From: Lachnospiraceae bacterium
GTDB lineage: Bacteria > Bacillota > Clostridia > Lachnospirales > Lachnospiraceae
NCBI GenBank assembly: GCA_024698885.1
Contig: JAILQQ010000054.1
Span: 619 to 64,618, forward strand
Direction: 5' to 3'
DNA: 64,000 nt
Shown here: positions 1-64,000 of the stretch, piece after piece
Position numbering within the stretch: position 1 is the stretch's first letter
How the letters are laid out: the number at the start of each line of letters is the position of its first letter
Notes under the pieces: generated by a model
Told to the model about the DNA's origin: nothing
The model's database searches: none
Seen by the model: the letters and a program-made list of their open reading frames with translations, nothing else
Position numbers and translations under genes: made by a program

Positions 1-1252
1 CTTTCGGATGGAGGCCGTCACGGGGCGGATCGAGAATGACGAGATCCGGCTTCTGTACAATCTCGTCAAGTACCTGGAGAACGTCTCCGGCAATAAAGCT
101 GCAGTTATCCAGCCCGTTTGCCGCCGCGTTCTCACGGGCCGCCTGTACCGCCTCGGGAACGATCTCGACGCCGATCACCCGCGGAGACAGATCCGCAAGC
201 TGCCTCGCCATCAGCTGCGCGATCGTGCCCGTGCCGGAATAGAGATCAAAAAGAACCGGATCAAACGGCGTCTCCCCTGTCGCGTTCACGGCTGAGAGTG
301 CCTCCTGCGCGTATTCCGCGGCTGTATCATAAACGACCTCCGCTGACAGGGTATTGGTCTGAAAGAAGGAAAAGGGCGTGATCTTAAAGCGAAGCCCCGA
401 CAGCTCCTCCTCAAAATAATCCTGTCCGTATAAAACAGTCGTATGCTCGTCCTTCACGGCATCTGCCGGCGAATCGTTGACCGTATGCAGGATTCCGACG
501 ATCCTTCCCTGGAGCTTCCTCTCAAGCAGCAGGTTTTTCCAGTCCTCTAAGAGGCTGATCTCCGTACAGATCGTTTCCGGCGGAAACTGTGAGGTTGTCA
601 CCAGATCGACTAAGAGCTCTCCGGTTTTTGCTGCCTTTCGGATCAGCAGATGTCTTAAAAAACCCTGATGCGTCCTTTTATGAAAATAAGGCGTTTCCTT
701 TCCCCGGAAATAGGAAAGCGTCTCCGTCAGGATCTGTCTATAATCATTGTCAACGATGCGGCAGTGCGGTACGGAGATCACATCATAAAAGCTGCCTTTT
801 TTGTGCAGCCCAAGCTCTAACGGTCCGTCCTTTAACGCATCTCCGAAAGAAAATTCCATTTTGTTCCGGTACCCTTGCGTCACCGGACTCCCCTTTATGC
901 CTTCAAAGACCTGGTCCGGAACGCCTGCTTCCGCAAGCAGCGCCCTGACCTGGCTCTCCTTCAGCGCAAGCTGCTCCTCATACGGCAGGTTTAACCAGGT
1001 ACAGCCCCCACAGCTGCCAAAATGCGGGCAGGGCGGATCGATCTCGGATGCCGCCCGTTTCAGGACCTCTGACAGAATTCCCTCTGTACGGCCGCCGCGC
1101 TTTTTATGCACGCGAAAGCGCACGGTCTGTCCTGTATAGGTGTCTTTTACGGTACATATTTCCTCGCCGTTCTCTGTCTCAACATGAACCTGCCCCTTAT
1201 TCGGAAATTCCACTTCCGTCACCGTTCCCGTATATTCCTGTCCCTTTTTCAT
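1..1252 (-). CDS. RumA/TrmA-family 23S rRNA (uracil-5-)-methyltransferase, 3' end truncated by window edge
   Basis: The minus-strand frame is open to position 1, so it is absent from the ORF track. ATG at 1252 follows GAGGAG with about 9 nt spacing. The N-terminus MKKGQEYTGTVTEVEFPNKGQV is TRAM-like. It carries a CPHFGSCGGC Fe-S cysteine cluster, the SAM motif DLYSGTGTIAQ and the motif ILDPPRDGLHPK. Confidence 0.85.
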   Translation of the reverse strand, partial: MKKGQEYTGTVTEVEFPNKGQVHVETENGEEICTVKDTYTGQTVRFRVHKKRGGRTEGILSEVLKRAASEIDPPCPHFGSCGGCTWLNLPYEEQLALKESQVRALLAEAGVPDQVFEGIKGSPVTQGYRNKMEFSFGDALKDGPLELGLHKKGSFYDVISVPHCRIVDNDYRQILTETLSYFRGKETPYFHKRTHQGFLRHLLIRKAAKTGELLVDLVTTSQFPPETICTEISLLEDWKNLLLERKLQGRIVGILHTVNDSPADAVKDEHTTVLYGQDYFEEELSGLRFKITPFSFFQTNTLSAEVVYDTAAEYAQEALSAVNATGETPFDPVLFDLYSGTGTIAQLMARQLADLSPRVIGVEIVPEAVQAARENAAANGLDNCSFIAGDVLQVLDEIVQKPDLVILDPPRDGLHPK

Positions 1253-1276
1253 TCCGCTTCTCTCCTCACGCGCCTT

Positions 1277-3229
1277 TTAGGCGTCCAGCTTGCAGATCTC
1301 CCTGTCATATGTCAAAATACCGTTTACCTCATCCTCCACGTCAGAGAGCTGGGTATATACCGTTGCCGAAAGCCCTTTCTGTATCTCTGGTTCTATGATG
1401 CTATCCATCAGCCGTTTATAGCGTTTCTTAAATTCCTTCGGATCACGGGCAAAAGAGTAACCATAGGTCCTTCCGGTTGCCGTATGCCCCTTTATGCGGC
1501 AGGAAATGCCGCCGAATTCCGAAAGCACGGTAGCCCTGTGCAGGCACCACTGAATATTCAGCTTCATATAATAGTAGTGCTGGCTGCGCACGTCCCCGCA
1601 GCTCTGATCGAACCAGCCGGAGGCCGCGTCAATCAGCCTCGTCGGATCGGCTTCCTTAAGCCGCTTCGCCAGGCGCTTTGCGTCAAACTGTCCCCAGCCC
1701 TCATTAAAAATGACCCAGGTCGAAATGCAGGGGTGATTATAAAGGAGTTCCGCCGTTTCCACCATTTCTCTCTCAAACTCCCGCCTGCCGGCTTTCTCGG
1801 TGCGCGACAGCAGATAGTAGCAGTTATCGAAAATGCGGTATCTAAACTGGTTAAAGGCAGTGGCCATATAGGTGACAAACCAGAACTTGTATTTTCCGCC
1901 GCCGTTCACCATATCCTGCCACACCGTCATACCGATCCGGTCGCAGTGATAATAAAACCGGTCCGGTTCTATCTTCAGATGCTTTCTGAGCATATTAAAG
2001 CCAAGCTCCTTCATCTTCAGGATATCATATATAAAGGCCAGATCGTGCGGCGCTGTATAGAGTCCCTCCGGCCAGTAGCCCTGGTCGAGGACCCCCTTCT
2101 GGAAAAAAGGCTTATGGTTCAGGCAGATCCGCGGATGACTTTTTACCTCCTCATACAGCATCTCAAACAGATCGCCTTTTTTTGCTTCCCTGACAAGAGT
2201 CCGGAAGGTACCCCCGGAAAAGTCTTCCGTAAACGCCTGCCGCTCCACGCTGAAGGAACGGAACGCAAAATACCCAAGCACCGTATCCGCGCCGGCTTTC
2301 AGCTTAAAATAATACAGATACGGCGTTTCCGGGCTCCAGAGCCGTCTGTTTTTTACGGTGAAGGAGAGCAGAGCCACATGTCCGTCACTGCCGGTCCGCA
2401 GTTCAGAAAGCAGAGCATCCCCGGAAAGACTGTCATAGTCCCTGTCGCGAAAGCATTCCGCGGTATACGCTTCCGCCGATCTGCAGTCCTCTGCGGATAC
2501 GGCCGGGGTCGAAAGCTCATCAAGGTATGCTTCCCTGACCTGAACGGAGAGCGCCTGGTTTTGCCGGTGCTTTTCCTCTTTGCCGTTAAAGTGAACCCTC
2601 ATTTCCACACGCCCTGTCTCCGCATCAGGTGTGATGGTATATCGGATTACATAACATCTTGGTGCGCATTCCATCCAGACGCTCTGCCAGATGCCGCTCT
2701 GTGCCGTATAAAACATACCGCCACGCTTCAAACACTGCTTTCCCCGGCTATGGTAAGAGGTATCGGACAAATCCTTTACGCAGACAGAAAGCAGGAAGTC
2801 AGACATCTCGTGGTTTACATAATCTGTCAAATCAACGGTAAACGGTAAATACCCGCCCATGTGTCTGCCGGCCGGCTTTTGGTTTACATAAATCTTGCAC
2901 ATCTGATCCACTGCTCCAAAATGCAAAAGGAGCCGTTTATCGCTCCCGTAATCCGCAGGCACCGCGACTGTACGCTCATACCAGAGATATTCTCCCGGCC
3001 TGAGCTGCCTTTCCATCCCGGAAAGACTGCTTTCCGGAGAAAACGGCACAAGGATTTCCCCTTCATAGCGCACGGCCGAGGGATCCGTATGGTTTACGGC
3101 GCTGATGCCATAACGCCACCTGCCGTTTAAGTTTACATAACTTTTTCTCTTCATCTGCGGCCTGGGATGCTCCGTTAATACCCGGTCTTCATTAAGCTCC
3201 CGGCCCCATTTCGTATATAATGGTATCAT
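1277..3229 (-). CDS. Glycoside hydrolase family 2 (beta-galactosidase/beta-glucuronidase-like)
   Basis: The long ORF is 1277..3280. It has the GH2-type motif NHPCISTWVIFNEGWGQ and an N-terminal PRPQ...LNGRW sugar-binding region. I prefer the MIPLYTKWG start at 3229, behind GGGAGAG, over the maximal ORF start at 3280. Confidence 0.85.
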   Translation of the reverse strand: MIPLYTKWGRELNEDRVLTEHPRPQMKRKSYVNLNGRWRYGISAVNHTDPSAVRYEGEILVPFSPESSLSGMERQLRPGEYLWYERTVAVPADYGSDKRLLLHFGAVDQMCKIYVNQKPAGRHMGGYLPFTVDLTDYVNHEMSDFLLSVCVKDLSDTSYHSRGKQCLKRGGMFYTAQSGIWQSVWMECAPRCYVIRYTITPDAETGRVEMRVHFNGKEEKHRQNQALSVQVREAYLDELSTPAVSAEDCRSAEAYTAECFRDRDYDSLSGDALLSELRTGSDGHVALLSFTVKNRRLWSPETPYLYYFKLKAGADTVLGYFAFRSFSVERQAFTEDFSGGTFRTLVREAKKGDLFEMLYEEVKSHPRICLNHKPFFQKGVLDQGYWPEGLYTAPHDLAFIYDILKMKELGFNMLRKHLKIEPDRFYYHCDRIGMTVWQDMVNGGGKYKFWFVTYMATAFNQFRYRIFDNCYYLLSRTEKAGRREFEREMVETAELLYNHPCISTWVIFNEGWGQFDAKRLAKRLKEADPTRLIDAASGWFDQSCGDVRSQHYYYMKLNIQWCLHRATVLSEFGGISCRIKGHTATGRTYGYSFARDPKEFKKRYKRLMDSIIEPEIQKGLSATVYTQLSDVEDEVNGILTYDREICKLDA

Positions 3230-3320
3230 GTCCTTTCTCTCCCTGTGCTTGACGTCCGCTCCTTTTATATATATACTCAAATCCGGTATTTTTTAATGGC
3301 AAGTAACTGCAGGAGACCCT

Positions 3321-4070
3321 ATGGAAAAAAACTCTGACCGCCTGTATCTGCTGGACGCGCTGCGCGGTTTCGTCGTTCTCATGATGATCGCCTTCCATTT
3401 CTGCTATGATTATTTCGTGATCTTCGGCGGGAACTATGAATGGCCGCTAAAACGCAGCATTTTTATCTGGGAACAGTCGATCTGCTGCTCCTTCAACCTG
3501 ATCTCCGGCTTTGTATGGCGTTTTGGAAAAAAGAACTGTATAAGACGCGGCGTGATCGTTAATCTCTGCGGTTTTGCCGTTACTTTCGCGACCTTGCTGA
3601 TCATGCCTGAAATGCCGATCCTTTACGGCGTTCTGACCTTCTTGGGCTGCGCCATGATCCTGATGCTGCCGCTTTCAAAGCTCCTGGACCGGCTGCCGGC
3701 GCTTCCCGGAGTCCTGATCTCCTTAGCCCTGTTTCTGGCCACCTTCTGCATCCCCCGCGGCGGACTCGGATTCTATGACCATCTCCTGTTCCCACTTCCG
3801 CAGGCACTGTATCACTCTGCTCTGCTTACGCCCCTTGGTTTTCCGTATATCGGCTTCTATTCCAGCGACTATTTTCCGCTGATCCCCTGGATCTTTCTCT
3901 ATATCTGCGGCTATTTTCTGAACAGGCTCCTTCTCGCGAAGGAATCCGTCACGCGCTTTCTGACGTATCGCATTCCTCCTCTTGAATGGATCGGCCGCCA
4001 CAGTCTCCTCCTCTACATGCTGCATCAGCCCGTCTGCTACGGTGTCTGTCTGCTGCTCTTTCACGCCTGA
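3321..4070 (+). CDS. DUF1624 / heparan-alpha-glucosaminide N-acetyltransferase-like membrane protein
   Basis: 249-aa polytopic membrane ORF. Its N-terminus RLYLLDALRGFVVLMMIAFHF is typical of this acyltransferase-like family. It is divergent from the GH2 gene. Confidence 0.6.
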   Translation: MEKNSDRLYLLDALRGFVVLMMIAFHFCYDYFVIFGGNYEWPLKRSIFIWEQSICCSFNLISGFVWRFGKKNCIRRGVIVNLCGFAVTFATLLIMPEMPILYGVLTFLGCAMILMLPLSKLLDRLPALPGVLISLALFLATFCIPRGGLGFYDHLLFPLPQALYHSALLTPLGFPYIGFYSSDYFPLIPWIFLYICGYFLNRLLLAKESVTRFLTYRIPPLEWIGRHSLLLYMLHQPVCYGVCLLLFHA

Positions 4071-4075
4071 ACCGC

Positions 4076-6421
4076 TTAGGATAAAACCATCCCGATCAGC
4101 CTGACAAAAAGCGCGGCGACCCAGGCCACCATACACTGCCAGAGTACGACATACAGGGCCCATTTCCTGCCCAGTTCCCTGCGGATCGAAGCCACCGCCG
4201 CCACACAGGGCGTATATAACAGGCTGAAAATCAAAAGCGAAGCCGCCGTCAGGGAGCTGATCGCCGCCGTGACGCCGCCCTCATCACCAAACAGGACCTC
4301 CAGCACGGAAACCACGCTTTCCTTTGCCATAAAACCGCTGATCAAAGAGGTGACGATCCTCCAGTCGCCCAACCCGACCGGTGTAAAAAGAGGCACCAGG
4401 ACCCCCGAGATCATCGCTAAAATACTGTCATGCGAATCCGTTACGATATTGAAGCGGTAATCAAAGCTCTTTAAAAACCATACGACGATCGTCGCGATCA
4501 GGATGATGGAAAAGGCTCTCTGCAGGAAATCCTTGGCCTTTTCCCAGAGAAGCTGAGTCACATTGCGGATGCTCGGCAGCCGGTAATTCGGAAGCTCCAT
4601 CACAAAGGGAACCGCCTCACCCCTGAAAAACGTTTTCTTATAAAGGATCGCCGCCAGTATTCCCAATACCACCCCGCACACATACAGACCGGTCATAATA
4701 AGCGCCTTGTTCCGCGAAAAGAACGCATCCACGAAGAACGCGTAGATCGGGAGCTTTGCCGTGCAGCTCATAAAGGGCGTCAGCAGGATCGTCATTTTTC
4801 TGTCCCGCTCACTGGGCAGCGTGCGCGAGGACATGACCGCCGGAACCGTACAGCCGAACCCGATCAGTAACGGAACGATACTGCGCCCCGACAATCCGAG
4901 CTTTCGCAGAAGCTTATCCATAAAAAAGGCGACCCGCGCGATGTAGCCGCTGTCCTCAAGCAGCGACAGAAAGAAAAACATCGTGACGATGATCGGCAGG
5001 AAGCTGAGCACGCTTCCCACCCCTTCGAAAATACCGTCGACCACTAACGCATGCAGCACAGCGTTCACATCATATTTCGTCAGCAGTTCATCGACCAGTC
5101 CGGTCAATGTCTCGATCCCTGCGGCCATCAGATCCTGAAGCCAGGCCCCGATCACATGAAAGGTCAGATAGAATACAAGCCCCATCATCCCGAAGAAGAT
5201 CGGAATGGCAGTGTATTTTCCCGTCAGAAGGCTGTCGATCCTCCGGCTTCTCATATGCTCTCTGCTTTCCTGCGGCTTCGTGACGCAGGCGTCGCAGACC
5301 TTCATGATAAAGGAAAAGCGCATGTCCGCGATGGCAGCGCTGCCATCCAGTCCCCGCTCCCGCTCCATCTGAAGGGTGATATGCTCCAGGGTCTCCTTTT
5401 CGTTCTGATCGAGCGCCAGCTGATTTAGGATCAGCTCGTCCCCCTCGATCAGCTTGCTGGCGGCAAACCGCACGGGGAGCCCTGCTGCCGCGGCATGATC
5501 CTCGATCAGATGGATCACGGCATGCAGGCAGCGGTGAACGGCGCCGCCATGCTCGCTCTGATCGCAGAAATCCTGGCGGGACGGTTTCTCCTGATACTTT
5601 GCGATATGAAGGGCATGCTCCACCAGCTCGTGAATACCCTCATTTTTCGCCGCCGAGATCGGAACCACCGGTGCGCCCAGCATAGCCTCCATGGTATTGA
5701 CATCGATGGAGCCGCCGTTTCCCGTCATCTCATCCATCATATTCAGGGCTACCACCACCGGAATGTCCATCTCTAAAAGCTGCATGGTCAGATAAAGATT
5801 CCGCTCAATATTTGTCGCGTCCACGATATTGACCACGGCCTTCGGCTTCTCCTGCAGCACAAAATCCCGGGAAACCAGCTCCTCCTTCGAATACGGAGAC
5901 ATGGAATAGATCCCGGGCAGATCGGTAATGGACGTATTCTCAAGATGCAGGATCATGCCGTCCTTGCGGTCCACGGTAACTCCCGGAAAGTTACCGACAT
6001 GCTGTCTGGACCCGGTCAGCTGGTTAAATAACGTAGTCTTGCCGCTGTTCTGATTCCCCACTAACGCAAAGGTGAGCAGCGTCCCCTCCGGAAGGGGCGT
6101 CCCGCTCCCCTTCGGATGAAACCGCCCTCCCTCGCCGAGGCCCGGGTGCTCCTTCTTTTTTTCCGCCGCTTTCTTATTCGTCGGAAAGGCAGGATCCTGA
6201 AGGGGCTTAACTTCAATCTCTGCGGCATCATCAAGCCTGAGCGTCAGCTCATATCCGTGCACCTGGATCTCCACCGGATCTCCCATCGGCGCGTATTTAA
6301 CAGTCGTTACCTCTGCGCCCGGAATAATGCCCATATCGAGAAAATGCTGTCTGAGCGCGCCGTCTCCTCCTACCGCAGTCACGACGGCGCTTTGGGAAAC
6401 CTCCAGCTCTTTAAGCGTCAT
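4076..6421 (-). CDS. feoB: Ferrous iron transporter FeoB with N-terminal FeoA domain fusion
   Basis: The first ~75 aa are FeoA-like. G-domain motifs GNQNSGKTTLFN, DLPG and NMMD are followed by a polytopic membrane domain. GAGGAGAG lies upstream of the ATG at 6421. Confidence 0.95.
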   Translation of the reverse strand: MTLKELEVSQSAVVTAVGGDGALRQHFLDMGIIPGAEVTTVKYAPMGDPVEIQVHGYELTLRLDDAAEIEVKPLQDPAFPTNKKAAEKKKEHPGLGEGGRFHPKGSGTPLPEGTLLTFALVGNQNSGKTTLFNQLTGSRQHVGNFPGVTVDRKDGMILHLENTSITDLPGIYSMSPYSKEELVSRDFVLQEKPKAVVNIVDATNIERNLYLTMQLLEMDIPVVVALNMMDEMTGNGGSIDVNTMEAMLGAPVVPISAAKNEGIHELVEHALHIAKYQEKPSRQDFCDQSEHGGAVHRCLHAVIHLIEDHAAAAGLPVRFAASKLIEGDELILNQLALDQNEKETLEHITLQMERERGLDGSAAIADMRFSFIMKVCDACVTKPQESREHMRSRRIDSLLTGKYTAIPIFFGMMGLVFYLTFHVIGAWLQDLMAAGIETLTGLVDELLTKYDVNAVLHALVVDGIFEGVGSVLSFLPIIVTMFFFLSLLEDSGYIARVAFFMDKLLRKLGLSGRSIVPLLIGFGCTVPAVMSSRTLPSERDRKMTILLTPFMSCTAKLPIYAFFVDAFFSRNKALIMTGLYVCGVVLGILAAILYKKTFFRGEAVPFVMELPNYRLPSIRNVTQLLWEKAKDFLQRAFSIILIATIVVWFLKSFDYRFNIVTDSHDSILAMISGVLVPLFTPVGLGDWRIVTSLISGFMAKESVVSVLEVLFGDEGGVTAAISSLTAASLLIFSLLYTPCVAAVASIRRELGRKWALYVVLWQCMVAWVAALFVRLIGMVLS

Positions 6422-6437
6422 CCGTCATTCTCTCCTC

Positions 6438-7400
6438 TCAAAATCGAAATCCCGCTTTAAAAGCAGGTGAAGCAAAGGCTTTTTCATAATCGGCCAGCTC
6501 ATAGAATTCCACAGGCGGAAAGCTGACCCGTTCCTCCTTTAAAAGCTTGAGCGCCGGCTCAAACGGCCCGCAGCGGCTGCCAACGAGCGTAACCTCATTG
6601 ACCGGGAACAGACTCATATCGACCTTTGTCTGTCCCGCATAGGTGCTTTTCAGAATAATGGTCCCCATCTTCCGCACGAGGTGAAACGCCATCGCAAGGC
6701 CGGTTTCATTCCCGGTGGCATCGATCACATATTCAAAGCATTCCTCTGCCGTAAGAGGCTTCAGCTCTTCACCTTCGTAATAATCCGTGCTGAGAGCCGT
6801 ATCGGCAAAGGGTTCAAACATCCGAAGCTTCTCCGGATGGCGTCCGATCACCGTCAGGCGGATCCCGGTCAGCGCGAGGACCTGCGCGATCATAAAGGCA
6901 AGCCGTCCGTCTCCGATAATGGCCGCGTTTAACGCCGGATCGATCTTTACCTGTCTGACGATCTCAAGCGCCGCCGCGAGGGGCTCCGTAAAAACAGCCT
7001 TCTCAGGCATCAGTCCTTCCGGAACCGGATGCAGCAGATGATCGGCAAGCGTCATATATTCCGCAAAGCAGCCGTCCACCGACATACCGATCACACGCCG
7101 GGACAGACAGTGCTTTTCTCTGCCGGTACGGCAGTAAAGACAGGTCCCGCAGCCCTCATTCAGCTCTCCGGCTACGAGGCTTCCGACAAGCTCCTTCCGG
7201 CCGCTCTCCACCACCTCTCCGACAAATTCATGGCCCATGATCCCCCGAAAGTCCGGCCGGTAGCCCTTTAAGATCTCCCGGTCCGTATTGCAGATATTCG
7301 CGTATTTCACCCGGATCAGACTATGGCCCTCCTTCGGAACAGGCCTGTCGGCATCTGTCCGGTAAACTGCCTTCTGTCCGTCAAAATAAAGTGCCTTCAT
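6438..7400 (-). CDS. Zinc-dependent alcohol dehydrogenase family oxidoreductase
   Basis: GHEFVGEV catalytic Zn motif and CGTCLYCRTGREKHC structural Zn cluster. The MKALYFDG start at 7400 sits 6 nt behind AGGAGG. The ORF-track start at 7421 is probably an over-extension. Confidence 0.85.
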   Translation of the reverse strand: MKALYFDGQKAVYRTDADRPVPKEGHSLIRVKYANICNTDREILKGYRPDFRGIMGHEFVGEVVESGRKELVGSLVAGELNEGCGTCLYCRTGREKHCLSRRVIGMSVDGCFAEYMTLADHLLHPVPEGLMPEKAVFTEPLAAALEIVRQVKIDPALNAAIIGDGRLAFMIAQVLALTGIRLTVIGRHPEKLRMFEPFADTALSTDYYEGEELKPLTAEECFEYVIDATGNETGLAMAFHLVRKMGTIILKSTYAGQTKVDMSLFPVNEVTLVGSRCGPFEPALKLLKEERVSFPPVEFYELADYEKAFASPAFKAGFRF

Positions 7401-7518
7401 ATGCGTCCTCCTTCTGACCATTTCCTATTGTACAATGGTTACCAAAAAAAGAGAAGATTTATTCCGCTCAAATGAACATATCTCCTTCTTTTGCTTATTT
7501 CTCTGGCTATTATCCTTA

Positions 7519-7527
7519 TGTTATAAT
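7519..7527 (+). promoter_or_regulatory. Putative extended -10 (TGtTATAAT) for the chemotaxis receptor gene
   Basis: TGTTATAAT at 7519..7527 lies about 130 nt upstream of the MCP start. The -35 is weak (TTCTCT at 17 nt spacing). Confidence 0.35.
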
Positions 7528-7655
7528 AGAATAGACTTATATCATGATTGAGGCTTCAAAAGTCACATCGTTCGGGGGTGTACAATTTTCAGGAAAGACT
7601 GAGCAGATCAACGTTTCCTTATGGAAATCATAAAAACCGCGAAAAGGAGTTAGCT

Positions 7656-9713
7656 ATGAAATTCAAAAAAATCAGTTCCCGTATGCTGGCCATCATCGTT
7701 CCGATCCTGATCCTGTCCATGGGGGTTATGACCGTGATCAGTGTCAGGGATTCCAGCAGCACGATCACCGAACAGATCAACGAACGCATGACCTCCGAGC
7801 TGAACGCGGCCGAGAAAGGCATCGAAGAAAGCCTGTCAGGCGTGACCGCCATGGCGGAAACCATCTCCGGCGCCGTAAGCTCCACCTATAAGGCGATGGG
7901 ATTGCCGTCCTTTGAAAAAATGTTAGCGGGGATCATCACAAGCAATGATATGGTCTTAGGCAGCGGCCTCTGGTTTGAGCCCTTTGCCTATAACAAAAAT
8001 AAGGAATATGTAGGCCCCTACATCTATAAAGACGGCGGTTCTACCGTCGTGACCTATGATTATGAGGGCCCGGAATATGACTATTTCTCCCAGGAATACT
8101 ATACGGCACCGAAGGCATCCAAAAAAACGGTCATTACGGATCCGTATTACGACCCGACCTCCGGTATCGTCATGTCCTCCTGCTCAACGCCGATCATCAA
8201 TGACAAGAGTGAATATGTAGGCTGTGTCACAGTCGATATGGAGCTTTCCTCGATATCGGAGCTGGTGGAAGGGATCAAGGTCGGAAAAAACGGCAATGCG
8301 ATCCTCCTTGACTCAAACGGCATCTTCTTAGCCGGTGTGTCCGGGGATAAGATCGAAGCCGCCGCCAATATCCAGAACGAGAGCAATGCGTCTCTGGCAG
8401 CCGCCGGAAAGCTGATCATGTCAAACGAAAAAGGCTCCACGACCTATACCTCTGCAGAGTTTGGTCTGGAGGATATCTACTATACAACGATACCCGCCAC
8501 GGGCTGGAAGGTCATGATCCAGATGCCGCGTTCCGAAACACAGGCGCCGGTAAAGCAGCTGGCCCTCATCATGATCGTCATCGCCGCGGCGTTTATCATT
8601 CTCGAAATACTGATCGTCATCCTGCAGGTACGGAGTATCGCCAAGAGCATCGGCAAGGTGAAGAATTTCGCCGGGACGCTCGCGGAGGGTGATTTCACGG
8701 TTTCACCGATCGAGGTCAGATCTGTCGACGAGCTGGGTGTCATGAGTACCTCCTTAAACGACATGTATGACAGCAACAAGGGCGTGATCAGCAGTATCGC
8801 CGACTATTCGAAGGAGATCGATGAAGCCAGCAGACGCCTGTCTGACTCGTCCAACGAATTAAACGATCAGTTTGATACCATCCAGAATCAGATGCACAAT
8901 GTAAACGGCGCCATGATGACCACAAGCGCCGCGACACAGGAAGTGAACGCTTCCACAGAAGAAGTGCTTTCCAACGTGAACCTCTTGGCCGGAGAAGCGG
9001 AATCCTGCATGGAGATGAGCCGCGAGATCATGGAACGCGCGGGCGACATCGAGCAGAAGAGCCGCAAGTCCTTTGATGAAGCGCAGAAGCTGACCACCGA
9101 GTTCTCCGAGAGGCTGGCGGAAAGCATCAAAAACGCGGAGGTCGTCGATACGATCAGCATGATGGCAGACGATATCTCCGGTATCGCGGGGCAGGTCAAT
9201 CTGCTTTCGTTAAACGCCTCCATCGAAGCGGCCAGAGCCGGAGACGCCGGCAGAGGCTTCGCGGTAGTCGCGACCGAGATCGGAAATCTGGCAGGCTCCA
9301 CCTCGGAAACCGTTTCCAGGATCCAGGAAACGATCCGGCAGGTGCAGGACGCCTTCGGGGAATTAAAGGATTCCGCCGGCGGGATCCTCGATTTCGTACA
9401 GAATACGGTGGCGCCGGATTATGATAACTTTGTCAGCGTAGCCGAGCAGTACGGAAATGACGCCAAGAGCTTCGAGAATGCCAGCAGCAAGATCTCCCAG
9501 ATGTCTGACAATATCAAGTCCATCATGAGCGAGGTGACGGACGCGGTACAGAATATCGCGGAAGCGACTCAGGATACGACGGATATCAGCTCACAGATCA
9601 TGAGCTCCATCGAAACAGCCTCCGAGCAGATCACGGATGTTTCCTGCATGTCCTCCTCGCAGCAGCAGATCGCTGACAGCCTGGCGGATACCGTCGGTAA
9701 GTTCAAACTGTAA
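7656..9713 (+). CDS. Methyl-accepting chemotaxis protein (Cache-like sensor, HAMP, signalling domain)
   Basis: The [15 protein letters not shown] start at 7656 follows AAAAGGAG. A transmembrane segment, a ~280-aa extracellular domain, a second transmembrane segment and a HAMP region are present. The signalling hairpin [31 protein letters not shown] is conserved. Confidence 0.93.
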
Positions 9714-9715
9714 GT

Positions 9716-9755
9716 TTGCGCCGATCCGGTCGGATCCTCCGACCGGATCATTTCC
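9716..9755 (-). repeat. Intergenic hairpin repeat (H3-type module with GATCATTTCC tail)
   Basis: TTGCGCCGATCCGGTCGGATCCTCCGACCGGATCATTTCC. The stem GATCCGGTCGGA/TCCGACCGGATC belongs to the repeat family described in the findings. Confidence 0.7.
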
Positions 9756-9771
9756 GCATTCCACACATAAT

Positions 9772-9811
9772 AAAAGCGCCCGGATCTCATTTCAAAGATC
9801 CGGGCGCTTTT
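9772..9811. terminator. Bidirectional rho-independent terminator between convergent genes
   Basis: AAAAGCGCCCGGATC (10-nt loop) GATCCGGGCGCTTTT gives a perfect 11-bp GC-rich stem. It is flanked by an A-tract and a T-tract, so it can serve both strands. Confidence 0.85.
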
Positions 9812-9832
9812 CATATCATTATTTTTTTGTCG

Positions 9833-10087
9833 TTAGGAATCTATCTCCCCGCGGGCCTGCTGTACCTGCGTCCAGTTGACTATCATCCGGTTCTGTCCCG
9901 CCAGATGCGCCAGCGCATCAGCCTTGGTCTCATAAGCATCTATCTTATGGCCGTCGTGATCATCAAGCACCTCCCAGTGTTTTACCGGATCCGCCCCGGC
10001 TATTTCCGAGGAATCAAATAACATCCCGCCGGCTACCTTTCCCATTTCCTCTTCGCTTAATGCATTCTTCATTAAATTCTCATTCAT
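9833..10087 (-). CDS. Small secreted-peptide precursor candidate with double-glycine leader
   Basis: The 84-aa ORF starts at MNENLMKNALSEEEMGKVAGG. GGAGGG lies 7 nt upstream. The gene has its own promoter and terminator. The leader matches the LSxxELxxIxGG pattern, with hydrophobic residues at -4, -7 and -12 and Glu at -8. Confidence 0.6.
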   Translation of the reverse strand: MNENLMKNALSEEEMGKVAGGMLFDSSEIAGADPVKHWEVLDDHDGHKIDAYETKADALAHLAGQNRMIVNWTQVQQARGEIDS

Positions 10088-10174
10088 GGCCTTACCCTCC
10101 TCTTCTATATTTCCGGGAGTCTCTCCCGGAATTTCTCCCGGGGAAAACATCTCTTGTTTTGCTCTTTCTGTTTA

Positions 10175-10203
10175 TTTATACGCAATATTTATGGCATTGG
10201 CAA
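10175..10203 (-). promoter_or_regulatory. Sigma-A-type promoter for the GG-leader peptide gene
   Basis: On the minus strand, TTGCCA (10203..10198), a 17-nt spacer, then TATAAA (10180..10175). Confidence 0.5.
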
Positions 10204-10229
10204 CATTTTTTATAAATAACATTTGCTAT

Positions 10230-12323
10230 TTAATATTTTTTTGCCTCAAGCACCGCTGTCGTCCGGGGGGAAAGCACCAGTTTTGTCTCATCAGGCAGCA
10301 CTGTATCCCCTTCTTCTGCCGCCCGCGCTGCCCCCGTTTCAAAGGCAAGCCGCCATACAAAGCCCGCCGGGATCACCGGCAGCGTAAAACAGTGCTCTTC
10401 CCAGTGCGCATTGACCGCGACATAAATAAACGCGTCTTCTCCGGTGTGATATTTCTCATGATCCTCCGCGTACATATAGGCAAACGCAAGCCCCGGCGCC
10501 GCCTCATCAAGCTCCCAGGGGGTCGTCCCATGGAAGGACAGCTCCGGATATCCGGTGTCGTTATTGCCAAACTGATATTTACTGGCTAAAAAGACCGGAT
10601 GGTTCCTTCGGAATCCGATCAGCCGTCTGACATATTCGAAATGCTCCCTGTTCTTTGAAAGCAATGTCCAGTCAAGCCAGGAAACCGCATTATCCTGACA
10701 ATAGGCATTATTATTCCCCCACTGGGTATTGGCAAATTCATCCCCCGATAAAAGCATGGGAATGCCGCGGCTTGTCAAAAGGATCGTCAGCATGTTGCGC
10801 ATCTGGCGAAACCTGAGGGAAAGGATCTCGGGATCCTCGGTCTCGCCCTCCGCCCCGCAGTTCCAGCTGCGGTTATCATCGCATCCGTCCCGATTGTTTT
10901 CCCCGTTTGCCTCGTTATGCTTCTTATTGTAGGAAACCAGATCGTAGAGCGTAAAGCCGTCGTGGCAGGTGATGAAATTAATGGTGGCCGCCGCGCTTCT
11001 CCCGCCGTAAAGGTCGTCAGAGCCCCGGATGCGGTGCATCAGCTCCGGCGCGGCTTCAGCCCCGCCCTTGATAAAGCTTCGTAAACAGTCACGGTATTTT
11101 CCGTTCCATTCCGACCACCGCCGCCAGGACGGAAAGCTGCCGACCTGATAAAGGCCTCCCGCGTCCCAGGCCTCCGCGATCAGAAGGCTCTTCCCCAGTA
11201 CCGCGTCATGTGCGATGCTGTCCAGTAAAGGCGGATCCATCATCGGCGTGCCGTCCTCGTCCCGGGAAAGGATCGAAGCCAGATCAAAGCGGAACCCATC
11301 CACATGGTAGGCGGAAACCCAGTAGCGCAGGCAGTCGAGCACGACGTTCCGGACCACCGGATTATTACAGTTCATGGTATTGCCGCAGCCGCTGAAATTA
11401 TAATAGCTTCCGTCCGGTGTCAGAAGATAATAGGTACGATTGTCAATGCCCCGGTAGGAAATATACGGCCCGTTTTCGTTGCCCTCCGCCGTATGGTTAA
11501 ACACCACATCGAGCACGACCTCAATGCCGTTCTGATGAAATTTCCGGATCATGTTCTTCATCTCATCCGCTTCCATGCCAAAGGGGGCGGAGGCGGCATA
11601 TCCGGCCTTGGGCGCAAAGAAGCATACCGTCGAGTAGCCCCAGTAATTAAACAACTGCTGCCCGTCCACCTCTTTCACGTTTTCAAATTCATCGAATTCA
11701 AAAACAGGCATGAGCTCGACGCAGTTTATCCCAAGCTCCTTTAAATAAGGAATCTTCTCCGTCAGTCCGGCAAAGGTGCCCTTAAAGCGGACGCCGCTTT
11801 CCTTATGCTTCGTAAAGGACCGCACATGCAGCTCGTAGATGACCAGATCGCACTGCCTGTATTCCAGTGGTTTATCCCCTCTCCAGTCATAGTCCTCCCG
11901 GACTAACTGCCCTCTGTGCAAAAAAGGCCTGGACCAGTCCGGTTTCTTTCCCCAGACGGTCCTGCCGGATACGGATTTCGCGTAAGGATCGAGAAGGATC
12001 TGCGACGGGTCAAAGCGCAGCCCTTTCTCCGGCTGAAAGGGACCGTCAAAGCGGTAACCGTATTCCGTCGTTTCGACATTGAGGCCGAAGACCATGATCG
12101 TATAGACATTGCCGATCCGAAACTCCGGGGGGATCGGGATCTCCACAAAGGGCTTCTTCTGGCCGTGATGAAAGAGAACCAGCGTACAGCCCGTGGCATC
12201 CCGCGAAAAAATACTGAAATTTACGCCGTCATCCATGATCGTCGCACCAAAGGGGAAAACCCGCCCGATCCCGTATTTCAGATTCTTTATCTGATCCGTC
12301 GGATAAGTATCGATCGCCTTCAT
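10230..12323 (-). CDS. glgX: Glycogen debranching enzyme (GH13 isoamylase type)
   Basis: GH13 conserved regions DVVFNHT, GFRFDLAS, EAWD and FITCHDGFTL. GGAGGA lies 7 nt upstream of the ATG. Confidence 0.92.
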   Translation of the reverse strand: MKAIDTYPTDQIKNLKYGIGRVFPFGATIMDDGVNFSIFSRDATGCTLVLFHHGQKKPFVEIPIPPEFRIGNVYTIMVFGLNVETTEYGYRFDGPFQPEKGLRFDPSQILLDPYAKSVSGRTVWGKKPDWSRPFLHRGQLVREDYDWRGDKPLEYRQCDLVIYELHVRSFTKHKESGVRFKGTFAGLTEKIPYLKELGINCVELMPVFEFDEFENVKEVDGQQLFNYWGYSTVCFFAPKAGYAASAPFGMEADEMKNMIRKFHQNGIEVVLDVVFNHTAEGNENGPYISYRGIDNRTYYLLTPDGSYYNFSGCGNTMNCNNPVVRNVVLDCLRYWVSAYHVDGFRFDLASILSRDEDGTPMMDPPLLDSIAHDAVLGKSLLIAEAWDAGGLYQVGSFPSWRRWSEWNGKYRDCLRSFIKGGAEAAPELMHRIRGSDDLYGGRSAAATINFITCHDGFTLYDLVSYNKKHNEANGENNRDGCDDNRSWNCGAEGETEDPEILSLRFRQMRNMLTILLTSRGIPMLLSGDEFANTQWGNNNAYCQDNAVSWLDWTLLSKNREHFEYVRRLIGFRRNHPVFLASKYQFGNNDTGYPELSFHGTTPWELDEAAPGLAFAYMYAEDHEKYHTGEDAFIYVAVNAHWEEHCFTLPVIPAGFVWRLAFETGAARAAEEGDTVLPDETKLVLSPRTTAVLEAKKY

Positions 12324-12490
12324 TCTGATGTCCTCCAGATAATCAAATCATACCATTTTCTGCCGCATTATGCCAACAGTATGTTATTGCTGTTGTTGCT
12401 GTCATCACAACGGTACTTGCCAAAAACGGGGCGGATGAATTAAAATAGACCCCGGCGGAATTAACCGATTTTAAACAGAGGAGACAAGAG

Positions 12491-13513
12491 ATGATCAAGG
12501 AAGCTATCGTTAAAATTGTAAACAAGGAAGATCTGTCTTATGATGAGGCTTATACTGTCATGAACGAGATCATGAGCGGGGAAACCTCGCCGACGCAGAA
12601 TGCCGCTTTTTTAGCGGCGCTTTCCACGAAAAGCGCGAGAGCCGAGACGACGGATGAAATCGCGGGCTGTGCGGCTGCCATGCGGGATCACGCGACGAAG
12701 GTGGAAACCGGTCTCGATATTCTGGAGATCGTCGGCACCGGCGGCGACAACGCCGGCAGCTTCAATATTTCAACAACTGCGGCGCTCGTTGCGGCAGCCG
12801 GCGGGATCAAGGTAGCCAAGCACGGAAACCGGGCGGCTTCCTCTCTCTGCGGAACGGCAGACTGCCTCGAGGCGCTTGGGGTCAATATCGAACAGGACCC
12901 GGAAATGTGCAAAAGACTGCTTGACGAGGTCGGAATGTGCTTCTTCTTTGCGCAGAAATACCATACCTCGATGAAATATGTCGGCGCCATCCGAAAGGAG
13001 TTAGGCTTCCGTACTGTATTTAATATCCTCGGACCGTTGACAAACCCGGCCTCTCCGTCCATGCAGCTGCTCGGGGTATATGACGGTTATCTCGTTGAGC
13101 CCCTGGCGCAGGTTCTCGTGAATCTTGGCATCAAAAGGGGCATGGTGGTCTACGGGACGGATAAGCTCGATGAGATCTCCCTGTCCGCGCCGACGAAGAT
13201 CTGTGAGATCAAGGACGGGTGGTTTAAGTCCTTTACGATCGCGCCGGAGGATTTCGGCTTTGAGAGATGTGAAAAGGACGCGTTAAAGGGCGGAACGCCG
13301 GCGGAGAACGCTGAGATCACGAAAGCGATCTTAGGCGGCGAGAAGGGGCCGAAGCGAAACGCGGTCCTGTTAAACGCAGGCGCGGCTCTTTATATCGGCG
13401 GAAAGGCAGACAGCATAAAGGACGGCACTGTGCTTGCCGCAGAGCTCATTGATTCAAAAAAGGCAGAAGAGACACTGAAGCTGCTTATCGAAAAAAGCAG
13501 GAAGGAAGCGTAA
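12491..13513 (+). CDS. trpD: Anthranilate phosphoribosyltransferase
   Basis: [24 protein letters not shown] and KHGNRAASS motifs. AGAGGAG precedes the ATG. Confidence 0.95.
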
Positions 13514-13515
13514 CG

Positions 13516-14298
13516 ATGACGATCTTATCGGAAATCGCGGCATATACCCTGAAGCGGGTGGAAAAGGCAAAGGAGCTGCGGCCTGCGGATCAGCTCAGGG
13601 CGGAAGCGTACGCCCTGCCAAAGGGCTCGTTTTCCTTTGAAAAGGCCCTGAAGAAGCCTTCTCTCTCCTTTATCTGCGAATGTAAAAAGGCCTCCCCGTC
13701 AAAGGGGATCATCGCCCCGGATTTTCCGTATCTTGATATCGCGCTTTCCTATGAAAAGGCAGGGGCGGAGGCGATATCCGTCCTGACGGAACCGAAATGG
13801 TTCCTCGGGCGTGACGAATACCTGAAGGAAATTGTTTCCCACGTGAATATCCCTGTTCTGAGAAAGGATTTTACCGTGGATGCCTATATGATCTATGAGG
13901 CTAAGCTGCTCGGGGCTTCGGCGGTTCTTTTGATCGTTTCTCTTTTGCGGCAGGAAGAGCTGAAGGAATATCTTCGGATCTGCGACGAGCTCGGGCTTTC
14001 CGCATTAGTGGAGTGCCACGACGAAAAGGAGATCGGGACCGCGCTTTCTGCCGGCGCCCGTGTGATCGGCGTGAACAATCGTAATCTGAAGGATTTTTCA
14101 ATAGACAGGGAGCTTGGGCGGCGGCTTCGGCAGTATGTGCCGAAGGAAGCCGTATATGTATCGGAAAGCGGCGTCAAGGGGGCTTCGGACTTAAAGGGGC
14201 TTACGGAGATCGGGGCCGATGCGGTCCTGATCGGGGAGACCCTCATGCGTGCCGGAGACCGGGAGACGCTGTTAAAGGAATGGCGGGACAGTTTATGA
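13516..14298 (+). CDS. trpC: Indole-3-glycerol phosphate synthase
   Basis: ECKKASPSKG and GVNNRNL motifs. It starts 2 nt after the trpD stop. Confidence 0.95.
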   Translation: MTILSEIAAYTLKRVEKAKELRPADQLRAEAYALPKGSFSFEKALKKPSLSFICECKKASPSKGIIAPDFPYLDIALSYEKAGAEAISVLTEPKWFLGRDEYLKEIVSHVNIPVLRKDFTVDAYMIYEAKLLGASAVLLIVSLLRQEELKEYLRICDELGLSALVECHDEKEIGTALSAGARVIGVNNRNLKDFSIDRELGRRLRQYVPKEAVYVSESGVKGASDLKGLTEIGADAVLIGETLMRAGDRETLLKEWRDSL

Positions 14299-14903
14299 CA
14301 AGGATCAAGCTTTGCGGCATACGCCGGATAACGGAAATCGATGTGATCAATACGTTAAAACCTGACTACGTCGGCTTTGTTTTCGCGCCTAAGAGCAAAA
14401 GGGCGGTAACGAAGCAGACGGCAGAGGAGCTGCGGCTAAGGCTTCACCGGGATATCAAGACCGTGGGGGTTTTTGTGGATGAGGAGCTTTCTGTAGTGAC
14501 AGAGCTCCTGCAGGCAGGTATCATCGATATCGCGCAGCTTCACGGACACGAGACGGAAGAATATATTGGCAGGCTGAAGGACGTTTCCGGCAAACCGGTG
14601 ATCAGGGCTCTCCGGATCAGGAAGAAAGAGGACCTGGCCTTAGCGGATACGTGCGCGGCGGATCATATCCTGTTGGATGCCGGCGCCGGAGATGGCGTAA
14701 CCTTTGACTGGACATGGCTTCAAACCGTGAAAAGACCGTATTTTCTGGCAGGAGGCCTGAATCCGGAAAACGTCGGCGGGGCGGTACAGATGCTCCGGCC
14801 CTTCGGGGTGGACGTAAGCTCCGGGATCGAAACCGACGGCGTCAAGGACTTCGAAAAGATGCGGGCCTTTGTGGAGGCGGTACGGCAGCAGGATGAGAAA
14901 TAA
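14295..14903 (+). CDS. trpF: Phosphoribosylanthranilate isomerase
   Basis: MTRIKLCGI start. ATGA overlap with the trpC stop. The ORF-track start at 14280 is probably over-extended. Confidence 0.9.
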
Positions 14904-14965
14904 CAGATCGGCGCAGAGAGGAAATGATCCGGCCCGGAAGACGGAACGGATCAACGCAGAAAGGA
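14904..14965 (+). repeat. Intergenic hairpin repeat, the only copy in plus-sense orientation, ending in the trpB SD
   Basis: CAGATCGGCGCAGAGAGGAAATGATCCGG...CGGATCAACGCAGAAAGGA. It is the reverse complement of the motif seen next to minus-strand genes. It sits between trpF and trpB. Confidence 0.7.
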
Positions 14966-14971
14966 AAAGAA

Positions 14972-16165
14972 ATGGGTGAAAAAAAGGGCAGATTCGGTAT
15001 CCACGGCGGACAATATATACCGGAAACGCTGATGAACGCGGTAATTGAGCTGGAAAAGGCCTATGAGCGCTTCAGGGAGGATCCGGATTTTCAGAGAGAA
15101 CTGTCCGCGCTCCTTAACGAGTACGCCGGCCGGCCGTCACGGCTTTATTTTGCGGAAAAGATGACGGAGGATCTCGGGGGCGCCCGGATCTATTTAAAGA
15201 GAGAGGATCTCAATCATACCGGTGCCCATAAGATCAATAATGTTCTGGGACAGGCGCTGCTTGCGAAGAAAATGGGAAAGACGAGGCTGATCGCCGAAAC
15301 CGGGGCCGGCCAGCACGGTGTCGCCACGGCAACGGCTGCCGCTCTCATGGGGATGGAATGTGTTGTTTTCATGGGCGAAGAGGATACGAAACGGCAGGCC
15401 TTAAACGTCTACCGGATGCGCCTGCTCGGCGCCGAGGTGATCCCCGTAAAAACCGGAACCGCCACGTTAAAGGATGCGGTTTCCGAAGCGATGCGGGAAT
15501 GGACGAGAAGGATCGAGGATACGCACTACTGTCTCGGCTCCGTCATGGGACCCCACCCGTTTCCGACTATTGTCAGGGATTTTCAGGCGGTGATATCTTC
15601 GGAGATCAAGGCGCAGATGCTAAAAAAGGAGGGGCGCCTGCCGGATGCCGTTCTGGCCTGTGTCGGCGGGGGTTCTAACGCGATCGGAAGCTTCTATCAT
15701 TTTATCGGGGATAAGGAGGTCCGCCTGATCGGCTGCGAGGCAGCGGGAAGAGGCGTGGATACGCCGGAGACTGCCGCGACCATCGCGACGGGACGGGAAG
15801 GCATCTTTCATGGCATGAAATCCTATTTCTGTCAGGACGAATACGGCCAGATCGCGCCGGTTTATTCCATTTCCGCCGGACTTGACTACCCGGGGATCGG
15901 GCCGGAGCATGCCTATCTTTATGATACCGGCCGGGCGGAATATGTTGCCGTGACGGATGAGGAGGCAGTCGAAGCCTTTGAATACCTCGCAAGAACCGAA
16001 GGCATCATCCCTGCCATCGAATCCGCCCATGCGGTGGCATATGCCAGAGTACTGGCGCCGAAGTTCACAAAAGAGCAGACGATCGTCGTGACGCTGTCCG
16101 GCAGAGGAGATAAGGACTGCGCCGCGATCGCAAGATACAGAGGAGAGAAAGATATCCATGAGTAA
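14972..16165 (+). CDS. trpB: Tryptophan synthase beta chain
   Basis: The [18 protein letters not shown] start follows AAAGGAAAAG. PLP-lysine motif HTGAHKINN and GGGSNAIG are present. The ORF-track start at 14924 reads through the repeat. Confidence 0.95.
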
Positions 16166-16943
16166 GATAAGAAGCGCCTTTCAAAAGGGAAAGGCTTTCA
16201 TCCCTTTTATCACCTGCGGTGACCCGGATCTTCCGACGACGGAAAAATGCATCACGGAGATGGTGAAGGCGGGCGCGGATCTGATCGAACTGGGAATTCC
16301 CTTTTCGGATCCCACCGCGGAAGGACCTGTGATCCAGGCGGCCAATATGCGGGCGCTTGCCGGAGGCGTTACGACGGATAAGATATTCCAGATGGTGAAA
16401 AGGCTCCGGGAAACCATACGGATCCCGTTAGTTTTCATGACCTATGCCAATGTGGTATTTTCCTACGGCGCGGAAGCGTTCCTGCAGAAATGCCGGGAAA
16501 CGGGAATAGACGGTATGATCCTGCCGGACCTGCCCTTTGAGGAAAAGGAGGAATTCCTGCCGCTCTGCCATGAAACCGGCGTCGACCTGATCTCTTTAGT
16601 GGCGCCTACTTCCGAAGGAAGGATCGCCATGATCGCAAAAGAGGCGGAAGGTTTTCTCTATCTTGTCAGCAGCCTCGGCGTGACCGGCGTCAGGGGCGAG
16701 ATCACGACAGACCTCGGTTCCATCGTGAAGATCGTAAGGCAGAATACGGATATCCCCTGTGCCATCGGCTTCGGCATTTCAACGCCGGATCAGGCGAGGC
16801 GCATGGCAGCGCTTTCCGACGGTGCGATCGTCGGCTCCGCGATCATCCGGATCATCGAAGAATACAAAGCAGAAGCGCCGGAAAAGGTCGGCGCATACGT
16901 GAAGTCCATGAAAGACGCGCTGACAGCCCCTTCTCTGCCGTAA
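16158..16943 (+). CDS. trpA: Tryptophan synthase alpha chain
   Basis: [22 protein letters not shown] motif. It overlaps the trpB end by 8 nt. Confidence 0.95.
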
Positions 16944-16962
16944 GCAGGCGGGAAAGGTCTCG

Positions 16963-18444
16963 TCATATCTCCTTCGGAAGCGGTGTCTCTGCCGTCTCCA
17001 TAAATGCGCTCAATCTCTTTTTTGCCTCCGCGATGGAAAGGTTGGTTCCCGCGCCGGCCACACATCCGCCCGGACAGGCCATCCCCTCGATGAGGCACCC
17101 CTGCTTCAGCCCGGATTTTGCAAGCGTCAGCATCTTGCGGCACTCCGCCAGTCCCTCCGCGTGCTCGATATGGATCTCCGTGTCGGGGTATTTGGCGCGG
17201 ATACATTTTTCAATGGCGCTCGCTACCCCGCCTGCCGCACCGTAGCCTCTGGCGGCACCGGATGCGTCCTGCAGGCCATCCTCCGGCGTCACCTCCTCCG
17301 GATTGATGCCTTTTGCGTCAAAAATACCTAAAAGCTCCTCGTAGGTAATCACAAAATCCACGTCCGAACGCACGGTCCTTCTGCTGGCCTCCAGCTTCTT
17401 CGAAGCGCAGGGACCGATAAATACCACATCCGCGTCCGGATGCTCCTTCAGGATCTCCCTGGCGGTAGCCACCATGGGCGTCAGTTCCCTCGAAATGCTG
17501 TCAATGGTTTCCGGGAAAAAGAGCTTTGCTAAGTACATCCAGCTCGGACAGCAGGAGGTCAGCAAGAACGGGACCTCCTTTGTGCTCACCTTCTCCACAT
17601 AATGCTTGGCTTCCGCCACACAGCCGATATCCGCGCCGATAGCGGTCTCGACCACATCGTAAAAACCTAACTGCTTCAAAGCGGTTTTGACCTGTGCCTC
17701 CGTTGCGTTGCCAAACTGGCCGACAAAGGAGGGCGCTAACTCCGCGATCAGCTTCTTTCCCGACATTAACGCTTTGATCAGCTGGAAGATCTGGGATTTA
17801 TCCGCGATAGCGCCGAAGGGGCAGTGTACCATGCACTGTCCGCAGGAAACGCAGGTCGTCCGGTCGATATCCGCTCTTCCGTATTCATCACTGACGATCG
17901 CTCCCAACCCGCAGGCATCCGCGCAGGGACGGCGCTTATGGGAGATCGCGTCATACGGGCAGACACTGTGGCATTTCCCGCATTTCACGCATTTATCCTG
18001 ATCGATAAAGCTTTTTCCGTTTTGGATTGAGATCGCTCCCTTCGGACAGACCTCCACGCAGGGATGCGCGACGCACCCCATACACTGGTCCGAAACGATA
18101 TACATATTCTCCGGGCAGGCGTTGCAGGCGGAAGGGATGACCTGTAACAGGGGCGGCTCATAGTATTTTTCCGCCACATTCGATTCCTCCACCCCGGCGC
18201 TGACAGCCACCGGTTTGTTCTCCGGTCTTAATTTGATCCCGAGAGCCAGCCGCAGCCGCTCCCTGATCACGGCCCTCTCCCGGTAGATATTTCCCCAGTC
18301 TTCCGAAGAATCCATGCTGCAGAGCTCATAAGGAAGCATCTCGATATCCTCCTTCAGATTCTTCGAATGATAGGCTAGCTCCGCTACGGCCTTAAAGATC
18401 ATATGTCTGGTCTTTCTGACGTTTGTGTCCAGTCCTCTCTCCAA
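16963..18444 (-). CDS. [FeFe]-hydrogenase, monomeric ferredoxin-domain type (group B-like)
   Basis: H-cluster motifs TSCCPSW, GPCASKKLE and MACPGGCVAG, plus several CxxCxxCxxxCP clusters. TTG start behind GGAGAGAGGGAG. Confidence 0.85.
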   Translation of the reverse strand: MERGLDTNVRKTRHMIFKAVAELAYHSKNLKEDIEMLPYELCSMDSSEDWGNIYRERAVIRERLRLALGIKLRPENKPVAVSAGVEESNVAEKYYEPPLLQVIPSACNACPENMYIVSDQCMGCVAHPCVEVCPKGAISIQNGKSFIDQDKCVKCGKCHSVCPYDAISHKRRPCADACGLGAIVSDEYGRADIDRTTCVSCGQCMVHCPFGAIADKSQIFQLIKALMSGKKLIAELAPSFVGQFGNATEAQVKTALKQLGFYDVVETAIGADIGCVAEAKHYVEKVSTKEVPFLLTSCCPSWMYLAKLFFPETIDSISRELTPMVATAREILKEHPDADVVFIGPCASKKLEASRRTVRSDVDFVITYEELLGIFDAKGINPEEVTPEDGLQDASGAARGYGAAGGVASAIEKCIRAKYPDTEIHIEHAEGLAECRKMLTLAKSGLKQGCLIEGMACPGGCVAGAGTNLSIAEAKKRLSAFMETAETPLPKEI

Positions 18445-18462
18445 ACTCCCTCTCTCCTTTCC

Positions 18463-18679
18463 CTGCGCCGATTCTACTTTTCAGACGGATCATTTCCTCT
18501 CTGCACCGATCTGCCCCGCAGATCGTGCGCTTAGGCATGAACTTCAGTTCATGCCGATCCGGTCTGTTTTTCAGACCGGATCATTTCCTTATCTGCGCCG
18601 ATTTGCTCGCAAATCGTGCGCTTAGGCATGAACTTCAGTTCATGCCGATCCGGTCTGTTTTTCAGACCGGATCATTTCC
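18463..18679 (-). repeat. Tandem modular three-hairpin repeat (one degenerate copy plus two 92-bp units)
   Basis: The units start at 18501 and 18593. Each contains H1 GCGCCGATyTGC..GCArATCGtGCGC, H2 GGCATGAAC-TTCA-GTTCATGCC and H3 GATCCGGTCTG-TTTTT-CAGACCGGATC, followed by the ATTTCC tail. Confidence 0.9.
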
Positions 18680-18685
18680 TTATTC

Positions 18686-20794
18686 TCAACTTTTCTCTAG
18701 TCGGAAGCAGACCGCCTTCAGGTCTTCGTCAAAGATATATCGGAAAACACCGTCCTTAAGCGTATACTTCTCTTCTTTATAAGAATAGACATCCTTTATC
18801 TCATAATCTGCGGGAACAGGGATCCGGATCTCCTCCCCCTGTGCCCCGTGGAAGCCGTGAAGCAGAAGATAGGCTTCTGTTTTCTCCATGTTCTCCCGAA
18901 GGATCCCCTGCCATCCCTGCGGATGCCGGTATCCTGTCATTTTCGTCCCGTAATAACAGCTCCGTCCCTTTTTGATGACCGGAACCAGCCTTTTGTAAAA
19001 CGCAATGCCGTCCTCGATCAGCTTCCACTGATCGGCGGAAAGATGCAGCACATCTCCCGAAACGCACATCCTTCCGAGAAAGGTATTGGCGATGGAATAC
19101 GCGATCCGTTTCAGGCTGTCCGTTTCCCGGATCACGGCCCAGATCTGGGACTGCCTGGGCAGGATCACCCGGTGGAGGTTTGCCGCGATGATCGGGATCT
19201 CCTCGCATTCATGGGCGTCCGAGAACGAAGCCATCGCGCATTTCTGCATCATCAAAGGCTCCAGCTTATGGCCGCCCGAGGCACAGTTTTCAATGATGAT
19301 GCCCGGGATCTCCTGCTTTATTTTTTCCACAAAGGAAACCGAAGCCTCCTGATTCTGCCGAAGCCCCTCTCCCAGTGATTCCGCTCCGTCACAGCCGATC
19401 CCGGCTGTATCGTTGCAGTCTATTTTTATGTACGAAAAACCGTACGCTTTTAACGTCCCGATAACCTTTTCCGTCAGGTATTCCTGAACCGCGTCCTGCC
19501 TTAGATCCCAGAAACGTCGCGAAGTCGTCGTCAGAACCTGCCCGTCCCTTTGTAAGAGATGCTCCGTATCCTGATACGCCTCTGACGCGGAGCCGACGTT
19601 GTCGATCTCAAACCAGAGCCCGGGTTTCATCCCGGCTTCCCGGATCATTGCCGTTGTCTTCAAAAGTCCTTCCGGGAACAGTTCCTTCGAAACGTTATAG
19701 TCTCCCATCGAGAGATCCCAGGGAACCTCCGGCATTTTATACCAGCCGCAGTCGATCACAAAATAGGAAAAGCCCTTGTCCCGGATCGCTTCGACGATCG
19801 CCGCGATATTTTCGTGAGAGGGATTTCCCCAGGTCGTACAGTATTCGTTAAACAGCACCGGAAGACTCTGCTCCGTATCCGGTCCTGCGTCAAGTGTGCT
19901 GTCAAGGGCGGAGGTCAGTCTCCGGAAGATCTCCTCCTTATCCTCCCCACCGTAAACGGAAAGGAAAGCTTCGGGCGTCTTAAATTCCTCTCCGGGAAAA
20001 ACATCCTTCATCCAGTGCCCGAATTCTCTGTCCGCAAGGCCGCCCGAGATCTGCGCCTCTTCCCCCCTTCTGTAGACCTCCATCTGCCAGGAAGCGTTAT
20101 GGGCGACCGCCGCCCCCCAGAAAAGGTGATTGACACTGTCTTCGACCGCCATCACCGGAAAAAACCTGTTCACAGCCAGTGATCCTACCGCGCCGAAGCG
20201 TTCGCAGCGCACGGCATGACCGGTCCAGGAAGGCTCTAACTGCAGATCCTCAAAGGGGATGCTTTCCTTCCTTCCCTCCATGCTCCATACGCTCCGGATC
20301 CGGTGAAGGATCAGCGTATCCTTCCCGTCCTCTTCCATGAGGGGCGAGATCTTCCCTAGCGAAAAGCTCGACAGAAGCTCAAGGCTGACCTTCCTCGCCC
20401 CCTTGTTTTTAAAAATCGTGAAGCTTCTAAGCGCTCTGCCGCCTTCCGTGTAGACAAGGTGGTGGTGCACGCTTAAGCCCCTTTCATCCTTTAAAACGGT
20501 AACAATGTCCGTCTCATCCCCCTGCTTTTTCACCTGCTGGGCATCATAATGAAACAGGCCGGAAGCATCGTCCGTCCTGAGGGAAACGCCGGGAGAATAG
20601 CAGCCGGTATAGATATCTCCGGCAAGCTTTACCTGCACCAGGTTATCCGGATGGTCGTGCCCGGCATCGATCTGCCGCTCCTTCGCCTCAATCCCCGCGG
20701 GCATAAGGAGGAGCTCCGCGTTTTTCTTTGCGTCGTCCGTATAATACAGGGCCTGCATATCACCCAGCTCATATTTTTTGATCAGTTTCGTCAT
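18686..20794 (-). CDS. Alpha-galactosidase (GH36)
   Basis: 702 aa. FVIDCGWY, YIKIDCND and ENCASGGHK match the GH36 catalytic region pattern. Confidence 0.85.
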   Translation of the reverse strand: MTKLIKKYELGDMQALYYTDDAKKNAELLLMPAGIEAKERQIDAGHDHPDNLVQVKLAGDIYTGCYSPGVSLRTDDASGLFHYDAQQVKKQGDETDIVTVLKDERGLSVHHHLVYTEGGRALRSFTIFKNKGARKVSLELLSSFSLGKISPLMEEDGKDTLILHRIRSVWSMEGRKESIPFEDLQLEPSWTGHAVRCERFGAVGSLAVNRFFPVMAVEDSVNHLFWGAAVAHNASWQMEVYRRGEEAQISGGLADREFGHWMKDVFPGEEFKTPEAFLSVYGGEDKEEIFRRLTSALDSTLDAGPDTEQSLPVLFNEYCTTWGNPSHENIAAIVEAIRDKGFSYFVIDCGWYKMPEVPWDLSMGDYNVSKELFPEGLLKTTAMIREAGMKPGLWFEIDNVGSASEAYQDTEHLLQRDGQVLTTTSRRFWDLRQDAVQEYLTEKVIGTLKAYGFSYIKIDCNDTAGIGCDGAESLGEGLRQNQEASVSFVEKIKQEIPGIIIENCASGGHKLEPLMMQKCAMASFSDAHECEEIPIIAANLHRVILPRQSQIWAVIRETDSLKRIAYSIANTFLGRMCVSGDVLHLSADQWKLIEDGIAFYKRLVPVIKKGRSCYYGTKMTGYRHPQGWQGILRENMEKTEAYLLLHGFHGAQGEEIRIPVPADYEIKDVYSYKEEKYTLKDGVFRYIFDEDLKAVCFRLEKS

Positions 20795-20798
20795 CTTT

Positions 20799-21221
20799 CT
20801 ACATCACCTTTTTGATCCTGTCGGAAAGCTCCTTCAGCTCCTCCGGTGACAGATCCTCGAGATGCTGTAACATCTCGAGGATCTCCGCTTTACTTGCTTT
20901 ATACTGCATGGATACCACATCATTATAGAACGCGACGATCACGCCGGTCACCAGTGCCACGATCAGGATCGTCAGTACCGTCAGCAGAATGGAAAGTACT
21001 CTTCCAAGCGTCGTCACGGCGACAAAATCACCAAAGCCCGCCGTTGAAAATACCGCGTAGCAGTACCAGAGCGCATCACCATAGGTATTGATCCCCGGCT
21101 CGAGCATCATGATCACAAACGCGTCCAGGAAGAAAAATCCGATCAGACCGGCTATCAGCTCGTCCGCATATGTCCGCTTTAATACTCCTTTTAGTATCTT
21201 CAATCGCTTCTTTAATTTCAT
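20799..21221 (-). CDS. Two-TM potassium channel family protein
   Basis: 140 aa. TAGFGDF selectivity filter between two hydrophobic helices. Confidence 0.8.
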   Translation of the reverse strand: MKLKKRLKILKGVLKRTYADELIAGLIGFFFLDAFVIMMLEPGINTYGDALWYCYAVFSTAGFGDFVAVTTLGRVLSILLTVLTILIVALVTGVIVAFYNDVVSMQYKASKAEILEMLQHLEDLSPEELKELSDRIKKVM

Positions 21222-21227
21222 TTTCTG

Positions 21228-23288
21228 CTATTCCCCAAGGAGCTGGTCGACCAGATCCTCCACATAGGCTTTTGCGCTTTCATAGGTAGCCGGATCTGCC
21301 GGGTCCACGCACGCGATCTTTAACAGGTCCGCCGGCGCCGCCGAACAGCCTGCCTTCAGGAAATTCAGATAAGCTTCTTTTTCGCTCTCATCCTCCGATA
21401 CCTTTTCGCAGATCGCCGTGGCAAAGGTCAGGGAAGTCGCATACTGATAAACATAGTAGCCCTTGTAGAAATGCGGGATCCTCGCCCAGTCAATCCCCTG
21501 CTCCGGCAGGATATCTACCGCGTCTCCAAAGTAGGTCTCAAGAAGCTGCACATATTTTTCATTCATGGCAGCCGGCGAAAGAGCCTCTCCGGCTTCCAGC
21601 GTCTTATAACAGTAATCCTCAAATTCCGCCAGCATGCACTGGAAAAGAAGAGTGTTTGCATAGAGCTCGATCTCCTTGTCAAGCCAGTATTCCCTTTCCT
21701 CCTGATCGGCCGCGTTTTCCACCAGCTGCTTGTACAGTACCAGTTCATTGGTCGTGGAGGCAACCTCCTGCGTAAAGATGCCCGGACAGCAGTTGTAAAT
21801 ATTCTGATTCTCCCTGGAGAACTCACTGTAAATCGCATGCCCCATCTCATGCACGATCGTGTTGACATAGCCCAGGGTTCCGTCATAGTTGTACATCACA
21901 TAGGGCAGCGTTTTATTCCCGAGAAGCCATTCATAAGCGCCTCCCTCCTTCGTATCGGAAGGATAAGCATCGATATGGCCGCTTGTCATGATCCGGTCAA
22001 AGGTATCCAGGTATTCATCGCCCCAGCTCTTTATAGCCTCTCTGCCCAGGTTCACGCAGTCCTCATAGGATGCAAGCGGTACTGAATAATCATTGAGCGG
22101 AAGCGTCAGGTCATAGGTACCTATCTCCTCAAGCCCGAGCCGCTCCTTTCTCAGGGCATAATACGCATGGAACTTCGGCAGGATCGAATGCGCGAAATCG
22201 ATGATCTGGTAGAAGATCTCCGGATCTACGTCGTTCATGTCCGTAAAATAAGCAAGCGTGCTGTCGTAGCCGTGGATCTGCGCCTCGGCCCAGTTGCGCT
22301 TCATTTCTCCCGCTAAAAGCTCGGCATAGGTATTCTCATAGGGCTTACGGATTGCTGCCCGTAAAAGATTTGCTTCCTTTCGGAAATCGTGATCATACTC
22401 GTTACTGTCCATGATCTGCGAATAGGCCTCATCGGTAAGGGTCCCCACAGTCCCGTCAGGATAGGTGATCTCCGGCCTTTTGTTCTCGACATTATCAAAG
22501 ACAAAATAAGCGTTGTAGGACTGATCCGCCGCTGTGCCCAAAAGTGCTTCCGCCTGTGTGGTCTCTTCGGAAAGCGTAACCCAGTCCGGATCGGTATATC
22601 TTCTGTAGTAATACGCGTAGGGCGCAAGGCGCTCATCGGAAAAGATCTTTTCCCTCTCTTCAAGGGGCAGCGCCATGATCTCCGGCGTGACAAAGGCAGA
22701 CGACATTGTGTATTTCATGCTGCCGTCCTGCACACGCGCCGCGACATGCTTCGCCCACGGATCTGATGCGTCAAGGGAGGACAGGAATGCGCTGTACATG
22801 GTGCCCCTGTAATAGATGTCATCTAACTTCAGAATATTTTCATCCTCCGTAATCGCTAAGATCGCATCCGCATTATTCAGGGTTCCGCGATAGGCTTCCA
22901 AATCCGAAGCATGCTCCGCCAGATAATCCATGTCCGCGTCAAACGCAGCCTCATCCGCAAAAAGCTCGGTCAGGTCCCATTCGGTCGGCAGGTCGGAAAG
23001 AGCATCCTCAGACTGTACCGTCTCCGTCTCCGCGGGCTGCTCGTCTTTCGTCTCTGCTGCCGGTTCCGCTTCAGGCTCTGCCTCTTTGGATCCTTCCTCC
23101 GCAACCGCGCCGCCGCCAAGCAGTGCCAGAATGATATCCACGATCTCATTAACCATTTCCTCCGACAGGATCCCTTCTCCTTCGGCTTCCGCCGCCTTTA
23201 CCGGAACGGTGAAAAGACCCGAGAAGCTGCCGGATAGAAAGACCGCGCCGGCTAACAATACTGCTGTGATTCGTTTTGACATTTTCAT
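21228..23288 (-). CDS. Secreted M3-family oligoendopeptidase (PepF-like)
   Basis: Signal peptide MKMSKRITAVLLAGAVFLSGS. HEMGH zinc motif. The length and layout are like oligoendopeptidase F. Confidence 0.85.
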   Translation of the reverse strand: MKMSKRITAVLLAGAVFLSGSFSGLFTVPVKAAEAEGEGILSEEMVNEIVDIILALLGGGAVAEEGSKEAEPEAEPAAETKDEQPAETETVQSEDALSDLPTEWDLTELFADEAAFDADMDYLAEHASDLEAYRGTLNNADAILAITEDENILKLDDIYYRGTMYSAFLSSLDASDPWAKHVAARVQDGSMKYTMSSAFVTPEIMALPLEEREKIFSDERLAPYAYYYRRYTDPDWVTLSEETTQAEALLGTAADQSYNAYFVFDNVENKRPEITYPDGTVGTLTDEAYSQIMDSNEYDHDFRKEANLLRAAIRKPYENTYAELLAGEMKRNWAEAQIHGYDSTLAYFTDMNDVDPEIFYQIIDFAHSILPKFHAYYALRKERLGLEEIGTYDLTLPLNDYSVPLASYEDCVNLGREAIKSWGDEYLDTFDRIMTSGHIDAYPSDTKEGGAYEWLLGNKTLPYVMYNYDGTLGYVNTIVHEMGHAIYSEFSRENQNIYNCCPGIFTQEVASTTNELVLYKQLVENAADQEEREYWLDKEIELYANTLLFQCMLAEFEDYCYKTLEAGEALSPAAMNEKYVQLLETYFGDAVDILPEQGIDWARIPHFYKGYYVYQYATSLTFATAICEKVSEDESEKEAYLNFLKAGCSAAPADLLKIACVDPADPATYESAKAYVEDLVDQLLGE

Positions 23289-23336
23289 ACTTTTCCTCCA
23301 TTTTTTAATATAATTTATTGTTTTTTCTTTTTAGGC

Positions 23337-26300
23337 TTATTGTGTAATGGCGGAGCGTAATACCGCCCGCCAGTCGGCAGGGGCTCCCACAGCCTGCAGC
23401 AGCCTGTTCAGCCTTACGCTCTTAAACGCCGCTTCTCTTTCGGCGCTGCCCGTGTCTGCCGCCACGTTGAGATAGGGCCGCATCAGATTGATCACCTGCA
23501 GGGTTTCCCCGTCTGTCCTTTGTTCATCATGCACCATACAGTGTGTATCGATGGCCGAAAAGATCCGGACAAGGTCCATGAGATACATCTGGTTTTTGAT
23601 CCCGGTCTCGCGGTTTAACGCGACGTCAAAGTTGGTGGCGTTCCAGGGGTAGGAATAGCTTTTATCACCTAACATCTCGGCGAAGTTCGTCATAAAATCC
23701 GAAAAGTTCCCGATCTTCCCTACCACAAGCCCGATCACCGAAATGGCCTTGTCCACCACCTTGAAGGGCCAGGAGAGCGGTCCGAACAGACTGGCGATAT
23801 TCACGCCGAAGTCGGCCACATTGGCCGCCAGGTCGGTCCGTGCGGCGTTCCGGTCCTGCCAGTTGCGCCATTCTCCCCGCTCCTGAAATACCGCCCCGAA
23901 GCTGTTATGCTCGGCGGCGACTGCCATGGCCTGTCTGTCATTCTGGGCGTAATCACGCGGCAGGTAGGGTAAAGCCTCGCGACGTCTTGCCAGCTCATCC
24001 ATGGCTGTTTTCATATCAAGGCTGGCCCCCTGCAGGCTGTTTTTTTCCTGATGCAGAAACCGGAGACTTGAAACAGCGTTCTTCGCCCGCATGATATCTC
24101 CGACGGCGCCGAGTAAATAGCCGGTTTCCTTAGGCGACTTTTTCGCCGCGAAGGTATAGATCCCCTTTGCGATCGTGCAGGCACTGAGAGTGGCCTCCAG
24201 TGAAAGCCTGTCGATCTCTATCTCCGTTTTTTTCTGAAACGCCGCGTCCGGGTTCTGTTCCTGCTGATAGTTCTTATCCAGTATCCGAGGTATGCTGTGA
24301 ATAAACTGGGAAATAGCATACAGGGTAGACAAAGCGTTGAAACTGTAGTCAGCAGGAGACAGGGTCTCGCCGGAAGGTGCGCTTTCTCTCTTCCCGGAAG
24401 AAGACGATGCCCCGAAGTGACGAAGCGTTTCTTCCCGCGCAAAGGAGGGGAGCCCTTCGGAACCGGCCTCGCCGGATCTCTGTCCGAAAAGGCCGCTGTA
24501 GCTGTTTACGAAATCCTCCCGTGCCCTGTTAAGATCCACCGGTTCCCCGTCGATCATCGCCGCAAACTGCATCGCCTCCAGCTGGCCGCCCGCCGCCTGC
24601 ACCGCCGCTGCCTGTGCCGGTGCCCCTGCCGCTGCTGTCTGCGGAGCGCCGGTGTAGGAGCGGGACGCCCGAAAGACATTGGCACTGCTAAAGCCGAACA
24701 GGGTATAAAAAAGCTGTTGGACAGTCAGTCTGGATAAAACGCCGGCGCGCCGCGACATGATCTCTTCTCCCCGGTGCTGTATCGCCTCCGGCATAAACGA
24801 TTTTCTGAGATAGGCCGCGTCAAAGGAACGGTCCCTTGCAAATTCCTCCATCAAGGCAATGCGCATGACCTGCCCTGCCCTCGGAATCGCGTCAAGCCGT
24901 CTGCCGAGCGCCCCTCTGCCGTACCTTTCTGTCGTTTTTTCGGCAAGCTCTCTTGCGATGCCCCAAAGCGCCGTATCCTCTGTCGACAACAGCATCACGC
25001 CCAGATGCTTCACATGATCACGGGTATCCCTTTGCACTGCGGCAAAGGCTTTTTCCCTGATCTGTTCAAGGGTCTCGTCATCATGGCCTGCATGAAGCGC
25101 CTGCGCCCCTATGGAATCCGGCGCCAGGTACGCCCGTATCAGAAACAACGCCGCGCCGGCAGGGGAATAAGGCCCTGCCAGGGCAAGGGCGTGCTCGCTG
25201 CCTGCCCGGTTCAGATCATCGTCCGGATCATAAGTCATATAATACTGTATCGTTCCCGCGTTGATATGGCGGAAGAAATCCGAACGGCGTATGGCTAACC
25301 GCATCTTCTCCCTGTTTACCATCGAGGAGAGCGCGGACGGACGACTGGCCGCGCTTTCATCCGTCACGGCGGCAGACTCATCGGAATAAAACCGCCCGCC
25401 GTAAACAAAACCTCTGACCGTCCTTTCCGGTCCTTCCTCCCTGATCTTAGCCTCATACAGCTCAGCGCTTCCTTCCGAGGTCAGATATTCTCCGTTTACG
25501 CCCCGCTCATCTGCCGTCAGGTTCATTTCGCCTGCTGCCATGCCGACAGGCGCCTCCCCGGTGGAAGCTTCATACGCGGCCCGCGTGAACTTCCCCCGCT
25601 CCTGTGCCGTCTCGCCGGAAGCGGTAAGCGCCGTATAGGTCCGGTCCGTAAACTGGTTCCTTGCCCGGTAGCCGCGGAAATTACCCATAAGCTTCATGCG
25701 CACCCGCTGCCTGCCGCTCCTCTGCTCCTCTCCCAGGGTATGGATCCCCTCGGCAAAGGCGTTCATGACGATCGTCTGGTGATATTTGATGAAATTAGCC
25801 CTGTCCTCGCTGTTTAAGGAATTCTCGCTCAGGCTCTTTGCCGATACATGGGTAAGCTTCGGGCGTGCCGCCGGATCCTCCGTGGCAAGCATCTGGATCG
25901 CCCTGATCTGTCTGTAGTCGTATCCGCCCACATATTCCGCGATCTTTTTCGCCTCATTCCCGGTAAGCATCCGTCCCCAGTCCTTCGATCTCGTAAAGCT
26001 GTAATAAGCCCGGGCGTGATCGTCATATGCCTTATAATGCTTTTTAAAGGTACCTTCCCGATACCGCAGCCGTTCCCTGTCCCAGTTGCGCGCCAGTCCC
26101 CACAGTTCCCGTAACCAGGCATTTGCCATGTACTCCGCCGTATCCTTCTTTTCCCGCGCTGCCTGTACCTGCCTGTCGGCCCGGTATCTCTGAAAGCGGC
26201 CGAGTCTCCTTGCCGGATCGAACTGTCCGTTTTCCCTGCGCAGGGTCTCGAGGTAGGCATTATCCTCTGCTCTTTGCGTCCTCGTATCAAAGGATTCTTC

Positions 26301-26957
26301 CTCCACCGCAAGGGTAACGGACTCGCTCTGAGCCGGTGCCGCAGACGGTTCCGCCGGCGCAGGCGCAGGTACAGAAGCGGGTACTGCCTCCCCTGCGGGG
26401 CCGCCTTCCCCTGCGGGGGCCGCTTCCTGCGGTAACGGCGCCTGCATGCCCGGAAGCGTCACGCTCACGGTTTTTGGCTGCGAGCCGTAGGAATAGTTTC
26501 TCATCGTCGCCTCATAGAAATAGCGGCCGGCCCGCTGTAAAAGCCGGTCAAGCTCGGCATGCGCCTCCGGCGCGTCCTCTCCGGATGCCCGGACTCTCGC
26601 CATGAGCCAGTCGATCCGCGCACGGATCGCATCCCCTGCTAACTTCCGCATATTCTCGATATGCGGGAGCATGATATTATCCGTATATTTCTGATGATTG
26701 GCCTTCACAAGCATGGCATCTGCCAGGGAAGCCGCATTTTCCTGCCGCATCCTGGCAAGGATATTGTCCCGGATCCCGTCGATCACGCTCTGGCTTCTGC
26801 CTTCCCCGGCAAAGGCCTCCTCTCCCTGATCCATAAAGGAGCGCAGATCCTCCGTCATGCCTGCGGTATCAAGCTCCCCGGTATCCGGCACCAAAGCCCT
26901 GTCAAAGCCCATAGGCTCCGTTGTTTTTACTTCCGTTTCGAGATCGGTATCAGGCAT
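23337..26957 (-). CDS. 1206-aa hypothetical protein, no recognisable domain, with C-terminal hydrophobic/amphipathic helices
   Basis: The ORF is uninterrupted. Its start overlaps the upstream stop (ATGCCTGA). There is no signal peptide. It has two Ala/Pro linkers. The C-terminus carries the hydrophobic segment ANVADFGVNIASLFGPLSWPFKVVDKAISVIGLVVGKIG. Confidence 0.8.
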   Translation of the reverse strand: MPDTDLETEVKTTEPMGFDRALVPDTGELDTAGMTEDLRSFMDQGEEAFAGEGRSQSVIDGIRDNILARMRQENAASLADAMLVKANHQKYTDNIMLPHIENMRKLAGDAIRARIDWLMARVRASGEDAPEAHAELDRLLQRAGRYFYEATMRNYSYGSQPKTVSVTLPGMQAPLPQEAAPAGEGGPAGEAVPASVPAPAPAEPSAAPAQSESVTLAVEEESFDTRTQRAEDNAYLETLRRENGQFDPARRLGRFQRYRADRQVQAAREKKDTAEYMANAWLRELWGLARNWDRERLRYREGTFKKHYKAYDDHARAYYSFTRSKDWGRMLTGNEAKKIAEYVGGYDYRQIRAIQMLATEDPAARPKLTHVSAKSLSENSLNSEDRANFIKYHQTIVMNAFAEGIHTLGEEQRSGRQRVRMKLMGNFRGYRARNQFTDRTYTALTASGETAQERGKFTRAAYEASTGEAPVGMAAGEMNLTADERGVNGEYLTSEGSAELYEAKIREEGPERTVRGFVYGGRFYSDESAAVTDESAASRPSALSSMVNREKMRLAIRRSDFFRHINAGTIQYYMTYDPDDDLNRAGSEHALALAGPYSPAGAALFLIRAYLAPDSIGAQALHAGHDDETLEQIREKAFAAVQRDTRDHVKHLGVMLLSTEDTALWGIARELAEKTTERYGRGALGRRLDAIPRAGQVMRIALMEEFARDRSFDAAYLRKSFMPEAIQHRGEEIMSRRAGVLSRLTVQQLFYTLFGFSSANVFRASRSYTGAPQTAAAGAPAQAAAVQAAGGQLEAMQFAAMIDGEPVDLNRAREDFVNSYSGLFGQRSGEAGSEGLPSFAREETLRHFGASSSSGKRESAPSGETLSPADYSFNALSTLYAISQFIHSIPRILDKNYQQEQNPDAAFQKKTEIEIDRLSLEATLSACTIAKGIYTFAAKKSPKETGYLLGAVGDIMRAKNAVSSLRFLHQEKNSLQGASLDMKTAMDELARRREALPYLPRDYAQNDRQAMAVAAEHNSFGAVFQERGEWRNWQDRNAARTDLAANVADFGVNIASLFGPLSWPFKVVDKAISVIGLVVGKIGNFSDFMTNFAEMLGDKSYSYPWNATNFDVALNRETGIKNQMYLMDLVRIFSAIDTHCMVHDEQRTDGETLQVINLMRPYLNVAADTGSAEREAAFKSVRLNRLLQAVGAPADWRAVLRSAITQ

Positions 26958-27642
26958 TTTTCTTACCCCTCGGTGCTTTCTTCTTCGGCTGTGCTTCCTT
27001 CTTCGGCTTCGCTTCTTTCCCCGCGCCTTCTTCCGGATCCGGCTGCGTTTTTTTCTCCGGCTTCTCTCCCGCGTTTAATTGACCAAGGTAGTCAAATCGC
27101 TCCTGCAGATCGTTCAGATCCGCGATCGAGTCCAGATAGTCCATGTAAGCCTCGATCGTTATCCTGTCGGGATCATCGCAAAGGAAAAGGATAAAGTCCG
27201 CGAAAAGATCCAGCTGTTCGCCAAGCGTTCCGAGATAAAACTGCGCGTCCTCAAGGGCCGCGTCCAAAGCCATCGGATTCACCGGCATCCGGTAGCTTAA
27301 ATAAACCTGTCTTAGCGGCGCGTAATACCCAAAGCACCCAAAAGAAGGAAAGGCACCGGTGGAGATCACGGTGTTTAAGCTGTTTAAGCCTGTCAGGATC
27401 CCCGGGAGCTTTTCCTCTTCGATCCGCTGCGCCAGTGTGGCATGAAAATGCAGGATCGGGTAGGGCATGTCCGGATAGAAGCCGTCCTCCATGGCAGCTT
27501 CAAAAATGACATCGGTCCCCGATACCCCAAGGTTCCTCGCCATAGACCTGAGAACCCCTTTATGATCCCTGCAGTTGCCGAAAAGCCTTTCAATATTCTT
27601 CTTCAGCTCGTCCTCAAATTCCGCTGTTGATCCTATTGCCAT
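26950..27642 (-). CDS. Hypothetical protein, possibly YbjN / type III secretion chaperone-like fold, with a basic Lys/Pro tail
   Basis: The MAIGSTAEFEDELKK start at 27642 follows AGGAAAA. The ORF-track start at 27687 reads through a hairpin repeat. The fold assignment rests on strand/helix pattern only (ILHFHATLA, LTGLNSLNTV, GCFGYYAPLRQVYLSY). The tail is KPKKEAQPKKKAPRGKKNA. Confidence 0.6.
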   Translation of the reverse strand: MAIGSTAEFEDELKKNIERLFGNCRDHKGVLRSMARNLGVSGTDVIFEAAMEDGFYPDMPYPILHFHATLAQRIEEEKLPGILTGLNSLNTVISTGAFPSFGCFGYYAPLRQVYLSYRMPVNPMALDAALEDAQFYLGTLGEQLDLFADFILFLCDDPDRITIEAYMDYLDSIADLNDLQERFDYLGQLNAGEKPEKKTQPDPEEGAGKEAKPKKEAQPKKKAPRGKKNA

Positions 27643-27655
27643 TTCCGTTTTCCTG

Positions 27656-27686
27656 TCTGCGCCAATTTGCCTGCAAATTGCGCGCA
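27656..27686 (-). repeat. Intergenic hairpin repeat (H1-type), directly 5' of an SD
   Basis: TCTGCGCCAATTTGC-CT-GCAAATTGCGCGC. In sense orientation it is followed by CAGACAGGAAAACGGAAATG. Confidence 0.75.
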
Positions 27687-27689
27687 CTC

Positions 27690-29849
27690 CTATATACTTT
27701 GAAACGCCAGCTTTTCAAACTCCTGCGCGCACAGCGGCCGCGAGAAATAATAGCCCTGCACCACCGCGCAGCCCATCTGTTTCAGCATCTGAAGCTGTTT
27801 CTCTGTTTCCACGCCCTCTGCGATCACGGGAACCTGCAGGTTCTCCGCGATGCCCAGGATCAGCTTCACCAGCTGAACATCTTTTTCTTCGTGCTCAATA
27901 TTCTGAATGAACGCCCTGTCCATCTTCAGAACATCGATGGGCATAGAGGAAAGCATATTCAGCGAGGAGTAACCGGATCCGAAGTCATCCATCTCGATCT
28001 CATAGCCGTCCTTTCTCAGTCCGTCGACGACGGTGATCACCTGGTCCGCATTTTCGGTATAGGCGGATTCCGTAACCTCAAGCTTTAAGGTCTCATGCTC
28101 CAGCCGGTTGCGTGCTAAGATCTCTTCCAGCGTATCCGCAAGCTTCGGATCAAATACGTCCACCCGGGAAAGATTGACGGAAACCGGCAGCGTGATACCG
28201 TACTGATCCCGCCAGACGGCTGTCTGTCTGGCCGCTTCCGACCATACGAACTGATCAAGAAGGCTGATCTGTCCGTTCTTTTCAAAAAGAGGGATAAAGT
28301 CACCCGGGGAGATCATGCCAAGCTCCGCGTGATGCCAGCGGACAAGCGCCTCCGCGCTGACAAGCCTCGGCGTATCGGAGCGGATATCATATTTCGGCTG
28401 GTAGAACACCTCGAATTCATTTGTGTCAAGCGCGTGGCGGAGATCGTTTACCAGACGCTGCTCATAGCTCTCCCGCTCACTGACCTTTTCATCATATATG
28501 ATCAGATGCTCCTTGTAATGGCCCCGCGCCATGTTGCAGGCCGTCCGGGCTCTGTCAAACAGCTGCACCGGCTCGAGCTTCTCCCGCCAGGGCATAACGC
28601 CCATGCGCAGCCTGATATTGGCATTGGGCGCAAGCTCATAAAGCTTTGTCTGCAGACGGTCAAAGACAGATTTATATTCCTCCGCGTGAAGACAGTATAT
28701 GTCAAACCGGTCCGCCTCAAATCTTCCCGCGATCCCCTTCCTCTCGGCCGCGATCTGGCGGATCTCTTCTCCCAGTACCTTAAGGACCTGATCCCCGAAC
28801 TCCCGCCCGTTCAGCGCGTTGATCGAATGGAACTGTTCAATGTTCAAAACGATCGCGTCCATCGGCGTCTCCGGATGCTCTCTGAATATCCGGTCGGCAT
28901 ACTGGAAGAAGAATTTCCGGTTATATAATCCGGTCAGATCATCATTCTCCGTCGCTAAGATCAGGTTTTTCGCCTTTCTGACAGCCTGCATGTTCTGTAA
29001 AAGCAGCATCAGGATCACGAAGATCACCACGCCGATCATCGTCGTCAGCAAAACCAGATGATCGATCACGAAATCCATCGGGGTAAGCTTTGCGTCCTCC
29101 GTGATATAGCGGGACAGCATCGCGTTAACATGGGAATCCGGGATCATGCCGATCACCTTGGCCAGAATGGAATAGAGCTCGGTCTGGCCTTTTTTCACCC
29201 CAAAACAGTAATCCATCTCCTGCCCGATGGAAACCGGGGTCAGACGCAGTCTTTCGCATTCCCTGGCGATACTGTTGAAGCGGTAATTGCTGATCAGCAG
29301 GCAGTCCGCGCTGCCCTTCGATACGGCCTTCAGGCATTCCCAGGAATTATTGTAATAAGCGCTCTCCCAGGTGGGAAAATGCTCGTTCAGAAAGGCCTCA
29401 TAATTCGGATTGCCCCTGTTCACGGCTGCGGTCACCTGATCCCCCTTGGCAAACAGGTTGGGATCCGAAAAGCGCACGGCCGCGTACATCTCCGTATCAA
29501 GCAGCGGCGGCGTCATGACCATCCCCTGCATTTCCGCGTCATAGCCGCTGAAATTCGTAGGAAACACGCAGTCGACCTCTCCGGCCTGCAGGGCGTTCAT
29601 CGCGTCCTCTGCCGTGGGATACGCCGTCGTTTCAAAGGAAAGCTTCGCATTCGACATACAATCGGCGGCAGCGATCAGGTAATCCTTTAAAAAGCCCGTC
29701 AGCTCGCCGGTCTCCTCATCTGCGGCGCATAATGCCAGATAGTTATCCTGATACCCGACCCGGATCGTCTGATGGGCGGAAAGCCATTCCAGCTCGCTCG
29801 GCGTCATAAACGCGTTGGCACCGACCCTTCGGATGTATTTTTCATACAT
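27690..29849 (-). CDS. Solute-binding (SBP_bac_3-like) domain, TM, degenerate GGDEF, EAL c-di-GMP phosphodiesterase. Possibly the 3' part of a gene split by an in-frame TAG
   Basis: The GGDEF position reads RFEADRF, which is degenerate. EAL motifs EALVRW, DDFGSGYSSL and QGYYFSRP are intact. One TM (LVLLTTMIGVVIFVILMLLL) is present. There is no signal peptide and no SD of its own. Confidence 0.85.
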   Translation of the reverse strand: MYEKYIRRVGANAFMTPSELEWLSAHQTIRVGYQDNYLALCAADEETGELTGFLKDYLIAAADCMSNAKLSFETTAYPTAEDAMNALQAGEVDCVFPTNFSGYDAEMQGMVMTPPLLDTEMYAAVRFSDPNLFAKGDQVTAAVNRGNPNYEAFLNEHFPTWESAYYNNSWECLKAVSKGSADCLLISNYRFNSIARECERLRLTPVSIGQEMDYCFGVKKGQTELYSILAKVIGMIPDSHVNAMLSRYITEDAKLTPMDFVIDHLVLLTTMIGVVIFVILMLLLQNMQAVRKAKNLILATENDDLTGLYNRKFFFQYADRIFREHPETPMDAIVLNIEQFHSINALNGREFGDQVLKVLGEEIRQIAAERKGIAGRFEADRFDIYCLHAEEYKSVFDRLQTKLYELAPNANIRLRMGVMPWREKLEPVQLFDRARTACNMARGHYKEHLIIYDEKVSERESYEQRLVNDLRHALDTNEFEVFYQPKYDIRSDTPRLVSAEALVRWHHAELGMISPGDFIPLFEKNGQISLLDQFVWSEAARQTAVWRDQYGITLPVSVNLSRVDVFDPKLADTLEEILARNRLEHETLKLEVTESAYTENADQVITVVDGLRKDGYEIEMDDFGSGYSSLNMLSSMPIDVLKMDRAFIQNIEHEEKDVQLVKLILGIAENLQVPVIAEGVETEKQLQMLKQMGCAVVQGYYFSRPLCAQEFEKLAFQSI

Positions 29850-29852
29850 CTG

Positions 29853-30611
29853 CTAGTTATAATAGCGGTTCTCCTCCTGGATCCTGGCTAAAGCCGCGTT
29901 CAGCTCGACCATCAGATCGGGGCGGGAGTTGCTGACGGCAAAATAATACTCCGACGAACCGATCTTAAATACCGGTATCGCCTGGGTCGCATCGGTAAAG
30001 GAGTCCACCGTGATATAAGCATCTAACGCACCGTCTTCGAGCATCTGAAGGGATTCGCTCTCGGGAGTGGTCAGCTCGATGATCTCAGCATGAACGTCAT
30101 TATCTTTTTCCCAGTTAACGTAGAAATCCGCCTGAATACTGTCTTTGTTCACCCCCACCCGTTTCCCGTTCAGGGTCGCAGGGTCCTTACGGGATATCGT
30201 ATCGTTTCCCGGCGCCGTAAAGATATAGTAATCCTCGATCCCCATGGGCAGAGACGGGAACATCATTTTTTTCTCCCGCTCCGGCGTATAGGAAACGTCG
30301 CTCATCAGATCGATCTCCCCGTTTTCAAGCATATGCAGAAGATCCGACCAGCTTCCGGCTACATATTCATAGGTCCAGCCGCTATAGGCAGACAGCTTCA
30401 GCTGATACTCATAGGCATAACCGGAACGGCGACCGTATTCATCTATCGTATTATAGGTGGAGTCGTACCAGCCGACACGCACGACCTTGCTGCCCTGCGC
30501 CTCCTTCCCCGGGTCCTGTGCCCGGACGCAGAGCGGCATCGCCGTATTCAAAAAAAGGGAAAGCAAAAGAGCGGCTAATACTACCCACTTCACATCATGA
30601 TGTATGCGCAA
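29853..30611 (-). CDS. Signal-peptide-bearing SBP_bac_3-like solute-binding domain protein. Possibly the 5' part of the split sensor gene
   Basis: TTG start 5 nt after GAGGTGAGG. Signal peptide VKWVVLAALLLSLFLNTAMPLCVRA. It ends at a TAG that is in frame with the next ORF. Confidence 0.8.
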   Translation of the reverse strand: MRIHHDVKWVVLAALLLSLFLNTAMPLCVRAQDPGKEAQGSKVVRVGWYDSTYNTIDEYGRRSGYAYEYQLKLSAYSGWTYEYVAGSWSDLLHMLENGEIDLMSDVSYTPEREKKMMFPSLPMGIEDYYIFTAPGNDTISRKDPATLNGKRVGVNKDSIQADFYVNWEKDNDVHAEIIELTTPESESLQMLEDGALDAYITVDSFTDATQAIPVFKIGSSEYYFAVSNSRPDLMVELNAALARIQEENRYYN

Positions 30612-30729
30612 TATGCCTCACCTCAAATGAATTATTCTGAAGTTCATTTTTATATATTTTATCACAGATCAGCACATTATCATACAGGCTGATTTTATAT
30701 TTTGAATTCACATGTGTTCTGCGGTCTGA

Positions 30730-30945
30730 GGCATCAAAAGTGTCATGTGGCAAAGCCACATGTGCAATTTGCATGGTAAACCGTCTCTGCAAGCTCGCTT
30801 ACAAGAGCGGTTTATTATGCAAAGTGTCATGTGGCAAAGCCACATGTGTAATTTGCATGGTAAACCGTCTCTGCAAGCTCGCTTGCAAGAGCGGTTTATT
30901 ATGCAAATTCATCATGGCACTTTGTGCCATGTGACTTTTGATGCC
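30730..30945. repeat. Structured tandem element: two 84-bp units plus a third palindrome, closed by a 12-bp inverted repeat
   Basis: GGCATCAAAAGT (30730..30741) pairs with ACTTTTGATGCC (30934..30945). The units run 30740..30823 and 30824..30907. The palindrome CATGTGGC-AAA-GCCACATG occurs at 30744 and 30828, and the related CATGGCAC-TTTG-TGCCATG at 30913. Confidence 0.85.
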
Positions 30946-30948
30946 GGA

Positions 30949-31347
30949 TTACAATTTAAATCCGCTCCCGACAAACTGCGCGATGTCCCGGCCCGAATCA
31001 TCCGTGACGTCAACATTGATCACGATCGTCCGGGACCCGTTCTTCTTGCAGACGGCTCTGGCAAACAGCTTCGTGCCCTTAGGCGCGCTCAGATAATTGA
31101 TGCTGACCTGCTGTGCCACCGTGGGCATGTGAATATTATTGGAAAGCGACGCAAAGGCAAGATCGGCAAGGGTAAACATGACGCCGCCCATGATCCCGCC
31201 GTTGGCATTTTTATGGTTCTCATTCAGTACCATGCTGCAGACAGAATACTCCTCCGTCAGTTCATCCACCTGCATACCGGCCTGTGTGGCAAACCTGTCT
31301 CCCTGAAAGTATTCTCTTGCCTCCTCTGTTGATCGAAATGTTGCCAT
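30949..31347 (-). CDS. PaaI-family hotdog-fold thioesterase
   Basis: 132 aa. The NANGGIMGGVMFTLADLAF region is typical of PaaI/YigI thioesterases. Confidence 0.8.
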   Translation of the reverse strand: MATFRSTEEAREYFQGDRFATQAGMQVDELTEEYSVCSMVLNENHKNANGGIMGGVMFTLADLAFASLSNNIHMPTVAQQVSINYLSAPKGTKLFARAVCKKNGSRTIVINVDVTDDSGRDIAQFVGSGFKL

Positions 31348-31492
31348 GCTGCTGCTCCTTTACGCTTGATCCGTTAAAAAACAAAAGAGGGCCGGATGGT
31401 ATATCGATATATGCCATAAAGCTCCCCTGTTAAACAATGTATCATTAAAATGTCAAATGAACAAGTCAAATTACAGGAATACCCTAATACTA

Positions 31493-33817
31493 TTACTCCT
31501 GCCCCTTCAGTGCGTCCACCATGTCCACGGTTTTGACCTTCCGGGACAAAAGCCGGTTGACCCCCATGGAAAGAAGCAGGGTCCCGGTGATGGTATAAAT
31601 ATAGGAAAGGAGCTGGTAGCTTGCCACATAGTCCATGGATTCGGGCATCGTGGAAAAGAGAACATTGATCAGCCACATGCCGCAGGGGATCCCGAGCGCT
31701 ATCCCGACCAATGTCAGCCATATATTCTGGCTCTGTAAGATCCTTCTTATTTTGGCCGTGGTAAAGCCAAGCACCTTTAAGGTCGCCATCTCCCTGTTCT
31801 TTTCCACAAGTGACAAAACCCCCAGATTATACAGTACAACGACGCCCAGCACCGCAGCGGCGGCGATCATGATGTAGACCATGACATACATCATTTCCTT
31901 CATGGCGTCCAGGGCCTTCATCATCTCGGGCAGGCTCTGTGTTCCGGTGATATTGGTATCATCCTGCAGCTTCTCCTGCGGCGTATGGTTCGTATAGATC
32001 GTCGTCGGAACAAAATCAAACCGTAAGCTCTCAAAAACCTTTCTCGTCATCGTAATGCCCTGGCTCACGGGATTTCGGTATATGCCGCCTATTCTCAGGA
32101 TCTTCCAGTCATTGTCCCCCACCAGGTGCCATCTGACAAGGTCCCCCTCCGAAACCCCCAGGGTCTGCGCCATCTTATAGGACATGGAAATACTCTCCTC
32201 ATCAGGCTTTAGGGGCTTCAGATCCTTATCCTGGAAATGAAGGAAATTTCCGGTATCATAAACCGTCACTGTTCCCGTCTTCTTTTTACCGTAAGCTTCA
32301 AATTCCGCCGGGGACTGCTCCACCATCTGTCCCCGGTAGCGCTTGGCATATTCCTCGGTCGTCGAATAGGGGCAGCCCTCCTTCATGATGATCTGAAACT
32401 GCGAGGTGTTCAGCTCTCCGTACATCCAGGTCGTAATGAAGGAGACCGTATCCAGGCACGCAAAGGCGCCGAACATGAGCATGGCGCAGCCCAGGACGCC
32501 GATCACGCCCATTAAGGACCGCACCTTGTTGCGCAGGATATCCCGCAGGTTCCATTGCACCGCAAAATCAAGCCTTTCCCAAAGCCTGCTTTTCTCGATC
32601 AGGGAATGCTTCAGGTTTTTCGGCGCGGCAGGCCGCAGGGTTTCCGCCGGCGCAGGCGCAAGCTCCTTCCGGCAGGACATAAAGCTTACGAGGGAAGAGG
32701 TAAGGACGGAAAAGGCGATCGCCAGATATGACTTTGCGGAAAACGCCGTACCCATGCCGGGCACAAGATAGGTAGTATCCATCATGCTCAGGATATATTC
32801 GGCAATGGTGAAATGTCCCGCCACGGCGCCCGTAATACCGCCAAAGAGGCTTAAGAAAAATCCATAGGAAGCGTAATGCCTGGTGATGGTCTTTTTGGTG
32901 AATCCTAACGCCTTCAGCGTCCCGATCTGCACTCTCTGCCTTGAGGTCATCCTGGTCATCGTGGTGATGATCCCGAGGATCGCGATCAGCAGAAAGACCG
33001 CCGGGAAAATAAAGGTCATGGAGGAATGCTGTTCGATTTCCGCGCGGAAGGTCTGGTAGGAAAGGTCGGAATCCTTGTCCGTCACGATCACGCTGTCAGA
33101 CCCCAGCGCGTATTTCACTTCAAGCGCCGCTTTCGAACACTGGTTTTTCTCCTCGTCGGAAAGGCCGTCGGTATTGTCCACATCCTTGACGTCAAGGACC
33201 ATCTGATTGTAATAGACATGACGTTTATCGGGGAAGGCCTTGATATCCATGAACGCGGCGCCGTAGGCCCCGTAATCGGGCATCATGGCGGCGGCGTCCG
33301 GCAGGAAGTATACATATTCGGGATGATAGACCGCGCCCTTGATCTCCTGCTCGAAGATGATCCCGTTTACCTTCATCGAAAGCTTGTCGCCTGTTTTCAG
33401 GCCCTGTCTCTTCATGAAGCTGAAGTCAAGCCAGACCCCGCTTTCTCCTTTTACATACGGTTCCCCCTCTGTCAGATACAGCTTCGATATCTCGTTTCCA
33501 TCCAAAAAGAGCGTGGAAAGGTCAAGCTCCTCCCCCCGAAGCCTTGCTTTTCCGTTTAGCTTCAGACGAAGCTCGGCCTTCTCGATATTCGGGATAAACT
33601 CGGCTTTTCCGATATCCGACTCCCGAAAGGCGATCCCCTGCGCCCACAGATCCGCCAGTGCGGTCTCTTCGTAAAAACGTCCCTCATTTACCCGCATCCC
33701 GCTGCATTCGCTGTCAAGCCCCGTAAAAACAAAGATGCCGAGAAGCGACATCAGAAAGATAGACAGAAACTGCACCTTACTTACAAGCAGGTCCCTCCGC
33801 ATTTTCCGAAAGAGCAT
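31493..33817 (-). CDS. ABC transporter permease, FtsX/MacB-like with two FtsX domains
   Basis: 774 aa. Two four-TM FtsX-type blocks are separated by large extracytoplasmic domains. It is coupled to the upstream ATPase gene. Confidence 0.85.
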   Translation of the reverse strand: MLFRKMRRDLLVSKVQFLSIFLMSLLGIFVFTGLDSECSGMRVNEGRFYEETALADLWAQGIAFRESDIGKAEFIPNIEKAELRLKLNGKARLRGEELDLSTLFLDGNEISKLYLTEGEPYVKGESGVWLDFSFMKRQGLKTGDKLSMKVNGIIFEQEIKGAVYHPEYVYFLPDAAAMMPDYGAYGAAFMDIKAFPDKRHVYYNQMVLDVKDVDNTDGLSDEEKNQCSKAALEVKYALGSDSVIVTDKDSDLSYQTFRAEIEQHSSMTFIFPAVFLLIAILGIITTMTRMTSRQRVQIGTLKALGFTKKTITRHYASYGFFLSLFGGITGAVAGHFTIAEYILSMMDTTYLVPGMGTAFSAKSYLAIAFSVLTSSLVSFMSCRKELAPAPAETLRPAAPKNLKHSLIEKSRLWERLDFAVQWNLRDILRNKVRSLMGVIGVLGCAMLMFGAFACLDTVSFITTWMYGELNTSQFQIIMKEGCPYSTTEEYAKRYRGQMVEQSPAEFEAYGKKKTGTVTVYDTGNFLHFQDKDLKPLKPDEESISMSYKMAQTLGVSEGDLVRWHLVGDNDWKILRIGGIYRNPVSQGITMTRKVFESLRFDFVPTTIYTNHTPQEKLQDDTNITGTQSLPEMMKALDAMKEMMYVMVYIMIAAAAVLGVVVLYNLGVLSLVEKNREMATLKVLGFTTAKIRRILQSQNIWLTLVGIALGIPCGMWLINVLFSTMPESMDYVASYQLLSYIYTITGTLLLSMGVNRLLSRKVKTVDMVDALKGQE

Positions 33818-34602
33818 TACCAGCTTACCTCCGAAGCATCTTTGGGAGAATCATTGATCTCTACGGATTCGATGGTCCCGTTTTTCACCCGTATGACCCT
33901 GTCGGCGATATCCGCAAAAAAGCTGTTATGCGTGACCATTACCACCGTATGCTTCTTTTCCCGGCTCATATCCTGCAAAAGCTTTAAAACCTCCCGTCCC
34001 GTCTTGGTATCGAGCGCGCCGGTCGGCTCGTCGCAGAGCAAAAGTCTGGGATTTTTGGCAAGCGCCCTGGCGATGGAGGTTCTCTGCTGTTCCCCGCCGG
34101 ACATCTGGGAGGGGAACTGGTTGATATGCTCGCTTAACCCCACAGAAATAAGAGCCTCCTTCGGGTCGAGCAGAGACATATCCTTATTCTCTGCTTCCCA
34201 CACGGAGCCTCTTTTCACGTTTTTTCTCACATCCTTCATCAGCGCCACATTTTCGTAGGCGGTAAGCGTCGGGATCAGATTGTAGAACTGAAATACCACG
34301 CCGACGTTCCAGGCCCGGTACGCGGTGAGTTCGTCGTCCTTAAAACGGGAAATGTCATGGCCGTTAAACAGGATGCTGCCCGAGGTCGGGGAGTCCATGC
34401 CGCCAAGGAGATTTAAAAGCGTGCTCTTGCCGGCTCCGCTGGGCCCTAGGATCACGATCATTTCCCCCTCGTAGATCTCGAGATTAACGTCCTTCAGGGC
34501 GAAAAAATCGTTTTCTCCCATCCTGTATTTTCTGTCCACATGGCAGAACTCAATGAACGGCTTCAAAGGCTTTCTCCCCAATCTGCTCATCGGTAACGGC
34601 AT
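33817..34602 (-). CDS. ABC transporter ATP-binding protein (MacB/LolD-type)
   Basis: Walker A GPSGAGKST, signature MSGGEQQR, Walker B LLLCDEPT. The start is uncertain. A TTG at 34566 (MKPFIEF) is as plausible as the ATG at 34602. Confidence 0.88.
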   Translation of the reverse strand: MPLPMSRLGRKPLKPFIEFCHVDRKYRMGENDFFALKDVNLEIYEGEMIVILGPSGAGKSTLLNLLGGMDSPTSGSILFNGHDISRFKDDELTAYRAWNVGVVFQFYNLIPTLTAYENVALMKDVRKNVKRGSVWEAENKDMSLLDPKEALISVGLSEHINQFPSQMSGGEQQRTSIARALAKNPRLLLCDEPTGALDTKTGREVLKLLQDMSREKKHTVVMVTHNSFFADIADRVIRVKNGTIESVEINDSPKDASEVSW

Positions 34603-35998
34603 CGGTGATGACCGACATGCCGGCGGTAAGTCCGTCTATCACCTCGACAGCATCGCCGCTTACGATGCCGGCGGTAAAGTACTTCTTTTCGATCCGCCCC
34701 TCATCATTGATGATATAGCAGTACTCGCCGTCATCATCGCTGTAAAAGGCCTGGTACGGCATCAGCAGGACGTCTGCCTTTTCGTCGGTATAGATCGTCA
34801 CGTCCGCCTCAAGCCCTAAGATCAGCCCTCTTCCCCCCTCTATCTTCACATCGACCGCGACCTTTGACTTGTCCGAGCTGTCCGTCACCGCGATCTGCCT
34901 GATCTTTGACACCTTTCCGATATATCTGGTCCCCGAGGCGTCTATCTCGGCTCTCTGTCCCACGGCAATGCTGCTGATATCGTATTTCGAGATCATGACG
35001 GTGACCTTCATGTCATCTCTGGATACGATCGTAAACAGGGGATCCCCCTTCGAAGCGACAGAGCCCGCCTTCACATGGCAGCTCGTGACAATACCGTTAA
35101 AATCAGAGGTTATCCCCTGTCTGGCCTTTTCGAGATCGATCCGCGCATAGCTCTCCTGCTCCTTCGCGATCTCCACCTGATCAAGGAGGGCCGCCTTTTC
35201 CCCGGAATTCAGCACGCCCTCCTCATATTTTGCCTTATTGGTTTTGGTTTCATTCCAGTTTCTCGATATATCCTCCATCATATTGGATACATCGTTGTTC
35301 AGCCGGTATTCCTCCGGCGTAAGCGCTAACTGCGGAAGGGCGGCAAGCTCAACCTGCGCGCGCGCGATATCCTCCTTCAGTCCCGAGATATCCTTTTCCA
35401 GCTGCTGCCTGTCCTCGTCGGAAAGCCCGCCGTCAAGGAGCTTCGTACTCTTCTCGGCGATCTGCTGATTCTTCGAGGCAATGCAGGTATTCAGCTCCGT
35501 GGCCCGTTTTTCCGTGTTCCAGTTTTCCTGATACTGATCCTCTGAGATATAGTCCGACGCTTCCCGCTGCCACCAGTAAAGGACCGCATAGGTATTGTCA
35601 TCGTCCACAGCCTTGTTATACTTTGCCTGGTAGGAATCGCTCTTGCCGATCTTTCCTTTGCTGGTATCCTCGCTCTGGACCCTTGTTAAAGCCGCGTGCT
35701 CGGCATTTCTTTCAAAATCCTCAACATCATATTCGAGGAGCTTCTCGCCGAAGCGTACCTCATCTCCCTCTTCTATGGCAATGCTGGCAACGGGAGCCGT
35801 CACCCCCGCAAAATATGTATATTCCTCGTCACTGCCTATGCTGCCGGTCTCCTCGATGGAGCCCGCGATACTCCCCAGATAGATCTTCCCGGTCTCATGC
35901 TCCTTCCCTCTGCCCGGGAAAAAAGCCATCAGCGCGAAAGTGGATGCGCCAAGCGCGATGATCGGGAGCGTGACCCTGACGACCGTTCTTAAGCTCAT
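34550..35998 (-). CDS. HlyD/efflux periplasmic adaptor family protein
   Basis: The MSLRTVVRVTLPIIALGAS start at 35998 follows AGGAGG. It has an N-terminal TM, coiled-coil and beta-barrel regions. The ORF-track start at 36115 reads through a hairpin repeat. Confidence 0.8.
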   Translation of the reverse strand: MSLRTVVRVTLPIIALGASTFALMAFFPGRGKEHETGKIYLGSIAGSIEETGSIGSDEEYTYFAGVTAPVASIAIEEGDEVRFGEKLLEYDVEDFERNAEHAALTRVQSEDTSKGKIGKSDSYQAKYNKAVDDDNTYAVLYWWQREASDYISEDQYQENWNTEKRATELNTCIASKNQQIAEKSTKLLDGGLSDEDRQQLEKDISGLKEDIARAQVELAALPQLALTPEEYRLNNDVSNMMEDISRNWNETKTNKAKYEEGVLNSGEKAALLDQVEIAKEQESYARIDLEKARQGITSDFNGIVTSCHVKAGSVASKGDPLFTIVSRDDMKVTVMISKYDISSIAVGQRAEIDASGTRYIGKVSKIRQIAVTDSSDKSKVAVDVKIEGGRGLILGLEADVTIYTDEKADVLLMPYQAFYSDDDGEYCYIINDEGRIEKKYFTAGIVSGDAVEVIDGLTAGMSVITDAVTDEQIGEKAFEAVH

Positions 35999-36011
35999 AA
36001 GGCCTCCTATG

Positions 36012-36043
36012 TCTGCGCCGATTCGCTTGCGAATCGGATCATT
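36012..36043 (-). repeat. Intergenic hairpin repeat (H1-type), directly 5' of an SD
   Basis: TCTGCGCCGATTCGC-TT-GCGAATCGGATCATT. In sense orientation it is followed by CAGACATAGGAGGCCTTATG. Confidence 0.75.
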
Positions 36044-36130
36044 GTTATTCGTATTTCCTGACCGTTGACTATTATAATTAGCGTAGGCTAACTTGTCAAC
36101 CCTCTTAAACCGCATCCCGGCATTTTTCGC

Positions 36131-36160
36131 CTCTCGCCGATCTGCCTGCAGATCATGCGC
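36131..36160 (-). repeat. Intergenic hairpin repeat (H1-type variant)
   Basis: CTCTCGCCGATCTGC-CT-GCAGATCATGCGC, immediately after the stop of the DtxR-family gene. Confidence 0.65.
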
Positions 36161-36532
36161 TTATCCCCCGTATTTCTCCATATGGGCCTTGACCGCGTGA
36201 AAGGTTTCGTCGCTGATGTAATGCTCGATGCGGCACGCATCCTCCACAGCGATCTTTTCATCCACGCCGAGATTGATAAAAAGCCTGGTCAGCACGGTAT
36301 GCCGTTCATAGATGCGCTTTGCCGTCGCAGCGCCGGCTTCCGTCAGCTTCAGATAGCCGTCATCATCCTTCGTGACAAATCCTTCCTTCTTAAGCACGCC
36401 GATGGCACGGCTGACGGAGGGCTTGGTATACCCCAGATAATCGCTCACATCTATGCTGCGGACGGCCGCCTGTTTCTGCGAAAGCACATATATTGCTTCC
36501 AGGTACATTTCTCCGGATTCCTGTAATGCCAT
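36161..36532 (-). CDS. DtxR/MntR-family metal-dependent transcriptional repressor
   Basis: 123 aa. MYLEAIYVL...TKPSVSRAIGVLKKEGFV is a winged-helix region, and the dimerisation region is typical of the family. Confidence 0.85.
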   Translation of the reverse strand: MALQESGEMYLEAIYVLSQKQAAVRSIDVSDYLGYTKPSVSRAIGVLKKEGFVTKDDDGYLKLTEAGAATAKRIYERHTVLTRLFINLGVDEKIAVEDACRIEHYISDETFHAVKAHMEKYGG

Positions 36533-36554
36533 AATACTAACCCTCCTACCTTCC

Positions 36555-36674
36555 CGACCGGATCATTTCTGCGCCGATTTGCCCGCAAATCGTGCGCTTA
36601 GGCATGATCTTCAGATCATGCCGATTCGGTCTGCTTGCAGACCGAATCATTTCTTTGTTTGCGCCAATCTGCCC
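36555..36674 (-). repeat. Modular three-hairpin repeat, single diverged unit plus partial flanks
   Basis: Same H1-H2-H3 order as at 18501. The paired substitutions keep all three stems intact, for example GGCATGATC-TTCA-GATCATGCC and GATTCGGTCTG-CTTG-CAGACCGAATC. Confidence 0.88.
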
Positions 36675-36756
36675 CAGTTTACCATATATCTCCGCGCTGC
36701 GCAACGGAAGCCCCCGCCTCTTCCAAGGTCCCTGCATGGCGCGGAAAACCGTTAAG

Positions 36757-37482
36757 CTACTGCCCTTCCGCTCTCTCGCCGTACAGGCATGGTTCCCCTT
36801 TTTTCCCGGGGAAAAGGTATCCCGTCAGATTTCTGGCAACTTCGTCGTGCCGTCTCAGGATCACCTTTATATCCTCGCTGCAGAGCTTCATGGCCTGCAG
36901 GATCGAAAAGCGTATCATAAACATCAGATCCGTCCTGGCATCCGGCCCGTAGGCGCTCAGAAATTCGACGCGCAGACTCCCCGACGGCAGTCTGTGTATC
37001 AGAAGAAATCCGTTGATCCGGTTATCTGTCTCCAGATAGCAGGAGATATCCGGATCGAACCAGGAAAAAGGCAGCGATCCGAGATCCTCGACCACTTCCC
37101 GTTTTGTATGGAAGATGCAGTTCATCAGTCCCCGCCTGAAAAGAGGCTCATTGAGCGTCCCCAGAGCCCTCATGGCTGACGGCACCCTTTTTTTACTGAC
37201 AACGCCGAGACCGGAAAGATCCCTGACCGTAACGGTAAGATCCTCCCCCTCTTTTTCCGTAACGGAAAAGCCCGCGTCACGAAGGATATCAGGCAGTTCC
37301 CCCGATACCTCCCCGGGGAGCTCCGTAAGATAATCATCCGTTAGCAGGATATTCAGAAGATCCTGATCACTGTCCTCATCCTCAAAATATAGCAAACGAC
37401 AAAACTCTTTTCGTTTTGGCGTTTGCTGCGCCGGATTTTGGCCGCTTCCTGCGGCATATTTCCTTACAAAATCCGTGCGCAT
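36757..37482 (-). CDS. Hypothetical protein (C-terminal half weakly GNAT-like)
   Basis: 241-aa ORF, last gene of a tightly packed four-gene string. The GNAT resemblance rests on pattern only (GFLLIHRLPSGSLRVEFLSAYG). The start is uncertain because the SD abuts the ATG. Confidence 0.5.
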   Translation of the reverse strand: MRTDFVRKYAAGSGQNPAQQTPKRKEFCRLLYFEDEDSDQDLLNILLTDDYLTELPGEVSGELPDILRDAGFSVTEKEGEDLTVTVRDLSGLGVVSKKRVPSAMRALGTLNEPLFRRGLMNCIFHTKREVVEDLGSLPFSWFDPDISCYLETDNRINGFLLIHRLPSGSLRVEFLSAYGPDARTDLMFMIRFSILQAMKLCSEDIKVILRRHDEVARNLTGYLFPGKKGEPCLYGERAEGQ

Positions 37483-37496
37483 CCTCCCTCATCAGC

Positions 37497-37988
37497 TCAG
37501 ATCTTTTTATAGCCTTTTCGCTTCCTGGCCCGGTCGATCAGCGCCTCGGCCTCGTCAAAGGCTTCCGGCAGGAAACGGTTTGTATCTTCCCTCCCCTCCT
37601 TCTCCTTTGCCTTGATCTTTTCCCAGTTTGCAAGAACCTCTTCGCTGTCCTTTACCTTTACCTTATCCTCCCCGAATACATGGGGATGCCGCCGGATCAG
37701 CTTTTCAGTGATGCCCTGCGCCACCTCGTCTATGGTGAACAGTCCCTCTTCCTCCGCGATCTGCGCCTGCATCATCACCTGCAGCAGAAGATCCCCGAGC
37801 TCCTCCTTCAGATTATCGGGATTCCCGGTCCTTTCATACACATTGATCCCGCAGATCACCTCCGCCGCCTCCTCGATAACGGCCGGCTTCAGGCTTCCGT
37901 GCGTCTGCTCCCGGTCCCACGGGCAGCCGTCCGGTTCCCGCAGTCGTTTTACCACATCTCTCAGTTCATCCATCGTTTTCATGATCAT
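37497..37988 (-). CDS. mazG: MazG-family nucleoside triphosphate pyrophosphohydrolase
   Basis: CPWDREQTH, EEAAEV and ELGDLLLQV motifs. Confidence 0.88.
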   Translation of the reverse strand: MIMKTMDELRDVVKRLREPDGCPWDREQTHGSLKPAVIEEAAEVICGINVYERTGNPDNLKEELGDLLLQVMMQAQIAEEEGLFTIDEVAQGITEKLIRRHPHVFGEDKVKVKDSEEVLANWEKIKAKEKEGREDTNRFLPEAFDEAEALIDRARKRKGYKKI

Positions 37989-37997
37989 TTTACTCCT

Positions 37998-39719
37998 CTA
38001 TAATTCCAGTTCAAGCATATTCCGGTTGAAGCTCATGGTCATCAGGTGCTTTTCGTTATGGCACCAGTGTGACAGCAGGCCGGGAACGATATAGCAGCGG
38101 ATCGAGCTGACCTCAAGGTTCTGGTCCATCAGATTAAGCGGAACGCCATTGTCCCGCATGATGATGGAAAGCTTCTCCTGAGAGATCGTAAGCGCAGCCT
38201 CCCCCTGTACGTTCCCGGCGGGATTGTTTTCGTATACCATCATGAACAGTTCCTCAAATACGAGCGTACTCCTGACGACAGCCTTTTCCGGCACGCCGTT
38301 CTCCGAAAGCACTGCCGCAAAGGCGTCCCTGACCTTCATGATCTCCTCCGGAAAAACCCGTAACTCAAACAGATAGCTTTTCACCGCCTGCTCCCGTTCC
38401 GCTATCAGGAGCGGAACGTTTTCCCTTCCGTACCGTCTGGCGATATAGATCAGGGCAACCAGAAGCGCAAGCATAGGGCCAACGGCAAACCCGGCGAATA
38501 CGCCGTAGATCCCGAAGATCATCCCAAGAAGGAGCAGACTGGGAAGTAAAACAGCCACATCCCGCATGGCGCTGACCCAGAAGCTTAACGAGATCCTGTC
38601 AAGCAGCAGATAGTAGGCGGGCAGCAGATACAGTAAACATACAAAAGGCATTCCCGGCGCCATCAGGATAATGCCGGTGGAAGCGGTATGATGCAGGCCG
38701 GGATCCGTGATGCCCAAAACCCCCGGCAGTACCGGCGACAGGGCCGCAAGCAGAAGCGCCATCCCGGTCCCCTCGATCATGGCCGTGGTAACAGCAAGAC
38801 GCCAGATCTTACGCACGCCGGGAAAGCAGTCCTCCGAAAGGTACACACTGATGATCGGCGTGATCGCTTCTCCGATCCCGTCAAAGATCATCTGAAACTG
38901 CTGTACAAGCAGGATAACAGATACCATGATCAGCATCTGATCGCCAAAACGCCATAAAACAAACTTATTCAGGATGCAGGAAAAAACCGCAAGAAACAGA
39001 TAGCAGCCGGCATCCGCCAGGCTGTAGCTGACCGTATCGCAAAGGATAGAAAAAGAAAAGAACAGATTCGGCCGAAGGGAATTGCCCTTTTTAAGCAGAT
39101 GGGAGAAGCTGAGCAGAACATGCAGAATAACGGCGATCGCCGTTCCCAGGCCGATCCCGGCTATCCCCATTTTGCGGCAGAGTATGATCGAAAGCACTAT
39201 GTTGGAAACAGCTTCCACGATCGTTACGAATAAGGTACAGGCTTCATCGCCGTCGGCAAAAACCATTTCCACGACCACCTCGGCTAAAGGCGTCGCAAGC
39301 AGCGCAAACCGGACCCAGTAATAATAATCAGCGGAAAGCGAGATCAGCTCCGTGGGCAGCTGATAAAAACGGAAATACAGGTCGCGGAAAAACGTCAGCA
39401 GAAAAAAGATCAGGATACCGGCCGCCAAAGCGGTCGTAAGACCTGTCCCGAAGATCCTGTCGGCCTCCTTTTTATGGAAGTTCCCCATCTCATTGGAGTA
39501 CATGATCGGGATGCCGACAGATATGAGCATAGCCAGAAAAAAACCGAGGTTAAAGACGGGTGCGACCAGATTGACTGCTGAAACAGCCCTGTGCCCCAGA
39601 AATATACCGGAAATGAGCGAATCCGTGATCAGCAGCAAAGAATTGCTGACACTGGAAAAGGTCGCACCAAGCAGCATGGAGCGGTATTTTTTTCTCATCA
39701 TGCCAAGCCCCTGTTTCAC
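37998..39719 (-). CDS. MATE-like polytopic membrane protein with extra C-terminal cytoplasmic domain (HATPase_c_2 / anti-sigma-kinase-like by pattern)
   Basis: About 440 aa of 12-TM MATE-like sequence is followed by about 130 aa. That tail contains VFEELFMMVYENN...GEAALTISQEKLSIIMRDNGVPLN. The start is GTG at 39719, or one of the ATGs a few codons in. Confidence 0.7.
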   Translation of the reverse strand: MKQGLGMMRKKYRSMLLGATFSSVSNSLLLITDSLISGIFLGHRAVSAVNLVAPVFNLGFFLAMLISVGIPIMYSNEMGNFHKKEADRIFGTGLTTALAAGILIFFLLTFFRDLYFRFYQLPTELISLSADYYYWVRFALLATPLAEVVVEMVFADGDEACTLFVTIVEAVSNIVLSIILCRKMGIAGIGLGTAIAVILHVLLSFSHLLKKGNSLRPNLFFSFSILCDTVSYSLADAGCYLFLAVFSCILNKFVLWRFGDQMLIMVSVILLVQQFQMIFDGIGEAITPIISVYLSEDCFPGVRKIWRLAVTTAMIEGTGMALLLAALSPVLPGVLGITDPGLHHTASTGIILMAPGMPFVCLLYLLPAYYLLLDRISLSFWVSAMRDVAVLLPSLLLLGMIFGIYGVFAGFAVGPMLALLVALIYIARRYGRENVPLLIAEREQAVKSYLFELRVFPEEIMKVRDAFAAVLSENGVPEKAVVRSTLVFEELFMMVYENNPAGNVQGEAALTISQEKLSIIMRDNGVPLNLMDQNLEVSSIRCYIVPGLLSHWCHNEKHLMTMSFNRNMLELEL

Positions 39720-40105
39720 TGCTTTGCGGACCCGGACTCAGAATCCTGTTTCTTCCGGTTCTTTCTGGAAAAACGCCTTCTCTTTTCCGTGCCACCTTCG
39801 GTTTTTGCGGCGGCCGGTTCCTTTTTCCCGATCTCCTCGGCATACCAGTTCGCCACATCCTTCGGCGGATCATATTTGATCATGTTATAAAGCGTGGCAG
39901 CCATATCGGGGATCTTCGTATTAACCGGAAAATACTGCATTTCCTTATTCGGCGTCTTAATACGCAGGCTGATGCATTCATCCCCCTCAAACGACATCCT
40001 GCAGACGATCCCGCGCTCCTTTGATCCGAGCAGGACGCTGTTCTCACTTCTTTTGATCTCCGATACGCCAAAGACTACCTTGACCTTCTCCAAATCCGTA
40101 TTCAT
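39716..40105 (-). CDS. Hypothetical small protein with basic C-terminal tail
   Basis: The MNTDLEKVKVVFG start at 40105 follows GGAGGG. Its stop overlaps the start of the MATE-like gene. Confidence 0.6.
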   Translation of the reverse strand: MNTDLEKVKVVFGVSEIKRSENSVLLGSKERGIVCRMSFEGDECISLRIKTPNKEMQYFPVNTKIPDMAATLYNMIKYDPPKDVANWYAEEIGKKEPAAAKTEGGTEKRRRFSRKNRKKQDSESGSAKQ

Positions 40106-40316
40106 AATCCCTCCGTGTCCGTAAAACCACCAGGCAGCTGTTGGGATCATTATATCATAGTTTTACCGTGTTCTCAAATTATCAGATCATGTTACGATCA
40201 GCGTCCATCCAGCCGGCCGCTGATCGTAATGGTTTGCTGCCACGCAACAAGTGCGCGGCTCGGCGAGTCAACGGGGAGTCAACGGGGACGGTTCTTTTTC
40301 TTCCCCAAAATCCACC

Positions 40317-40345
40317 TTGCATTTTGACAAACCGGCCTCTATAAT
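40317..40345 (+). promoter_or_regulatory. Sigma-A-type promoter of the toxin-antitoxin pair
   Basis: TTGCAT (40317..40322), a 17-nt spacer, then TATAAT (40340..40345). The palindrome GGTCA-AGA-TGACC just downstream is a possible autoregulatory operator. Confidence 0.55.
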
Positions 40346-40387
40346 ATGGTCAAGATGACCAATATGATTCTTGTGAGGTGAATGTGT

Positions 40388-40627
40388 ATGCAAGTAAGTA
40401 TATTAGAAGCAAAAACCAATCTATCAAGTCTGGTAAGGCTTGTTGAAACAGGAAAAGAGGAAAGCATCATAATTTCAAGATACGGAAATCCCATAGTAAA
40501 AATCGTGATCTGCAATGACAAGCCTGTATCCAGAAGAATCGGCATAGCGAAAGGAAAGCTAGAGTCTCCGTCGGATCTGGATCTGCATAATGATGAGATA
40601 TTGGAAATGTTTGGAGGTGCGCTGTGA
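40388..40627 (+). CDS. Phd/YefM-family type II antitoxin
   Basis: The MQVSILEAKTNLSSLVRLVETGKE N-terminus is typical of the family. GAGG lies 9 nt upstream. The stop overlaps the toxin start (GTGA). Confidence 0.85.
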   Translation: MQVSILEAKTNLSSLVRLVETGKEESIIISRYGNPIVKIVICNDKPVSRRIGIAKGKLESPSDLDLHNDEILEMFGGAL

Positions 40628-41028
40628 ATCTGCTTCTGGATACACACATTCTGATCTGGGCTTTAAATGAAGATCCAAGACTTCCGGCAAAGGCAAAAGA
40701 CCTGATCCTCGATGAGAACAATTCTGTTTATTACAGCGTAGTCTCTTTGTGGGAGGTGTCGATTAAGCACGCGGGCCATCCTGACAACGTAAAATTTACC
40801 GGAAAGGAACTTTCCGAATTTTGTCGTGAGGCAGGTTTTCTGTCGCTCGAAATGCGTGACAGGCACGTGTTCGCTTTAGAAACAGTTAAAAGAGCGTCCG
40901 GGGCTCCTCTGCATAATGATCCGTTTGACAGAATGCTCATCGCCCAGGCAAAGGCTGAAAAAATGTCCTTTATTACGCACGATTCCCTGCTCCCATACTA
41001 CAGCGAGGACTGCATAACACCGGTTTAA
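40624..41028 (+). CDS. vapC: PIN-domain VapC-family type II toxin
   Basis: LLLDTHILIW carries the first acidic residue. DPFDRMLIAQA is the C-terminal PIN motif. GTG start. Confidence 0.88.
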   Translation: MNLLLDTHILIWALNEDPRLPAKAKDLILDENNSVYYSVVSLWEVSIKHAGHPDNVKFTGKELSEFCREAGFLSLEMRDRHVFALETVKRASGAPLHNDPFDRMLIAQAKAEKMSFITHDSLLPYYSEDCITPV

Positions 41029-41126
41029 GCTGCGAGAAACCACAACTTACAAAACCATTCCGGTGTGGTATAGTAATGGAAAAAGACTCCGAAATCGAAA
41101 TCGAAAACGAAAGGAAACGACGGAAA

Positions 41127-43055
41127 ATGAAGAGATTGCTTATACTGATCATGGGGGCAGTGATACTGTCCTGCCTGCCCGGCTGTGATGCGGCAGGCGG
41201 CGGTACCGGCGCCGGAAACGGGCTGCGCAGCAATAACGATAATGTCAAGTACTGGGGCGATGAAGGCTCCTGCGGAGAGAACATCACCTGGACCTACGAT
41301 AAAGCAAAGAAAACACTGACCATTACCGGTACCGGCGAAATGGAGACGCCCGAAACCCATATGTGGTCGGATTATGAGATCGATCAGCTGATCCTCTCCG
41401 AGGGCATCACGTCCATCGCTGACGGCGCGTTTTACGCAAATTACGGCCTGACGGGAGAGCTTGTTCTGCCCGAAAGCCTGAAGGAGATCGGAGAATTCGC
41501 GTTTTACGGCTGCGAGGGCCTGACGGGAGAACTGATCCTGCCGGACAGCGTGGAAACAGTGGGCGATTACGCCTTTACGAGGTGTACGGGCTTTTCGGGG
41601 ATAAGCCTTTCGCGCTCATTAAAATACATCGGCGTCGAATCGTTTAAGGAAATGCACGGGCTTACGGGCTCCCTGATCCTGCCGGAGGGGCTTGAGACCA
41701 TCGGTCGGGTCGCCTTCAGCCGGTGTGAAAACCTGCGGGGAGATCTGAAGCTTCCGGATTCCGTCACCTTTATCGGCGACTATACCTTTGCGGAATGCGG
41801 CTTTGACGGCACGCTGACCCTCTCAAAGGGGCTCACCGAGATCCCGGATGCCGCTTTTACGAGCTGTAAGAGCTTTAAGGGCGATCTGGTCATTCCGGAG
41901 GGGGTAACCTCCGTCGGCATGCGCGCCTTTGCGGAGGATGGCTTTGACGGTACGCTGACGCTCCCGGAAGGGCTTGAATACATCGGCATCAGTTCCTTTA
42001 CCTGTCCGTCCTTCACCGGACCGCTTGTGATCCCGGACAGCGTTACGCTGATCGACAGTTCCGCCTTCTTAGCCTGCAAGGGCTTCACATCCCTGCAGCT
42101 GCCAAAGGGGCTTCAGTATATTCGCGATGATGTATTTTTGCAGTGCGAAGGGATGACCGGCGAGCTTAAGCTCCCTTCTTCCCTGGTCGTGATCGGGGAC
42201 GGTGCCTTCAGCGCAACCTCCTTTACGGGAGAGCTTACGCTCCCGGCGGGACTTGAATCCATCGGAAGCAGCAGCTTCAGCGGCTGCAGCAAACTAACCT
42301 CGATCAAAGGCTTCCCCGATACGCTGCGGCATATCAAAAGATCAGCCTTTATCGGCTGCAGTTCCCTGAAGGGAGAGCTTGTGCTCCCTGAAAAAACGGC
42401 GTATATCGGGACCGATGCTTTCAGGAACTGCCCCCTGCTTACAAAGGTCACCTTCGGCAAGTATGTAAAGAGCATCGGCGCAGGCGCCTTTGCCGGCTGT
42501 GATGCCTTAAAGACAGTGGAATTTACGGGAGATATCCCGGATTATTACGGACCTTCAGAGAAAGAACCGAGCTTCCCCGAGGGCTGTAAGGTCGACGCGC
42601 CTGCTTCTGCCGATAAGCTGTCGGAGATCTGGGCCAAAAAGGCCTCGCAGACCGGTCCCGGAAACGGGGAAAACGGAAACGATGACATGCTGTCGGAGGA
42701 GCCCTGGTACTGGACGATGTCCCTTACCGGCAATATCTTCCAGGGCGGCGGATATTACGCGGATGTTGTGCTGTATTTTGACGACGCGGATATCCTCGTT
42801 AAGATCAACGGCCGCGATTTTCTGACGGTTCCGTATTATGCCGATCAAAACGCTTACAGTGAAGAGGAGCAGGTGGTTCTGACCGATGGCTTCTTCTGCC
42901 GTGACGGCTGTATCACGAGCCTGAAATTTGAAAACGGCTTCGGAAATGATGAACAGCTTTATGCTGAACTGGTAAAGGAAGACGGTTCCTCAGAAGAGGT
43001 GGTATTCCATACCGGCTCCGAGGAATGCCTGTATCTCACAGAAGATGCGCCCTGA
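41127..43055 (+). CDS. BspA-type leucine-rich-repeat surface lipoprotein
   Basis: MKRLLILIMGAVILSCLPGC contains a lipobox. More than 14 repeats of about 23 aa follow the pattern L.LP..L..IG..AF..C..LTG. The C-terminal domain is unassigned. Confidence 0.85.
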   Translation: MKRLLILIMGAVILSCLPGCDAAGGGTGAGNGLRSNNDNVKYWGDEGSCGENITWTYDKAKKTLTITGTGEMETPETHMWSDYEIDQLILSEGITSIADGAFYANYGLTGELVLPESLKEIGEFAFYGCEGLTGELILPDSVETVGDYAFTRCTGFSGISLSRSLKYIGVESFKEMHGLTGSLILPEGLETIGRVAFSRCENLRGDLKLPDSVTFIGDYTFAECGFDGTLTLSKGLTEIPDAAFTSCKSFKGDLVIPEGVTSVGMRAFAEDGFDGTLTLPEGLEYIGISSFTCPSFTGPLVIPDSVTLIDSSAFLACKGFTSLQLPKGLQYIRDDVFLQCEGMTGELKLPSSLVVIGDGAFSATSFTGELTLPAGLESIGSSSFSGCSKLTSIKGFPDTLRHIKRSAFIGCSSLKGELVLPEKTAYIGTDAFRNCPLLTKVTFGKYVKSIGAGAFAGCDALKTVEFTGDIPDYYGPSEKEPSFPEGCKVDAPASADKLSEIWAKKASQTGPGNGENGNDDMLSEEPWYWTMSLTGNIFQGGGYYADVVLYFDDADILVKINGRDFLTVPYYADQNAYSEEEQVVLTDGFFCRDGCITSLKFENGFGNDEQLYAELVKEDGSSEEVVFHTGSEECLYLTEDAP

Positions 43056-43070
43056 ACCGGCGTCGTCCTT

Positions 43071-44435
43071 CTATCCGGTCCGGAAGGCTCGTTTTCTGAC
43101 CACATAATACGTTGTCATCATCACGATTCCCGTAAAGACCCAGGAAACCGGATAAACATACATCAGCATCTCAAACGTATGATGCGCCCTGACCACCGTA
43201 AAGACCCAGGTGAGTCTTAAGACACAGGTTCCGAATACGGAGATAAGCGCGGGGAGGAGCGAATAGTTCATGCCTCTGATGGCCCCCCCGCTTATCTCGT
43301 AGCTCGCGATCAGAAAATGGAATACACATACGCACATGATCCGCAGATTCGCATAGTGGAGCACCGCCTCGTCCATCGTGAAAAGGCTCATGATCTGCAC
43401 CCTGAAAAGGAGCGAAAGCGCGAGATAGCAAAGATCCATCCCGATCCCCATTAACATCGAATACCGGAAAACCTTGCGGCATCTTTCCTGGTTACCGGCA
43501 CCGTAGTTCTGGCTGGTAAAGGTAACGGCGGTCTGCCCGAAGGCATTGATGATGCAGAACGAGATAAATTCCAGATTCTGCGCCGCGGTGGAGCCCGCGA
43601 TCGCATCAGCCCCGAAGCTGTTGATGGAGGACTGGATGACGACGTTTGAAAGCGAAAAGATCATGCCCTGCACGCCGGCGGGGATGCCCACCCTGATCAT
43701 TCCCGCCAGGTAAACGCTTTTGATGCGGATCTTTCGGAAGGAAAAGCGGAAGGTCTCCTCCTCTGTCATGAGAAAGTAAAGCACCAGAGCCGAGGCAAAG
43801 ATATTGGAAACAGTCGTTGCCACCGCTACGCCGATCACATGAAGATGAAAGACGATCACAAGGATAAGGTTCAGGATGATATTGATCACGCCAGATAAGA
43901 AAAGCGCGATCAGCGGGCGTCTGCTGTCGCCCTTGCTCCGAAGCACCGCCGCCGAAAAATTGTAAAGCAGGATAAAGGGCATTGCCAGACAATAGACCCT
44001 GAGGTATAAGATCGCGTAGCCCATAACCTCCGCCGGCGCGCCCATCGCCGAAAGGATCGGTCCGGCCGCGAAAAATCCGATGGTCATGGCGATCAGGCCC
44101 GCAATAAACGAGACCGCGATGACCGTATGCAGCGCCTCATTGATCTTTTCCCGGTTCCCGGCGCCGATCAGGCTTGCGATCACCACGTTTGCCCCCACCG
44201 AAAGCCCCATAAAAAGCCCCAGGATCAGACTGCTCACCGAGGCATTGCTCCCGACGGCCGCCATATGATTGGCGCTGGCAAACCGCCCCACCACCGCGAT
44301 ATCCGCGGCATTGAACAGCTGTTGGAGAATACTGGTTGCCATGAGCGGAAGCGCGAATTTGATCAGCTTATCCGCTATGGAACCATGGGTCATATCTATT
44401 TCGTTTTTTCTTTTCTTTTCACGTGCTTCGATCAT
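43071..44435 (-). CDS. MATE-family efflux transporter
   Basis: 454 aa, 12 TM. The GSIADKLIKFALPLMATSILQQLFNAADIAVVGR N-terminus is typical of MATE transporters. Confidence 0.9.
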   Translation of the reverse strand: MIEAREKKRKNEIDMTHGSIADKLIKFALPLMATSILQQLFNAADIAVVGRFASANHMAAVGSNASVSSLILGLFMGLSVGANVVIASLIGAGNREKINEALHTVIAVSFIAGLIAMTIGFFAAGPILSAMGAPAEVMGYAILYLRVYCLAMPFILLYNFSAAVLRSKGDSRRPLIALFLSGVINIILNLILVIVFHLHVIGVAVATTVSNIFASALVLYFLMTEEETFRFSFRKIRIKSVYLAGMIRVGIPAGVQGMIFSLSNVVIQSSINSFGADAIAGSTAAQNLEFISFCIINAFGQTAVTFTSQNYGAGNQERCRKVFRYSMLMGIGMDLCYLALSLLFRVQIMSLFTMDEAVLHYANLRIMCVCVFHFLIASYEISGGAIRGMNYSLLPALISVFGTCVLRLTWVFTVVRAHHTFEMLMYVYPVSWVFTGIVMMTTYYVVRKRAFRTG

Positions 44436-44653
44436 TTCCGCCGCTCAAGATCCGATCACCGGTGTTATGGTACTCGTTTTTCCTCTCAAATGGTATGATC
44501 ACATCATAGCATTTTCCGCAATCTGCTTCAAGGCATCTTCGGGGTGTATACGGGGCGGTTCAGCGTATGGCAAAAATGTGGTATTATATAGTAAACGCAA
44601 TTACTTATAGCGTTTACTATGATACAAATATAGATTGAAAAGGATGGAAGAAA

Positions 44654-45406
44654 ATGCTGCTATATGCTCTGGCGCTGGCGCCGTCGATCATACTTTTGAT
44701 CTGGCTGCTTCGGATAAAAAGATATTCCCCTTACCCAAAGGGGATCGTTGCCGGAATGTTCGCCGGGGGAGCCGCATGCGCGGTGCTTGTCGGGATCATA
44801 TTCTGGGCGATCGATTATTTCCCCGTCATGCGGACCGTCGGATCAGAGAGGTTTTTTGAACTGTTTCTTTCGGAGGATCCGACAGAGCTCGAAAGCCTTC
44901 AGAACGAGCTCTCCCCGTTTGGCGGGTATATGACGCTCCCTTCCATTCTCTGGGAGAATTTTATATCCACCGCTGCCGCGGAAGAGATCGCGAAATACCT
45001 TGTCGCCGTTTTCTTTATCAAAAGGATCGACGCAAAGTACACCGTATTTGACGCTGTCGTATGCAGTTCGATCACCGCCGTCGGATTTCAGCTGATCGAG
45101 GATCTCATGTATCTCGACGGTACTTTAGTGACTGCCGTCGTCCGGGGCATAACGCCCTTTCACTTCACGTACGGAGCGATCATGGGATTCTTTATCGGAA
45201 GAGCCATTGCCACCGGAAATAAGCAGTACCGTCTGAAGGCGCTGCTCATTCCGATCCTGATCCACGGGATCTATGATTTCAGTATTTATCTGGTAGATGC
45301 AGACGACTGGTTCCTTCTGCTCTTCTTTGTCATATATGGCCTGCTTGCGGCACTCACAATCTATATCATCACAAGGATCCACAGGATGGGCAGAAGATGT
45401 TCATAG
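44654..45406 (+). CDS. prsW: PrsW-family intramembrane glutamic/metallo-protease
   Basis: AAAEEIAKY and HGIYDF motifs in a polytopic membrane protein. Confidence 0.8.
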   Translation: MLLYALALAPSIILLIWLLRIKRYSPYPKGIVAGMFAGGAACAVLVGIIFWAIDYFPVMRTVGSERFFELFLSEDPTELESLQNELSPFGGYMTLPSILWENFISTAAAEEIAKYLVAVFFIKRIDAKYTVFDAVVCSSITAVGFQLIEDLMYLDGTLVTAVVRGITPFHFTYGAIMGFFIGRAIATGNKQYRLKALLIPILIHGIYDFSIYLVDADDWFLLLFFVIYGLLAALTIYIITRIHRMGRRCS

Positions 45407-45413
45407 GTTCCGG

Positions 45414-46625
45414 CTAGCGCGGCGGCTGTCCGTTGCTTCCGGGCGGCGTTTCCCCGGGATCCTGAGGCTGTTGCGGCCTCCCGTTCATCTCTGTATCCTG
45501 CGGAGGCTCCGGCGCAGGATCAGAAGGCCCCTCCGGTCTCCCGGTCATCTCTGTCCCCTGCGGCAGCTCCGGGGGAGAATCAGAAGGCCCCTCCGGCCTC
45601 CCGGTCATCTCTGTCCCCTGCGGTTGCTCCGGCGCAGGATCAGAAGGTCCCTCCGGCCTCCCGGTCATCTCTGTCCCCTGCGGTAACTCTGTCGCAGGCT
45701 CCGAAGGCTTCTCCGGTCTCCCGGTCGTCTCTGTACCCTGCGGCAGCTCTGTCGCAGACTCCGAAGGCCTCTCCGGCCGCCCGGTCATTTCTGTTTCCTG
45801 CGGAGGCTCTGTCGGAGGTTCAGAAAGCCCTTCCGGCCTCCCGGTCGTTTCTGTTTCCTGCGGAAGCTCTGTCGCAGGTTCTGAAGGCCTCTCCGGCCTT
45901 TCAGTCATCTCTGTATCCGTCTTTCCGCTTTCCGGCGGTAACGGCGGTGCTTCCTGTCCGTTTTCCGGATATTGTTCCAGCATGATCACCTTCCCGGGGC
46001 TCATGTTCCCGTCATGGGCTCTGGTCTTCAGATCCCGATCCACGATATAGGATTCGCCGTGGATACTCCTGTCCGGGTGCTTCCTGCCCTGCTCTTCGTT
46101 CCAGGCTTCCATTTCTCCTCTGGTTTTCTTTTCAAGCCTCCCGTCGCGGAACAGATGACTGTCTACCGTCATGATGACAGGCGTTTCCTCTCCGATATAA
46201 TCCGCCTCATCCAGCGCGTTTAACGTCATTTCGATCGCGGTATCGATATCCTGCCCCAAAACCTCCGAAGAGATTGTCGAAACGATATCTTCCCCATCCT
46301 CATTATAAGAAGCGAAATCGATCACCCGGTCAAAAAAGTTCAGGTCATACCGCAGGGACGGATTCAGATCCAGCGTAACCGTACTGTAGGCAAAAGTATT
46401 GGCGGAAAAGCTTCCCACAAGGATCAGCACGGCCGCTGCCGCCGCGGTCAGCTTTGCGGCGCGTGAACGGGTAAAGGAAAGAAGCTTCTGCCCCGTTCCC
46501 TGTCCGCTCTCAAACTCGATCGACTGACCGATCCGGTAGCTTTTGTTCCGGATATTATAATAGGTGCCGTCCATCGCCAAAACTGCGGCTCTGTCGCCCT
46601 GAATACTCATTACTACCGCTTTCAA
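45414..46625 (-). CDS. rsgI: RsgI-like anti-sigma-I factor with Pro/Glu-rich tandem-repeat C-terminus
   Basis: TTG start after AGGAGAG. The N-terminus MKAVVMSIQGDRAAVLAMDGTYYNI is an RsgI_N-type domain. A single TM is followed by an LDLNPS motif. There are about 7.5 repeats of 20 aa (TEMTGRPEGPSDPAPE.PQG). Confidence 0.8.
   Translation of the reverse strand: MKAVVMSIQGDRAAVLAMDGTYYNIRNKSYRIGQSIEFESGQGTGQKLLSFTRSRAAKLTAAAAAVLILVGSFSANTFAYSTVTLDLNPSLRYDLNFFDRVIDFASYNEDGEDIVSTISSEVLGQDIDTAIEMTLNALDEADYIGEETPVIMTVDSHLFRDGRLEKKTRGEMEAWNEEQGRKHPDRSIHGESYIVDRDLKTRAHDGNMSPGKVIMLEQYPENGQEAPPLPPESGKTDTEMTERPERPSEPATELPQETETTGRPEGLSEPPTEPPQETEMTGRPERPSESATELPQGTETTGRPEKPSEPATELPQGTEMTGRPEGPSDPAPEQPQGTEMTGRPEGPSDSPPELPQGTEMTGRPEGPSDPAPEPPQDTEMNGRPQQPQDPGETPPGSNGQPPR
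45435..45917 (-). repeat. Coding 60-bp tandem repeat (about 7.5 to 8 units) inside rsgI
   Basis: The near-identical unit CCCTCCGG(Y)CTCCCGGTCATCTCTGTCCCCTGCGG... is visible by eye. The antisense ORF it generates is an artefact. Confidence 0.9.
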
Positions 46626-46640
46626 CGTTTTCTCTCCTGT

Positions 46641-46670
46641 TCTGCGCCGATCCGCCTGCGGATCATTTCC
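46641..46670 (-). repeat. Intergenic hairpin repeat (H1-type with GATCATTTCC tail), directly 5' of the rsgI SD
   Basis: TCTGCGCCGATCCGC-CT-GCGGATCATTTCC, between the sigI stop and the rsgI start. Confidence 0.75.
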
Positions 46671-46685
46671 ATTTTATAGTATCAG

Positions 46686-47441
46686 TTACCCTGCATTTTC
46701 ATTTCTGAAATTTGCCGCGTATTCCGAAAGTCCGGGATAATCTCCGTCTAAGATCAGCGCCGTCGCGATCAGGTATTTTCGGAATTTATCAAGAAATTTT
46801 ATGGGCTGGCCGCTCCGCTCCGTAAGCTCCTTCGCCGGCAGGCGGCCGCTGTTTCTCAGAAGCTCCACAAGGGGCGGCGGAAGAAAAAACGAAGTGATCA
46901 CCTTCGCACAGCCTTTTTTTGTCTTATGCGATCTCGGTGAACACTCCGTCAGATCAAAAAAGGAGATATGATATTGCGCAAGCTCCTCCTGTAACGCAAG
47001 GATCTCGTCCCGCAGCGAGTCTTCGCAGGCGTCACCGCCTGTCGCCATCTTATCCTGCAGCTTAAGCTTTAACGACAGTTCCGGATCATCTTCTTCGATC
47101 TCACCCTCGAAAACATCCGGGCTGACCGATATCTCGCCTTCGGTTCTCTTCCGGCTCTGATACAGATTAAGCAGACGACTCTTCATGACAACGGCCGCAA
47201 AACCCCAGAAATCACCCCGGTCGGGGTTATAATGGGTAAGCGCCTCTGAAACCGCCATCAGCGCGACCGACCACTCATCATCGCTCTTCGTGACAGGATG
47301 CCCCGAAATCTTCGCCGAAAGCCGTAAAATATGATCACTTTCCTCCGCAAGGAATGCCTCCCTTTCGGAGACATCCCCTGCCGCTTTCAATGCTCTCTCA
47401 TTATCCTTTTGTGAATTTTCCGAAAAAGTCTGATGCCGCAT
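46686..47441 (-). CDS. sigI: RNA polymerase sigma-I factor
   Basis: The sigma-70 region 2-like segment DEWSVALMAVSEALTHYNPDRGDFWGFAAVVMKSRLLNLY, the SigI-type C-terminal domain and the position directly upstream of rsgI support the call. The start is uncertain, because the ORF overlaps the upstream gene by 41 nt. Confidence 0.8.
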   Translation of the reverse strand: MRHQTFSENSQKDNERALKAAGDVSEREAFLAEESDHILRLSAKISGHPVTKSDDEWSVALMAVSEALTHYNPDRGDFWGFAAVVMKSRLLNLYQSRKRTEGEISVSPDVFEGEIEEDDPELSLKLKLQDKMATGGDACEDSLRDEILALQEELAQYHISFFDLTECSPRSHKTKKGCAKVITSFFLPPPLVELLRNSGRLPAKELTERSGQPIKFLDKFRKYLIATALILDGDYPGLSEYAANFRNENAG

Positions 47442-48141
47442 TCCTTATCCTGGTAAAAAATCCTGTTTCTGTGCGCGATCCTTCCGTATTCCCCGCCGTG
47501 TCTGTATCACAGGAAGTCTCCGCGGATGGTTTCTGATCGGATCCCATCGGCATCGGTGCCTTCATTTCAACCGTGATGCCGTTTTCTCTGAGCGCCGCGA
47601 TCAGCGCTTCTTCCGCTTCTCTTGCGGCAGTTCTGAGCGAATCCAGATCGGTTTCCCCTTCTGAAGAGCCGTCTCCTTCCCTCAAAGCGTCAAATGCTTC
47701 CCGTTCAGCCTCCCGTGCCGATTCATACGCCGCAAGCAGCCCGGAGAGCGTCGACTGTGTCTCCTCATCCTCGATCGAGGAGATCGCTTCCGCCACGGCT
47801 TCCGGATCGATCATGCCGCCTTTTTGTCCGCGCCCCATGGGCGGTGCCTGCTGCCCGTCAGGTGCTTCCCCCTCCGGCAGCTCCGGGCGTTCCCCTTCAT
47901 TCATTTCCGGCAGCTCCGGACGATCCCCCTCGTTCATCTGGGGCAGTTCCGGGCGCTCCCCTTCATTCATTTCCGGCAGCTCCGGACGTTCGCCCTCCGC
48001 GAAAGCTCCCTGTGCCTCTCTGCCGCCGCCCATCCGGTTTCCGTTCCCGGGTGCCGCCAGGGCACAAACGGAAAGGGTCACTGCCAAAATCCCCGTTAAG
48101 ATCGCTGTTGATACTTTTTTACTGTTTTTTACTCTTCTCAT
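47401..48141 (-). CDS. Secreted hypothetical protein with 11-aa GERPELPEMNE repeats
   Basis: The MRRVKNSKKVSTAILTGILAVTLSVCALA signal peptide follows AAAGGAGAG. Four 33-bp tandem repeats lie at 47874..47997. The C-terminal half is acidic and helical. Confidence 0.75.
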   Translation of the reverse strand: MRRVKNSKKVSTAILTGILAVTLSVCALAAPGNGNRMGGGREAQGAFAEGERPELPEMNEGERPELPQMNEGDRPELPEMNEGERPELPEGEAPDGQQAPPMGRGQKGGMIDPEAVAEAISSIEDEETQSTLSGLLAAYESAREAEREAFDALREGDGSSEGETDLDSLRTAAREAEEALIAALRENGITVEMKAPMPMGSDQKPSAETSCDTDTAGNTEGSRTETGFFTRIRNAASDFFGKFTKG

Positions 48142-48156
48142 TTCATTCTCTCCTTT

Positions 48157-48195
48157 TCTGCGCGGCTCCGGCCAACCCTTCAGACCGGATCATCG
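48157..48195 (-). repeat. Intergenic hairpin repeat (diverged), directly 5' of an SD
   Basis: TCTGCGCGGCTCCGGCCAACCCTTCAGACCGGATCATCG. In sense orientation it is followed by CGCAGAAAAGGAGAG and the ATG at 48141. Confidence 0.6.
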
Positions 48196-48283
48196 TTTTT
48201 TTCGTTCCTGCTTATACATACAAACGGAGAAATGAAAAAACGGGGGTAAAAAAAATATTTTTAAATTTTTGACAAAGTATCGC

Positions 48284-48784
48284 TTAAAACCGGATCATCT
48301 CCTCATGATCCTCAAAAAAAACGGTCACATGCGCCGTCAGAAAAGCTGTCTCCTCCTCGACCCTTCGCAAGACCATGGAATTATCATCAATAAACACAAG
48401 CTTTTCCGGCGTTACCCCGGAGGCTTCCGCGATCTGCTTAAGCACCGCTGGCTTTTCACTGTGATCATCCACCAGATAAACGTGGGATGGCTGTATCCCG
48501 TAATACAGGTTGACGGCCTTTTTCTTGGAAACGTCATGCCGGTGGGGCTCCATGGAAAGACAGTATATACGCGCGAGATCTCTTGTTTTCAGGAAATCGC
48601 GGATCACGGGGATCCCGCGGCACCCGTTATAGATATCCACACCCCGGAATACTTCTTCGGTCGCGTCCCTGTCCAACTCATGATGCGCCCTGCGTTCTCC
48701 GTAATTATAGCTGATCAGGGTTCCGTCTATATCAAACACGATCGTTGTTTCAGGATCATTCAGTACTTCCCAGATTCTGTTCAT
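48284..48784 (-). CDS. HAD-superfamily hydrolase-like protein
   Basis: FDIDGTL motif I near the N-terminus. 166 aa. Confidence 0.65.
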   Translation of the reverse strand: MNRIWEVLNDPETTIVFDIDGTLISYNYGERRAHHELDRDATEEVFRGVDIYNGCRGIPVIRDFLKTRDLARIYCLSMEPHRHDVSKKKAVNLYYGIQPSHVYLVDDHSEKPAVLKQIAEASGVTPEKLVFIDDNSMVLRRVEEETAFLTAHVTVFFEDHEEMIRF

Positions 48785-48833
48785 TAATATTTCCTCCTGC
48801 GCCCATCCGCCATGAATCTGCTCATGCTATGCA

Positions 48834-49340
48834 TCAGGAATCGGCGCCCATCCTTATGAGCTTGATGATCAGCGCGTATACGATATCCCTTACCACATGT
48901 CTGATCAGGAAAACGATATGAATACCGAGGCAGGCGCCCGCGATTCCGCCGAAAAGCAGAAAGCCGGCGATCGCTCCCGCGGGCAGGAAGATCACGCCCG
49001 AGGTAAAGACAACCGTTCCCGTGGCAAACTGCAGGATATAGGCCGCCACAGACAGAAACGTTGCGAAAAACAGCAGTCCGTAGGCGCCGGTAACAAAGCC
49101 GATCACCCCGAGGATCCCTAAAATAAGGTAGAACAGATAGCAAAAGCGGAAAAGCCATTCCACTGCCTTTCCCATCCCTTCCTCATTCTTCTCTGCCATA
49201 GCGCGGTCTTCCTCTGCCGGCCATCTGCTCTTCTTATCGATCTCATTGCCACATTCCGGGCAGAAGATCGGATCCTTTCCCGAAACAGCCAGAGGAGAAA
49301 ACTCGAATTCCTTTTTACAGTTCTCACAATACCTCAGCAT
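48834..49340 (-). CDS. Zinc-ribbon membrane protein, function unknown
   Basis: The start MLRYCENCKKEFEF...CPECGN has two CxxC pairs and is followed by 4 TM helices. The ORF-track start at 49388 reads through a hairpin repeat. Confidence 0.65.
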   Translation of the reverse strand: MLRYCENCKKEFEFSPLAVSGKDPIFCPECGNEIDKKSRWPAEEDRAMAEKNEEGMGKAVEWLFRFCYLFYLILGILGVIGFVTGAYGLLFFATFLSVAAYILQFATGTVVFTSGVIFLPAGAIAGFLLFGGIAGACLGIHIVFLIRHVVRDIVYALIIKLIRMGADS

Positions 49341-49351
49341 GATAAATCCTT

Positions 49352-49392
49352 TCTGCGCCGATCCGTTTTGTTTTTCCGACCGGATCATTTCC
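49352..49392 (-). repeat. Intergenic hairpin repeat with GATCATTTCC tail, directly 5' of an SD
   Basis: TCTGCGCCGATCCG-TTTTGTTTTTCCGA-CCGGATCATTTCC. In sense orientation it is followed by GCGCAGAAAGGATTTATCATG. Confidence 0.75.
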
Positions 49393-49485
49393 TTCTAAAT
49401 ATAACAGAAAAGCGTGTCCGGTCAAATAAAAATATGTCAGCTCGGAAAAGCGCAGAAAAGCGGCCGTTGCTGTTCCGCTCTCTGA

Positions 49486-49515
49486 TTGATTATGCAGCCG
49501 GATCTGTGTTATAAT
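49486..49515 (+). promoter_or_regulatory. Sigma-A-type promoter with extended -10 for the HD-GYP gene
   Basis: TTGATT (49486..49491), an 18-nt spacer, then TGtTATAAT (the -10 at 49510..49515). Confidence 0.5.
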
Positions 49516-49554
49516 AACAAGTTGTGAAGCAATGTGAACAAGAGGGGAATAACG

Positions 49555-50922
49555 ATGAGAGAAAAAAGCAAAAAATACGGCGTCCTGATCTTTGCGGGAA
49601 CCCTGGCGGCCGCGATCCTGTTACTGATCATCAGTATTGTGCAGACCAACCTGTACAATTCGATGCGGCATACGTCGGTTTTTTCGAAAGAGACACTTTT
49701 TGAGGAGCAAAGCGCCAAAGAATATCCCGTCAGCATCAGGGCGGGAGTACGCGACAGCACCTGGACAAAGGTCCTTGATCCGGACAACGAGGGGCTTGAA
49801 GAGCATAATTACCAGGCCTATACGGTTGATTTCTATGTGGAAAACACTACAAAGGACGAGGTAAAGGATTTCGCATTTAAGCTGGATTTCGTGGATAACG
49901 CTTTTTTACTGTCGGCGTGGAACGGGAGTCTTCAGATCCATCAGAACACAGACAATGGGGAGATCGTCGACACGATCAGCGATCTGCGGGAATTTGTTCC
50001 CGAGGATCATGTGGTCGAGACCTTTACGGCAGACGGCGATACCCTCGTTCATATGAAGCCCGGGGATTATCTGAACTATATCCCGAGTTCTTCCCAGAAC
50101 GCCATGGAGATCCCGATTGAGCCTCACGAGGGAACTGTTCCCGGCATCATCATGTATTTCCCGATCGGAGATGACATTTCGAATACGATGTCGGTGACGT
50201 TTGAATATACCTTCAACAGAAAGCTGACGAGCGTCCCGTTATTCTGGGTATCCCAGGCCCTGATCGCGATCTGGCTCATCACCCTCATCATCTACCTGAT
50301 CATTTCCATACAGATGAGGAAATATAATGAACGCCATGAACGCGATAACAAGATCATCAACGAATCGATGGAGACCTTTATCGGGTTTATTGACGCGAAG
50401 GATCCCTATACAAACGGCCACTCCATCCGTGTGGCAAAATATACGCGGATCCTGGCGGAGGCACTCGGCTATAAGGATGAAGAGCTTGAGCGGATCTATT
50501 ATGTGGCGCTCCTGCATGACTGCGGCAAGATCGGCGTACCTGATCATATTCTCGGAAAGCCCGGCAAGCTGACGGATGAGGAGTTTGAGGTGATCAAGTC
50601 TCATACGGTACGGGGCGGCGAGATCATGAGCCACTTCAAAAGCCTTGAAAACGCAGGTGAAGGAGCCCTCTACCATCACGAGAGATATGACGGAAAGGGC
50701 TATCCCGAGGGAAAGGCCGGCGAAGAGATCCCCTTTATTGCCCGGATCATCTGTGTGGCGGATTCCTATGATGCCATGAACACAAACAGGGTATACCGCG
50801 ACAAGCTTTCAAAGGAGCATATTCTCGCAGAGATCGAGCGCTGCAAAGGAAAGCAGTTTGATCCGAAGATCGCGGATATCATGATATCCCTGATCAAAAA
50901 CGACGCGCTGAGTACGAATTAA
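49555..50922 (+). CDS. Membrane-anchored HD-GYP domain c-di-GMP phosphodiesterase
   Basis: The MREKSKKYGVLIFAG start follows GAGGGG. Layout is TM, a ~210-aa extracellular domain, TM, then the HDCGKIGVP and HHERYDGKGYP motifs. Confidence 0.88.
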   Translation: MREKSKKYGVLIFAGTLAAAILLLIISIVQTNLYNSMRHTSVFSKETLFEEQSAKEYPVSIRAGVRDSTWTKVLDPDNEGLEEHNYQAYTVDFYVENTTKDEVKDFAFKLDFVDNAFLLSAWNGSLQIHQNTDNGEIVDTISDLREFVPEDHVVETFTADGDTLVHMKPGDYLNYIPSSSQNAMEIPIEPHEGTVPGIIMYFPIGDDISNTMSVTFEYTFNRKLTSVPLFWVSQALIAIWLITLIIYLIISIQMRKYNERHERDNKIINESMETFIGFIDAKDPYTNGHSIRVAKYTRILAEALGYKDEELERIYYVALLHDCGKIGVPDHILGKPGKLTDEEFEVIKSHTVRGGEIMSHFKSLENAGEGALYHHERYDGKGYPEGKAGEEIPFIARIICVADSYDAMNTNRVYRDKLSKEHILAEIERCKGKQFDPKIADIMISLIKNDALSTN

Positions 50923-51866
50923 TGGATATGAGGAAAAGAGAAAGCAATATCTGGGCATGGCTTCCGGTCACGTTTGCCGCGGCATTATTCTGCTGCGTGC
51001 TGTGGGGAAGCGCATCCCCGGCTATAAAGATCGCATATGAGCTGTTTGGCATCGCGCCCGATGATACAGCCTCCCGGATCATGTTGGCAGGCGCCAGGTT
51101 TATCCTGGCAGGGGTCATGACCATCTGCTTCGGTTCTCTGCTTTCCCGTAAGCTCTTAATCCCGCAGAAGGCCTCGATCCGGTATGTCGTGATCCTTGCG
51201 TTTGTTCAGACAGTCGGACAGTACTTTTTCTTTTTCATGGCGCTTGCCCATACCAGCGGCGTCAGAGGCTCCATCATCAACGCATCCGGCAATTTCCTCG
51301 CGATCCTGCTTGCGGTCTATGTTTTCCGTCTCGAGCATATGACAGTCCGAAAGATCCTCGGCTGCCTGACCGGCTTTGCCGGGATCTTTCTGATCTTAGG
51401 CGGCGCAGGCGCCATAGGCACCGAAGGCGGCATTACCTTTCAGGGAGAGGGCGCCATGCTGATCGCCGCTCTCTTCTACGCCTTTTCCTCCTGCCTGATC
51501 AAGATCTTTTCGGCCCATGAAAACCCGGTCACCTTAAGCGGCTATCAGTTCCTCTGCGGCGGTATCCTTCTTTTCCTGATCGGGATGCTCCTCGGCGGGA
51601 AGCTTACGTTTTTAAGTGCCGGCTGTGTATACAATCTCTTATATATGGGCTTTATTTCCGCCGGCGCCTATACGCTCTGGGGAGTCCTGTTAAAGCATAA
51701 CCCCGTCAGCCGCGTCTCCATCTTCGGCTTTATGAACCCGGTCATGGGCGTGCTTTTATCCGCCGCTTTCCTCGGCGAAAACAAAGAGGCTTTTTCCCTG
51801 ACAGGTCTCACCGCCCTGCTCCTTGTCGCGGCAGGCATCATTATCGTCAATTCCGGCAAAAAATAA
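50922..51866 (+). CDS. EamA/DMT-family transporter
   Basis: 314 aa, 10 TM, two EamA-like halves. Its start overlaps the preceding stop (TAATG). Confidence 0.8.
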   Translation: MDMRKRESNIWAWLPVTFAAALFCCVLWGSASPAIKIAYELFGIAPDDTASRIMLAGARFILAGVMTICFGSLLSRKLLIPQKASIRYVVILAFVQTVGQYFFFFMALAHTSGVRGSIINASGNFLAILLAVYVFRLEHMTVRKILGCLTGFAGIFLILGGAGAIGTEGGITFQGEGAMLIAALFYAFSSCLIKIFSAHENPVTLSGYQFLCGGILLFLIGMLLGGKLTFLSAGCVYNLLYMGFISAGAYTLWGVLLKHNPVSRVSIFGFMNPVMGVLLSAAFLGENKEAFSLTGLTALLLVAAGIIIVNSGKK

Positions 51867-51874
51867 AGAAATTT

Positions 51875-53740
51875 CTAATATTTCCTGCCCCGGAAAACGG
51901 TATCCGGCGTATCCTGATCAAAGCTGCCTTCGGAGGAGATCACCTTAAGCGGCAGCTCTTCACCGTTCTGAAGCATTTCGATGACCCGCATCGTATCTCT
52001 TCCCAGTAACGGCGTACATTCCGCGACAAAATTCACCTCTCCGTTCTGAAGCGCGGTCAGCGCCTCCATGGTGCCGTCGATGGAAAGAACCCGGATCTCC
52101 TCTCCCGGCTTCAGGCCTGCTTCCTTCATAGCTTTCACGGCGCCGAGCATCATGTCATCGTTGTGACAGAAGAGCACATCAAAGGAGCCGCCGTTCTTTT
52201 CCAGATACTCCTTCACCGCCTGATAACCCTGTTCTCTGGAAAAATCCCCGTTTAAGCTGTCAATGATCCGGTAAGCGGGCTTTCCCTTCATCATCTCCCG
52301 AAAACCCCTTCCCCTTCCGTTTGCGGGAGAGGAGCCTCTGGTTCCCGCAAGCTCTAAGATCCGAACGTCCTCCCCGGTCACGTTTTCCTCTACCCAGCGC
52401 ATGCATCTGGCGCCCTCCTCCATAAAATCGGCGCCCACAAAAACCGTATAGAGTTCATCGCTCAGGCTGACCTCCCTGTCGGAAAGGATCACCGGGACAT
52501 CCTGTTCCCGTGCCTTCCGAAATACCTCCTCCCAACCGTCCTCGACGATCGGAGACAGGATGATCACATCCTTCCCCCCCGAAAGGAACTCTTCAAAGGC
52601 CGCAAGCTGCTCCTCCACGGTCCTGCATTCCTTTATCTCAAGCCCGATGCCGCTCTCTCTGGCCGCGCTTCGGTAGGATTCCGTATTTGCCCGGCGAAAC
52701 CCTGTATCCTCGTCGATCTGCACATAGCCCACGGAAGTGATCTTCCGTTTCCTTTTCTCATCCTGCCCCGCTAAAAGGTCCCCTGCCGTTTCCGGCGTCA
52801 CCAGGCTGTTTCGGACGATGATCTGCTTGGGCCCGTCATTCATTCCCCCGAAATAACTGACCGCGTAGGAAATGGCTTCCCTGCCGCCGGCCGGGCACAT
52901 GATCGTGGCGTCGATGATCCCGTCCTTCACCATTTCGATACCGCCGTCCTGTCCGAAAAAGCCGTCTGCCCCCAATATTTTGATCCCGTCAAAGCTCTGC
53001 CCGGTCGGTCCCTCCTTCTCAGCCAGGGTCTTCAGGGCATTGGCGGCACCTCTTGCCATATAGTCATTCTGCGTCAGGATCAGATCCGCTTCCTCTAAAA
53101 GATCCGTTCGTTCCAAAAGGATATCCTCGGTCTCATCCCGTGTACCGTTTGGGATGATCAGCTGCTTGATATCGACATTTTCGGAAACCGCCTCATTTAA
53201 AAGGCTGGCCCGCTGTCTGCCGGTATAACTGTCGATCAGGATATTGACGACCTTAATCTCCTCTTCCCCGCTCTTTCCCGTTAAAAGCCGGATCGCCGAC
53301 GCCTCCTTTGCCGCAAGAAGCCTGTCGTCCGCGCCTAAAAAGCAGGTATAATCAAAGCCCTTTACAGCTCTGTCAAGCAAAAGGATCGGCATACCCTCCC
53401 GGTAGATCTGTTCCACCGAAGAGATCAGGGCTTCCACATCCACCGGCGAAACGATCAGAAGCTCCGCCCCGTATGCCATCAGTTCCTTCAGATCATTTTT
53501 CTGCTTTTGCACATCGCCGCCCGCGTCGAGAAAAATGAGCTTAAGCCCTTCATACCGCGCCGCCTCCGCCTGCAGCTCCTTTTTCAGTTCAACTCTCCAT
53601 TCATCCGTCTGGTTTGCAAGCGATACGCCGATCAGCCGCCTGACTTCCGTTTCCCTTACCTGCTTACAGCCAGTAAGCACAGAAAAAACCATACAGCAGA
53701 TCACAAGACAGATATACAGAGAAAACCGTTTCCTTTTCAT
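51875..53740 (-). CDS. Lipoprotein with two tandem type-1 periplasmic-binding (sugar-binding) domains, probable sensor partner of the kinase/regulator pair
   Basis: Lipobox VLTGC. Two LacI/RbsB-like PBP1 halves are present. It sits directly downstream of the HK and AraC-type RR genes. Confidence 0.75.
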   Translation of the reverse strand: MKRKRFSLYICLVICCMVFSVLTGCKQVRETEVRRLIGVSLANQTDEWRVELKKELQAEAARYEGLKLIFLDAGGDVQKQKNDLKELMAYGAELLIVSPVDVEALISSVEQIYREGMPILLLDRAVKGFDYTCFLGADDRLLAAKEASAIRLLTGKSGEEEIKVVNILIDSYTGRQRASLLNEAVSENVDIKQLIIPNGTRDETEDILLERTDLLEEADLILTQNDYMARGAANALKTLAEKEGPTGQSFDGIKILGADGFFGQDGGIEMVKDGIIDATIMCPAGGREAISYAVSYFGGMNDGPKQIIVRNSLVTPETAGDLLAGQDEKRKRKITSVGYVQIDEDTGFRRANTESYRSAARESGIGLEIKECRTVEEQLAAFEEFLSGGKDVIILSPIVEDGWEEVFRKAREQDVPVILSDREVSLSDELYTVFVGADFMEEGARCMRWVEENVTGEDVRILELAGTRGSSPANGRGRGFREMMKGKPAYRIIDSLNGDFSREQGYQAVKEYLEKNGGSFDVLFCHNDDMMLGAVKAMKEAGLKPGEEIRVLSIDGTMEALTALQNGEVNFVAECTPLLGRDTMRVIEMLQNGEELPLKVISSEGSFDQDTPDTVFRGRKY

Positions 53741-53752
53741 GCCAGAAATCCC

Positions 53753-54538
53753 CTATCCTCTTTCCGTCAGTCCTTTCCGGTATTCCACCGGTGAAAGCCC
53801 CGTCTCCTTTTTAAAGGCAGCGCTGAAATAATGCTGGGAGGAATAGCCGCAGTTCTCCGCGATCTCATAGATCAGATTGCTTTCATCCTTTAACATCTCC
53901 GCGGTTTTTTTCAGTCTCAGCCGCTGGAGATATCCCTGGAAGGTATCGCCGGTCTCCTCGCGAAAAGTCTTGCTGAGATAGGGTGGGGAAACATGAAGGT
54001 ACTCCGCCGTTTCGTTCAGCGAAAACGCAGGGTCGGAGAAATGCTCTTCCATATAGGAAAGCGCTGTCTTGATCTTCTCGGAATACAGCTGCCGGTTTTC
54101 TTCTATCGTTTTCAGTCCCTGCTTTGTCTCCCCTCCCCAGCTTAGCAGCTGATCCGTCCGCTTCTTCGCATGCAGGAATTCCCGGAGTTTCTGAAGGGTC
54201 TCCATAAAATCCTGTTCCTTTACCGGCTTTAAAAGATAGTCCCGGACGGAAAGCCGCAGCGCCTGCTGCGCATAGGCAAAATCATCATAACCGGTCACGA
54301 TGACCATGCAGGTATCCGGACAGATCTTCCGCACACGTTCGATAAATTCCAGGCCGTTCACAAAGGGCATGTTGATGTCCACAAAGCATACGTCAGGGTT
54401 TGTTTCCTTTACTGCCTCAAGGGCCTCCTGCCCGTCCTCGCAGAGCGCCGTCACGGTAAAGTCCTCCTCCCTGTCCACAAAGCTCTTTAAGCCCCTGCGG
54501 ATTATCGCCTCGTCGTCAGCAATCAGCACACTATACAT
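53753..54538 (-). CDS. Response regulator, REC plus AraC-type HTH (YesN-like)
   Basis: MYSVLIADDEAIIRRGL start at 54538. The phospho-acceptor region is DVCFVDINMP. The C-terminus GYSSQHYFSAAFKKETGLSPVEYR is an AraC HTH. Confidence 0.9.
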   Translation of the reverse strand: MYSVLIADDEAIIRRGLKSFVDREEDFTVTALCEDGQEALEAVKETNPDVCFVDINMPFVNGLEFIERVRKICPDTCMVIVTGYDDFAYAQQALRLSVRDYLLKPVKEQDFMETLQKLREFLHAKKRTDQLLSWGGETKQGLKTIEENRQLYSEKIKTALSYMEEHFSDPAFSLNETAEYLHVSPPYLSKTFREETGDTFQGYLQRLRLKKTAEMLKDESNLIYEIAENCGYSSQHYFSAAFKKETGLSPVEYRKGLTERG

Positions 54539-56279
54539 ATTCCGCCTCCTTTTCCTTAAGCCGTATGATAACCTCGGTAAAAGCCCCTTCCACACTTTCG
54601 ATCCGGAACCTGAAGTCATCTCCGGCATAAAGTCTGAGCCTTTCGATCACGTAGGTCATACCGAAGCTGCCTGCGCTTCCGCTTTCGATCGCTTCGATAT
54701 CCTTTCGCAGCGCCGCAAGCTTCTCCCGTGACATGCCCGCTCCCGTATCGTACACGCTTAAGGTCAGTTCACTTCCCTGTTTTTCGGCCGTGATCCGGAT
54801 CCGCCCGCCGCCCTTCTTCAGCTTGATCCCGTGATAGATCGCATTCTCCACAAGGGGCTGCAGGATCAGCTTCGGAATGACCATGTCAAGGCAGTCCTCC
54901 TTTACGTCGATCTCGTAGGAAAGCCTGTTCTCATAGCGGACGCTCTGGATATACAGGTAATTGGTCACATGCCCGATCTCTTCCTTGACCGTGATAAAAT
55001 CCTTCCCCTGCGACAGGCCCAGACGGAACATGTTGGTAAGCGCCTCCACCATTTTGACGATGTCCTCCGCCTGATGCTCCCTGGCCATCCAGTTGATCGT
55101 GTCCAGGGTGTTGTAGAGAAAATGCGGCTTGATCTGTTCCTGTAAGCTTTTGAGCCTGGCCTGGAGCGTCCGCTGCTTTTCCGTCTGTATCTCTTCCACC
55201 ATTACGTTCATCCGGTCCAGCATATGGTCAAAGGATTTTCCCAGGGAACCGATCTCGTCCTGATATTTCAGATCAGCGCGGACCGACAGATCCCCCTGCT
55301 CCACAAGGCGCATTTTTTCTGTCAGCTTCTGGATCGGCTTCGTAAAGGAATCCGCCAGCCGGATATAGATAAAGATCGATGCCGCAAGCAGCCCCGCGGT
55401 GATAACGCCCAGCACGATATAAAGCCGCAAAACATTTTTCTTCTGGGTATACAGGGATGTTACGCTGATGAAATGCCAGTCCGTGCTCTTGCTGTCATAG
55501 GCGCTCACCATATATTCGCTGTCTCCGATCCGGACGCGGTCCTGCTCACCGTTTGCAAGGCTTAAGCATCTGTCATCCAACCGGTACGTAACGGGATTGA
55601 CCGGCGTGTAAACAATTTCGCCGTTCTCATCCGCCACGAATACGAAGCTGTCAGGCGACAGGGCGACGGACTCGATCAGGGACTGAAAGACATCCTTTTT
55701 GATGTCGATCATGATGACAGCCCGTATGCCGTTGATCCTTCCGGTTCCGAGAACGGAAAAAACCTGATCGGCACTATAGGCTTCATTGGTAATGATAACT
55801 TTACTTTCTGAAGCGTTTAATACCGTCAGGCCATCCGGGTTCTGAAGCGCTGCCTGAAACCATTTTTCCCCCGTAACGGGATCTCTCGAGATCCGTTTCA
55901 TCCCGGTTCCGATAAACCGGTCGGATTCATCCGCAAGCGCCAGTCCGACGATCTCGGGAGAAGCATCCATGATCTCCTCCTGTCTCTTGATCATCAAAGC
56001 CTCCGCGTTCGCAAAATCCGCCTCCTGCTCCATGGTGCCGAGCAGGTAGGCCATCAGCTCGTGATAGACGTCGATGTAAACATCCATCGCTTCACCGACC
56101 TGGCTGGCCGACCTGGCCGCAAACTCAGCCATGTTATCCGTCATATCCTTCGTCAGCTGACCGGTGACGACGACCGAAAGGATCAGAAGGGGAATGACCG
56201 TTAACAGACAGTAATTCAGGATCAGCTTGTTTCTGAGCTTCATGCAGCGGAGGCGATCACGGAATCTTTGTATTATCAT
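54531..56279 (-). CDS. Sensor histidine kinase (YesM/LytS-type, HAMP plus His_kinase plus HATPase)
   Basis: Two TM segments flank a ~260-aa extracellular domain. HAMP is present. The H-box is KPHFLYNTLDTI, and the ATPase motifs are VENAIYHG and DTGAGM. The start ATG directly abuts the upstream TAG. Confidence 0.9.
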   Translation of the reverse strand: MIIQRFRDRLRCMKLRNKLILNYCLLTVIPLLILSVVVTGQLTKDMTDNMAEFAARSASQVGEAMDVYIDVYHELMAYLLGTMEQEADFANAEALMIKRQEEIMDASPEIVGLALADESDRFIGTGMKRISRDPVTGEKWFQAALQNPDGLTVLNASESKVIITNEAYSADQVFSVLGTGRINGIRAVIMIDIKKDVFQSLIESVALSPDSFVFVADENGEIVYTPVNPVTYRLDDRCLSLANGEQDRVRIGDSEYMVSAYDSKSTDWHFISVTSLYTQKKNVLRLYIVLGVITAGLLAASIFIYIRLADSFTKPIQKLTEKMRLVEQGDLSVRADLKYQDEIGSLGKSFDHMLDRMNVMVEEIQTEKQRTLQARLKSLQEQIKPHFLYNTLDTINWMAREHQAEDIVKMVEALTNMFRLGLSQGKDFITVKEEIGHVTNYLYIQSVRYENRLSYEIDVKEDCLDMVIPKLILQPLVENAIYHGIKLKKGGGRIRITAEKQGSELTLSVYDTGAGMSREKLAALRKDIEAIESGSAGSFGMTYVIERLRLYAGDDFRFRIESVEGAFTEVIIRLKEKEAEYV

Positions 56280-57269
56280 CTATCCTTTTCCTTTTTGTTT
56301 ATCCGCCCTGATCGAAATGAACCTCTGTAATATGATGAACAGGCAGAGCAGAGCGGCGATCGTTACTCTTGTCCACCAGGCGTTCAGATTCTGATAGGTG
56401 ACGATCGTCTGGATAACGCCCTGTATCAATACCCCGACCACGGAGCCCAGAACGTTGCCGACACCGCCGGTCAGCAGGGTTCCGCCGATCACCGCCGAGG
56501 AAATGGCGTCCAGTTCCATTCCCATATTCTGAAGGGAATAGCCCGCAAGCGTATAAAAGCTGAAAATGATCCCGCCCAGGGCTGCGCAGAAGCTTGAGAT
56601 CATATATACGCCGATCTTAACCCATTTCACGTTAAGGCCCATATAGCCGGCGCTCAGCTCATTGCTGCCGATCGCATAAACCGTTCTTCCGAAACGAGTA
56701 TACTTTAAAATATAGTATGCCAGAAAAACGATACAAAGCGCAAGGAAAACATATATATACAGCTTGGCGTTTGTCCGCCCGAACTTAAAGCTGATCTTGT
56801 TCAGGGCCGCCTCCTTGTAAAACGCGTTGTCGATGGGGATGGAGATCGTACTGACAACGGCGCACATGCCACGCAGCAGGAACTGGGAAGCTAACGTGAT
56901 GATAAACGGCTGGATCCGGTATTCCTGCACGCAGTAGCCGATCAGAAAGCCGTTGAAGAGACCGACCGCAAGGACCAGGGGGATCACAATGACGGCGGAC
57001 CATCCCTTCTCAAGCAGATAAGCGGAAAACACGCAGGTAAACGCGACCACAGAGGAAACCGAGATATCGATCCCTCCCGTCAGCAGCACAAAGGTGATGC
57101 CCACGGCCACGACGATCAGATACGCGTTATCGTTGAAAAGGTTCAAAAAGGTCGCTGCGCTCCCGAAATGGTCGTAAACTGCCGAGCCTGCGATAAACAT
57201 GCATACAAAAAGGATGCAGGCAATGATAAGGGAAATATTTTCAATTTTTAAACTCTTCCTTGTTTTCAT
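56280..57269 (-). CDS. Sugar ABC transporter permease (YjfF-like)
   Basis: MKTRKSLKIENISLIIA start at 57269. ATGA overlap with the upstream gene. RbsC-type polytopic protein. Confidence 0.88.
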   Translation of the reverse strand: MKTRKSLKIENISLIIACILFVCMFIAGSAVYDHFGSAATFLNLFNDNAYLIVVAVGITFVLLTGGIDISVSSVVAFTCVFSAYLLEKGWSAVIVIPLVLAVGLFNGFLIGYCVQEYRIQPFIITLASQFLLRGMCAVVSTISIPIDNAFYKEAALNKISFKFGRTNAKLYIYVFLALCIVFLAYYILKYTRFGRTVYAIGSNELSAGYMGLNVKWVKIGVYMISSFCAALGGIIFSFYTLAGYSLQNMGMELDAISSAVIGGTLLTGGVGNVLGSVVGVLIQGVIQTIVTYQNLNAWWTRVTIAALLCLFIILQRFISIRADKQKGKG

Positions 57270-58297
57270 ACTGCCGGCGCCTCCTTTTTCCCTGCTTTGC
57301 CGATACGGATCTTCTTCACCTGCGTCAGAAAGGCCTGGGACTGGATCAGGCATACCACGATAACGATAACGGCTTTGGCGACTCTCGTCAGTTCCGGCGC
57401 GACTCCGAAGGCGTATATCGTCGTTGAGATCGTCTGGACGATCAGCGCGCCGATCACGCTGGAAATAATGGAGAAACGGCCGCCGGCCAGGGAAGTCCCC
57501 CCGATCGCCACAGCTAAGATCCCGTCCATTTCGATCATCAAACCGCAGTTATTGCAGTCCGCTCCCTTGATCCCCGCACTTTCAATGAGTCCCGCAAGAG
57601 CCGCGGTAATCCCGCAGAGGATATAGATGATCCACAGGTTTCTTTCTACCTTTATGCCTGCCAGGCGGCTGGAGCCCGGGTTCACGCCGATAGCCTCCAC
57701 CTGGATCCCGAAGGCGGTGGATCTTGTCAGAAGAAGAAACAGGATCACCACGCCCACCGCTATGAACATGGGCACAGGAAGGCCCAGAATATAACCGCCG
57801 CTGATATTGTAGTAGGCTTCGGAGGTGATCGTCACGATCTTGCCGTCCGCGATCAGCTGGGCTATGCCCCGTCCCGCTGTCAGAAGGATCATGGTCGCCA
57901 CCATCGGCTGCACCTTAAGCTTTGCGATCATAAAGCCGTTCCAGGCCCCGCAGAGCGCCCCCGCCAAAAGAGCGATCAGCACCGCCACGAAAACGTTTCC
58001 GTTCAGTCCCCCTAAGATCCTGCCGTCCACGATGGAGCAGGCGATGGCCCCGGCGATCGCCATGACGGAGCCGACGGAAATATCGGTTCCCCCGGTGCCA
58101 AGCGCCATCGTCATCCCGGCTGCGAGGATCGCGTACCGGCTGCCGTTTCGCAGAATATCGATCAGGCGACCGTAAAAGTGGCCCTCGACGATTGTGATCT
58201 TAAAAAAATCCCCTCCGGATATCACGCCGCAGATCAGGATGATCGCGACAAGGACGCAGAAGGGTTTGAATTCCATTTTCTGTGTCAGCTTTTTCAT
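57266..58297 (-). CDS. Sugar ABC transporter permease (YtfT-like)
   Basis: 343-aa RbsC-type permease. It overlaps the end of the ATPase gene by 4 nt. Confidence 0.88.
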   Translation of the reverse strand: MKKLTQKMEFKPFCVLVAIILICGVISGGDFFKITIVEGHFYGRLIDILRNGSRYAILAAGMTMALGTGGTDISVGSVMAIAGAIACSIVDGRILGGLNGNVFVAVLIALLAGALCGAWNGFMIAKLKVQPMVATMILLTAGRGIAQLIADGKIVTITSEAYYNISGGYILGLPVPMFIAVGVVILFLLLTRSTAFGIQVEAIGVNPGSSRLAGIKVERNLWIIYILCGITAALAGLIESAGIKGADCNNCGLMIEMDGILAVAIGGTSLAGGRFSIISSVIGALIVQTISTTIYAFGVAPELTRVAKAVIVIVVCLIQSQAFLTQVKKIRIGKAGKKEAPAV

Positions 58298-59796
58298 ACG
58301 TTCTCCTCCCCGGCGATCAGCCGCATGATCGCGCTCTGGCTGATCTCTTCTCCGTACAGCTCTCCGACGATCTTTTTATTCCGAAGAACAAACATTTTAC
58401 TGCAGCAGCGCTCCATTTCCTCAAGCTCCGAGGAGATAAAGACACAGCTCATGCCCTTTTTCGCAAGCTCTACCACGATCTTCTGGATCTCAGCCTTTGC
58501 GCCCACATCGATCCCTCTCGTCGGTTCGTCTAAGATCAGAAGCTTCGGATCCGTCGCAAGCCATCTGGCTAACAGCACCTTCTGCTGATTTCCGCCGGAA
58601 AGATTTTTGATCTTCTGGTCCGCGGAGGGCGTCTTGATCGCCAGCTCCTTAATGAGCCTCTCCGCGATCTCGTCCGCTTCCTTTCTGGATATCTTATGCA
58701 GCACCCCGCGTTTGCTCTGCAGGGCGATCACGATGTTTTCGCGGATCGTCAGGTCGCCTACGATCCCCTCCTTCTTTCTGTCTTCCGGGCAGAAGGCGAT
58801 ATCGTGAAGGATCGCGTCCAGGGGATTCCGGATGCTTTCTTCCTTTCCTTCCATCACTGTCCTTCCGGACGTCATTCTGTCCGCGCCGAAAATGAGTCTC
58901 GCGGTCTCGCTTCTTCCCGATCCCAGTAATCCCGAGAAACCCGTCACCTCGCCCCTTCCGATGGAAAGGCTGATATCCGTGATGGCGCCGGTGGTTCCAT
59001 TTTCGATCCGAAGTAACTCCTCTACGTTCTCCCTGTCTCCGGAAAGCTTCGGGATCGCCTCTAACGATTCGTAATCCTTACCGATCATCTTTCCGACAAG
59101 CTCTATCATCGGCAGCTTATCGGCATCATATGTCCCGATATAGGTACCGTTTCGCAGCACCGTGATACGGTCGGAGACCTCGTAGACCTGGTCGAGAAAA
59201 TGTGTGACAAAAATGATACCCATTCCCCGCTCCCGCAGCATCCGCATGATGTCAAACAGCCTTTTGACCTCCTGCGCGGAAAGACTGGAGGTCGGCTCGT
59301 CCAGGATCAGGACCTTGGCCTTAACGTCCACGGCCCTTGCGATCGCGATCATCTGCTGCACTGCCACGGAATAGTTATCAAGCCTCTCCTCCACATTGAT
59401 CGAAAGGCCGAAATCCTTTAACAGCTCCCTTGTTTTTTCATGGATGCGCTTCCAGTCGATGCGCATTCCCTTTCTGAGCTCTCTTCCGATAAAAACATTT
59501 TCCGCCACCGACAGATCCGGACAGAGATTCACCTCCTGATACACTGTGCTGATCCCGGCGTTCTGGGCGTCAACAGGGCGTTTCGGAGAGATCTCCTTTC
59601 CGTCCATCTCGATCGTCCCGGCATTTTTACTCTCTACCCCGGTAAGCACCTTGATCAGCGTCGACTTGCCCGCGCCGTTTTCGCCCAAAAGAGCATGTAT
59701 CTCACCGGCCCTTAAGGAAAAAGCCACATCATTCAGGGCTTTTACACCGGGATATTCCTTATAGATGTGCTCCATCCTTAATATCGTATTTTCCAT
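58294..59796 (-). CDS. Sugar ABC transporter ATP-binding protein with duplicated ATPase domains (YtfR/RbsA-like)
   Basis: The MENTILRMEHIYKEY start at 59796 follows GAAGGGAG. Walker A sites GENGAGKST and GLLGSGRSE, and the signature LSGGNQQK, are present. The ORF-track start at 59889 reads through a repeat. Confidence 0.92.
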   Translation of the reverse strand: MENTILRMEHIYKEYPGVKALNDVAFSLRAGEIHALLGENGAGKSTLIKVLTGVESKNAGTIEMDGKEISPKRPVDAQNAGISTVYQEVNLCPDLSVAENVFIGRELRKGMRIDWKRIHEKTRELLKDFGLSINVEERLDNYSVAVQQMIAIARAVDVKAKVLILDEPTSSLSAQEVKRLFDIMRMLRERGMGIIFVTHFLDQVYEVSDRITVLRNGTYIGTYDADKLPMIELVGKMIGKDYESLEAIPKLSGDRENVEELLRIENGTTGAITDISLSIGRGEVTGFSGLLGSGRSETARLIFGADRMTSGRTVMEGKEESIRNPLDAILHDIAFCPEDRKKEGIVGDLTIRENIVIALQSKRGVLHKISRKEADEIAERLIKELAIKTPSADQKIKNLSGGNQQKVLLARWLATDPKLLILDEPTRGIDVGAKAEIQKIVVELAKKGMSCVFISSELEEMERCCSKMFVLRNKKIVGELYGEEISQSAIMRLIAGEENV

Positions 59797-59844
59797 ATGT
59801 GCTCCCTTCGTAAAACCGGAAACTCCGGCTTCCAACGGACCGAA

Positions 59845-59884
59845 TCTGCGCCGATTTGCGTAAGCAGATCGTGTGCTCGTTTCC
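59845..59884 (-). repeat. Intergenic hairpin repeat (H1-type, imperfect) nested inside an 11-bp outer stem
   Basis: TCTGCGCCGATTTGCGTAAGCAGATCGTGTGCTCGTTTCC. It is enclosed by AACTCCGGCTT (59821..59831) and AAGCCGGAGTT (59896..59906). Confidence 0.7.
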
Positions 59885-59916
59885 TTCATCCGCGAAAGCC
59901 GGAGTTCAGTGTCATC

Positions 59917-60927
59917 TTAGTAGGTACGGTTCGGGAGTTCAGCCGCGGCGTCTTCCTGTGTAAATACACCGTCGTTGGAAACGATCCACTTGTCAACCGT
60001 CTCGCCGGCCTTCAGCTTTGCCGCCGTATCGAAGATCTGCTCTGCCAGGCAGGGATTGCACTCTACGGTTCCGTTCATCTCACCGGCTACCATTGCCTCG
60101 AAGGCACCCTTTACACCGTCGCAGCCAACGATCTTGATATCCTCGCCGGGCTTCTTGCCGGCTTCCTTGATCGCCTCGATGGCACCGAGAGCCATATCGT
60201 CATTATGGGCAAATACCGCGTCGATATCGTCATAGGACTTTAAGAAGGACTCCATGACCTCTTTGCCGAGGGCTCTGGTGAAGTCACCGGTCTGAGAAGC
60301 GATGATCTCGATATCCGGATATTTCTCCGCCAGCTCGCCGTCAAAGCCTTCCTTACGCTCATTCGCTGCCGAAGCGCCGACGGTTCCTTCAAGCTCTACG
60401 ACCTTGCCGCTTCCGCCCAGAAGATCGCCTACGATATCAGCAGCCTGCTGGCCTTCCCAGATGAAGTCGGAGGAGATCTGTGTATCATAGAGATCCGCAC
60501 AGGACTCGTCCACGCCTCTGTCTACCAGAATGACCGGGATCCCGGCTTCCTTACACTCGGTCAGCACTGCTTCCCAGCCTGTCTCCACCACCGGCGGGAA
60601 CGCGATCACATCCACGCCCATCTCGATGTAGTTCCGGATCGCCTTGATCTGGTTCTCCTGCTTCTGCTGCGCATCCGCAAATACCAGGTCGATGGTGTCC
60701 GTATGCTGTGCCGCGTACCACTGGATATCGTTGGTCTCTCCGTCACGCCAGCCGGATTCCTGTCCGATCTGCGCAAATCCTACCACCAGCTTGTCATTGG
60801 CGGGCTTTGCAGCCTCTGCCGCCGGTGCCGTCCCTGTGGTCTGGGCCGGATAGCCGGCGTAGCAGCCCGTTAAAAGAGCACTTCCCATTGCCGCGATCAA
60901 AGTAAACGCAAGTAACCTTTTTTTCAT
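59917..60927 (-). CDS. Sugar ABC transporter substrate-binding lipoprotein (YtfQ/RbsB-like)
   Basis: MKKRLLAFTLIAAMGSALLTGC carries a lipobox and follows AAAGGAGG. PBP1 fold pattern. Confidence 0.88.
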   Translation of the reverse strand: MKKRLLAFTLIAAMGSALLTGCYAGYPAQTTGTAPAAEAAKPANDKLVVGFAQIGQESGWRDGETNDIQWYAAQHTDTIDLVFADAQQKQENQIKAIRNYIEMGVDVIAFPPVVETGWEAVLTECKEAGIPVILVDRGVDESCADLYDTQISSDFIWEGQQAADIVGDLLGGSGKVVELEGTVGASAANERKEGFDGELAEKYPDIEIIASQTGDFTRALGKEVMESFLKSYDDIDAVFAHNDDMALGAIEAIKEAGKKPGEDIKIVGCDGVKGAFEAMVAGEMNGTVECNPCLAEQIFDTAAKLKAGETVDKWIVSNDGVFTQEDAAAELPNRTY

Positions 60928-61047
60928 TTTGAATAATCCTCCTTTAAAATGCGTTTTCGGTAACAACAACTGTTAAACGAAGTATAAGCTTTCATCCCGG
61001 CCCCGTCTTTACGCTCAGATAATCAATACTTACGATTTTTTAACATC

Positions 61048-61083
61048 AAAAAAGGGACGGGTCCCTCAATCGAGACCCGTCCC
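61048..61083 (-). terminator. Rho-independent terminator of the lipoprotein gene
   Basis: The minus strand reads GGGACGGGTC-TCGATTGAGG-GACCCGTCCC followed by TTTTTT. Confidence 0.85.
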
Positions 61084-61099
61084 TGACCGCTTCCGCTTA

Positions 61100-62221
61100 T
61101 CAGCCGGCTGCCGCGGAAAACTCCGAAAGAGGCGTATAGTCAAAACGCATATAGTCCTGGAAGCGTGACAGGAATTCCGTAAACTCTTCCTCCGGTACGC
61201 TCTCCCAGGTCTCTCCGTTATCATAGGAAATAAACCAGGGTGCGTCCTCATTTTCATATTCGTCGACCTTGAAGCTCACCTGCGGAAGGATTTCCGTGGT
61301 GTTCGGCTCTATGTCAAAGACATCCCAGCCGCTCATGGCCGCGCCGCCCGAATACTCATTGATGACCATCCCGGACTTAAGCGCGTAATATCTGCTTCTG
61401 TCCCAGCCGCTTAAAACATGCGCCGGCTCTCTGTCGACCATCGTATAGATATCATAGACAACGCCCTTCCAGTCGCCGTCAGCGATCTCGCCGACTAACA
61501 GCTCGTCGACCCCGTCATGATTGGTATCATAAAAAGCATAGCCCACACTGTCGAGCACATCCCCGTCCGAAGCGGTGCTCATGGCATAGTACATGGAGCT
61601 CATACCCTCTTCCTCGAGGCGGTTCGCGTCATACCCTTCCGTGATCGCGGTAACTAATTCTGCAAGAACCTCGGGATACAGATCTTCTCCCTTTGTTCCG
61701 CCGCCCCAAACGAAAGTGCCTTTTCCGTCTGCGCCCGCAACCGTCTTTGCAACGTCCTCCATACTGTCTGTCAGAAGCAGATAGTTCTGCGGCACATCCT
61801 CGTATTTGGTATAGTCGTACTGGATATCCGAAGGGTACTGCACCACGATATCATAAAGGGTTCCGTCCCCGTCCGTGAATTCCCCCACCTTCATATCCAT
61901 GCCGCCGGCGTACTCCGACGGTTCTTTGTAAGCAGCGATGCCAAACGCGTATCCGCCGTAGCCGGCCTCATTTGCTTCCTTTTCATAGATCGTGATCCCG
62001 TCGTCAGTCGTTTCCGCAACGAACAATCCCGCCGCTTCAGGCGGCAGAGTAACAGAGAACAGGCCGTTTGAAACAGTAAGCGTGTCATCCGCTTCCTGCG
62101 TCTGTGCCGCAGCTTCTCCCGTCCCCGCTTCGGCCGCTGCCTGCGGAAGATTATAATAGCATCCGCTCAGGCAGGACATTATCAAAAGCGATGCTGCTAA
62201 CATGATCCCTTGTTTTTTCAT
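61100..62221 (-). CDS. Hypothetical lipoprotein
   Basis: MKKQGIMLAASLLIMSCLSGC carries a lipobox. 373 aa, with no motif I recognise. Confidence 0.7.
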   Translation of the reverse strand: MKKQGIMLAASLLIMSCLSGCYYNLPQAAAEAGTGEAAAQTQEADDTLTVSNGLFSVTLPPEAAGLFVAETTDDGITIYEKEANEAGYGGYAFGIAAYKEPSEYAGGMDMKVGEFTDGDGTLYDIVVQYPSDIQYDYTKYEDVPQNYLLLTDSMEDVAKTVAGADGKGTFVWGGGTKGEDLYPEVLAELVTAITEGYDANRLEEEGMSSMYYAMSTASDGDVLDSVGYAFYDTNHDGVDELLVGEIADGDWKGVVYDIYTMVDREPAHVLSGWDRSRYYALKSGMVINEYSGGAAMSGWDVFDIEPNTTEILPQVSFKVDEYENEDAPWFISYDNGETWESVPEEEFTEFLSRFQDYMRFDYTPLSEFSAAAG

Positions 62222-62252
62222 CTCTTCCGTTTCCTCCTTTTTCTTCCGTTAT

Positions 62253-62756
62253 TCAGATCACTTCGATCTGACAGCTCCTCATTACCTCAAGCGCCGCGTT
62301 ATGCTTATCCGGCGTAACGCCCGCGCAGCAGGAGGAATCCACGATGATCGGGATCTCCCGGTTAGCCGCCTTTATGATCAGCGCGTTCGAAACAACGCAG
62401 ATATCCGTGCACAGGCCCACTAACTCAATACTCTCTATATCGCCCATTTCAGAGATCGCCTCCGCCAGGGCGATGCTGCCGAAGGTCCTCTTGCGCCATT
62501 TGGTCCTGATAAACGGCTTTAACTCCTTCCTTATCTGCCAGCCTTCGGTTTCCTCAATACAGTGCCTGACCGGAAGCTTCCTTCCCTCCTGCGTCTGTTC
62601 ATAATTCTCCCCGTGGGTATCCTGGGTAAAGATCACTTCACCGTCAAAATTTCTTACCTTTTCGACCACCTTCGGAACAATCGCCTCCGCCTCCTTTGTT
62701 CCGAGGCTTCCGTCAATGAAGTCATTCTGCATGTCGATCACGATCAAAAGCTTCAT
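62253..62756 (-). CDS. pncA: Isochorismatase-family hydrolase (nicotinamidase/pyrazinamidase-like)
   Basis: The VIDMQNDF motif and the catalytic cysteine context GLCTDICV. Confidence 0.8.
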   Translation of the reverse strand: MKLLIVIDMQNDFIDGSLGTKEAEAIVPKVVEKVRNFDGEVIFTQDTHGENYEQTQEGRKLPVRHCIEETEGWQIRKELKPFIRTKWRKRTFGSIALAEAISEMGDIESIELVGLCTDICVVSNALIIKAANREIPIIVDSSCCAGVTPDKHNAALEVMRSCQIEVI

Positions 62757-62833
62757 GATTCCGCCCTCCCTTCAAAAGCTGAGTCGATTATACCACAGGA
62801 TCAAATCCCCGTCCAATTCCGCCGGTTTCAGCC

Positions 62834-62863
62834 AAAAAAATCCGGTCTGTTTTCAGACCGGAT
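62834..62863 (-). terminator. Rho-independent terminator of the symporter gene (H3-type hairpin sequence)
   Basis: The minus strand reads ATCCGGTCTG-AAAA-CAGACCGGAT followed by TTTTTTT. Confidence 0.8.
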
Positions 62864-62875
62864 CTTCTCCTCAGA

Positions 62876-64000
62876 TCATATCTCTTTCTCGTGCTGCTCC
62901 TGGATATTTTCGATAGCCGACAGCATCGGCTTCACATCCTTTTTCAGAAGTACCCTGTCCACGTAGTTCCTGGTGATCTTCATCACGGTTCCGCTGAGGG
63001 CAAGCACCCCGATCAGGTTCGGGATTGCCATCATACCGTTAAAGGTATCGGAAAGATCCCAGGCCAGCGCAAGATCCATCGTCGCGCCGACAAGGATGAA
63101 CACCACAAACAATACCTGATATATTTTGACTGCCTTCGTCCCGAACAGATATTCAAATCCCTTGCTGCCGTACTGGCTCCAGCCAAGCACGGTGGAAAAG
63201 GCAAAGAAAAGGATCGCGACCGCTATGAAGGCGGCACCGAACTTTCCGAAGATCGTGGAAAAGGCCTCTGCCACAAGAGCGGTGGAAACATTTTCGGATA
63301 TGACTGTTCCCGTCTCCAGATCCACCAGTCCGCTTGACAATACGGCAAAGGCGGTCAGGGTACAGACGATGATCGTATCCGCGAATACCTCAAAGATCCC
63401 CCACATACCCTGCACGACAGGCTCCCTGACATTGGAGCTTGAGTGGACCATGACCGAAGAACCAAGGCCGGCCTCATTTGAGAAAACGCCTCTCTTCATG
63501 CCCCACTGAACCGCATAGGCTACGCCGCTGCCGACGATCCCGCCGCCCACGGCCTTCATGCCGAAAGCGCCCTTGATGATCGAGGTAAACACCGCACCGA
63601 TCTGGTCAAAGTTAACAACAAGCACCGCGATCGCGCCGATCAGATAGATCACAGCCATAAAGGGAACTAACTTCTCCGTCACCGAAGCGATCCTCTTCAG
63701 GCCGCCGACAATAACTAAACCCGCGATGATCATCAGCACGAGGCCCGTTGCCAGCGCCGGAATGTGAAACGCCGAATCCATGTTGATCGCGATGGAGTTG
63801 ACCTGGCTCATATTGCCGATCCCGAAGGAGGCGATCACACAGAAAATACTGAACAGAACCGCCAGCACGGCACCGAGCTGCTTGCAGCCCTTCTTGGCGC
63901 CCAGACCGTCCTTCAGATAATACATGGCACCGCCGCACCATTCGTTCCTTTCATTTCTTCTTCTGTAGTAAATACCCAGAACATTTTCCGAGAAATTCGT
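62876..64000 (-). CDS. Alanine/glycine:cation symporter (AGCS) family transporter, 5' end beyond window
   Basis: The frame stays open upstream of the ORF-track Met. GGAMYYLKDGLG and the polytopic body are typical of AGCS transporters. Confidence 0.85.
   Translation of the reverse strand, partial: TNFSENVLGIYYRRRNERNEWCGGAMYYLKDGLGAKKGCKQLGAVLAVLFSIFCVIASFGIGNMSQVNSIAINMDSAFHIPALATGLVLMIIAGLVIVGGLKRIASVTEKLVPFMAVIYLIGAIAVLVVNFDQIGAVFTSIIKGAFGMKAVGGGIVGSGVAYAVQWGMKRGVFSNEAGLGSSVMVHSSSNVREPVVQGMWGIFEVFADTIIVCTLTAFAVLSSGLVDLETGTVISENVSTALVAEAFSTIFGKFGAAFIAVAILFFAFSTVLGWSQYGSKGFEYLFGTKAVKIYQVLFVVFILVGATMDLALAWDLSDTFNGMMAIPNLIGVLALSGTVMKITRNYVDRVLLKKDVKPMLSAIENIQEQHEKEI

Follow-up and report, generated by a model that had tools for sequence, protein, structure and literature searches.

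Among Gram-positive and plastid mRNAs, a structure or a bound factor directly upstream of the ribosome-binding site (RBS) defines the downstream cistron's 5' end or protects it against RNase J, as in the ermC and aprE leader hairpins, in the STAB-SD of cryIIIA and in the PPR10 barrier of chloroplast intercistronic spacers. Among interspersed repeats, the REP, BOX, ERIC and Correia families are usually orientation-neutral or enriched 3' of genes. The REP/BIME elements of Enterobacteria and Pseudomonas, with the RAYT-mobilised REPINs, are short, GC-rich, imperfect palindromes, extragenic and co-transcribed, with hundreds of copies per genome, compensatory changes in their stems and a variable copy number, all of which they have in common with the repeat described here. 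They are arranged as inverted pairs or alternating clusters, lie mostly 3' of genes and are accompanied by a RAYT gene. MIRUs vary in copy number between strains, and their units, which Supply et al. in 1997 reportedly described as 40-100 bp long, often tandem, intercistronic in operons and oriented with transcription, carry small ORFs that overlap at their ends with the flanking stop and start codons.

The BOX elements of Streptococcus pneumoniae (boxA-boxB-boxC) are likewise composites of hairpin-forming boxes, found in a Firmicute and differing in how many modules they contain; transcripts of the neighbouring genes include them, with possible orientation-dependent effects on expression (PMC3049150), and the spacers between convergent genes have more than their share of pneumococcal repeats (PMC3049150, Table 1). 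The Correia/NEMIS elements of Neisseria and the ERIC/IRU elements of Enterobacteria are also small repeats, close to genes and co-transcribed, whose RNA hairpins are RNase targets and alter mRNA stability (PMC3049150). They resemble MITEs in having terminal inverted repeats and target duplications, and are found in both orientations. The TAACTGA repeats of marine Beggiatoaceae, with 169 sets of intergenic direct repeats, are likewise lineage-specific and intergenic with well over a hundred loci; they are heptamers without hairpins, in Gammaproteobacteria (PMC4679880).

The three-hairpin repeat presented here belongs to a rumen Lachnospiraceae genome and is previously undescribed; in the literature, no described equivalent was found in Clostridia or Lachnospiraceae. 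It was noticed in a stretch of 64,000 nucleotides (the window). The organism is a ruminant-gut Lachnospiraceae, whose TrpB is closest, with 89% amino-acid identity, to those of Lachnospiraceae bacterium AB2028 and of rumen MAGs. The DNA runs containing the stretch are bovine gut metagenomes, and no RNA run containing it was found. The complete unit is about 87 nt long and consists of a head, GGAAATGATY (AAGGAAATGATY), three hairpins and a tail, ATCGGCGCAGA. Hairpin 1 has the form GATCCGGTCnG...CnGACCGGATC; hairpin 2, GGCATGAAC...GTTCATGCC, is followed by a TAA linker, and hairpin 3, GCGC-A-CGATYYGC...GCRRATCG-GCGC, by a final AGA. One-hairpin short forms and head-to-tail arrays are also found. 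The sequences at the two ends of the unit, GGAAATGATC and GATCGGCGCAGA, do not form an inverted pair.

The copy between trpF and trpB is the only one in the window that reads in the plus sense, as the preliminary description had it. On the plus strand, the trpF stop codon (14901-14903) is followed by CAG-ATCGGCGCAGA-GA-GGAAATGATC-CGGCCCGGAAGACGGAACGGATC-AACGCAGA-AAGGAAAAGAA-ATG, in which these elements can be told apart:

14907..14917, plus strand: solo tail box ATCGGCGCAGA, 3 nt past the trpF stop, read directly
14920..14960, plus strand: short one-hairpin unit, from sequence and fold
14920-14929, plus strand: head GGAAATGATC of the short unit
14926-14931 with 14947-14952, plus strand: stem of the short unit, GATCCG pairing with CGGATC in the fold
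14950-14960, plus strand: degenerate tail ATCAACGCAGA of the short unit, touching the trpB Shine-Dalgarno (SD) site
14961..14974, plus strand: trpB SD AAGGAAAAG and ATG start (14972), directly after the degenerate tail

The TrpB proteins of relatives have their N-termini about 6-19 codons ahead of the GRFG motif, matching the start at 14972. A repeat end does abut the trpB SD, as had been proposed, but the abutting end is the degenerate ATCAACGCAGA, the exact ATCGGCGCAGA being the solo tail 5' of the head. The copies that had been listed beside minus-strand genes all exist and read in the minus sense:

9711..9761, minus strand: one-hairpin unit in a convergent spacer, abutting the stop of the plus-strand gene 7656-9713
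18463..18679, minus strand: tandem array of two full three-hairpin units (18593-18679, 18501-18588) and a short unit (18463-18498)
27656..27685, minus strand: hairpin-3 and tail module GCGCGCAATTTGCAGGCAAATTGGCGCAGA, adjoining the SD of the gene that starts at 27642
36012..36043, minus strand: partial head with one hairpin and a tail (AATGATCCGATTCGCAAGCGAATCGGCGCAGA), adjoining the SD of the gene that starts at 35998
36131..36163, minus strand: degenerate hairpin-3 and tail fragment, upstream of a promoter-like region of the gene starting at 35998
36546..36675, minus strand: tail-like remnant, full three-hairpin unit (36569-36653) and truncated next head/hairpin
46641..46670, minus strand: minimal unit GGAAATGATCCGCAGGCGGATCGGCGCAGA, abutting the SD of an rsgI-like gene (TTG 46625)
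48157..48203, minus strand: one-hairpin unit, degenerate, adjoining the SD of the gene that starts at 48141
49352..49392, minus strand: one-hairpin unit made up of head, hairpin 1 and tail, adjoining the SD of the gene that starts at 49340
59845..59884, minus strand: hairpin-3 and tail module in the spacer of an operon, with about 50 nt between it and the start at 59796 and thus not SD-adjacent

The copy at 36546-36675 has an SD and then an ATG at 36532 downstream of it on the minus strand. The copy at 9711-9761, earlier listed at 9716, is co-oriented with the minus-strand gene 9833-10087 as claimed, but lies in a convergent spacer, sense to and 3' of that gene, and so has no gene downstream of it in its own orientation. 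Beside this copy, at 9772-9811, a 17-bp perfect stem (AAAAGCGCCCGGATC...GATCCGGGCGCTTTT) with A and T runs flanking both sides looks like a bidirectional terminator within the convergent spacer. The seven junctions of tail, SD and start codon are as they had been given, and their starts agree with those of a self-trained gene caller:

trpB 14972, plus strand: AACGCAGA-AAGGAAAAGAA-ATG
18444, minus strand: GGCGCAGG-GAAAGGAGAGAGGGAGT-TTG, the tail of the array 18463-18679 abutting the SD
27642, minus strand: GGCGCAGA-CAGGAAAACGGAA-ATG
35998, minus strand: GGCGCAGA-CATAGGAGGCCTT-ATG
46625, minus strand: GGCGCAGA-ACAGGAGAGAAAACG-TTG
48141, minus strand: CGCGCAGA-AAAGGAGAGAATGAA-ATG
49340, minus strand: GGCGCAGA-AAGGATTTATC-ATG

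The five ORFs said to be over-extended (14924, 27687, 36115, 49388 and 59889) are longest-ORF starts; at two of them, 14924 and 49388, longest-ORF callers take the head ATG (GGAAATGATCC) as the start, giving the spurious N-terminal extensions MIRPGRR... and MIRSEKQ..., respectively. The accompanying claim that the hairpins contain no stop codons is true of the short copies only, 85 of the 163 full units in the genome being stopped in all three sense frames.

In the window, ATCGGCGCAG (with at most one mismatch) is observed 17 times against 7.9 expected and GGAAATGATC 33 times against 8.2. A search of the window, which holds 12 copies, against Rfam 15 at gathering score gave 0 matches. The window also contains two 84-bp direct repeats, 98% identical and each with palindromes, at 30737-30904 in the spacer upstream of a minus-strand operon; these have no relation to the three-hairpin family. 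Coding tandem repeats are present in the rsgI-like gene (45397-45974, 60-nt period, 7 copies) and in the neighbouring secreted-protein gene (47843-47997, 33-nt period, 4 copies).

The genome scan covered 3.71 Mb in the 266 contigs of a draft MAG. ATCGGCGCAG is observed 300 times against 7.6 expected and GGAAATGATCCGG 142 times against 0.1. A regular expression finds 163 full units, 80-90 nt in length with one of 99, and a profile search (nhmmer) reports 388 hits at E <= 0.01, 234 of them near full length. The RNAalifold consensus of 45 units has three hairpins, with compensatory double changes in 14 of 32 pairs. The stems are 97% Watson-Crick and the loops have 2-6 nt; among the stem mismatches, G-U (37) and A-C (36) are equally frequent, so that there is no G-U excess and no signature of an RNA strand, and selection on the stems at the RNA level gains no support from this comparison. 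In the arrays, units follow each other head-to-tail with a period of about 85-91 nt. Neighbouring units of one array have private variants in common, indicating that arrays grow by local duplication. The short forms (head, one hairpin, tail) are the expected product of a deletion between two ATCGGC words. Many full units are located at the extreme ends of contigs, e.g. G000:C214:1-86 in the studied genome and G031:C18:68-154 in a second species (also in a third, G018). The repeat evidently breaks short-read MAG assemblies, and the copy numbers are underestimates. In the genome as a whole CTAG is strongly avoided (399 observed, Markov expectation 2040). An excess of GATC was considered as a clue and dropped: it is 3-fold over base composition, but only 1.29-fold over the Markov expectation.

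The census of the genome comprises 346 confident arrays, together 28 kb, of which 330 (95%) are intergenic. Between co-directional genes 182 arrays are in the sense and 12 in the antisense orientation (94% sense, about 15:1, p = 3.6e-40), while 47 arrays lie in divergent and 28 in convergent spacers. The convergent spacers hold about 8.5% of the arrays, which equals the background share of such spacers; here the element is sense to the upstream gene and is often found between the stop codon of that gene and its terminator. From these contexts, the convergent spacers included, it follows that the element is almost always inside a transcript in the sense orientation. In 78 of the 182 sense arrays in tandem context no more than 40 nt of free spacer is left, so these arrays must be inside operons. 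Where the gene and the regional strand majority are in conflict, the array follows the gene, 7 to 0, and an explanation of the polarity by the replication strand is thereby out. The polarity relative to the mRNA that had been proposed from the window is thus fixed to the gene and not to the regional strand majority. The census of orientation and of distance to start codons, named beforehand as the test of that proposal, strongly favours it genome-wide.

In all, 148 of the 3101 genes (about 5%) have a GCGCAG end 8-24 nt ahead of their start codon. The median distance from the 3' end of an array to the start codon is 18 nt, with 133 of 262 arrays at 10-19 nt. By the distance histogram, 144 of 231 GCGCAG ends lie 8-22 nt from a start codon, and the contexts sum alike: tandem spacers contribute 101 of 162, divergent spacers 25 of 39, and ends without a called upstream neighbour 18 of 30, a similar share in each. 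Comparison with uniform placement rules out spacer size as the cause of this adjacency, since 26 of 47 arrays in divergent spacers are SD-adjacent where 3.4 are expected (z = 12.8), as are 25 of 82 in tandem spacers with at least 80 nt free, where 7.6 are expected (z = 6.7). The gene starts were chosen partly by SD score, an effect mitigated by an annotation-free check: in 40% of cases an exact tail has behind it an SD-like word, then a start codon that opens an ORF of 60 codons or more, whereas this holds for 2.7% of random positions and, on the opposite side of the tail sites, for 0 of 300.

The offset from the tail to the next GG peaks at 3-4 nt, at array-internal junctions (the GG of the next head) and at SD junctions alike, which puts the SD in register with a 'next head'. 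About two thirds of the tails that do not adjoin a gene have no following SD-like word, so SD-like targeting cannot be obligatory. In tandem spacers free of the element, AGGAG is found on the sense and antisense strands in a ratio of 10:1 and AAGGAG in a ratio of 13:1, close to the 15:1 polarity of the arrays.

All arguments at the RNA level are predictions, and the effects on accessibility are modest (0.05-0.11). The predicted accessibility of the RBS (-18 to +6) is 0.595 for element-adjacent genes and 0.485 for 393 SD-bearing control genes (p = 1e-13); when the element part is shuffled, it is 0.546 compared with the native 0.595 (p = 7e-8). The suggestion that the repeat modulates ribosome access gains weak support from this, the native RBS being predicted as more open than with either the control genes or the shuffled upstream part. 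Reverse-complementing the element in place lowers the predicted accessibility from 0.575 to 0.492 (p = 3e-11), with a drop of more than 0.1 in 39% of genes and a rise of more than 0.1 in 6%. No intrinsic terminator or attenuator was found on the sense strand, where a purine-rich sequence follows each hairpin. In a consensus scan of 19 kb, inverted hairpin 1 with ATTTCCTTAT ranks second and third among terminator-like sites; these sites (18556-18582 and 18647-18673, plus strand) are terminator-like on the antisense strand only. The antisense terminator-like sites and the loss of predicted RBS accessibility on inversion speak in silico for the earlier idea that the repeat is tolerated in the sense polarity only.

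RNase Y (741 bits) and RNase J (623 bits) are encoded in the genome, and with both present a stabilising or processing role of the repeat would be feasible. The linker and head AAGGAAATGATCC (e.g. 14918-14932) match 11 of 13 positions of AAGGAGGTGATCC, the complement of the canonical Firmicute 16S rRNA 3' end; the reverse complement of AAGGAAATGATCC would accordingly be anti-SD-like. No 16S gene is present in the MAG.

By covariance model, the family is carried by 5 of the 50 species in the genus and by 0 of 300 other genera of Lachnospiraceae. The copies found by this search are distributed as follows:

G000 (the studied genome): at least 89 copies
G031: at least 68 copies
G018: at least 57 copies
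G037: 8 copies
G003: 2 copies

In G031, where twenty loci were viewed, about 16 of 25 arrays abut an SD and start codon, as in the studied genome. Individual positions are not shared: of the 10 G031 sites that could be evaluated, not one has a copy at its orthologous junction in G000, and the trpF-trpB junction is empty of the repeat in G018, G031 and 80 other genomes, mostly of Lachnospiraceae and other Clostridia. At two G000 junctions orthologous to G031 array sites, tail-like remnants (CAGCGCAG and CGTACGCAGA) stand directly before the SD, which may be either ancient copies in decay or solo tails that recombination has left behind. These remnant junctions are in a flagellar-like operon (contig C133 of G000, about 3400-3900), and the corresponding G031 locus, L041, has arrays at three consecutive junctions. 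A strain in run X1, 96-97% identical, has kept the trp and rsgI copies, and its array corresponding to 18463-18679 is shorter by 153 nt. No empty sites were recovered in close strains, from an exact TrpF look-up, which gave no match, or from the metagenome contigs of run X1. The elements are 80-87% identical across species, as they are within a genome, while gene identity among the species that carry them is only about 74%; this similarity above that of the genes could reflect functional constraint on the sequence.

As to mobility, PF01797 (Y1_Tnp, RAYT) has no match in G000, G031, G018 and G037, draft MAGs from which a transposase gene may have been lost, and G003, with its 2 copies, has one weak match (53 bits, 6.5e-14). 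With no Y1_Tnp in four of the five element-bearing genomes and a weak match only in G003, a RAYT/IS200 origin was rejected. PF01797 matches are present in 24 of the 50 genomes of the genus, namely G003 and 23 without a match to the element model R1. No gene-sized insert flanked by the 5' half and the 3' half of a unit was found as an autonomous parent. Direct repeats that resemble AAGGA or the tail are common on the flanks of arrays, and no clear target-site duplication was seen at the filled sites.

We favour, with a probability of roughly 55%, the reading that this is a lineage-restricted, high-copy, non-autonomous repeat with fast turnover, whose copies either persist or insert at the 5' edge of SD sites in sense orientation alone. 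Inside transcription units, survival of a copy, and probably its seeding too, would be confined to this position and orientation. New copies and the growth of arrays may exploit the similarity between the AAGGA of the head and the AAGGAG of the SD, either as microhomology or as the target of some enzyme. SD-like words being 10-13 times commoner on the sense strand of spacers, SD-like seeding alone would give polarity; seeding and expansion at SD-like AAGGA could thus give the register, the adjacency and most of the polarity. Arrays would extend head-to-tail, and short forms would arise by deletion between the ATCGGC microhomologies. Antisense copies would presumably be purged, as their RNA has a GC-rich hairpin followed by AUUUCCUU and is terminator-like, and as their pyrimidine tract can pair with the RBS and mask it. 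In the sense orientation, the self-contained hairpins would leave the RBS open and form a 5'-proximal structure on the downstream cistron, and with RNase Y and RNase J present such hairpins could slow 5'-to-3' decay, likely as a side effect and not as the raison d'être of the repeat. Against this reading count the lack of a mobilising enzyme and of clear terminal inverted repeats or target-site duplications among what was found. The data would allow the repeat a beneficial, mechanistically feasible role in insulating the RBS or stabilising the 5' end; they do not require one, and the lack of positional conservation weakens the case for it.

Such a role is the substance of an alternative in which the repeat is an adaptive RNA module, whose hairpins, after cleavage by RNase Y, would block RNase J or insulate the RBS and so set the relative expression of cistrons. 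The strict sense polarity, always inside transcription units, the SD adjacency beyond what spacers impose, the predicted openness of the RBS relative to controls and to a shuffled upstream part, the hairpins maintained by compensatory changes, the higher conservation of the element than of genes between species and the presence of both RNases are all in its favour. However, no position is conserved between species (0 of 10), copy number varies between strains, only 5 species carry the family, G-U and A-C mismatches are balanced (37 and 36) with no RNA-strand-specific signature, and near-perfect palindromes with 2-6-nt loops look DNA-like; we therefore hold this alternative to be possible but doubtful. 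A more elaborate version appears unlikely: a portable intercistronic leader cassette that would punctuate the operons of its host, supplying RNase Y sites, RNase J-resistant caps and an unpaired RBS, and perhaps a standby dock for the 30S subunit, with the head AAGGAAATGATCC as the part that might dock it in the manner of a STAB-SD. Were it true, the intercistronic elements of chloroplasts would have a bacterial counterpart in this cassette, one that spreads by transposition.

The mismatch tolerance, being strand-symmetric, and the high-copy extragenic palindromes would also suit a DNA-level element of the REP/RAYT or IS200/IS605 type, the orientation of which would track the replication fork and only seemingly transcription. 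IS608 and ISDra2 are hairpin-dependent single-strand transposons that insert in one orientation next to a short target, and such one-way insertion is a general precedent for the polarity. Such an element is nevertheless very improbable, as Y1_Tnp is absent from G000, G031, G018 and G037 (allowing for loss from draft MAGs), as the arrays are head-to-tail and not inverted doublets, and as the elements follow the gene over the regional majority 7 to 0, with the plus-strand trp copy standing among minus-strand copies. It is also conceivable that the units encode or extend peptides, either as MIRU-like mini-ORFs that couple translation or as N-terminal extensions, given that five downstream ORFs stay open through short copies and that the head contains an ATG. 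But the units, at 80-90 nt (one 99), do not keep to multiples of three, no sense frame stays open in 85 of the 163, the head ATG lies only 1-2 nt after AAGGA, and the TrpB proteins of relatives begin at the position of 14972 and not earlier, which leaves a coding function with next to no credence.

The repeats have practical consequences: they cause mis-called start codons (five in the window) and contig breaks in the MAGs of rumen Lachnospiraceae. The family is a natural experiment on how a structured insert directly upstream of the RBS affects translation and 5'-to-3' mRNA decay, and it also poses the question of how a repeat with no recognisable transposase finds SD sites. If RBS insulation or stabilisation of the downstream cistron is true, the units would be ready-made parts for operon design in Clostridia.

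By the features that define those groups, the family is not a REP/RAYT, MITE, BOX or MIRU element; it is a polar, RBS-abutting variant of interspersed hairpin repeats. It differs from REP/BIME in that three different hairpins follow each other head-to-tail, with strict sense polarity and mostly 5' of genes against the SD. With BOX it has no sequence relation, and it has no Rfam hit; in contrast to the pneumococcal repeats, it is at the background share in convergent spacers and mostly abuts SD sites. Compared with Correia/NEMIS and ERIC/IRU, it has no inverted termini and only one orientation. The likeness to the 5' stabilisers is one of mechanism only, those being single, locus-specific and experimentally proven, whereas the present family is a repeat known from sequence. 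To MIRUs it is similar in its tandem units, intercistronic spacers and sense orientation (182 to 12, with 78 of the 182 inside operons), but its units are stable hairpins of variable length, not multiples of three, and 85 of 163 are closed in all sense frames.

What the first reader, a model, noticed from the sequence alone, without database searches (positions are those of the whole stretch)
18463..18679. Modular three-hairpin intergenic repeat in tandem (BOX/REP-like family) between the alpha-galactosidase and hydrogenase genes
**Seen in the sequence.**
- The whole 241-nt spacer is built from one degenerate unit and two near-identical 92-bp units, starting at 18501 and 18593.
- Each unit contains three independent hairpins in fixed order on the plus strand.
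- H1 is GCGC-CGATyTGC-(2-3 nt)-GCArATCG-t-GCGC.
- H2 is GGCATGAAC-TTCA-GTTCATGCC.
- H3 is GATCCGGTCTG-TTTTT-CAGACCGGATC, followed by a conserved ATTTCC tail.
- Between the two units, H1 differs by a paired T/C plus A/G change (CGATCTGC..GCAGATCG versus CGATTTGC..GCAAATCG). The stem is preserved.
- None of the hairpins is followed by a U-tract in the sense orientation, so they are not classical terminators.
- The array ends in CGGCGCAGGGAAAGGAGAG, which supplies the Shine-Dalgarno site for the TTG start of the hydrogenase gene.

**Inference.**
- The modular structure resembles pneumococcal BOX elements or enterobacterial REP/BIME arrays. I do not recognise this particular sequence family.
Basis: seen in the sequence. 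Interest (0 to 1): 0.62.

Follow-up and report, generated by a model that had tools for sequence, protein, structure and literature searches.

The report
Hairpin repeat family abutting ribosome-binding sites
The spacer between the alpha-galactosidase and hydrogenase genes is a tandem array of a previously undescribed, high-copy, three-hairpin repeat of rumen Lachnospiraceae, which nearly always lies in one orientation inside transcription units with one end against the next gene's ribosome-binding site.

Summary
Window 18463-18679 holds one decayed unit and two near-identical ~92-bp units, each with three perfect hairpins.

It is a dispersed family, not a local oddity:
- There are 11 more full, single-hairpin or partial copies in this 64-kb window.
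- Copies occur in two other Lachnospiraceae MAGs and seven metagenome contigs.
- Depth in rumen metagenomes is 40-150x that of the flanking genes.

Across 15 full units, 99.3% of stem cells pair and 14 of 29 pairs show compensatory changes.

New findings:
- In about 16-19 of 23 loci the flanking genes' mRNA carries 5'-GGAAAUGAUCC...AUCGGCGCAG-3'. The GGCGCAG end lies 0-6 nt from the Shine-Dalgarno site of the next gene (P ~1e-11).
- The opposite orientation would create a terminator-like hairpin with a T-rich tail.
- Arrays are head-to-tail only.
- Copy number differs between strains through deletions or duplications at short internal direct repeats.
- The single-hairpin forms are simple deletion derivatives of the full unit.

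There is no Rfam, literature, plasmid or phage match, and no transposase in the window.

Best reading: a non-autonomous REP/BOX/MIRU-like interspersed repeat that rides inside mRNAs. How it spreads and what it does as RNA are inferred, not shown.

The parts
18463..18497 (-). Decayed single-hairpin unit. On the + strand it reads CTGCGCCGAT-tctacttttcagac-GGATCATTTCC. It is the 3'-most unit in the minus-strand transcript and abuts the hydrogenase SD.
18501..18588 (-). Full unit W1. H1 is 18503-18530, H2 is 18534-18555, H3 is 18556-18582, and the tail ATTTCC is 18583-18588.
   Evidence: (102 bits)
18593..18679 (-). Full unit W2. H1 is 18595-18621, H2 is 18625-18646, H3 is 18647-18673, and the tail ATTTCC is 18674-18679.
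   Evidence: (110 bits)
18444..18462 (-). Native purine-rich SD (GGAAAGGAGAGAGGGAG) and TTG start of the [FeFe]-hydrogenase-like gene. It lies directly 3' of the array's GGCGCAG end.
18686..18688 (-). Stop codon of the Melibiase/GH36 gene, 6 nt before the array in the transcript.
9716..9755 (+). H3-type single-hairpin copy, 2 nt after the stop of the + gene 7548..9713 in a convergent spacer. This is the one copy whose forward strand lies in the sense of the adjacent gene, and it has no SD next to it.
14907..14959 (+). ATCGGCGCAG remnant plus H3-type single-hairpin copy. It fills the trpF-trpB spacer of a + strand operon, so the element motif is on the - strand. The SD and true TrpB start (14972) follow directly.
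27657..27690 (-). H1-only copy that fills the spacer between the - genes 27690..29849 and 26950..27642.
36013..36060 (-). H1-type single-hairpin copy in a 5'UTR. It lies just downstream of a 12/12 sigma-70-type promoter (36099->36071) and abuts the SD of the gene that starts at 35998.
36132..36165 (-). H1-only copy. Its UAA linker serves as the stop codon of the DtxR/MntR-type repressor gene 36161..36532.
36556..36680 (-). Array of a truncated tail, full unit W3 (36569-36654) and a TGCGCCAATC remnant. It has compensatory variants of H2 and H3. The full unit is absent in related strains (joint 36579->36660).
46642..46670 (-). H1-type single-hairpin copy between the - genes 46686..47441 and 45414..46625. 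It abuts the SD.
48797..48833 (-). Degenerate copy (remnants of H2 and H1, ending GGGCGCAG) that fills the spacer before the SD of the gene 48284..48784.
49353..49392 (-). H3-type single-hairpin copy in a 193-nt divergent spacer. It lies 12 nt from the ATG (49340) of the - gene.
59846..59880 (-). H1-only copy between the - genes 59917..60969 and 58294..~59797.
62838..62866 (-). H3-only copy. On the - strand, GATCCGGTCTG-AAAA-CAGACCGGAT is followed by TTTTTTT, so it reads as an intrinsic terminator after the gene 62876..63925.

Best explanation
The array is three head-to-tail copies, one decayed, of a previously undescribed, high-copy interspersed repeat. The family is confined to a lineage of rumen Lachnospiraceae.

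**Structure.** A full unit is ~87 nt. On the + strand it reads CTGCGCCGAT-[H1]-ATCG-TGCGCTTA-[H2 GGCATGA..TCATGCC]-[H3 GAT..ATC]-ATTTCC.

**Behaviour as DNA.**
- It amplifies to many intergenic sites.
- It decays by slippage or recombination between its own short direct repeats (GATCYG/CRGATC shared by H1 and H3, TGCGC, TTTGC, ATCGGCGCAG). This gives single-hairpin forms, H1-only or H3-only forms, solo ATCGGCGCAG footprints, and arrays of variable copy number.

**Placement.**
- Copies persist almost only in the orientation in which the host mRNA reads 5'-GGAAAUGAUCC..hairpins..AUCGGCGCAG-3'.
- The GGCGCAG end sits 0-6 nt upstream of the next gene's Shine-Dalgarno sequence.
- In that orientation no hairpin carries a U-tract, so the operon is read through and the downstream ribosome-binding site stays intact.
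- The reverse orientation would place hairpin H3 before a T-rich tail, which would be polar.

**Inferred, not shown.**
- Spread is by a trans-acting enzyme that recognises the hairpins as single-stranded DNA, as for REP/RAYT or IS200/IS605-type elements. Insertion would be directed to, or tolerated only at, the purine-rich SD region.
- In the mRNA the stable hairpins act as barriers to exonucleases. They would protect the 3' end of the upstream cistron and form a 5' stem-loop directly before the SD of the downstream one.
For: **Repeat and hairpins are real**
-.

**Dispersed family**
- 11 more loci in the window.
- Present in MAGs RUI134 and RUI154 and in seven metagenome contigs, often at contig ends.
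- In rumen metagenome X1, depth over the element is 381-1401 against 9-10 on the flanks. 177 contigs were laid, with unrelated loose ends.

**Covariation**
- 99.3% of cells paired, 14 of 29 pairs changed on both sides, 0 of 500 shuffles as good.

**Clade-restricted gain**
- No copies in ~200 kb from relatives (L010-L021, L024).
- The trpF-trpB junction is empty in relatives with 77-91% TrpB identity.
- The rmlA-rmlC junction is empty at 85-89% RmlC identity, holds a solo ATCGGCGCAG at 95%, and holds one or two units in L006 and L007.

**Orientation and SD adjacency**
- A long ORF starts 5-23 nt after the GGCGCAG end in 19 of 23 loci by script (about 16 on strict reading). No credible case exists in the other orientation.
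- Binomial P is ~6e-12.
- The element stays SD-adjacent where the spacer is long (49353, 36556, L002, L004, L009).
- In the metagenomes, flanks left of the unit start end in CTCCTT, ACTCC or CTTCCTC, the reverse complements of SD sequences.

**Reverse orientation is terminator-like**
-.

**Instability between strains**
- Joints 18463->18617, 18463->18526, 18681->18592 (an extra unit) and 36579->36660 occur at single-copy depth. They are bounded by the 5-nt repeats TGCGC and TTTGC.

**Genome-specific stem variants shared by different loci**
- GGTCTG in the window, GGTCC in L006-L009, GGTCG in L001 and L003.

**Constraint or homogenisation at an orthologous site**
- L006 and L007 share 65 of 65 identical element bases, although rmlC third positions are only 69% identical.
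Against: - No insertion event with clean element boundaries was caught. Every strain polymorphism seen is a deletion or duplication between internal direct repeats, which needs no transposase.
- No transposase or RAYT-like gene lies among the small ORFs tested in the window. The rest of the genome is not available.
- There are no terminal inverted repeats and no consistent target-site duplication. AAGGA-like sequence flanks many units, but copy 9716 lacks it on one side.
- The 100% identity of 65 nt at an orthologous site across about 15% diverged genomes could equally mean purifying selection for a host function.
- Transcription and any RNA effect are untested. Only two low-depth, unstranded metatranscriptome contigs carry related copies.
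- G.U versus A.C mismatches show no strand asymmetry (about 8 versus 4, by inspection).
Confidence: 0.6

Rival explanations
1. A host-selected cis-acting RNA module. The hairpins, and possibly the SD-like 5' end AAGGAAAUGAUCC, would be kept directly upstream of ribosome-binding sites because they help the cell. They could stabilise or process polycistronic mRNA (blocking RNase J and 3' exonucleases), insulate the SD from upstream structure, or hold ribosomes near the start in a standby or STAB-SD-like way. Spread would be secondary.
For: - One end lies tightly against the SD even where spacers are long.
- 65 of 65 nt are identical at an orthologous site, against 69% identity at third codon positions.
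- Compensatory changes occur in all three stems.
- The copy at 36013 sits in a 5'UTR, a few nt after the predicted transcription start and directly before the SD.
- The element occupies 9 of the 14 tandem spacers of 40 nt or more.
Against: - Relatives do without it at the same junctions: trpF-trpB overlaps or has an unrelated spacer, and rmlA-rmlC is empty.
- Close strains lose or gain units.
- Many copies are decayed, with broken stems at 18463 and 49353.
- There is no excess of G.U over A.C on the transcribed strand.
- The genes served are functionally unrelated.
- No RNA data are available.
Confidence: 0.22
2. DNA-level protein-binding sites of the REP/BIME kind, for example for gyrase, a nucleoid protein or a recombinase. 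The hairpins or cruciforms would organise the chromosome or replication, and transcription would be irrelevant.
For: - The stems are perfect palindromes with no strand asymmetry in wobble pairs.
- Blocks of sequence outside the stem tips are conserved (CTGCGCCGAT, GTGCGCTTAGGCATGA, ATCATTTCC).
Against: - Orientation follows the direction of the flanking genes, including the one + strand operon (trp) inside a mostly - strand region.
- The position is tied to the SD. Neither feature is expected for a purely DNA-structural site.
Confidence: 0.06
3. Transcription terminators or attenuators between the two genes.
For: - The H3-only copy at 62838 carries a T7 tract on the transcribed strand and looks like a true terminator.
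- On the + strand, H3 plus ATTTCCTTAT is scored terminator-like.
Against: - In the array, and in nearly all other copies, no hairpin is followed by a U-tract on the transcribed strand.
- Copies lie inside conserved operons (trpF-trpB, rmlA-rmlC).
Confidence: 0.04

Closest known systems
REP/BIME elements of Proteobacteria (mobilised by RAYT, an HUH Y1 transposase)
   Same: - Short, high-copy extragenic palindromes that are co-transcribed.
- Stems are kept by compensatory change.
- Subfamilies are genome-specific.
- They break short-read assemblies.
- There are no terminal inverted repeats and no obvious target duplication.
   Different: - The sequences are unrelated and there is no GTAG head.
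- Three different hairpins occur in a fixed order per unit.
- Clusters are strictly head-to-tail rather than alternating or inverted (BIME, REPIN).
- Copies lie mostly upstream of an SD inside operons, not at the 3' ends of transcription units.
- The host is a Firmicute.
- No RAYT was seen, but the genome is not available.
Pneumococcal BOX elements (boxA-boxB(n)-boxC; PMC3049150)
   Same: - Modular, stem-loop forming and intergenic.
- Often co-transcribed with neighbouring genes.
- Length varies between strains.
- Can create spurious ORFs or extensions.
   Different: - BOX has inverted-repeat ends, proposed to match ISSpn2 (PMC3049150). This family has none.
- In BOX the variable module is boxB. 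Here whole units repeat and modules are lost by deletion.
- No SD adjacency is reported for BOX in that paper, where such repeats are enriched between convergent genes.
Mycobacterial interspersed repetitive units (MIRU; Supply et al. 1997, as summarised in PMC12548453)
   Same: - 40-100-bp units in head-to-tail arrays of variable number.
- Located in intercistronic spacers of operons.
- One orientation relative to transcription.
- Placed at the translation-initiation region, so that expression of the downstream gene is preserved.
   Different: - MIRUs carry a small ORF coupled to the downstream start with -4 nt spacing. Here no conserved ORF or coupling geometry exists, because the mini-ORF frame changes with loop length.
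- These units are built of perfect hairpins and stop before the SD, not at the start codon.
IS200/IS605-derived palindrome-associated elements (PATE-like MITEs)
   Same: - Hairpins lie close to both ends.
- There are no inverted terminal repeats and no target duplication.
- Placement is strand-specific, next to a short sequence motif.
   Different: - Only 3 nt separate the left end from the first hairpin, which leaves no room for a guide sequence.
- The adjacent motif is a variable purine-rich SD, not a fixed tetra- or pentanucleotide.
- No cognate TnpA was identified.

Membership tests
REP/BIME (RAYT-associated) | Short imperfect palindromes, extragenic, in hundreds of copies per genome | tested here: met
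   There are 12 loci in 64 kb. Depth in the metagenome is 40-150x that of the flanks.
REP/BIME (RAYT-associated) | Conserved GTAG-type head next to the palindrome | tested here: not met
   The conserved flanks are CTGCGCCGAT and ATCATTTCC. There is no GTAG.
REP/BIME (RAYT-associated) | Clusters with alternating or inverted orientation (BIME, REPIN) | tested here: not met
   All arrays are head-to-tail.
REP/BIME (RAYT-associated) | A RAYT gene in the genome, flanked by the repeats | not testable with these tools
   The 10 small ORFs of the window have no Y1 transposase domain. The rest of the genome is not in the collections.
BOX-type or MITE (Correia, ERIC, RUP) | Terminal inverted repeats and a target-site duplication (usually TA) | tested here: not met
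   The ends CTGCGCC.. and ..ATCATTTCC are not inverted copies of each other. The flanks show no constant duplication.
BOX-type or MITE (Correia, ERIC, RUP) | Modular build with a variable number of an internal module | tested here: inconclusive
   The modules H1, H2 and H3 occur alone or together. The variants are explained by deletions between shared direct repeats, not by a repeated internal box.
MIRU-like intercistronic repeats | Intercistronic, one orientation relative to transcription, tandem units of variable number | tested here: met
   (9 of 34 tandem junctions).
MIRU-like intercistronic repeats | Internal ORF whose stop overlaps the downstream start (-4 coupling) | tested here: not met
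   The AUG in GGAAAUGAUC opens ORFs of different frame and length in different copies. In the array the ORF runs past the TTG start out of frame (sequences, read directly).
IS200/IS605-derived PATE | Subterminal hairpins at both ends, insertion next to a fixed 4-5-nt target, one strand only | tested here: inconclusive
   Hairpins at both ends and strand-specific placement are met. The neighbouring motif is a variable SD, and no clean insertion junction was recovered.
Intrinsic terminator | GC-rich hairpin followed by a U-tract on the transcribed strand | tested here: not met
   There is none on the minus strand in 18200-18900. It is met only by the H3-only copy at 62838.
Any Rfam family | Score at or above the gathering threshold | tested here: not met
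   There are 0 hits in the window. The best e-value hit is RAGATH-28 at 18 bits, against a threshold of 45.3.

The most novel reading that the evidence does not exclude
This would be an element that homes to Shine-Dalgarno sites. Its + strand tail, GGATCATTTCCTT, resembles the 3' end of 16S rRNA (GGAUCACCUCCUU, from general knowledge). In the mRNA its 5' end, AAGGAAAUGAUCC, is accordingly an extended SD look-alike.

Two versions are possible:
- The element finds ribosome-binding sites by base-pairing and inserts immediately upstream of them. Each inserted copy then offers a new SD-like target, which would explain the strictly head-to-tail arrays.
- The SD mimic together with the hairpins works as a ribosome standby or STAB-SD-type stabiliser for the downstream cistron.

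Either version would be a new way for a repeat to couple itself to translation-initiation regions.
Probability: 0.2. Interest if true: 0.8.

Novelty: new member of a known kind. Interest (0 to 1): 0.5.

Why it matters
- **New territory.** Small interspersed repeats are well studied in Proteobacteria, pneumococci, Neisseria and mycobacteria. I found no description for Lachnospiraceae, a dominant gut and rumen group known mostly from fragmented MAGs.
- **Assembly and annotation.**
  - The family explains contig breaks: contigs carrying close RmlC homologues are only 936-1838 nt long, and the MAG hits lie at contig ends.
  - It causes systematic mis-annotation. The ATG inside GGAAATGATC gives false N-terminal extensions, such as TrpB called at 413 aa instead of 397 aa.
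- **Gene expression.** It creates most of the non-trivial intercistronic spacers in this window. It is therefore likely to shape mRNA stability and relative expression within operons.
- **A testable oddity.** The fixed orientation and SD adjacency have, among the families compared here, a parallel only in MIRUs. The property could reveal either a new insertion specificity or a portable RNA stabiliser useful for engineering Clostridia.
- **Strain typing.** Variable copy number between strains could serve as a VNTR-type marker.

Tried and rejected
- **Rfam.** The whole window at gathering thresholds gave nothing. The array at E<=10 gave only chance-level hits.
- **Phage and plasmid collections.** No match.
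- **Exact look-up of the hydrogenase protein.** Not on record.
- **Synteny route through hydrogenase homologues.** These are 73-82% identical. The loci are not syntenic and carry no family copies.
- **RNA evidence.**
  - No RNA run holds the hydrogenase gene.
  - The element itself is found in one rumen metatranscriptome, as two low-depth unstranded contigs. That is too weak to show transcription or processing.
- **Empty-site search with metagenome contigs over 19.5 kb.** The contigs break at the repeats, so it was largely uninformative.
- **Promoter inside the array.** None, so that idea was rejected.
- **Conserved peptide encoded by the unit.** Rejected, because frame and length vary between copies.
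- **CRISPR, riboswitch and tRNA-like readings.** Not supported by structure or context.
- **Target-site duplication of AAGGA.** It is suggestive at several loci (L002, L004, 49353 and the array), but copy 9716 and the metagenome flanks contradict it. It is left open.
- **Strand of function from G.U versus A.C mismatches.** About 8 versus 4, which is inconclusive.

Full report
**1. What is at the coordinates**

Both flanking genes are on the minus strand. The gene at 18686..20794 encodes a Melibiase/GH36 alpha-galactosidase. The gene at 16963..18444 encodes an [FeFe]-hydrogenase-like protein with a TTG start. The 241-nt spacer between them is therefore read on the minus strand.

Tandem Repeats Finder reports a 91-nt period, 2.3 copies and 93% matches at 18478-18683. 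Two full units start at 18501 and 18593. 18463-18497 is a decayed unit.

Hairpin coordinates are H1 18503-18530 and 18595-18621, H2 18534-18555 and 18625-18646, and H3 18556-18582 and 18647-18673. Each motif is far beyond chance, at 0.00-0.02 expected per window. The array folds at -120 kcal/mol on the transcribed strand, z = -13.

No promoter-like site lies in the spacer, and no hairpin has a U-tract on the transcribed strand. On the opposite strand, H3 followed by ATTTCCTTAT is scored terminator-like.

**2. It is a dispersed family**

I write the element 'forward' as CTGCGCCGAT...ATCATTTCC.

Motif and covariance-model searches found 11 more loci in the window:
- a third full unit, within the array 36556-36680;
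- single-hairpin copies at 9716, 14907, 36013, 46642 and 49353;
- H1-only copies at 27657, 36132 and 59846;
- a degenerate copy at 48797;
- an H3-only copy at 62838.

A 19-mer scan of 185,579 species genomes hit only two Lachnospiraceae MAGs, RUI134 and RUI154, both at contig ends. The window's own genome is not in that collection. A metagenome scan gave seven more contigs, with about 15 further copies.

The window is best represented in bovine and sheep gut metagenomes. In run X1 the flanking genes have depth 9-10, while the element bins reach 381-1401. 177 contigs were laid, and they continue into unrelated sequence.

About 200 kb from relatives contains no copy. These relatives carry homologues at 73-81% (hydrogenase), 77-91% (TrpB) and 85-89% (RmlC) identity. 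The family is therefore abundant but confined to one lineage. There is no match in Rfam, phage contigs, plasmids or the searched literature.

**3. The hairpins are maintained**

In an alignment of 15 full units (A1):
- 99.3% of 434 stem cells form standard pairs.
- 14 of 29 pairs change on both sides (35 cells).
- Only three G.U pairs and three mismatches occur.
- No shuffle out of 500 reaches this, and slid controls give 16-40% pairing.

The conserved blocks are CTGCGCCGAT, ATCGTGCGCTTAGGCATGA, TCATGCCGAT and ATCATTTCC. Stem tips and loops vary. Because the scans required part of these blocks, their invariance is partly due to ascertainment. The covarying columns were not constrained by the scans.

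Wobble versus A.C mismatches (about 8 versus 4 over all copies, by inspection) do not indicate which strand matters.

**4. Orientation and position (new)**

For 23 loci I asked what lies next to each end, in each orientation.
- When the RNA is read as 5'-GGAAAUGAUCC...AUCGGCGCAG-3', a long ORF starts 5-23 nt after the GGCGCAG end in 19 loci. About 16 remain if doubtful starts are dropped.
- A purine-rich SD follows directly. Examples are GCAG-GGAAAGGAGAG..TTG (this array), GCAG-AAAGGATTTATC-ATG, GCAG-AAAAGGAGGG.., GCAG-GAGGAGAAGAAA-ATG and GCGG-AGGATACTAATATT-ATG.
- In the other orientation there is no credible case.
- With 47 genes and 4.7 kb of intergenic DNA, the chance per locus is about 0.10, so P is about 6e-12 for 16 of 23.

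The upstream gene often ends 0-15 nt before the array, so in many operons the element is the whole spacer. It occupies 9 of the 14 tandem spacers of 40 nt or more.

Tight spacers alone do not explain the pattern. Where the spacer is long, the element still sits against the SD and not in the middle. This holds at 49353 in a 193-nt divergent spacer, and at 36556, L002, L004 and L009.

In the metagenomes, sequences left of the unit start end in CTCCTT, ACTCC or CTTCCTC. These are reverse complements of SD sequences.

Orientation follows transcription. In the one + strand operon (trp), inside a mostly - strand region, the element is flipped.

There are two exceptions:
- 9716 lies just after the stop of a + gene in a convergent spacer.
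- 62838 is H3-only. On the transcribed strand it carries a T7 tract and looks like a true terminator.

Arrays are head-to-tail only. Their junctions, GCAG-(A/AGA/ATAA)-GGAAAUGAU, look like the junction with a native SD.

**5. Dynamics**

Related strains differ at this locus:
- a single unit lacking H1 (joint 18463->18617, X1, at single-copy depth);
- a second variant (joint 18463->18526);
- an extra unit (18681->18592).

At 36579->36660 the full unit is absent in X1 and X5. The end points share 5-nt repeats (TGCGC, TTTGC) that lie inside the family sequence.

The rmlA-rmlC junction gives a series:
- no element at 85-89% RmlC identity;
- a solo ATCGGCGCAG between the stop and the SD at 95%;
- ATCGGCGCAG plus one unit in L006;
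- ATCGGCGCAG plus two units in L007.

Units are thus flanked by direct repeats of ATCGGCGCAG. The same remnant stands at the 5' side of most arrays.

The H1 and H3 stems both begin GATCYG and end CRGATC. Deleting between the 5' arms of an L001-type unit gives GGAAATGATCCGCAAGCGGATCGGCGCAG. That is one base away from the copy at 46642. Deleting between the 3' arms gives the H3-type form seen at 9716. The short forms are therefore deletion derivatives.

All of this shows rapid slippage or recombination. None of it is a clean transposition junction.

Two further points bear on amplification or constraint:
- Different loci of one genome share stem variants: GGTCTG in the window, GGTCC in L006-L009, GGTCG in L001 and L003.
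- L006 and L007 share 65 of 65 identical element bases. Their rmlC genes are only 85% identical overall and 69% at third positions, while H1 differs by compensatory changes.

**6. What it most likely is and does**

*Shown:* a high-copy, lineage-restricted, hairpin-forming interspersed repeat. It was gained at junctions that relatives lack, lies in one orientation within transcription units, abuts the SD, and is unstable in copy number.

*Inferred:*
- It is a non-autonomous mobile element whose hairpins are recognised by an enzyme supplied in trans.
- Insertion is aimed at, or survives only at, the purine-rich region upstream of start codons.
- The surviving orientation is the one without a terminator.
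- Once in the mRNA, the hairpins probably act as exonuclease barriers. At 36013 a copy sits a few nt after the predicted start of a transcript from a 12/12 TTGACA-17-TATAAT promoter and directly before the SD. That is the arrangement of a 5' stabiliser.

No transposase was found among the ten small ORFs tested, and the genome is not available. RNA evidence is limited to two low-depth, unstranded metatranscriptome contigs.

The main rival is a host-selected RNA module. The orthologous-site identity and the SD adjacency favour it. Its absence from relatives, its strain variability and the many decayed copies count against it.

**7. Comparison with known families**

- *REP/BIME:* it shares the general nature of the elements. 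It fails on the GTAG head, inverted clustering and usual location. The presence of a RAYT could not be tested.
- *BOX* (PMC3049150): it shares modularity and co-transcription. It lacks inverted ends.
- *MIRU* (Supply 1997, as summarised in PMC12548453): it shares the intercistronic, co-oriented, variable tandem arrangement at translation-initiation regions. It has no coupled ORF and is built of hairpins.
- *IS200/IS605-derived elements:* it shares end hairpins and strand-specific placement. The geometry and the variable neighbouring motif do not fit.

I file it as a new family of the known kind 'small interspersed intergenic repeats'.

**8. Verdict**

Interest is moderate (0.5). The family is new, and its SD-locked placement is unusual and testable. 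Its mechanism of spread and its effect on RNA remain to be shown.

Noticed in passing
window 14924-14971; 35999-36115; 49341-49388; 59798-59889: The ATG inside the element's GGAAATGATC, or other in-element starts, gives ORF callers false N-terminal extensions. TrpB is on record both as 413 aa and as 397 aa (P0122 and P0121). The true start is 14972 (MGEKKGRFG). The HlyD-like gene is called at 521 aa but most likely starts at 35998.
   Followed up: partly
window 36161-36165: The TAA stop codon of the DtxR/MntR-type repressor gene (36161..36532, minus strand) is the UAA linker of an H1-only family copy. The element supplies the end of the gene.
   Followed up: partly
window 36071-36099 (minus strand): A perfect sigma-70-type promoter, TTGACA-17-TATAAT (12 of 12 matches), lies between two family copies. 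It would start a transcript a few nt before the single-hairpin copy at 36013-36060.
   Followed up: partly
window 30730-30945: This is an unrelated structured repeat: two 84-bp tandem units (97% identical) within a 94-nt-arm inverted repeat (72% complementary), in a 348-nt spacer. Rfam gives only spurious microRNA-model hits below threshold. It may be a different MITE-like element.
   Followed up: partly
window 45474-45915 and 47873-47996: There are tandem repeats of 60 nt (7.4 copies; also 180 nt x 2.5) and of 33 nt (3.7 copies). They lie inside the minus-strand ORFs 45414..46625 and 47401..48141, so these are probably repeat-containing proteins.
   Followed up: no
L014 10001-10320: The 490-aa 'TrpB' of a related MAG (P0123) contains a direct duplication of the first ~140 nt of trpB. 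This is either an assembly artefact or a real tandem duplication. It is not a family element.
   Followed up: no
window 39720-41075: A 1356-nt divergent spacer contains no ORF of 150 aa or more. I did not examine it.
   Followed up: no
window 18463-18679 versus 16S rRNA 3' end: The + strand tail GGATCATTTCCTT resembles the 3' end of 16S rRNA (GGAUCACCUCCUU, from general knowledge). In the mRNA, each unit therefore begins with an extended SD look-alike, AAGGAAAUGAUCC, part of which is buried in the H3 stem.
   Followed up: no

Follow-up and report, generated by a model that had tools for sequence, protein, structure and literature searches.

The question raised by this locus is what may be done by two overlapping genes whose products match no Pfam, NCBIfam, PADLOC or PDB sequence family. 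Both lie on the minus strand of the window, i.e. the whole stretch of 64,000 nucleotides analysed: the first encodes a protein of 230 aa (26950..27642) and the second one of 1206 aa (23337..26957), and both were located in the ORF list where the preliminary description had placed them. The small gene starts at the ATG at 27642, with AGGAAA 8 nt upstream; this start is right, as the N-terminus MAIGSTAEFE aligns with those of 39 homologues. The ATG of the large gene at 26957 is backed by a pattern, MPD/MSD..(10-15 aa)..M.F, with which several homologues begin. As read from the sequence, the small gene ends with AAA AAT GCC TGA and the large one begins with ATG CCT GA.., stop and start sharing the 8 nt ATGCCTGA (26950..26957, minus strand). 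Coupled translation and a fixed ratio of the two products had been deduced from this overlap. The overlap itself is there, but it is weak evidence for a fixed stoichiometry, since it is not kept in relatives, where the genes are separated by gaps of about 1-45 nt, and since bacterial operons often contain short overlaps.

The small protein is composed of a conserved acidic core (aa 1-190, pI 4.29) and a basic, Lys/Pro-rich tail (aa 191-230, pI 9.85), which agrees with the acidic globular body and basic tail originally recognised. The tail is present but not conserved: in the homologue alignment it is confined to the lineage of the window, whereas most of the 40 homologues, 41-67% identical, end in short acidic tails. 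The AlphaFold model (pLDDT 84.5) has the topology a-b-b-b-b-a-b-b-a-a, and the segments previously guessed to be strands and helix appear as such: ILHFHATLA forms the strand at 63-71, CFGYY..QVYLSYRMP those at 103-107 and 112-120, and LTGLNSLNTV is included in the helix at 76-97. When the model was compared with the PDB by Foldseek, the top 15 matches were all class I chaperones of type III secretion systems (T3SS), the best being SicP, CesT, ExsC, SchA and VecA, with probabilities up to 1.0, target-normalised TM scores of 0.5-0.62 and modest E-values of about 8e-3. No entry described as YbjN, AmyR or DR1245 is among the top 50 matches listed, and a profile search gave no CesT or YbjN sequence-family signal for any of the 40 homologues. 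The small protein is confidently predicted to adopt the alpha-beta3(4)-alpha-beta2-alpha fold of T3SS class I chaperones, AlphaFold and Foldseek agreeing with the YbjN or type III chaperone-like fold first suspected; on the strength of this predicted fold, it may itself be a chaperone.

The large protein (134 kDa) is hydrophilic (GRAVY -0.52) and mostly helical. Its family is rare, with 91 representatives among 1.84 billion proteins, and is 18-34% identical to the window copy, the small partner (41-67%) being far better conserved. The two Cys, the two Ala/Pro linkers and the lack of recognisable motifs reported earlier were all borne out: no domain match was found in any library searched, and no profile assigns the protein to a known cytoplasmic family. 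The PDB sequence search matched designed helical bundles only, over profile positions 829-960, and the structure prediction has a pLDDT of 33. An N-terminal domain (aa 1-150; 26508..26957, minus strand), carrying the motifs LRSFMDxGE and VIxGIRxxxLxRMRxENAxS in the conservation profile, is kept in the most divergent and longest variants (P0064, P0068, P0089, P0112), and is a candidate chaperone-binding region. It is followed by linker 1 (aa 151-230; 26268..26507, minus strand), which is Ala/Pro-rich (A+P+G 41%) and highly variable in length (gap fraction 0.35-0.56). In long variants this linker carries an insert of about 740-970 aa with a common core of about 400 aa carrying H..D..C motifs; the inserted domain is putatively peptidase-like. 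The central conserved domain (aa 231-765; 24663..26267, minus strand) is basic (pI 9.25) and, in an alignment of 26 sequences, contains many invariant Arg, Lys, Tyr and Phe residues (FRGYRARNQF, MNLxADERGxNGEY, AIRRSDFFRHINAGTIQYY); no catalytic motif could be recognised in it, and no Pfam or PDB match was found. Linker 2 (aa 766-870; 24348..24662, minus strand), rich in Ala, Gly and Ser, is again variable (gap fraction 0.39-0.58). The C-terminal region (aa 871-1206 with the stop codon; 23337..24347, minus strand) shows amphipathic helices rich in small residues up to about aa 1100, followed by the best-conserved block of the protein (aa 1111-1140, FDxALxRETGIxNxxYLxDLxRIFxAIDTH), where conservation peaks at 3.36 bits. 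The terminal motif LxxLLxxVGxxxxWRxxLRxxI can be recognised in most of the distant relatives listed, with substitutions such as F or Y for W.

The C-terminal helices had been likened to membrane-insertion hairpins, a likeness that the hydropathy of the window protein does not back. None of its 19-aa windows reaches a Kyte-Doolittle (KD) value of 1.4, the C-terminal helices are only mildly hydrophobic, the best Eisenberg mean (0.66) falls in the central domain, and no segment is hydrophobic enough to span a membrane. In several relatives, the matching region reaches KD values of 1.6-2.2. Across about 50 loci, no known type of secretion machinery recurs, nor does any recognisable membrane partner. 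The preliminary description had also stated that the window encodes no secretion apparatus; an HlyD/ABC/FtsX efflux set is in fact present at 31493..36115, although nothing links it to the pair. A secreted or membrane-acting role for the pair is hypothetical.

Linkage of the two genes is strict. They are adjacent in every related locus with room for both, about 40 distinct loci, in both gene orders and also in a clade only 25-30% identical, so that the pair is indeed kept as neighbours in relatives. The named loci all belong to rumen Lachnospiraceae; they lie among housekeeping genes of normal GC content, and the family was not found on any phage, plasmid or viral contig. Some genomes contain paralogous copies (two in XBB2008, three in RUG14895). 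A AAA+ ATPase gene is adjacent in about 22 of the about 40 loci, and the three-gene set is kept in the same divergent clade; no AAA+ homologue is found in the window. The ATPase is a two-ring, p97-like protein in which Walker A, the KYIGE pore loop, Walker B and the arginine fingers are intact. Its first ring, with an N-terminal P-loop-like module in which GxGGRRF replaces the P-loop, is apparently degenerate, and its N-terminal region gave no match. The closest solved relatives in the PDB are Cdc48/p97/VAT, and all its NCBIfam scores are far below the family cut-offs.

A weakly GNAT-like protein is also encoded repeatedly next to the pair (12 loci), as are PP2C phosphatases (8) and GGDEF/EAL proteins (6); further signalling neighbours are a STAS protein, an RsbW-like kinase (two loci), and response regulators together with a hybrid histidine kinase. 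In the window, Pfam confirmed the neighbours first described. Upstream and co-oriented, 47 nt from the small gene with which it probably shares an operon, lies a gene for an SBP_bac_3 sensor with a TM segment, GGDEF and EAL domains (27690..29849, minus strand); the EAL motif is present, and by our reading the GGDEF motif appears degenerate (GRFEADRF). A gene for an SBP_bac_3 solute-binding protein (29853..30611, minus strand) would be the first of the putative operon; promoter-like sites precede it at 30706..30656, as consensus matches only, and no terminator-like site was seen between genes on the minus strand from 30611 to 23288. Downstream and co-oriented, 48 nt past the large gene, a gene for an M3 oligopeptidase with a signal-peptide-like N-terminus (21228..23288, minus strand) is missing from related loci. 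In support of the signal control hinted at for the pair, signalling genes recur next to it, their kinds varying between loci.

Among known systems, T3SS class I effector chaperones (SicP, CesT, ExsC, SchA, VecA, SrcA) share the predicted a-b-b-b-a-b-b-a fold, and are likewise small, acidic, encoded directly beside one large dedicated partner and, as the pair is in many loci, associated with an ATPase. The small protein differs in lacking sequence-family membership, in the size of its core (190 aa, including an additional C-terminal helix, instead of about 130 aa), and in its setting, the host being a Gram-positive-type Lachnospiraceae and no injectisome genes lying nearby. The large protein differs from T3SS clients in its length (1100-2100 aa in the family) and conserved C-terminus. 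The T3SS ATPase SctN is F1-like, whereas the partner ATPase is a classical p97-like AAA+ protein, sharing Walker A and B, the KYIG pore loop and arginine fingers with the Cdc48/p97/VAT unfoldases, from which its apparently degenerate first ring and matchless N-terminal region set it apart. In ESX/type VII secretion, EspG, PE/PPE and EccA represent a dedicated chaperone, a helical substrate and a AAA+ ATPase. The module may share this three-part logic by analogy (cytoplasmic chaperone, elongated helical client, cytosolic ATPase); there is no sequence relationship, the partner ATPase scoring 37-40 bits against the EccA cut-off of 467, and WXG100, EssC/EccC and LXG signals were all absent from the proteins scanned.

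The T3SS-chaperone-type fold also occurs outside secretion, in YbjN/AmyR (PMC5398634), DR1245 (PMC3575483) and the TY-Chap1-3 families of bacterial conflict systems (PMC9503650), for which peptide-binding or partner-stabilising roles have been proposed (PMC5398634, PMC3575483, PMC9503650). The small protein shares this fold class without a Pfam YbjN signal, and true T3SS chaperones head its listed fold matches; for the YbjN/AmyR, DR1245 and TY-Chap proteins, no giant orphan partner with a p97-like ATPase is reported. These non-secretory proteins do lend weight to a regulatory or scaffolding complex that is purely cytoplasmic, with nothing exported, an explanation that we consider unlikely, though the most serious of the alternatives. 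In such a complex, the large protein, basic and rich in Arg and aromatic residues, would serve inside the cell as a scaffold, polymer or effector that binds nucleotides or nucleic acids; the small one as a regulator or assembly chaperone, as in ExsC, CesT-CsrA and DR1245-DdrB; the ATPase would take the complex apart, with output via partner-switching (PP2C, STAS, kinase) and c-di-GMP. The recurrence of signalling rather than secretion genes, the pI of the central domain and the lack of TM-grade segments in the window protein are all in its favour. The signalling association, however, may be partly due to chance, since these neighbours vary by locus and the genomes are very rich in genes of this kind; profile and PDB sequence searches recognised no nucleotide- or nucleic-acid-binding motif in the large protein, and the hydrophobic, small-residue-rich helices and peptidase-like insert of its relatives would suit an effector better than a scaffold.

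A toxin-immunity or anti-phage system, with the large protein as toxic effector, the small one as immunity protein or antitoxin and the ATPase as sensor or activator, is improbable. Fast divergence of the large protein, the paralogues and the varying accessory genes would fit, as would the best NCBIfam match of the ATPase, IteA_antiphage; yet the latter, at 135 bits, falls far short of the cut-off of 510 and thus indicates general AAA similarity only, and PADLOC matches neither protein of the pair. Moreover, the large protein has its best-conserved part, not a polymorphic toxin tip, at the C-terminus, the small partner evolves slowly, opposite to typical immunity proteins, and the loci are not on mobile elements. 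That the flagellar type III apparatus exports the large protein, the small one serving as export chaperone, is very improbable. Butyrivibrio and Pseudobutyrivibrio are flagellated, and this, with the fold likeness to injectisome class I chaperones, is the sole point in favour of the idea, which had been raised as speculation and found no support: neither in the window nor in any related locus is the pair flanked by a flagellar gene; FliS, FliT and FlgN, the known chaperones of flagellar export, are all-helical, not CesT-like; and FliI would make a dedicated AAA+ unfoldase superfluous. Chance adjacency, or ORFs that are not real genes, is refuted, with practically no probability left and no point found in its favour: both ORFs have homologues with conserved domains, and these lie side by side in about 40 distinct, deeply diverged loci.

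The small and large genes, often with the p97-like ATPase, are an undescribed multi-gene system. We tentatively prefer to read it, at somewhat less than even chances, as a signalling-tied chaperone-client(-unfoldase) module, in which membrane insertion or passage is somewhat likelier than a cytoplasmic role. Points for this reading are the predicted fold and acidic core of the small protein, the strict gene linkage, the better conservation of the small partner, the recurrent ATPase with its intact motifs, the conserved terminal domains of the large protein, flanking variable linkers that accept a big inserted domain, the hydrophobic amphipathic helices of relatives and the non-mobile nature of the family; those against it are the lack of a recurrent secretion apparatus or membrane partner, of a AAA+ homologue in the window and of a TM-grade segment in its large protein, the pLDDT of 33 for the latter, and a chaperone role drawn from a predicted fold with modest Foldseek E-values and no sequence-family signal, a fold that also serves non-secretory proteins. 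In the chaperone-client module, the small acidic protein would most likely bind a stretch of the nascent large protein that is extended or prone to aggregation, the conserved N-terminal 150 aa being the best candidate site, and would hold it soluble and inactive. The p97-like ATPase would strip the chaperone and unfold or remodel the large protein for deployment. In the least secure step, the large protein would insert into or cross the cytoplasmic membrane, somewhat likelier than remaining purely cytoplasmic. Expression or activity appears to be tied to signalling, here through the solute-sensing EAL phosphodiesterase and elsewhere through PP2C/STAS/kinase sets.

The two overlapping open reading frames on which the preliminary description was based were confirmed by ORF listing and by direct reading. 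The small gene (26950..27642, minus strand) encodes 230 aa and the large gene (23337..26957, minus strand) 1206 aa; ATGCCTGA is common to both, the stop of the small gene lying inside the start of the large one. Both start codons are backed by the N-termini of homologues and by upstream purine-rich sites, and the GC content is unremarkable. Co-oriented upstream of the pair are an SBP_bac_3 gene and a gene coding for an SBP_bac_3-TM-GGDEF-EAL protein, while an M3 peptidase gene lies downstream. A single transcript across the pair and the co-oriented upstream genes is plausible, since no intergenic terminator-like site was found on the minus strand from 30611 to 23288, and promoter-like sites are present upstream of 30611. 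In the translation of the sensor gene (27690..29849, minus strand), GRFEADRF replaces the GGDEF motif and the EAL motif is intact, which suggests that the protein is probably a phosphodiesterase only. No Rfam family, c-di-GMP and other riboswitches included, was detected in the whole window.

Other features of the surroundings were also recorded. A tandem repeat (30737..30907), intergenic and upstream of the SBP gene, is composed of two copies of an 84-bp unit with a 97% match, both carrying the hairpin-forming sequence CATGTGGCAAAGCCACATG. About 4 kb upstream of the pair, and co-oriented with it, is a MacAB-like efflux set (31493..36115, minus strand) made up of a membrane-fusion protein of the HlyD family, an ABC ATPase and a permease of the FtsX type. 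Other ABC exporter types are found near the module in related loci, in L042-L044 (C39-peptidase ABC transporters in divergent orientation) and in L049; the proximity of all these exporters, the window set included, may be a coincidence. A 241-aa ORF (36757..37482, minus strand) shows 37% identity to a family of 281-aa proteins without known function or Pfam match, members of which are also located near small/large modules in the related loci L005, L023 and L032. The plus strand encodes, at 41076..43055, a BspA-type leucine-rich-repeat protein of 659 aa (PF13306, E 2e-72), which appears unrelated to the module.

The small protein has no match in Pfam, NCBIfam, PADLOC, PHROG or PDB sequences. 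Its 40 homologues, 41-67% identical, can be aligned along aa 1-190. Conservation does not extend to the basic Lys/Pro tail pointed out in the preliminary description, and the tails of the homologues are mostly short and acidic. The AlphaFold model, built on the 40-homologue alignment (pLDDT 84.5, pTM 0.71), shows a helix, four strands, a helix, two strands and two helices, in which the strands and the helix guessed from the bare sequence can be recognized. The predicted topology corresponds to the alpha-beta-beta-beta-alpha-beta-beta-alpha fold of secretion chaperones, to which a further strand and a further helix are added. When the model was compared with the PDB by Foldseek, the first 15 ranks were all occupied by T3SS class I chaperones (SicP, CesT, ExsC, SchA, VecA, then SrcA and SycT), with a probability up to 1.0, a target-normalised TM of 0.5-0.62 and E about 8e-3, a likeness at the level of the predicted fold and not a demonstrated family membership. 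Like these chaperones, the small protein is acidic (pI of the core 4.29) and encoded beside its large partner; its core of 190 aa is, however, larger than usual. No Pfam signal for CesT or YbjN, at E values up to 10, was obtained across the 40 homologues, and the YbjN profile is matched neither by them nor by the window protein.

A profile match assigning the large protein to a known cytoplasmic family, which would have spoken against the preliminary interpretation, was looked for; no library gave a domain match, whether the protein was searched by itself or together with 26 homologues. When 1.84 billion representative proteins were scanned exhaustively by HMMER, with aa 221-1206 as a query, only 91 relatives were identified, 61 of them with E below 1e-30. 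A word-index search, run with the single sequence and with a 6-sequence profile, had returned only 2 proteins, the candidates being swamped by low-complexity words. The PDB profile search retrieved only designed helical bundles and coiled coils, at profile positions 829-960, and the AlphaFold model of aa 221-1206, based on a 2-sequence alignment (pLDDT 33), predicts little beyond a mostly helical content.

The architecture of the large protein was derived from the 26-sequence alignment. A conserved N-terminal domain (aa 1-150) is followed by a variable, Ala/Pro-rich linker (linker 1, aa 151-230), a basic central domain (aa 231-765, pI 9.25) with many invariant Arg, Lys, Tyr and Phe residues, a second variable linker (linker 2, aa 766-870), and amphipathic helices rich in small residues (aa ~871-1100). 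The most conserved block, FDxALxRETGIxNxxYLxDLxRIFxAIDTH, spans aa 1111-1140, and the C-terminal tail, extending to aa 1206, is recognisable, with substitutions, in most of the distant members listed. A motif in this tail, LxxLLxxVGxxxxWRxxLRxxI (aa ~1180-1206, window 23340..23420), can be traced in most listed relatives at 12-30% overall identity, and is located 0-14 residues from the C-terminus among the listed distant ones. These last ~25 residues might serve as a terminal tag recognised by the AAA+ ATPase, or as a signal for targeting. Inspection of the central domain by eye revealed no conserved catalytic motif (HExxH, kinase HRD/DFG, ART R-S-E, Fic, DxD), and the RxxD motif in AIRRSDFF was dropped as a c-di-GMP I-site, the Asp being variable in distant members. 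Nor does the large protein look like a T7SS substrate, as no LXG or WXG100 domain was matched by Pfam in the 26 homologues, and the scanned neighbours gave no match to these domains, to EssC or to other T7SS genes.

The C-terminal helices had been compared to membrane-insertion hairpins. Hydropathy does not back this likeness for the window protein, which is hydrophilic and lacks a transmembrane-grade window (no 19-aa window at Kyte-Doolittle (KD) 1.4, maximum Eisenberg mean 0.66). In several relatives the homologous helical region reaches KD 1.6-2.24, though with Asp, Lys and Asn interspersed, and the designed helical bundles that are the only PDB matches of this region are soluble.

Genomic contexts were collected by four look-ups, by scanning genomes at one per species, and by searching metagenomes with a 5-sequence alignment of the distant clade; a metagenome search with a single distant protein (P0112) gave no matches. 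All of the 35 genome loci belong to rumen Lachnospiraceae (Butyrivibrio, Pseudobutyrivibrio ruminis, represented by a MAG, and the isolates AD3010 and XBB2008), and several genomes contain two or three copies of the module. As expected from the preliminary description, the two genes are conserved neighbours: wherever a locus is long enough to hold both, small and large immediately adjoin. The usual order is small-large, reversed in one subclade and in the distant clade, and gaps of 1-45 nt separate the genes in relatives, the overlap being exceptional. Searches of viral contigs and of phage and plasmid records yielded no member of the family, and an origin from a phage or mobile element was rejected on these grounds. 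The large protein was likewise rejected as a tape-measure protein, as the pair is not flanked by phage genes, and the sole PHROG match has E 0.029.

Neighbouring genes were tallied over about 40 distinct loci, after de-duplication. An AAA+ ATPase of 660-730 aa is present in ~22 of them, a weakly GNAT-like protein of 270-290 aa in 12, a PP2C (SpoIIE-type) phosphatase in 8, and a GGDEF or EAL protein in 6, window included. For a 282-aa neighbour family, the PDB sequence-profile search yielded only a weak match to RibT. Large, small and AAA+ genes stay together even in a clade that shares only 25-30% identity with the others, which is the best argument for their forming a functional unit. The partner ATPase (E 3e-30 against PF00004) shows the features of classical AAA+ unfoldases: Walker A (GPPGTGKT), the pore loop (KYIGE), Walker B (FFDEAD) and the arginine fingers (RR) of the second region of homology are invariant, or almost so, across 12 sequences. 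A degenerate P-loop-like module comes before them. Among solved structures the closest are those of Cdc48/p97/VAT; the NCBIfam scores of the ATPase are all far below the family cut-offs (the best, for IteA, being 135 bits versus 510). No homologue is encoded in the window, where the copy is a bare pair; the ATPase gene of this genome may lie on another contig, the MAG being fragmented.

Three long variants of the large protein (P0064, P0068 and P0089, 1896-2093 aa; for instance in loci L049, 6020..12301, and L051, 4748..10603) keep all domains. In linker 1 they share an inserted stretch, about 400 aa long, in which His, Asp and Cys residues are invariant. The motifs concerned (HYVTVTG..YDSSGY for His and Asp, NCYAVTGAAML for Cys) are similar to those of C39-type peptidases, but in the insert the His motif comes before the Cys motif. 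Neither the long variants nor the insert have a Pfam match, and the insert has no PDB match.

Some loci are long co-oriented arrays, containing extra giant low-complexity proteins (the L002_1171 family), each accompanied by its own partner, either GNAT-like or a distant small-like protein of 172-176 aa, together with a second AAA+, PP2C and ABC components (e.g. L049, L047/L050, L028). A second, paralogous type of module was also noted, in which a Gln/Gly/Ala-rich protein of 1040-1240 aa, ending in Gly-rich hydrophobic helices, follows either a protein of 172-176 aa or a GNAT-like one of ~268 aa (L002, 29..4358; L049, 13003..16674; L028, 14775..16528; L032, 80..1993); in L032, the 172-176-aa protein is matched by the small-protein profile with E 9.5e-5. 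In loci L042 (7788..9799, minus strand) and L043 (2705..4672, minus strand), a membrane-anchored PP2C phosphatase is found beside a kinase of 137-147 aa, RsbW/SpoIIAB-like by its motifs, and in L005 a 91-aa STAS protein (7406..7681) is encoded directly upstream of the small gene. The arrays and these PP2C, kinase and STAS neighbours suggest that the pair may belong to a larger, variable system, tied to partner-switching and c-di-GMP signalling.

The reading in which we are most confident is that the small protein acts as a dedicated binding partner, chaperone or adaptor, of the large one, as suggested by its predicted fold class, the strict linkage, and a conservation better than that of its client. 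Next in likelihood, the p97-like ATPase, where present, would thread the small-large complex, a mode of action to which its intact pore loop points. The destination of the large protein is the weak point. Deployment to or across the membrane is favoured by the chaperone class, by the presence of an unfoldase dedicated to the pair, by a modular architecture like that of effectors, in which a peptidase-like insert is optional, and by the hydrophobic helices seen in relatives; against it stand the lack of any recurring secretion or membrane component, the hydrophilic window protein, and the documented uses of the T3SS/YbjN-type chaperone (TY) fold outside secretion (PMC5398634, PMC3575483, PMC9503650). 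No type III secretion apparatus genes were recognised in the scanned segments of the window or among the recurrent neighbours in about 50 loci. The preliminary interpretation is supported in part, for the predicted chaperone-like fold and the conserved adjacency, whereas its speculation on flagellar export found no support.

The main rival to membrane deployment keeps the module in the cytoplasm, as a complex for regulation or scaffolding that PP2C and c-di-GMP would control. Toxin-immunity and defence roles fit poorly: the C-terminal 100 aa are the most conserved block of the large protein, instead of the hypervariable tip that follows a conserved N-terminal trafficking region in polymorphic toxins; of the two partners it is the small one that evolves slowly, unlike a co-varying immunity protein; neither window protein has a PADLOC match; and housekeeping genes flank the pair. 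Carried to its full extent, the deployment reading would unite the TY-fold protein, its giant orphan partner and the p97-like AAA+ as the core of an unrecognised protein-deployment system of Gram-positive-type rumen bacteria, a chaperone-plus-unfoldase route working without a known secretion apparatus and including the paralogous giants, the GNAT-like and the PP2C partner-switching genes of the same clusters; by this route giant helical effectors, some with peptidase-like cargo, would be placed into or across a membrane under signalling control. We consider this complete scheme unlikely as it stands.

Literature searches returned no description of such a module. Dedicated TY-fold chaperones with their client are known; new would be the orphan giant family and the joining of a p97-like AAA+ to such a pair. 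The system is coherent and conserved, its narrow taxonomic range limiting its present weight, and two cultured carriers, Lachnospiraceae XBB2008 and AD3010, make binding, location and ATPase-dependence directly testable. If borne out, the proposed chaperone and ATPase roles would show a type III-chaperone fold at work in Gram-positive-type bacteria, away from any injectisome, alongside a dedicated giant client and an unfoldase of the p97-like kind, and would widen the known uses of this class of chaperones. The results define a family of 1100-2100-aa proteins without any annotated domain, found only in the Lachnospiraceae of the rumen, which play a central part in the breakdown of fibre by ruminants.
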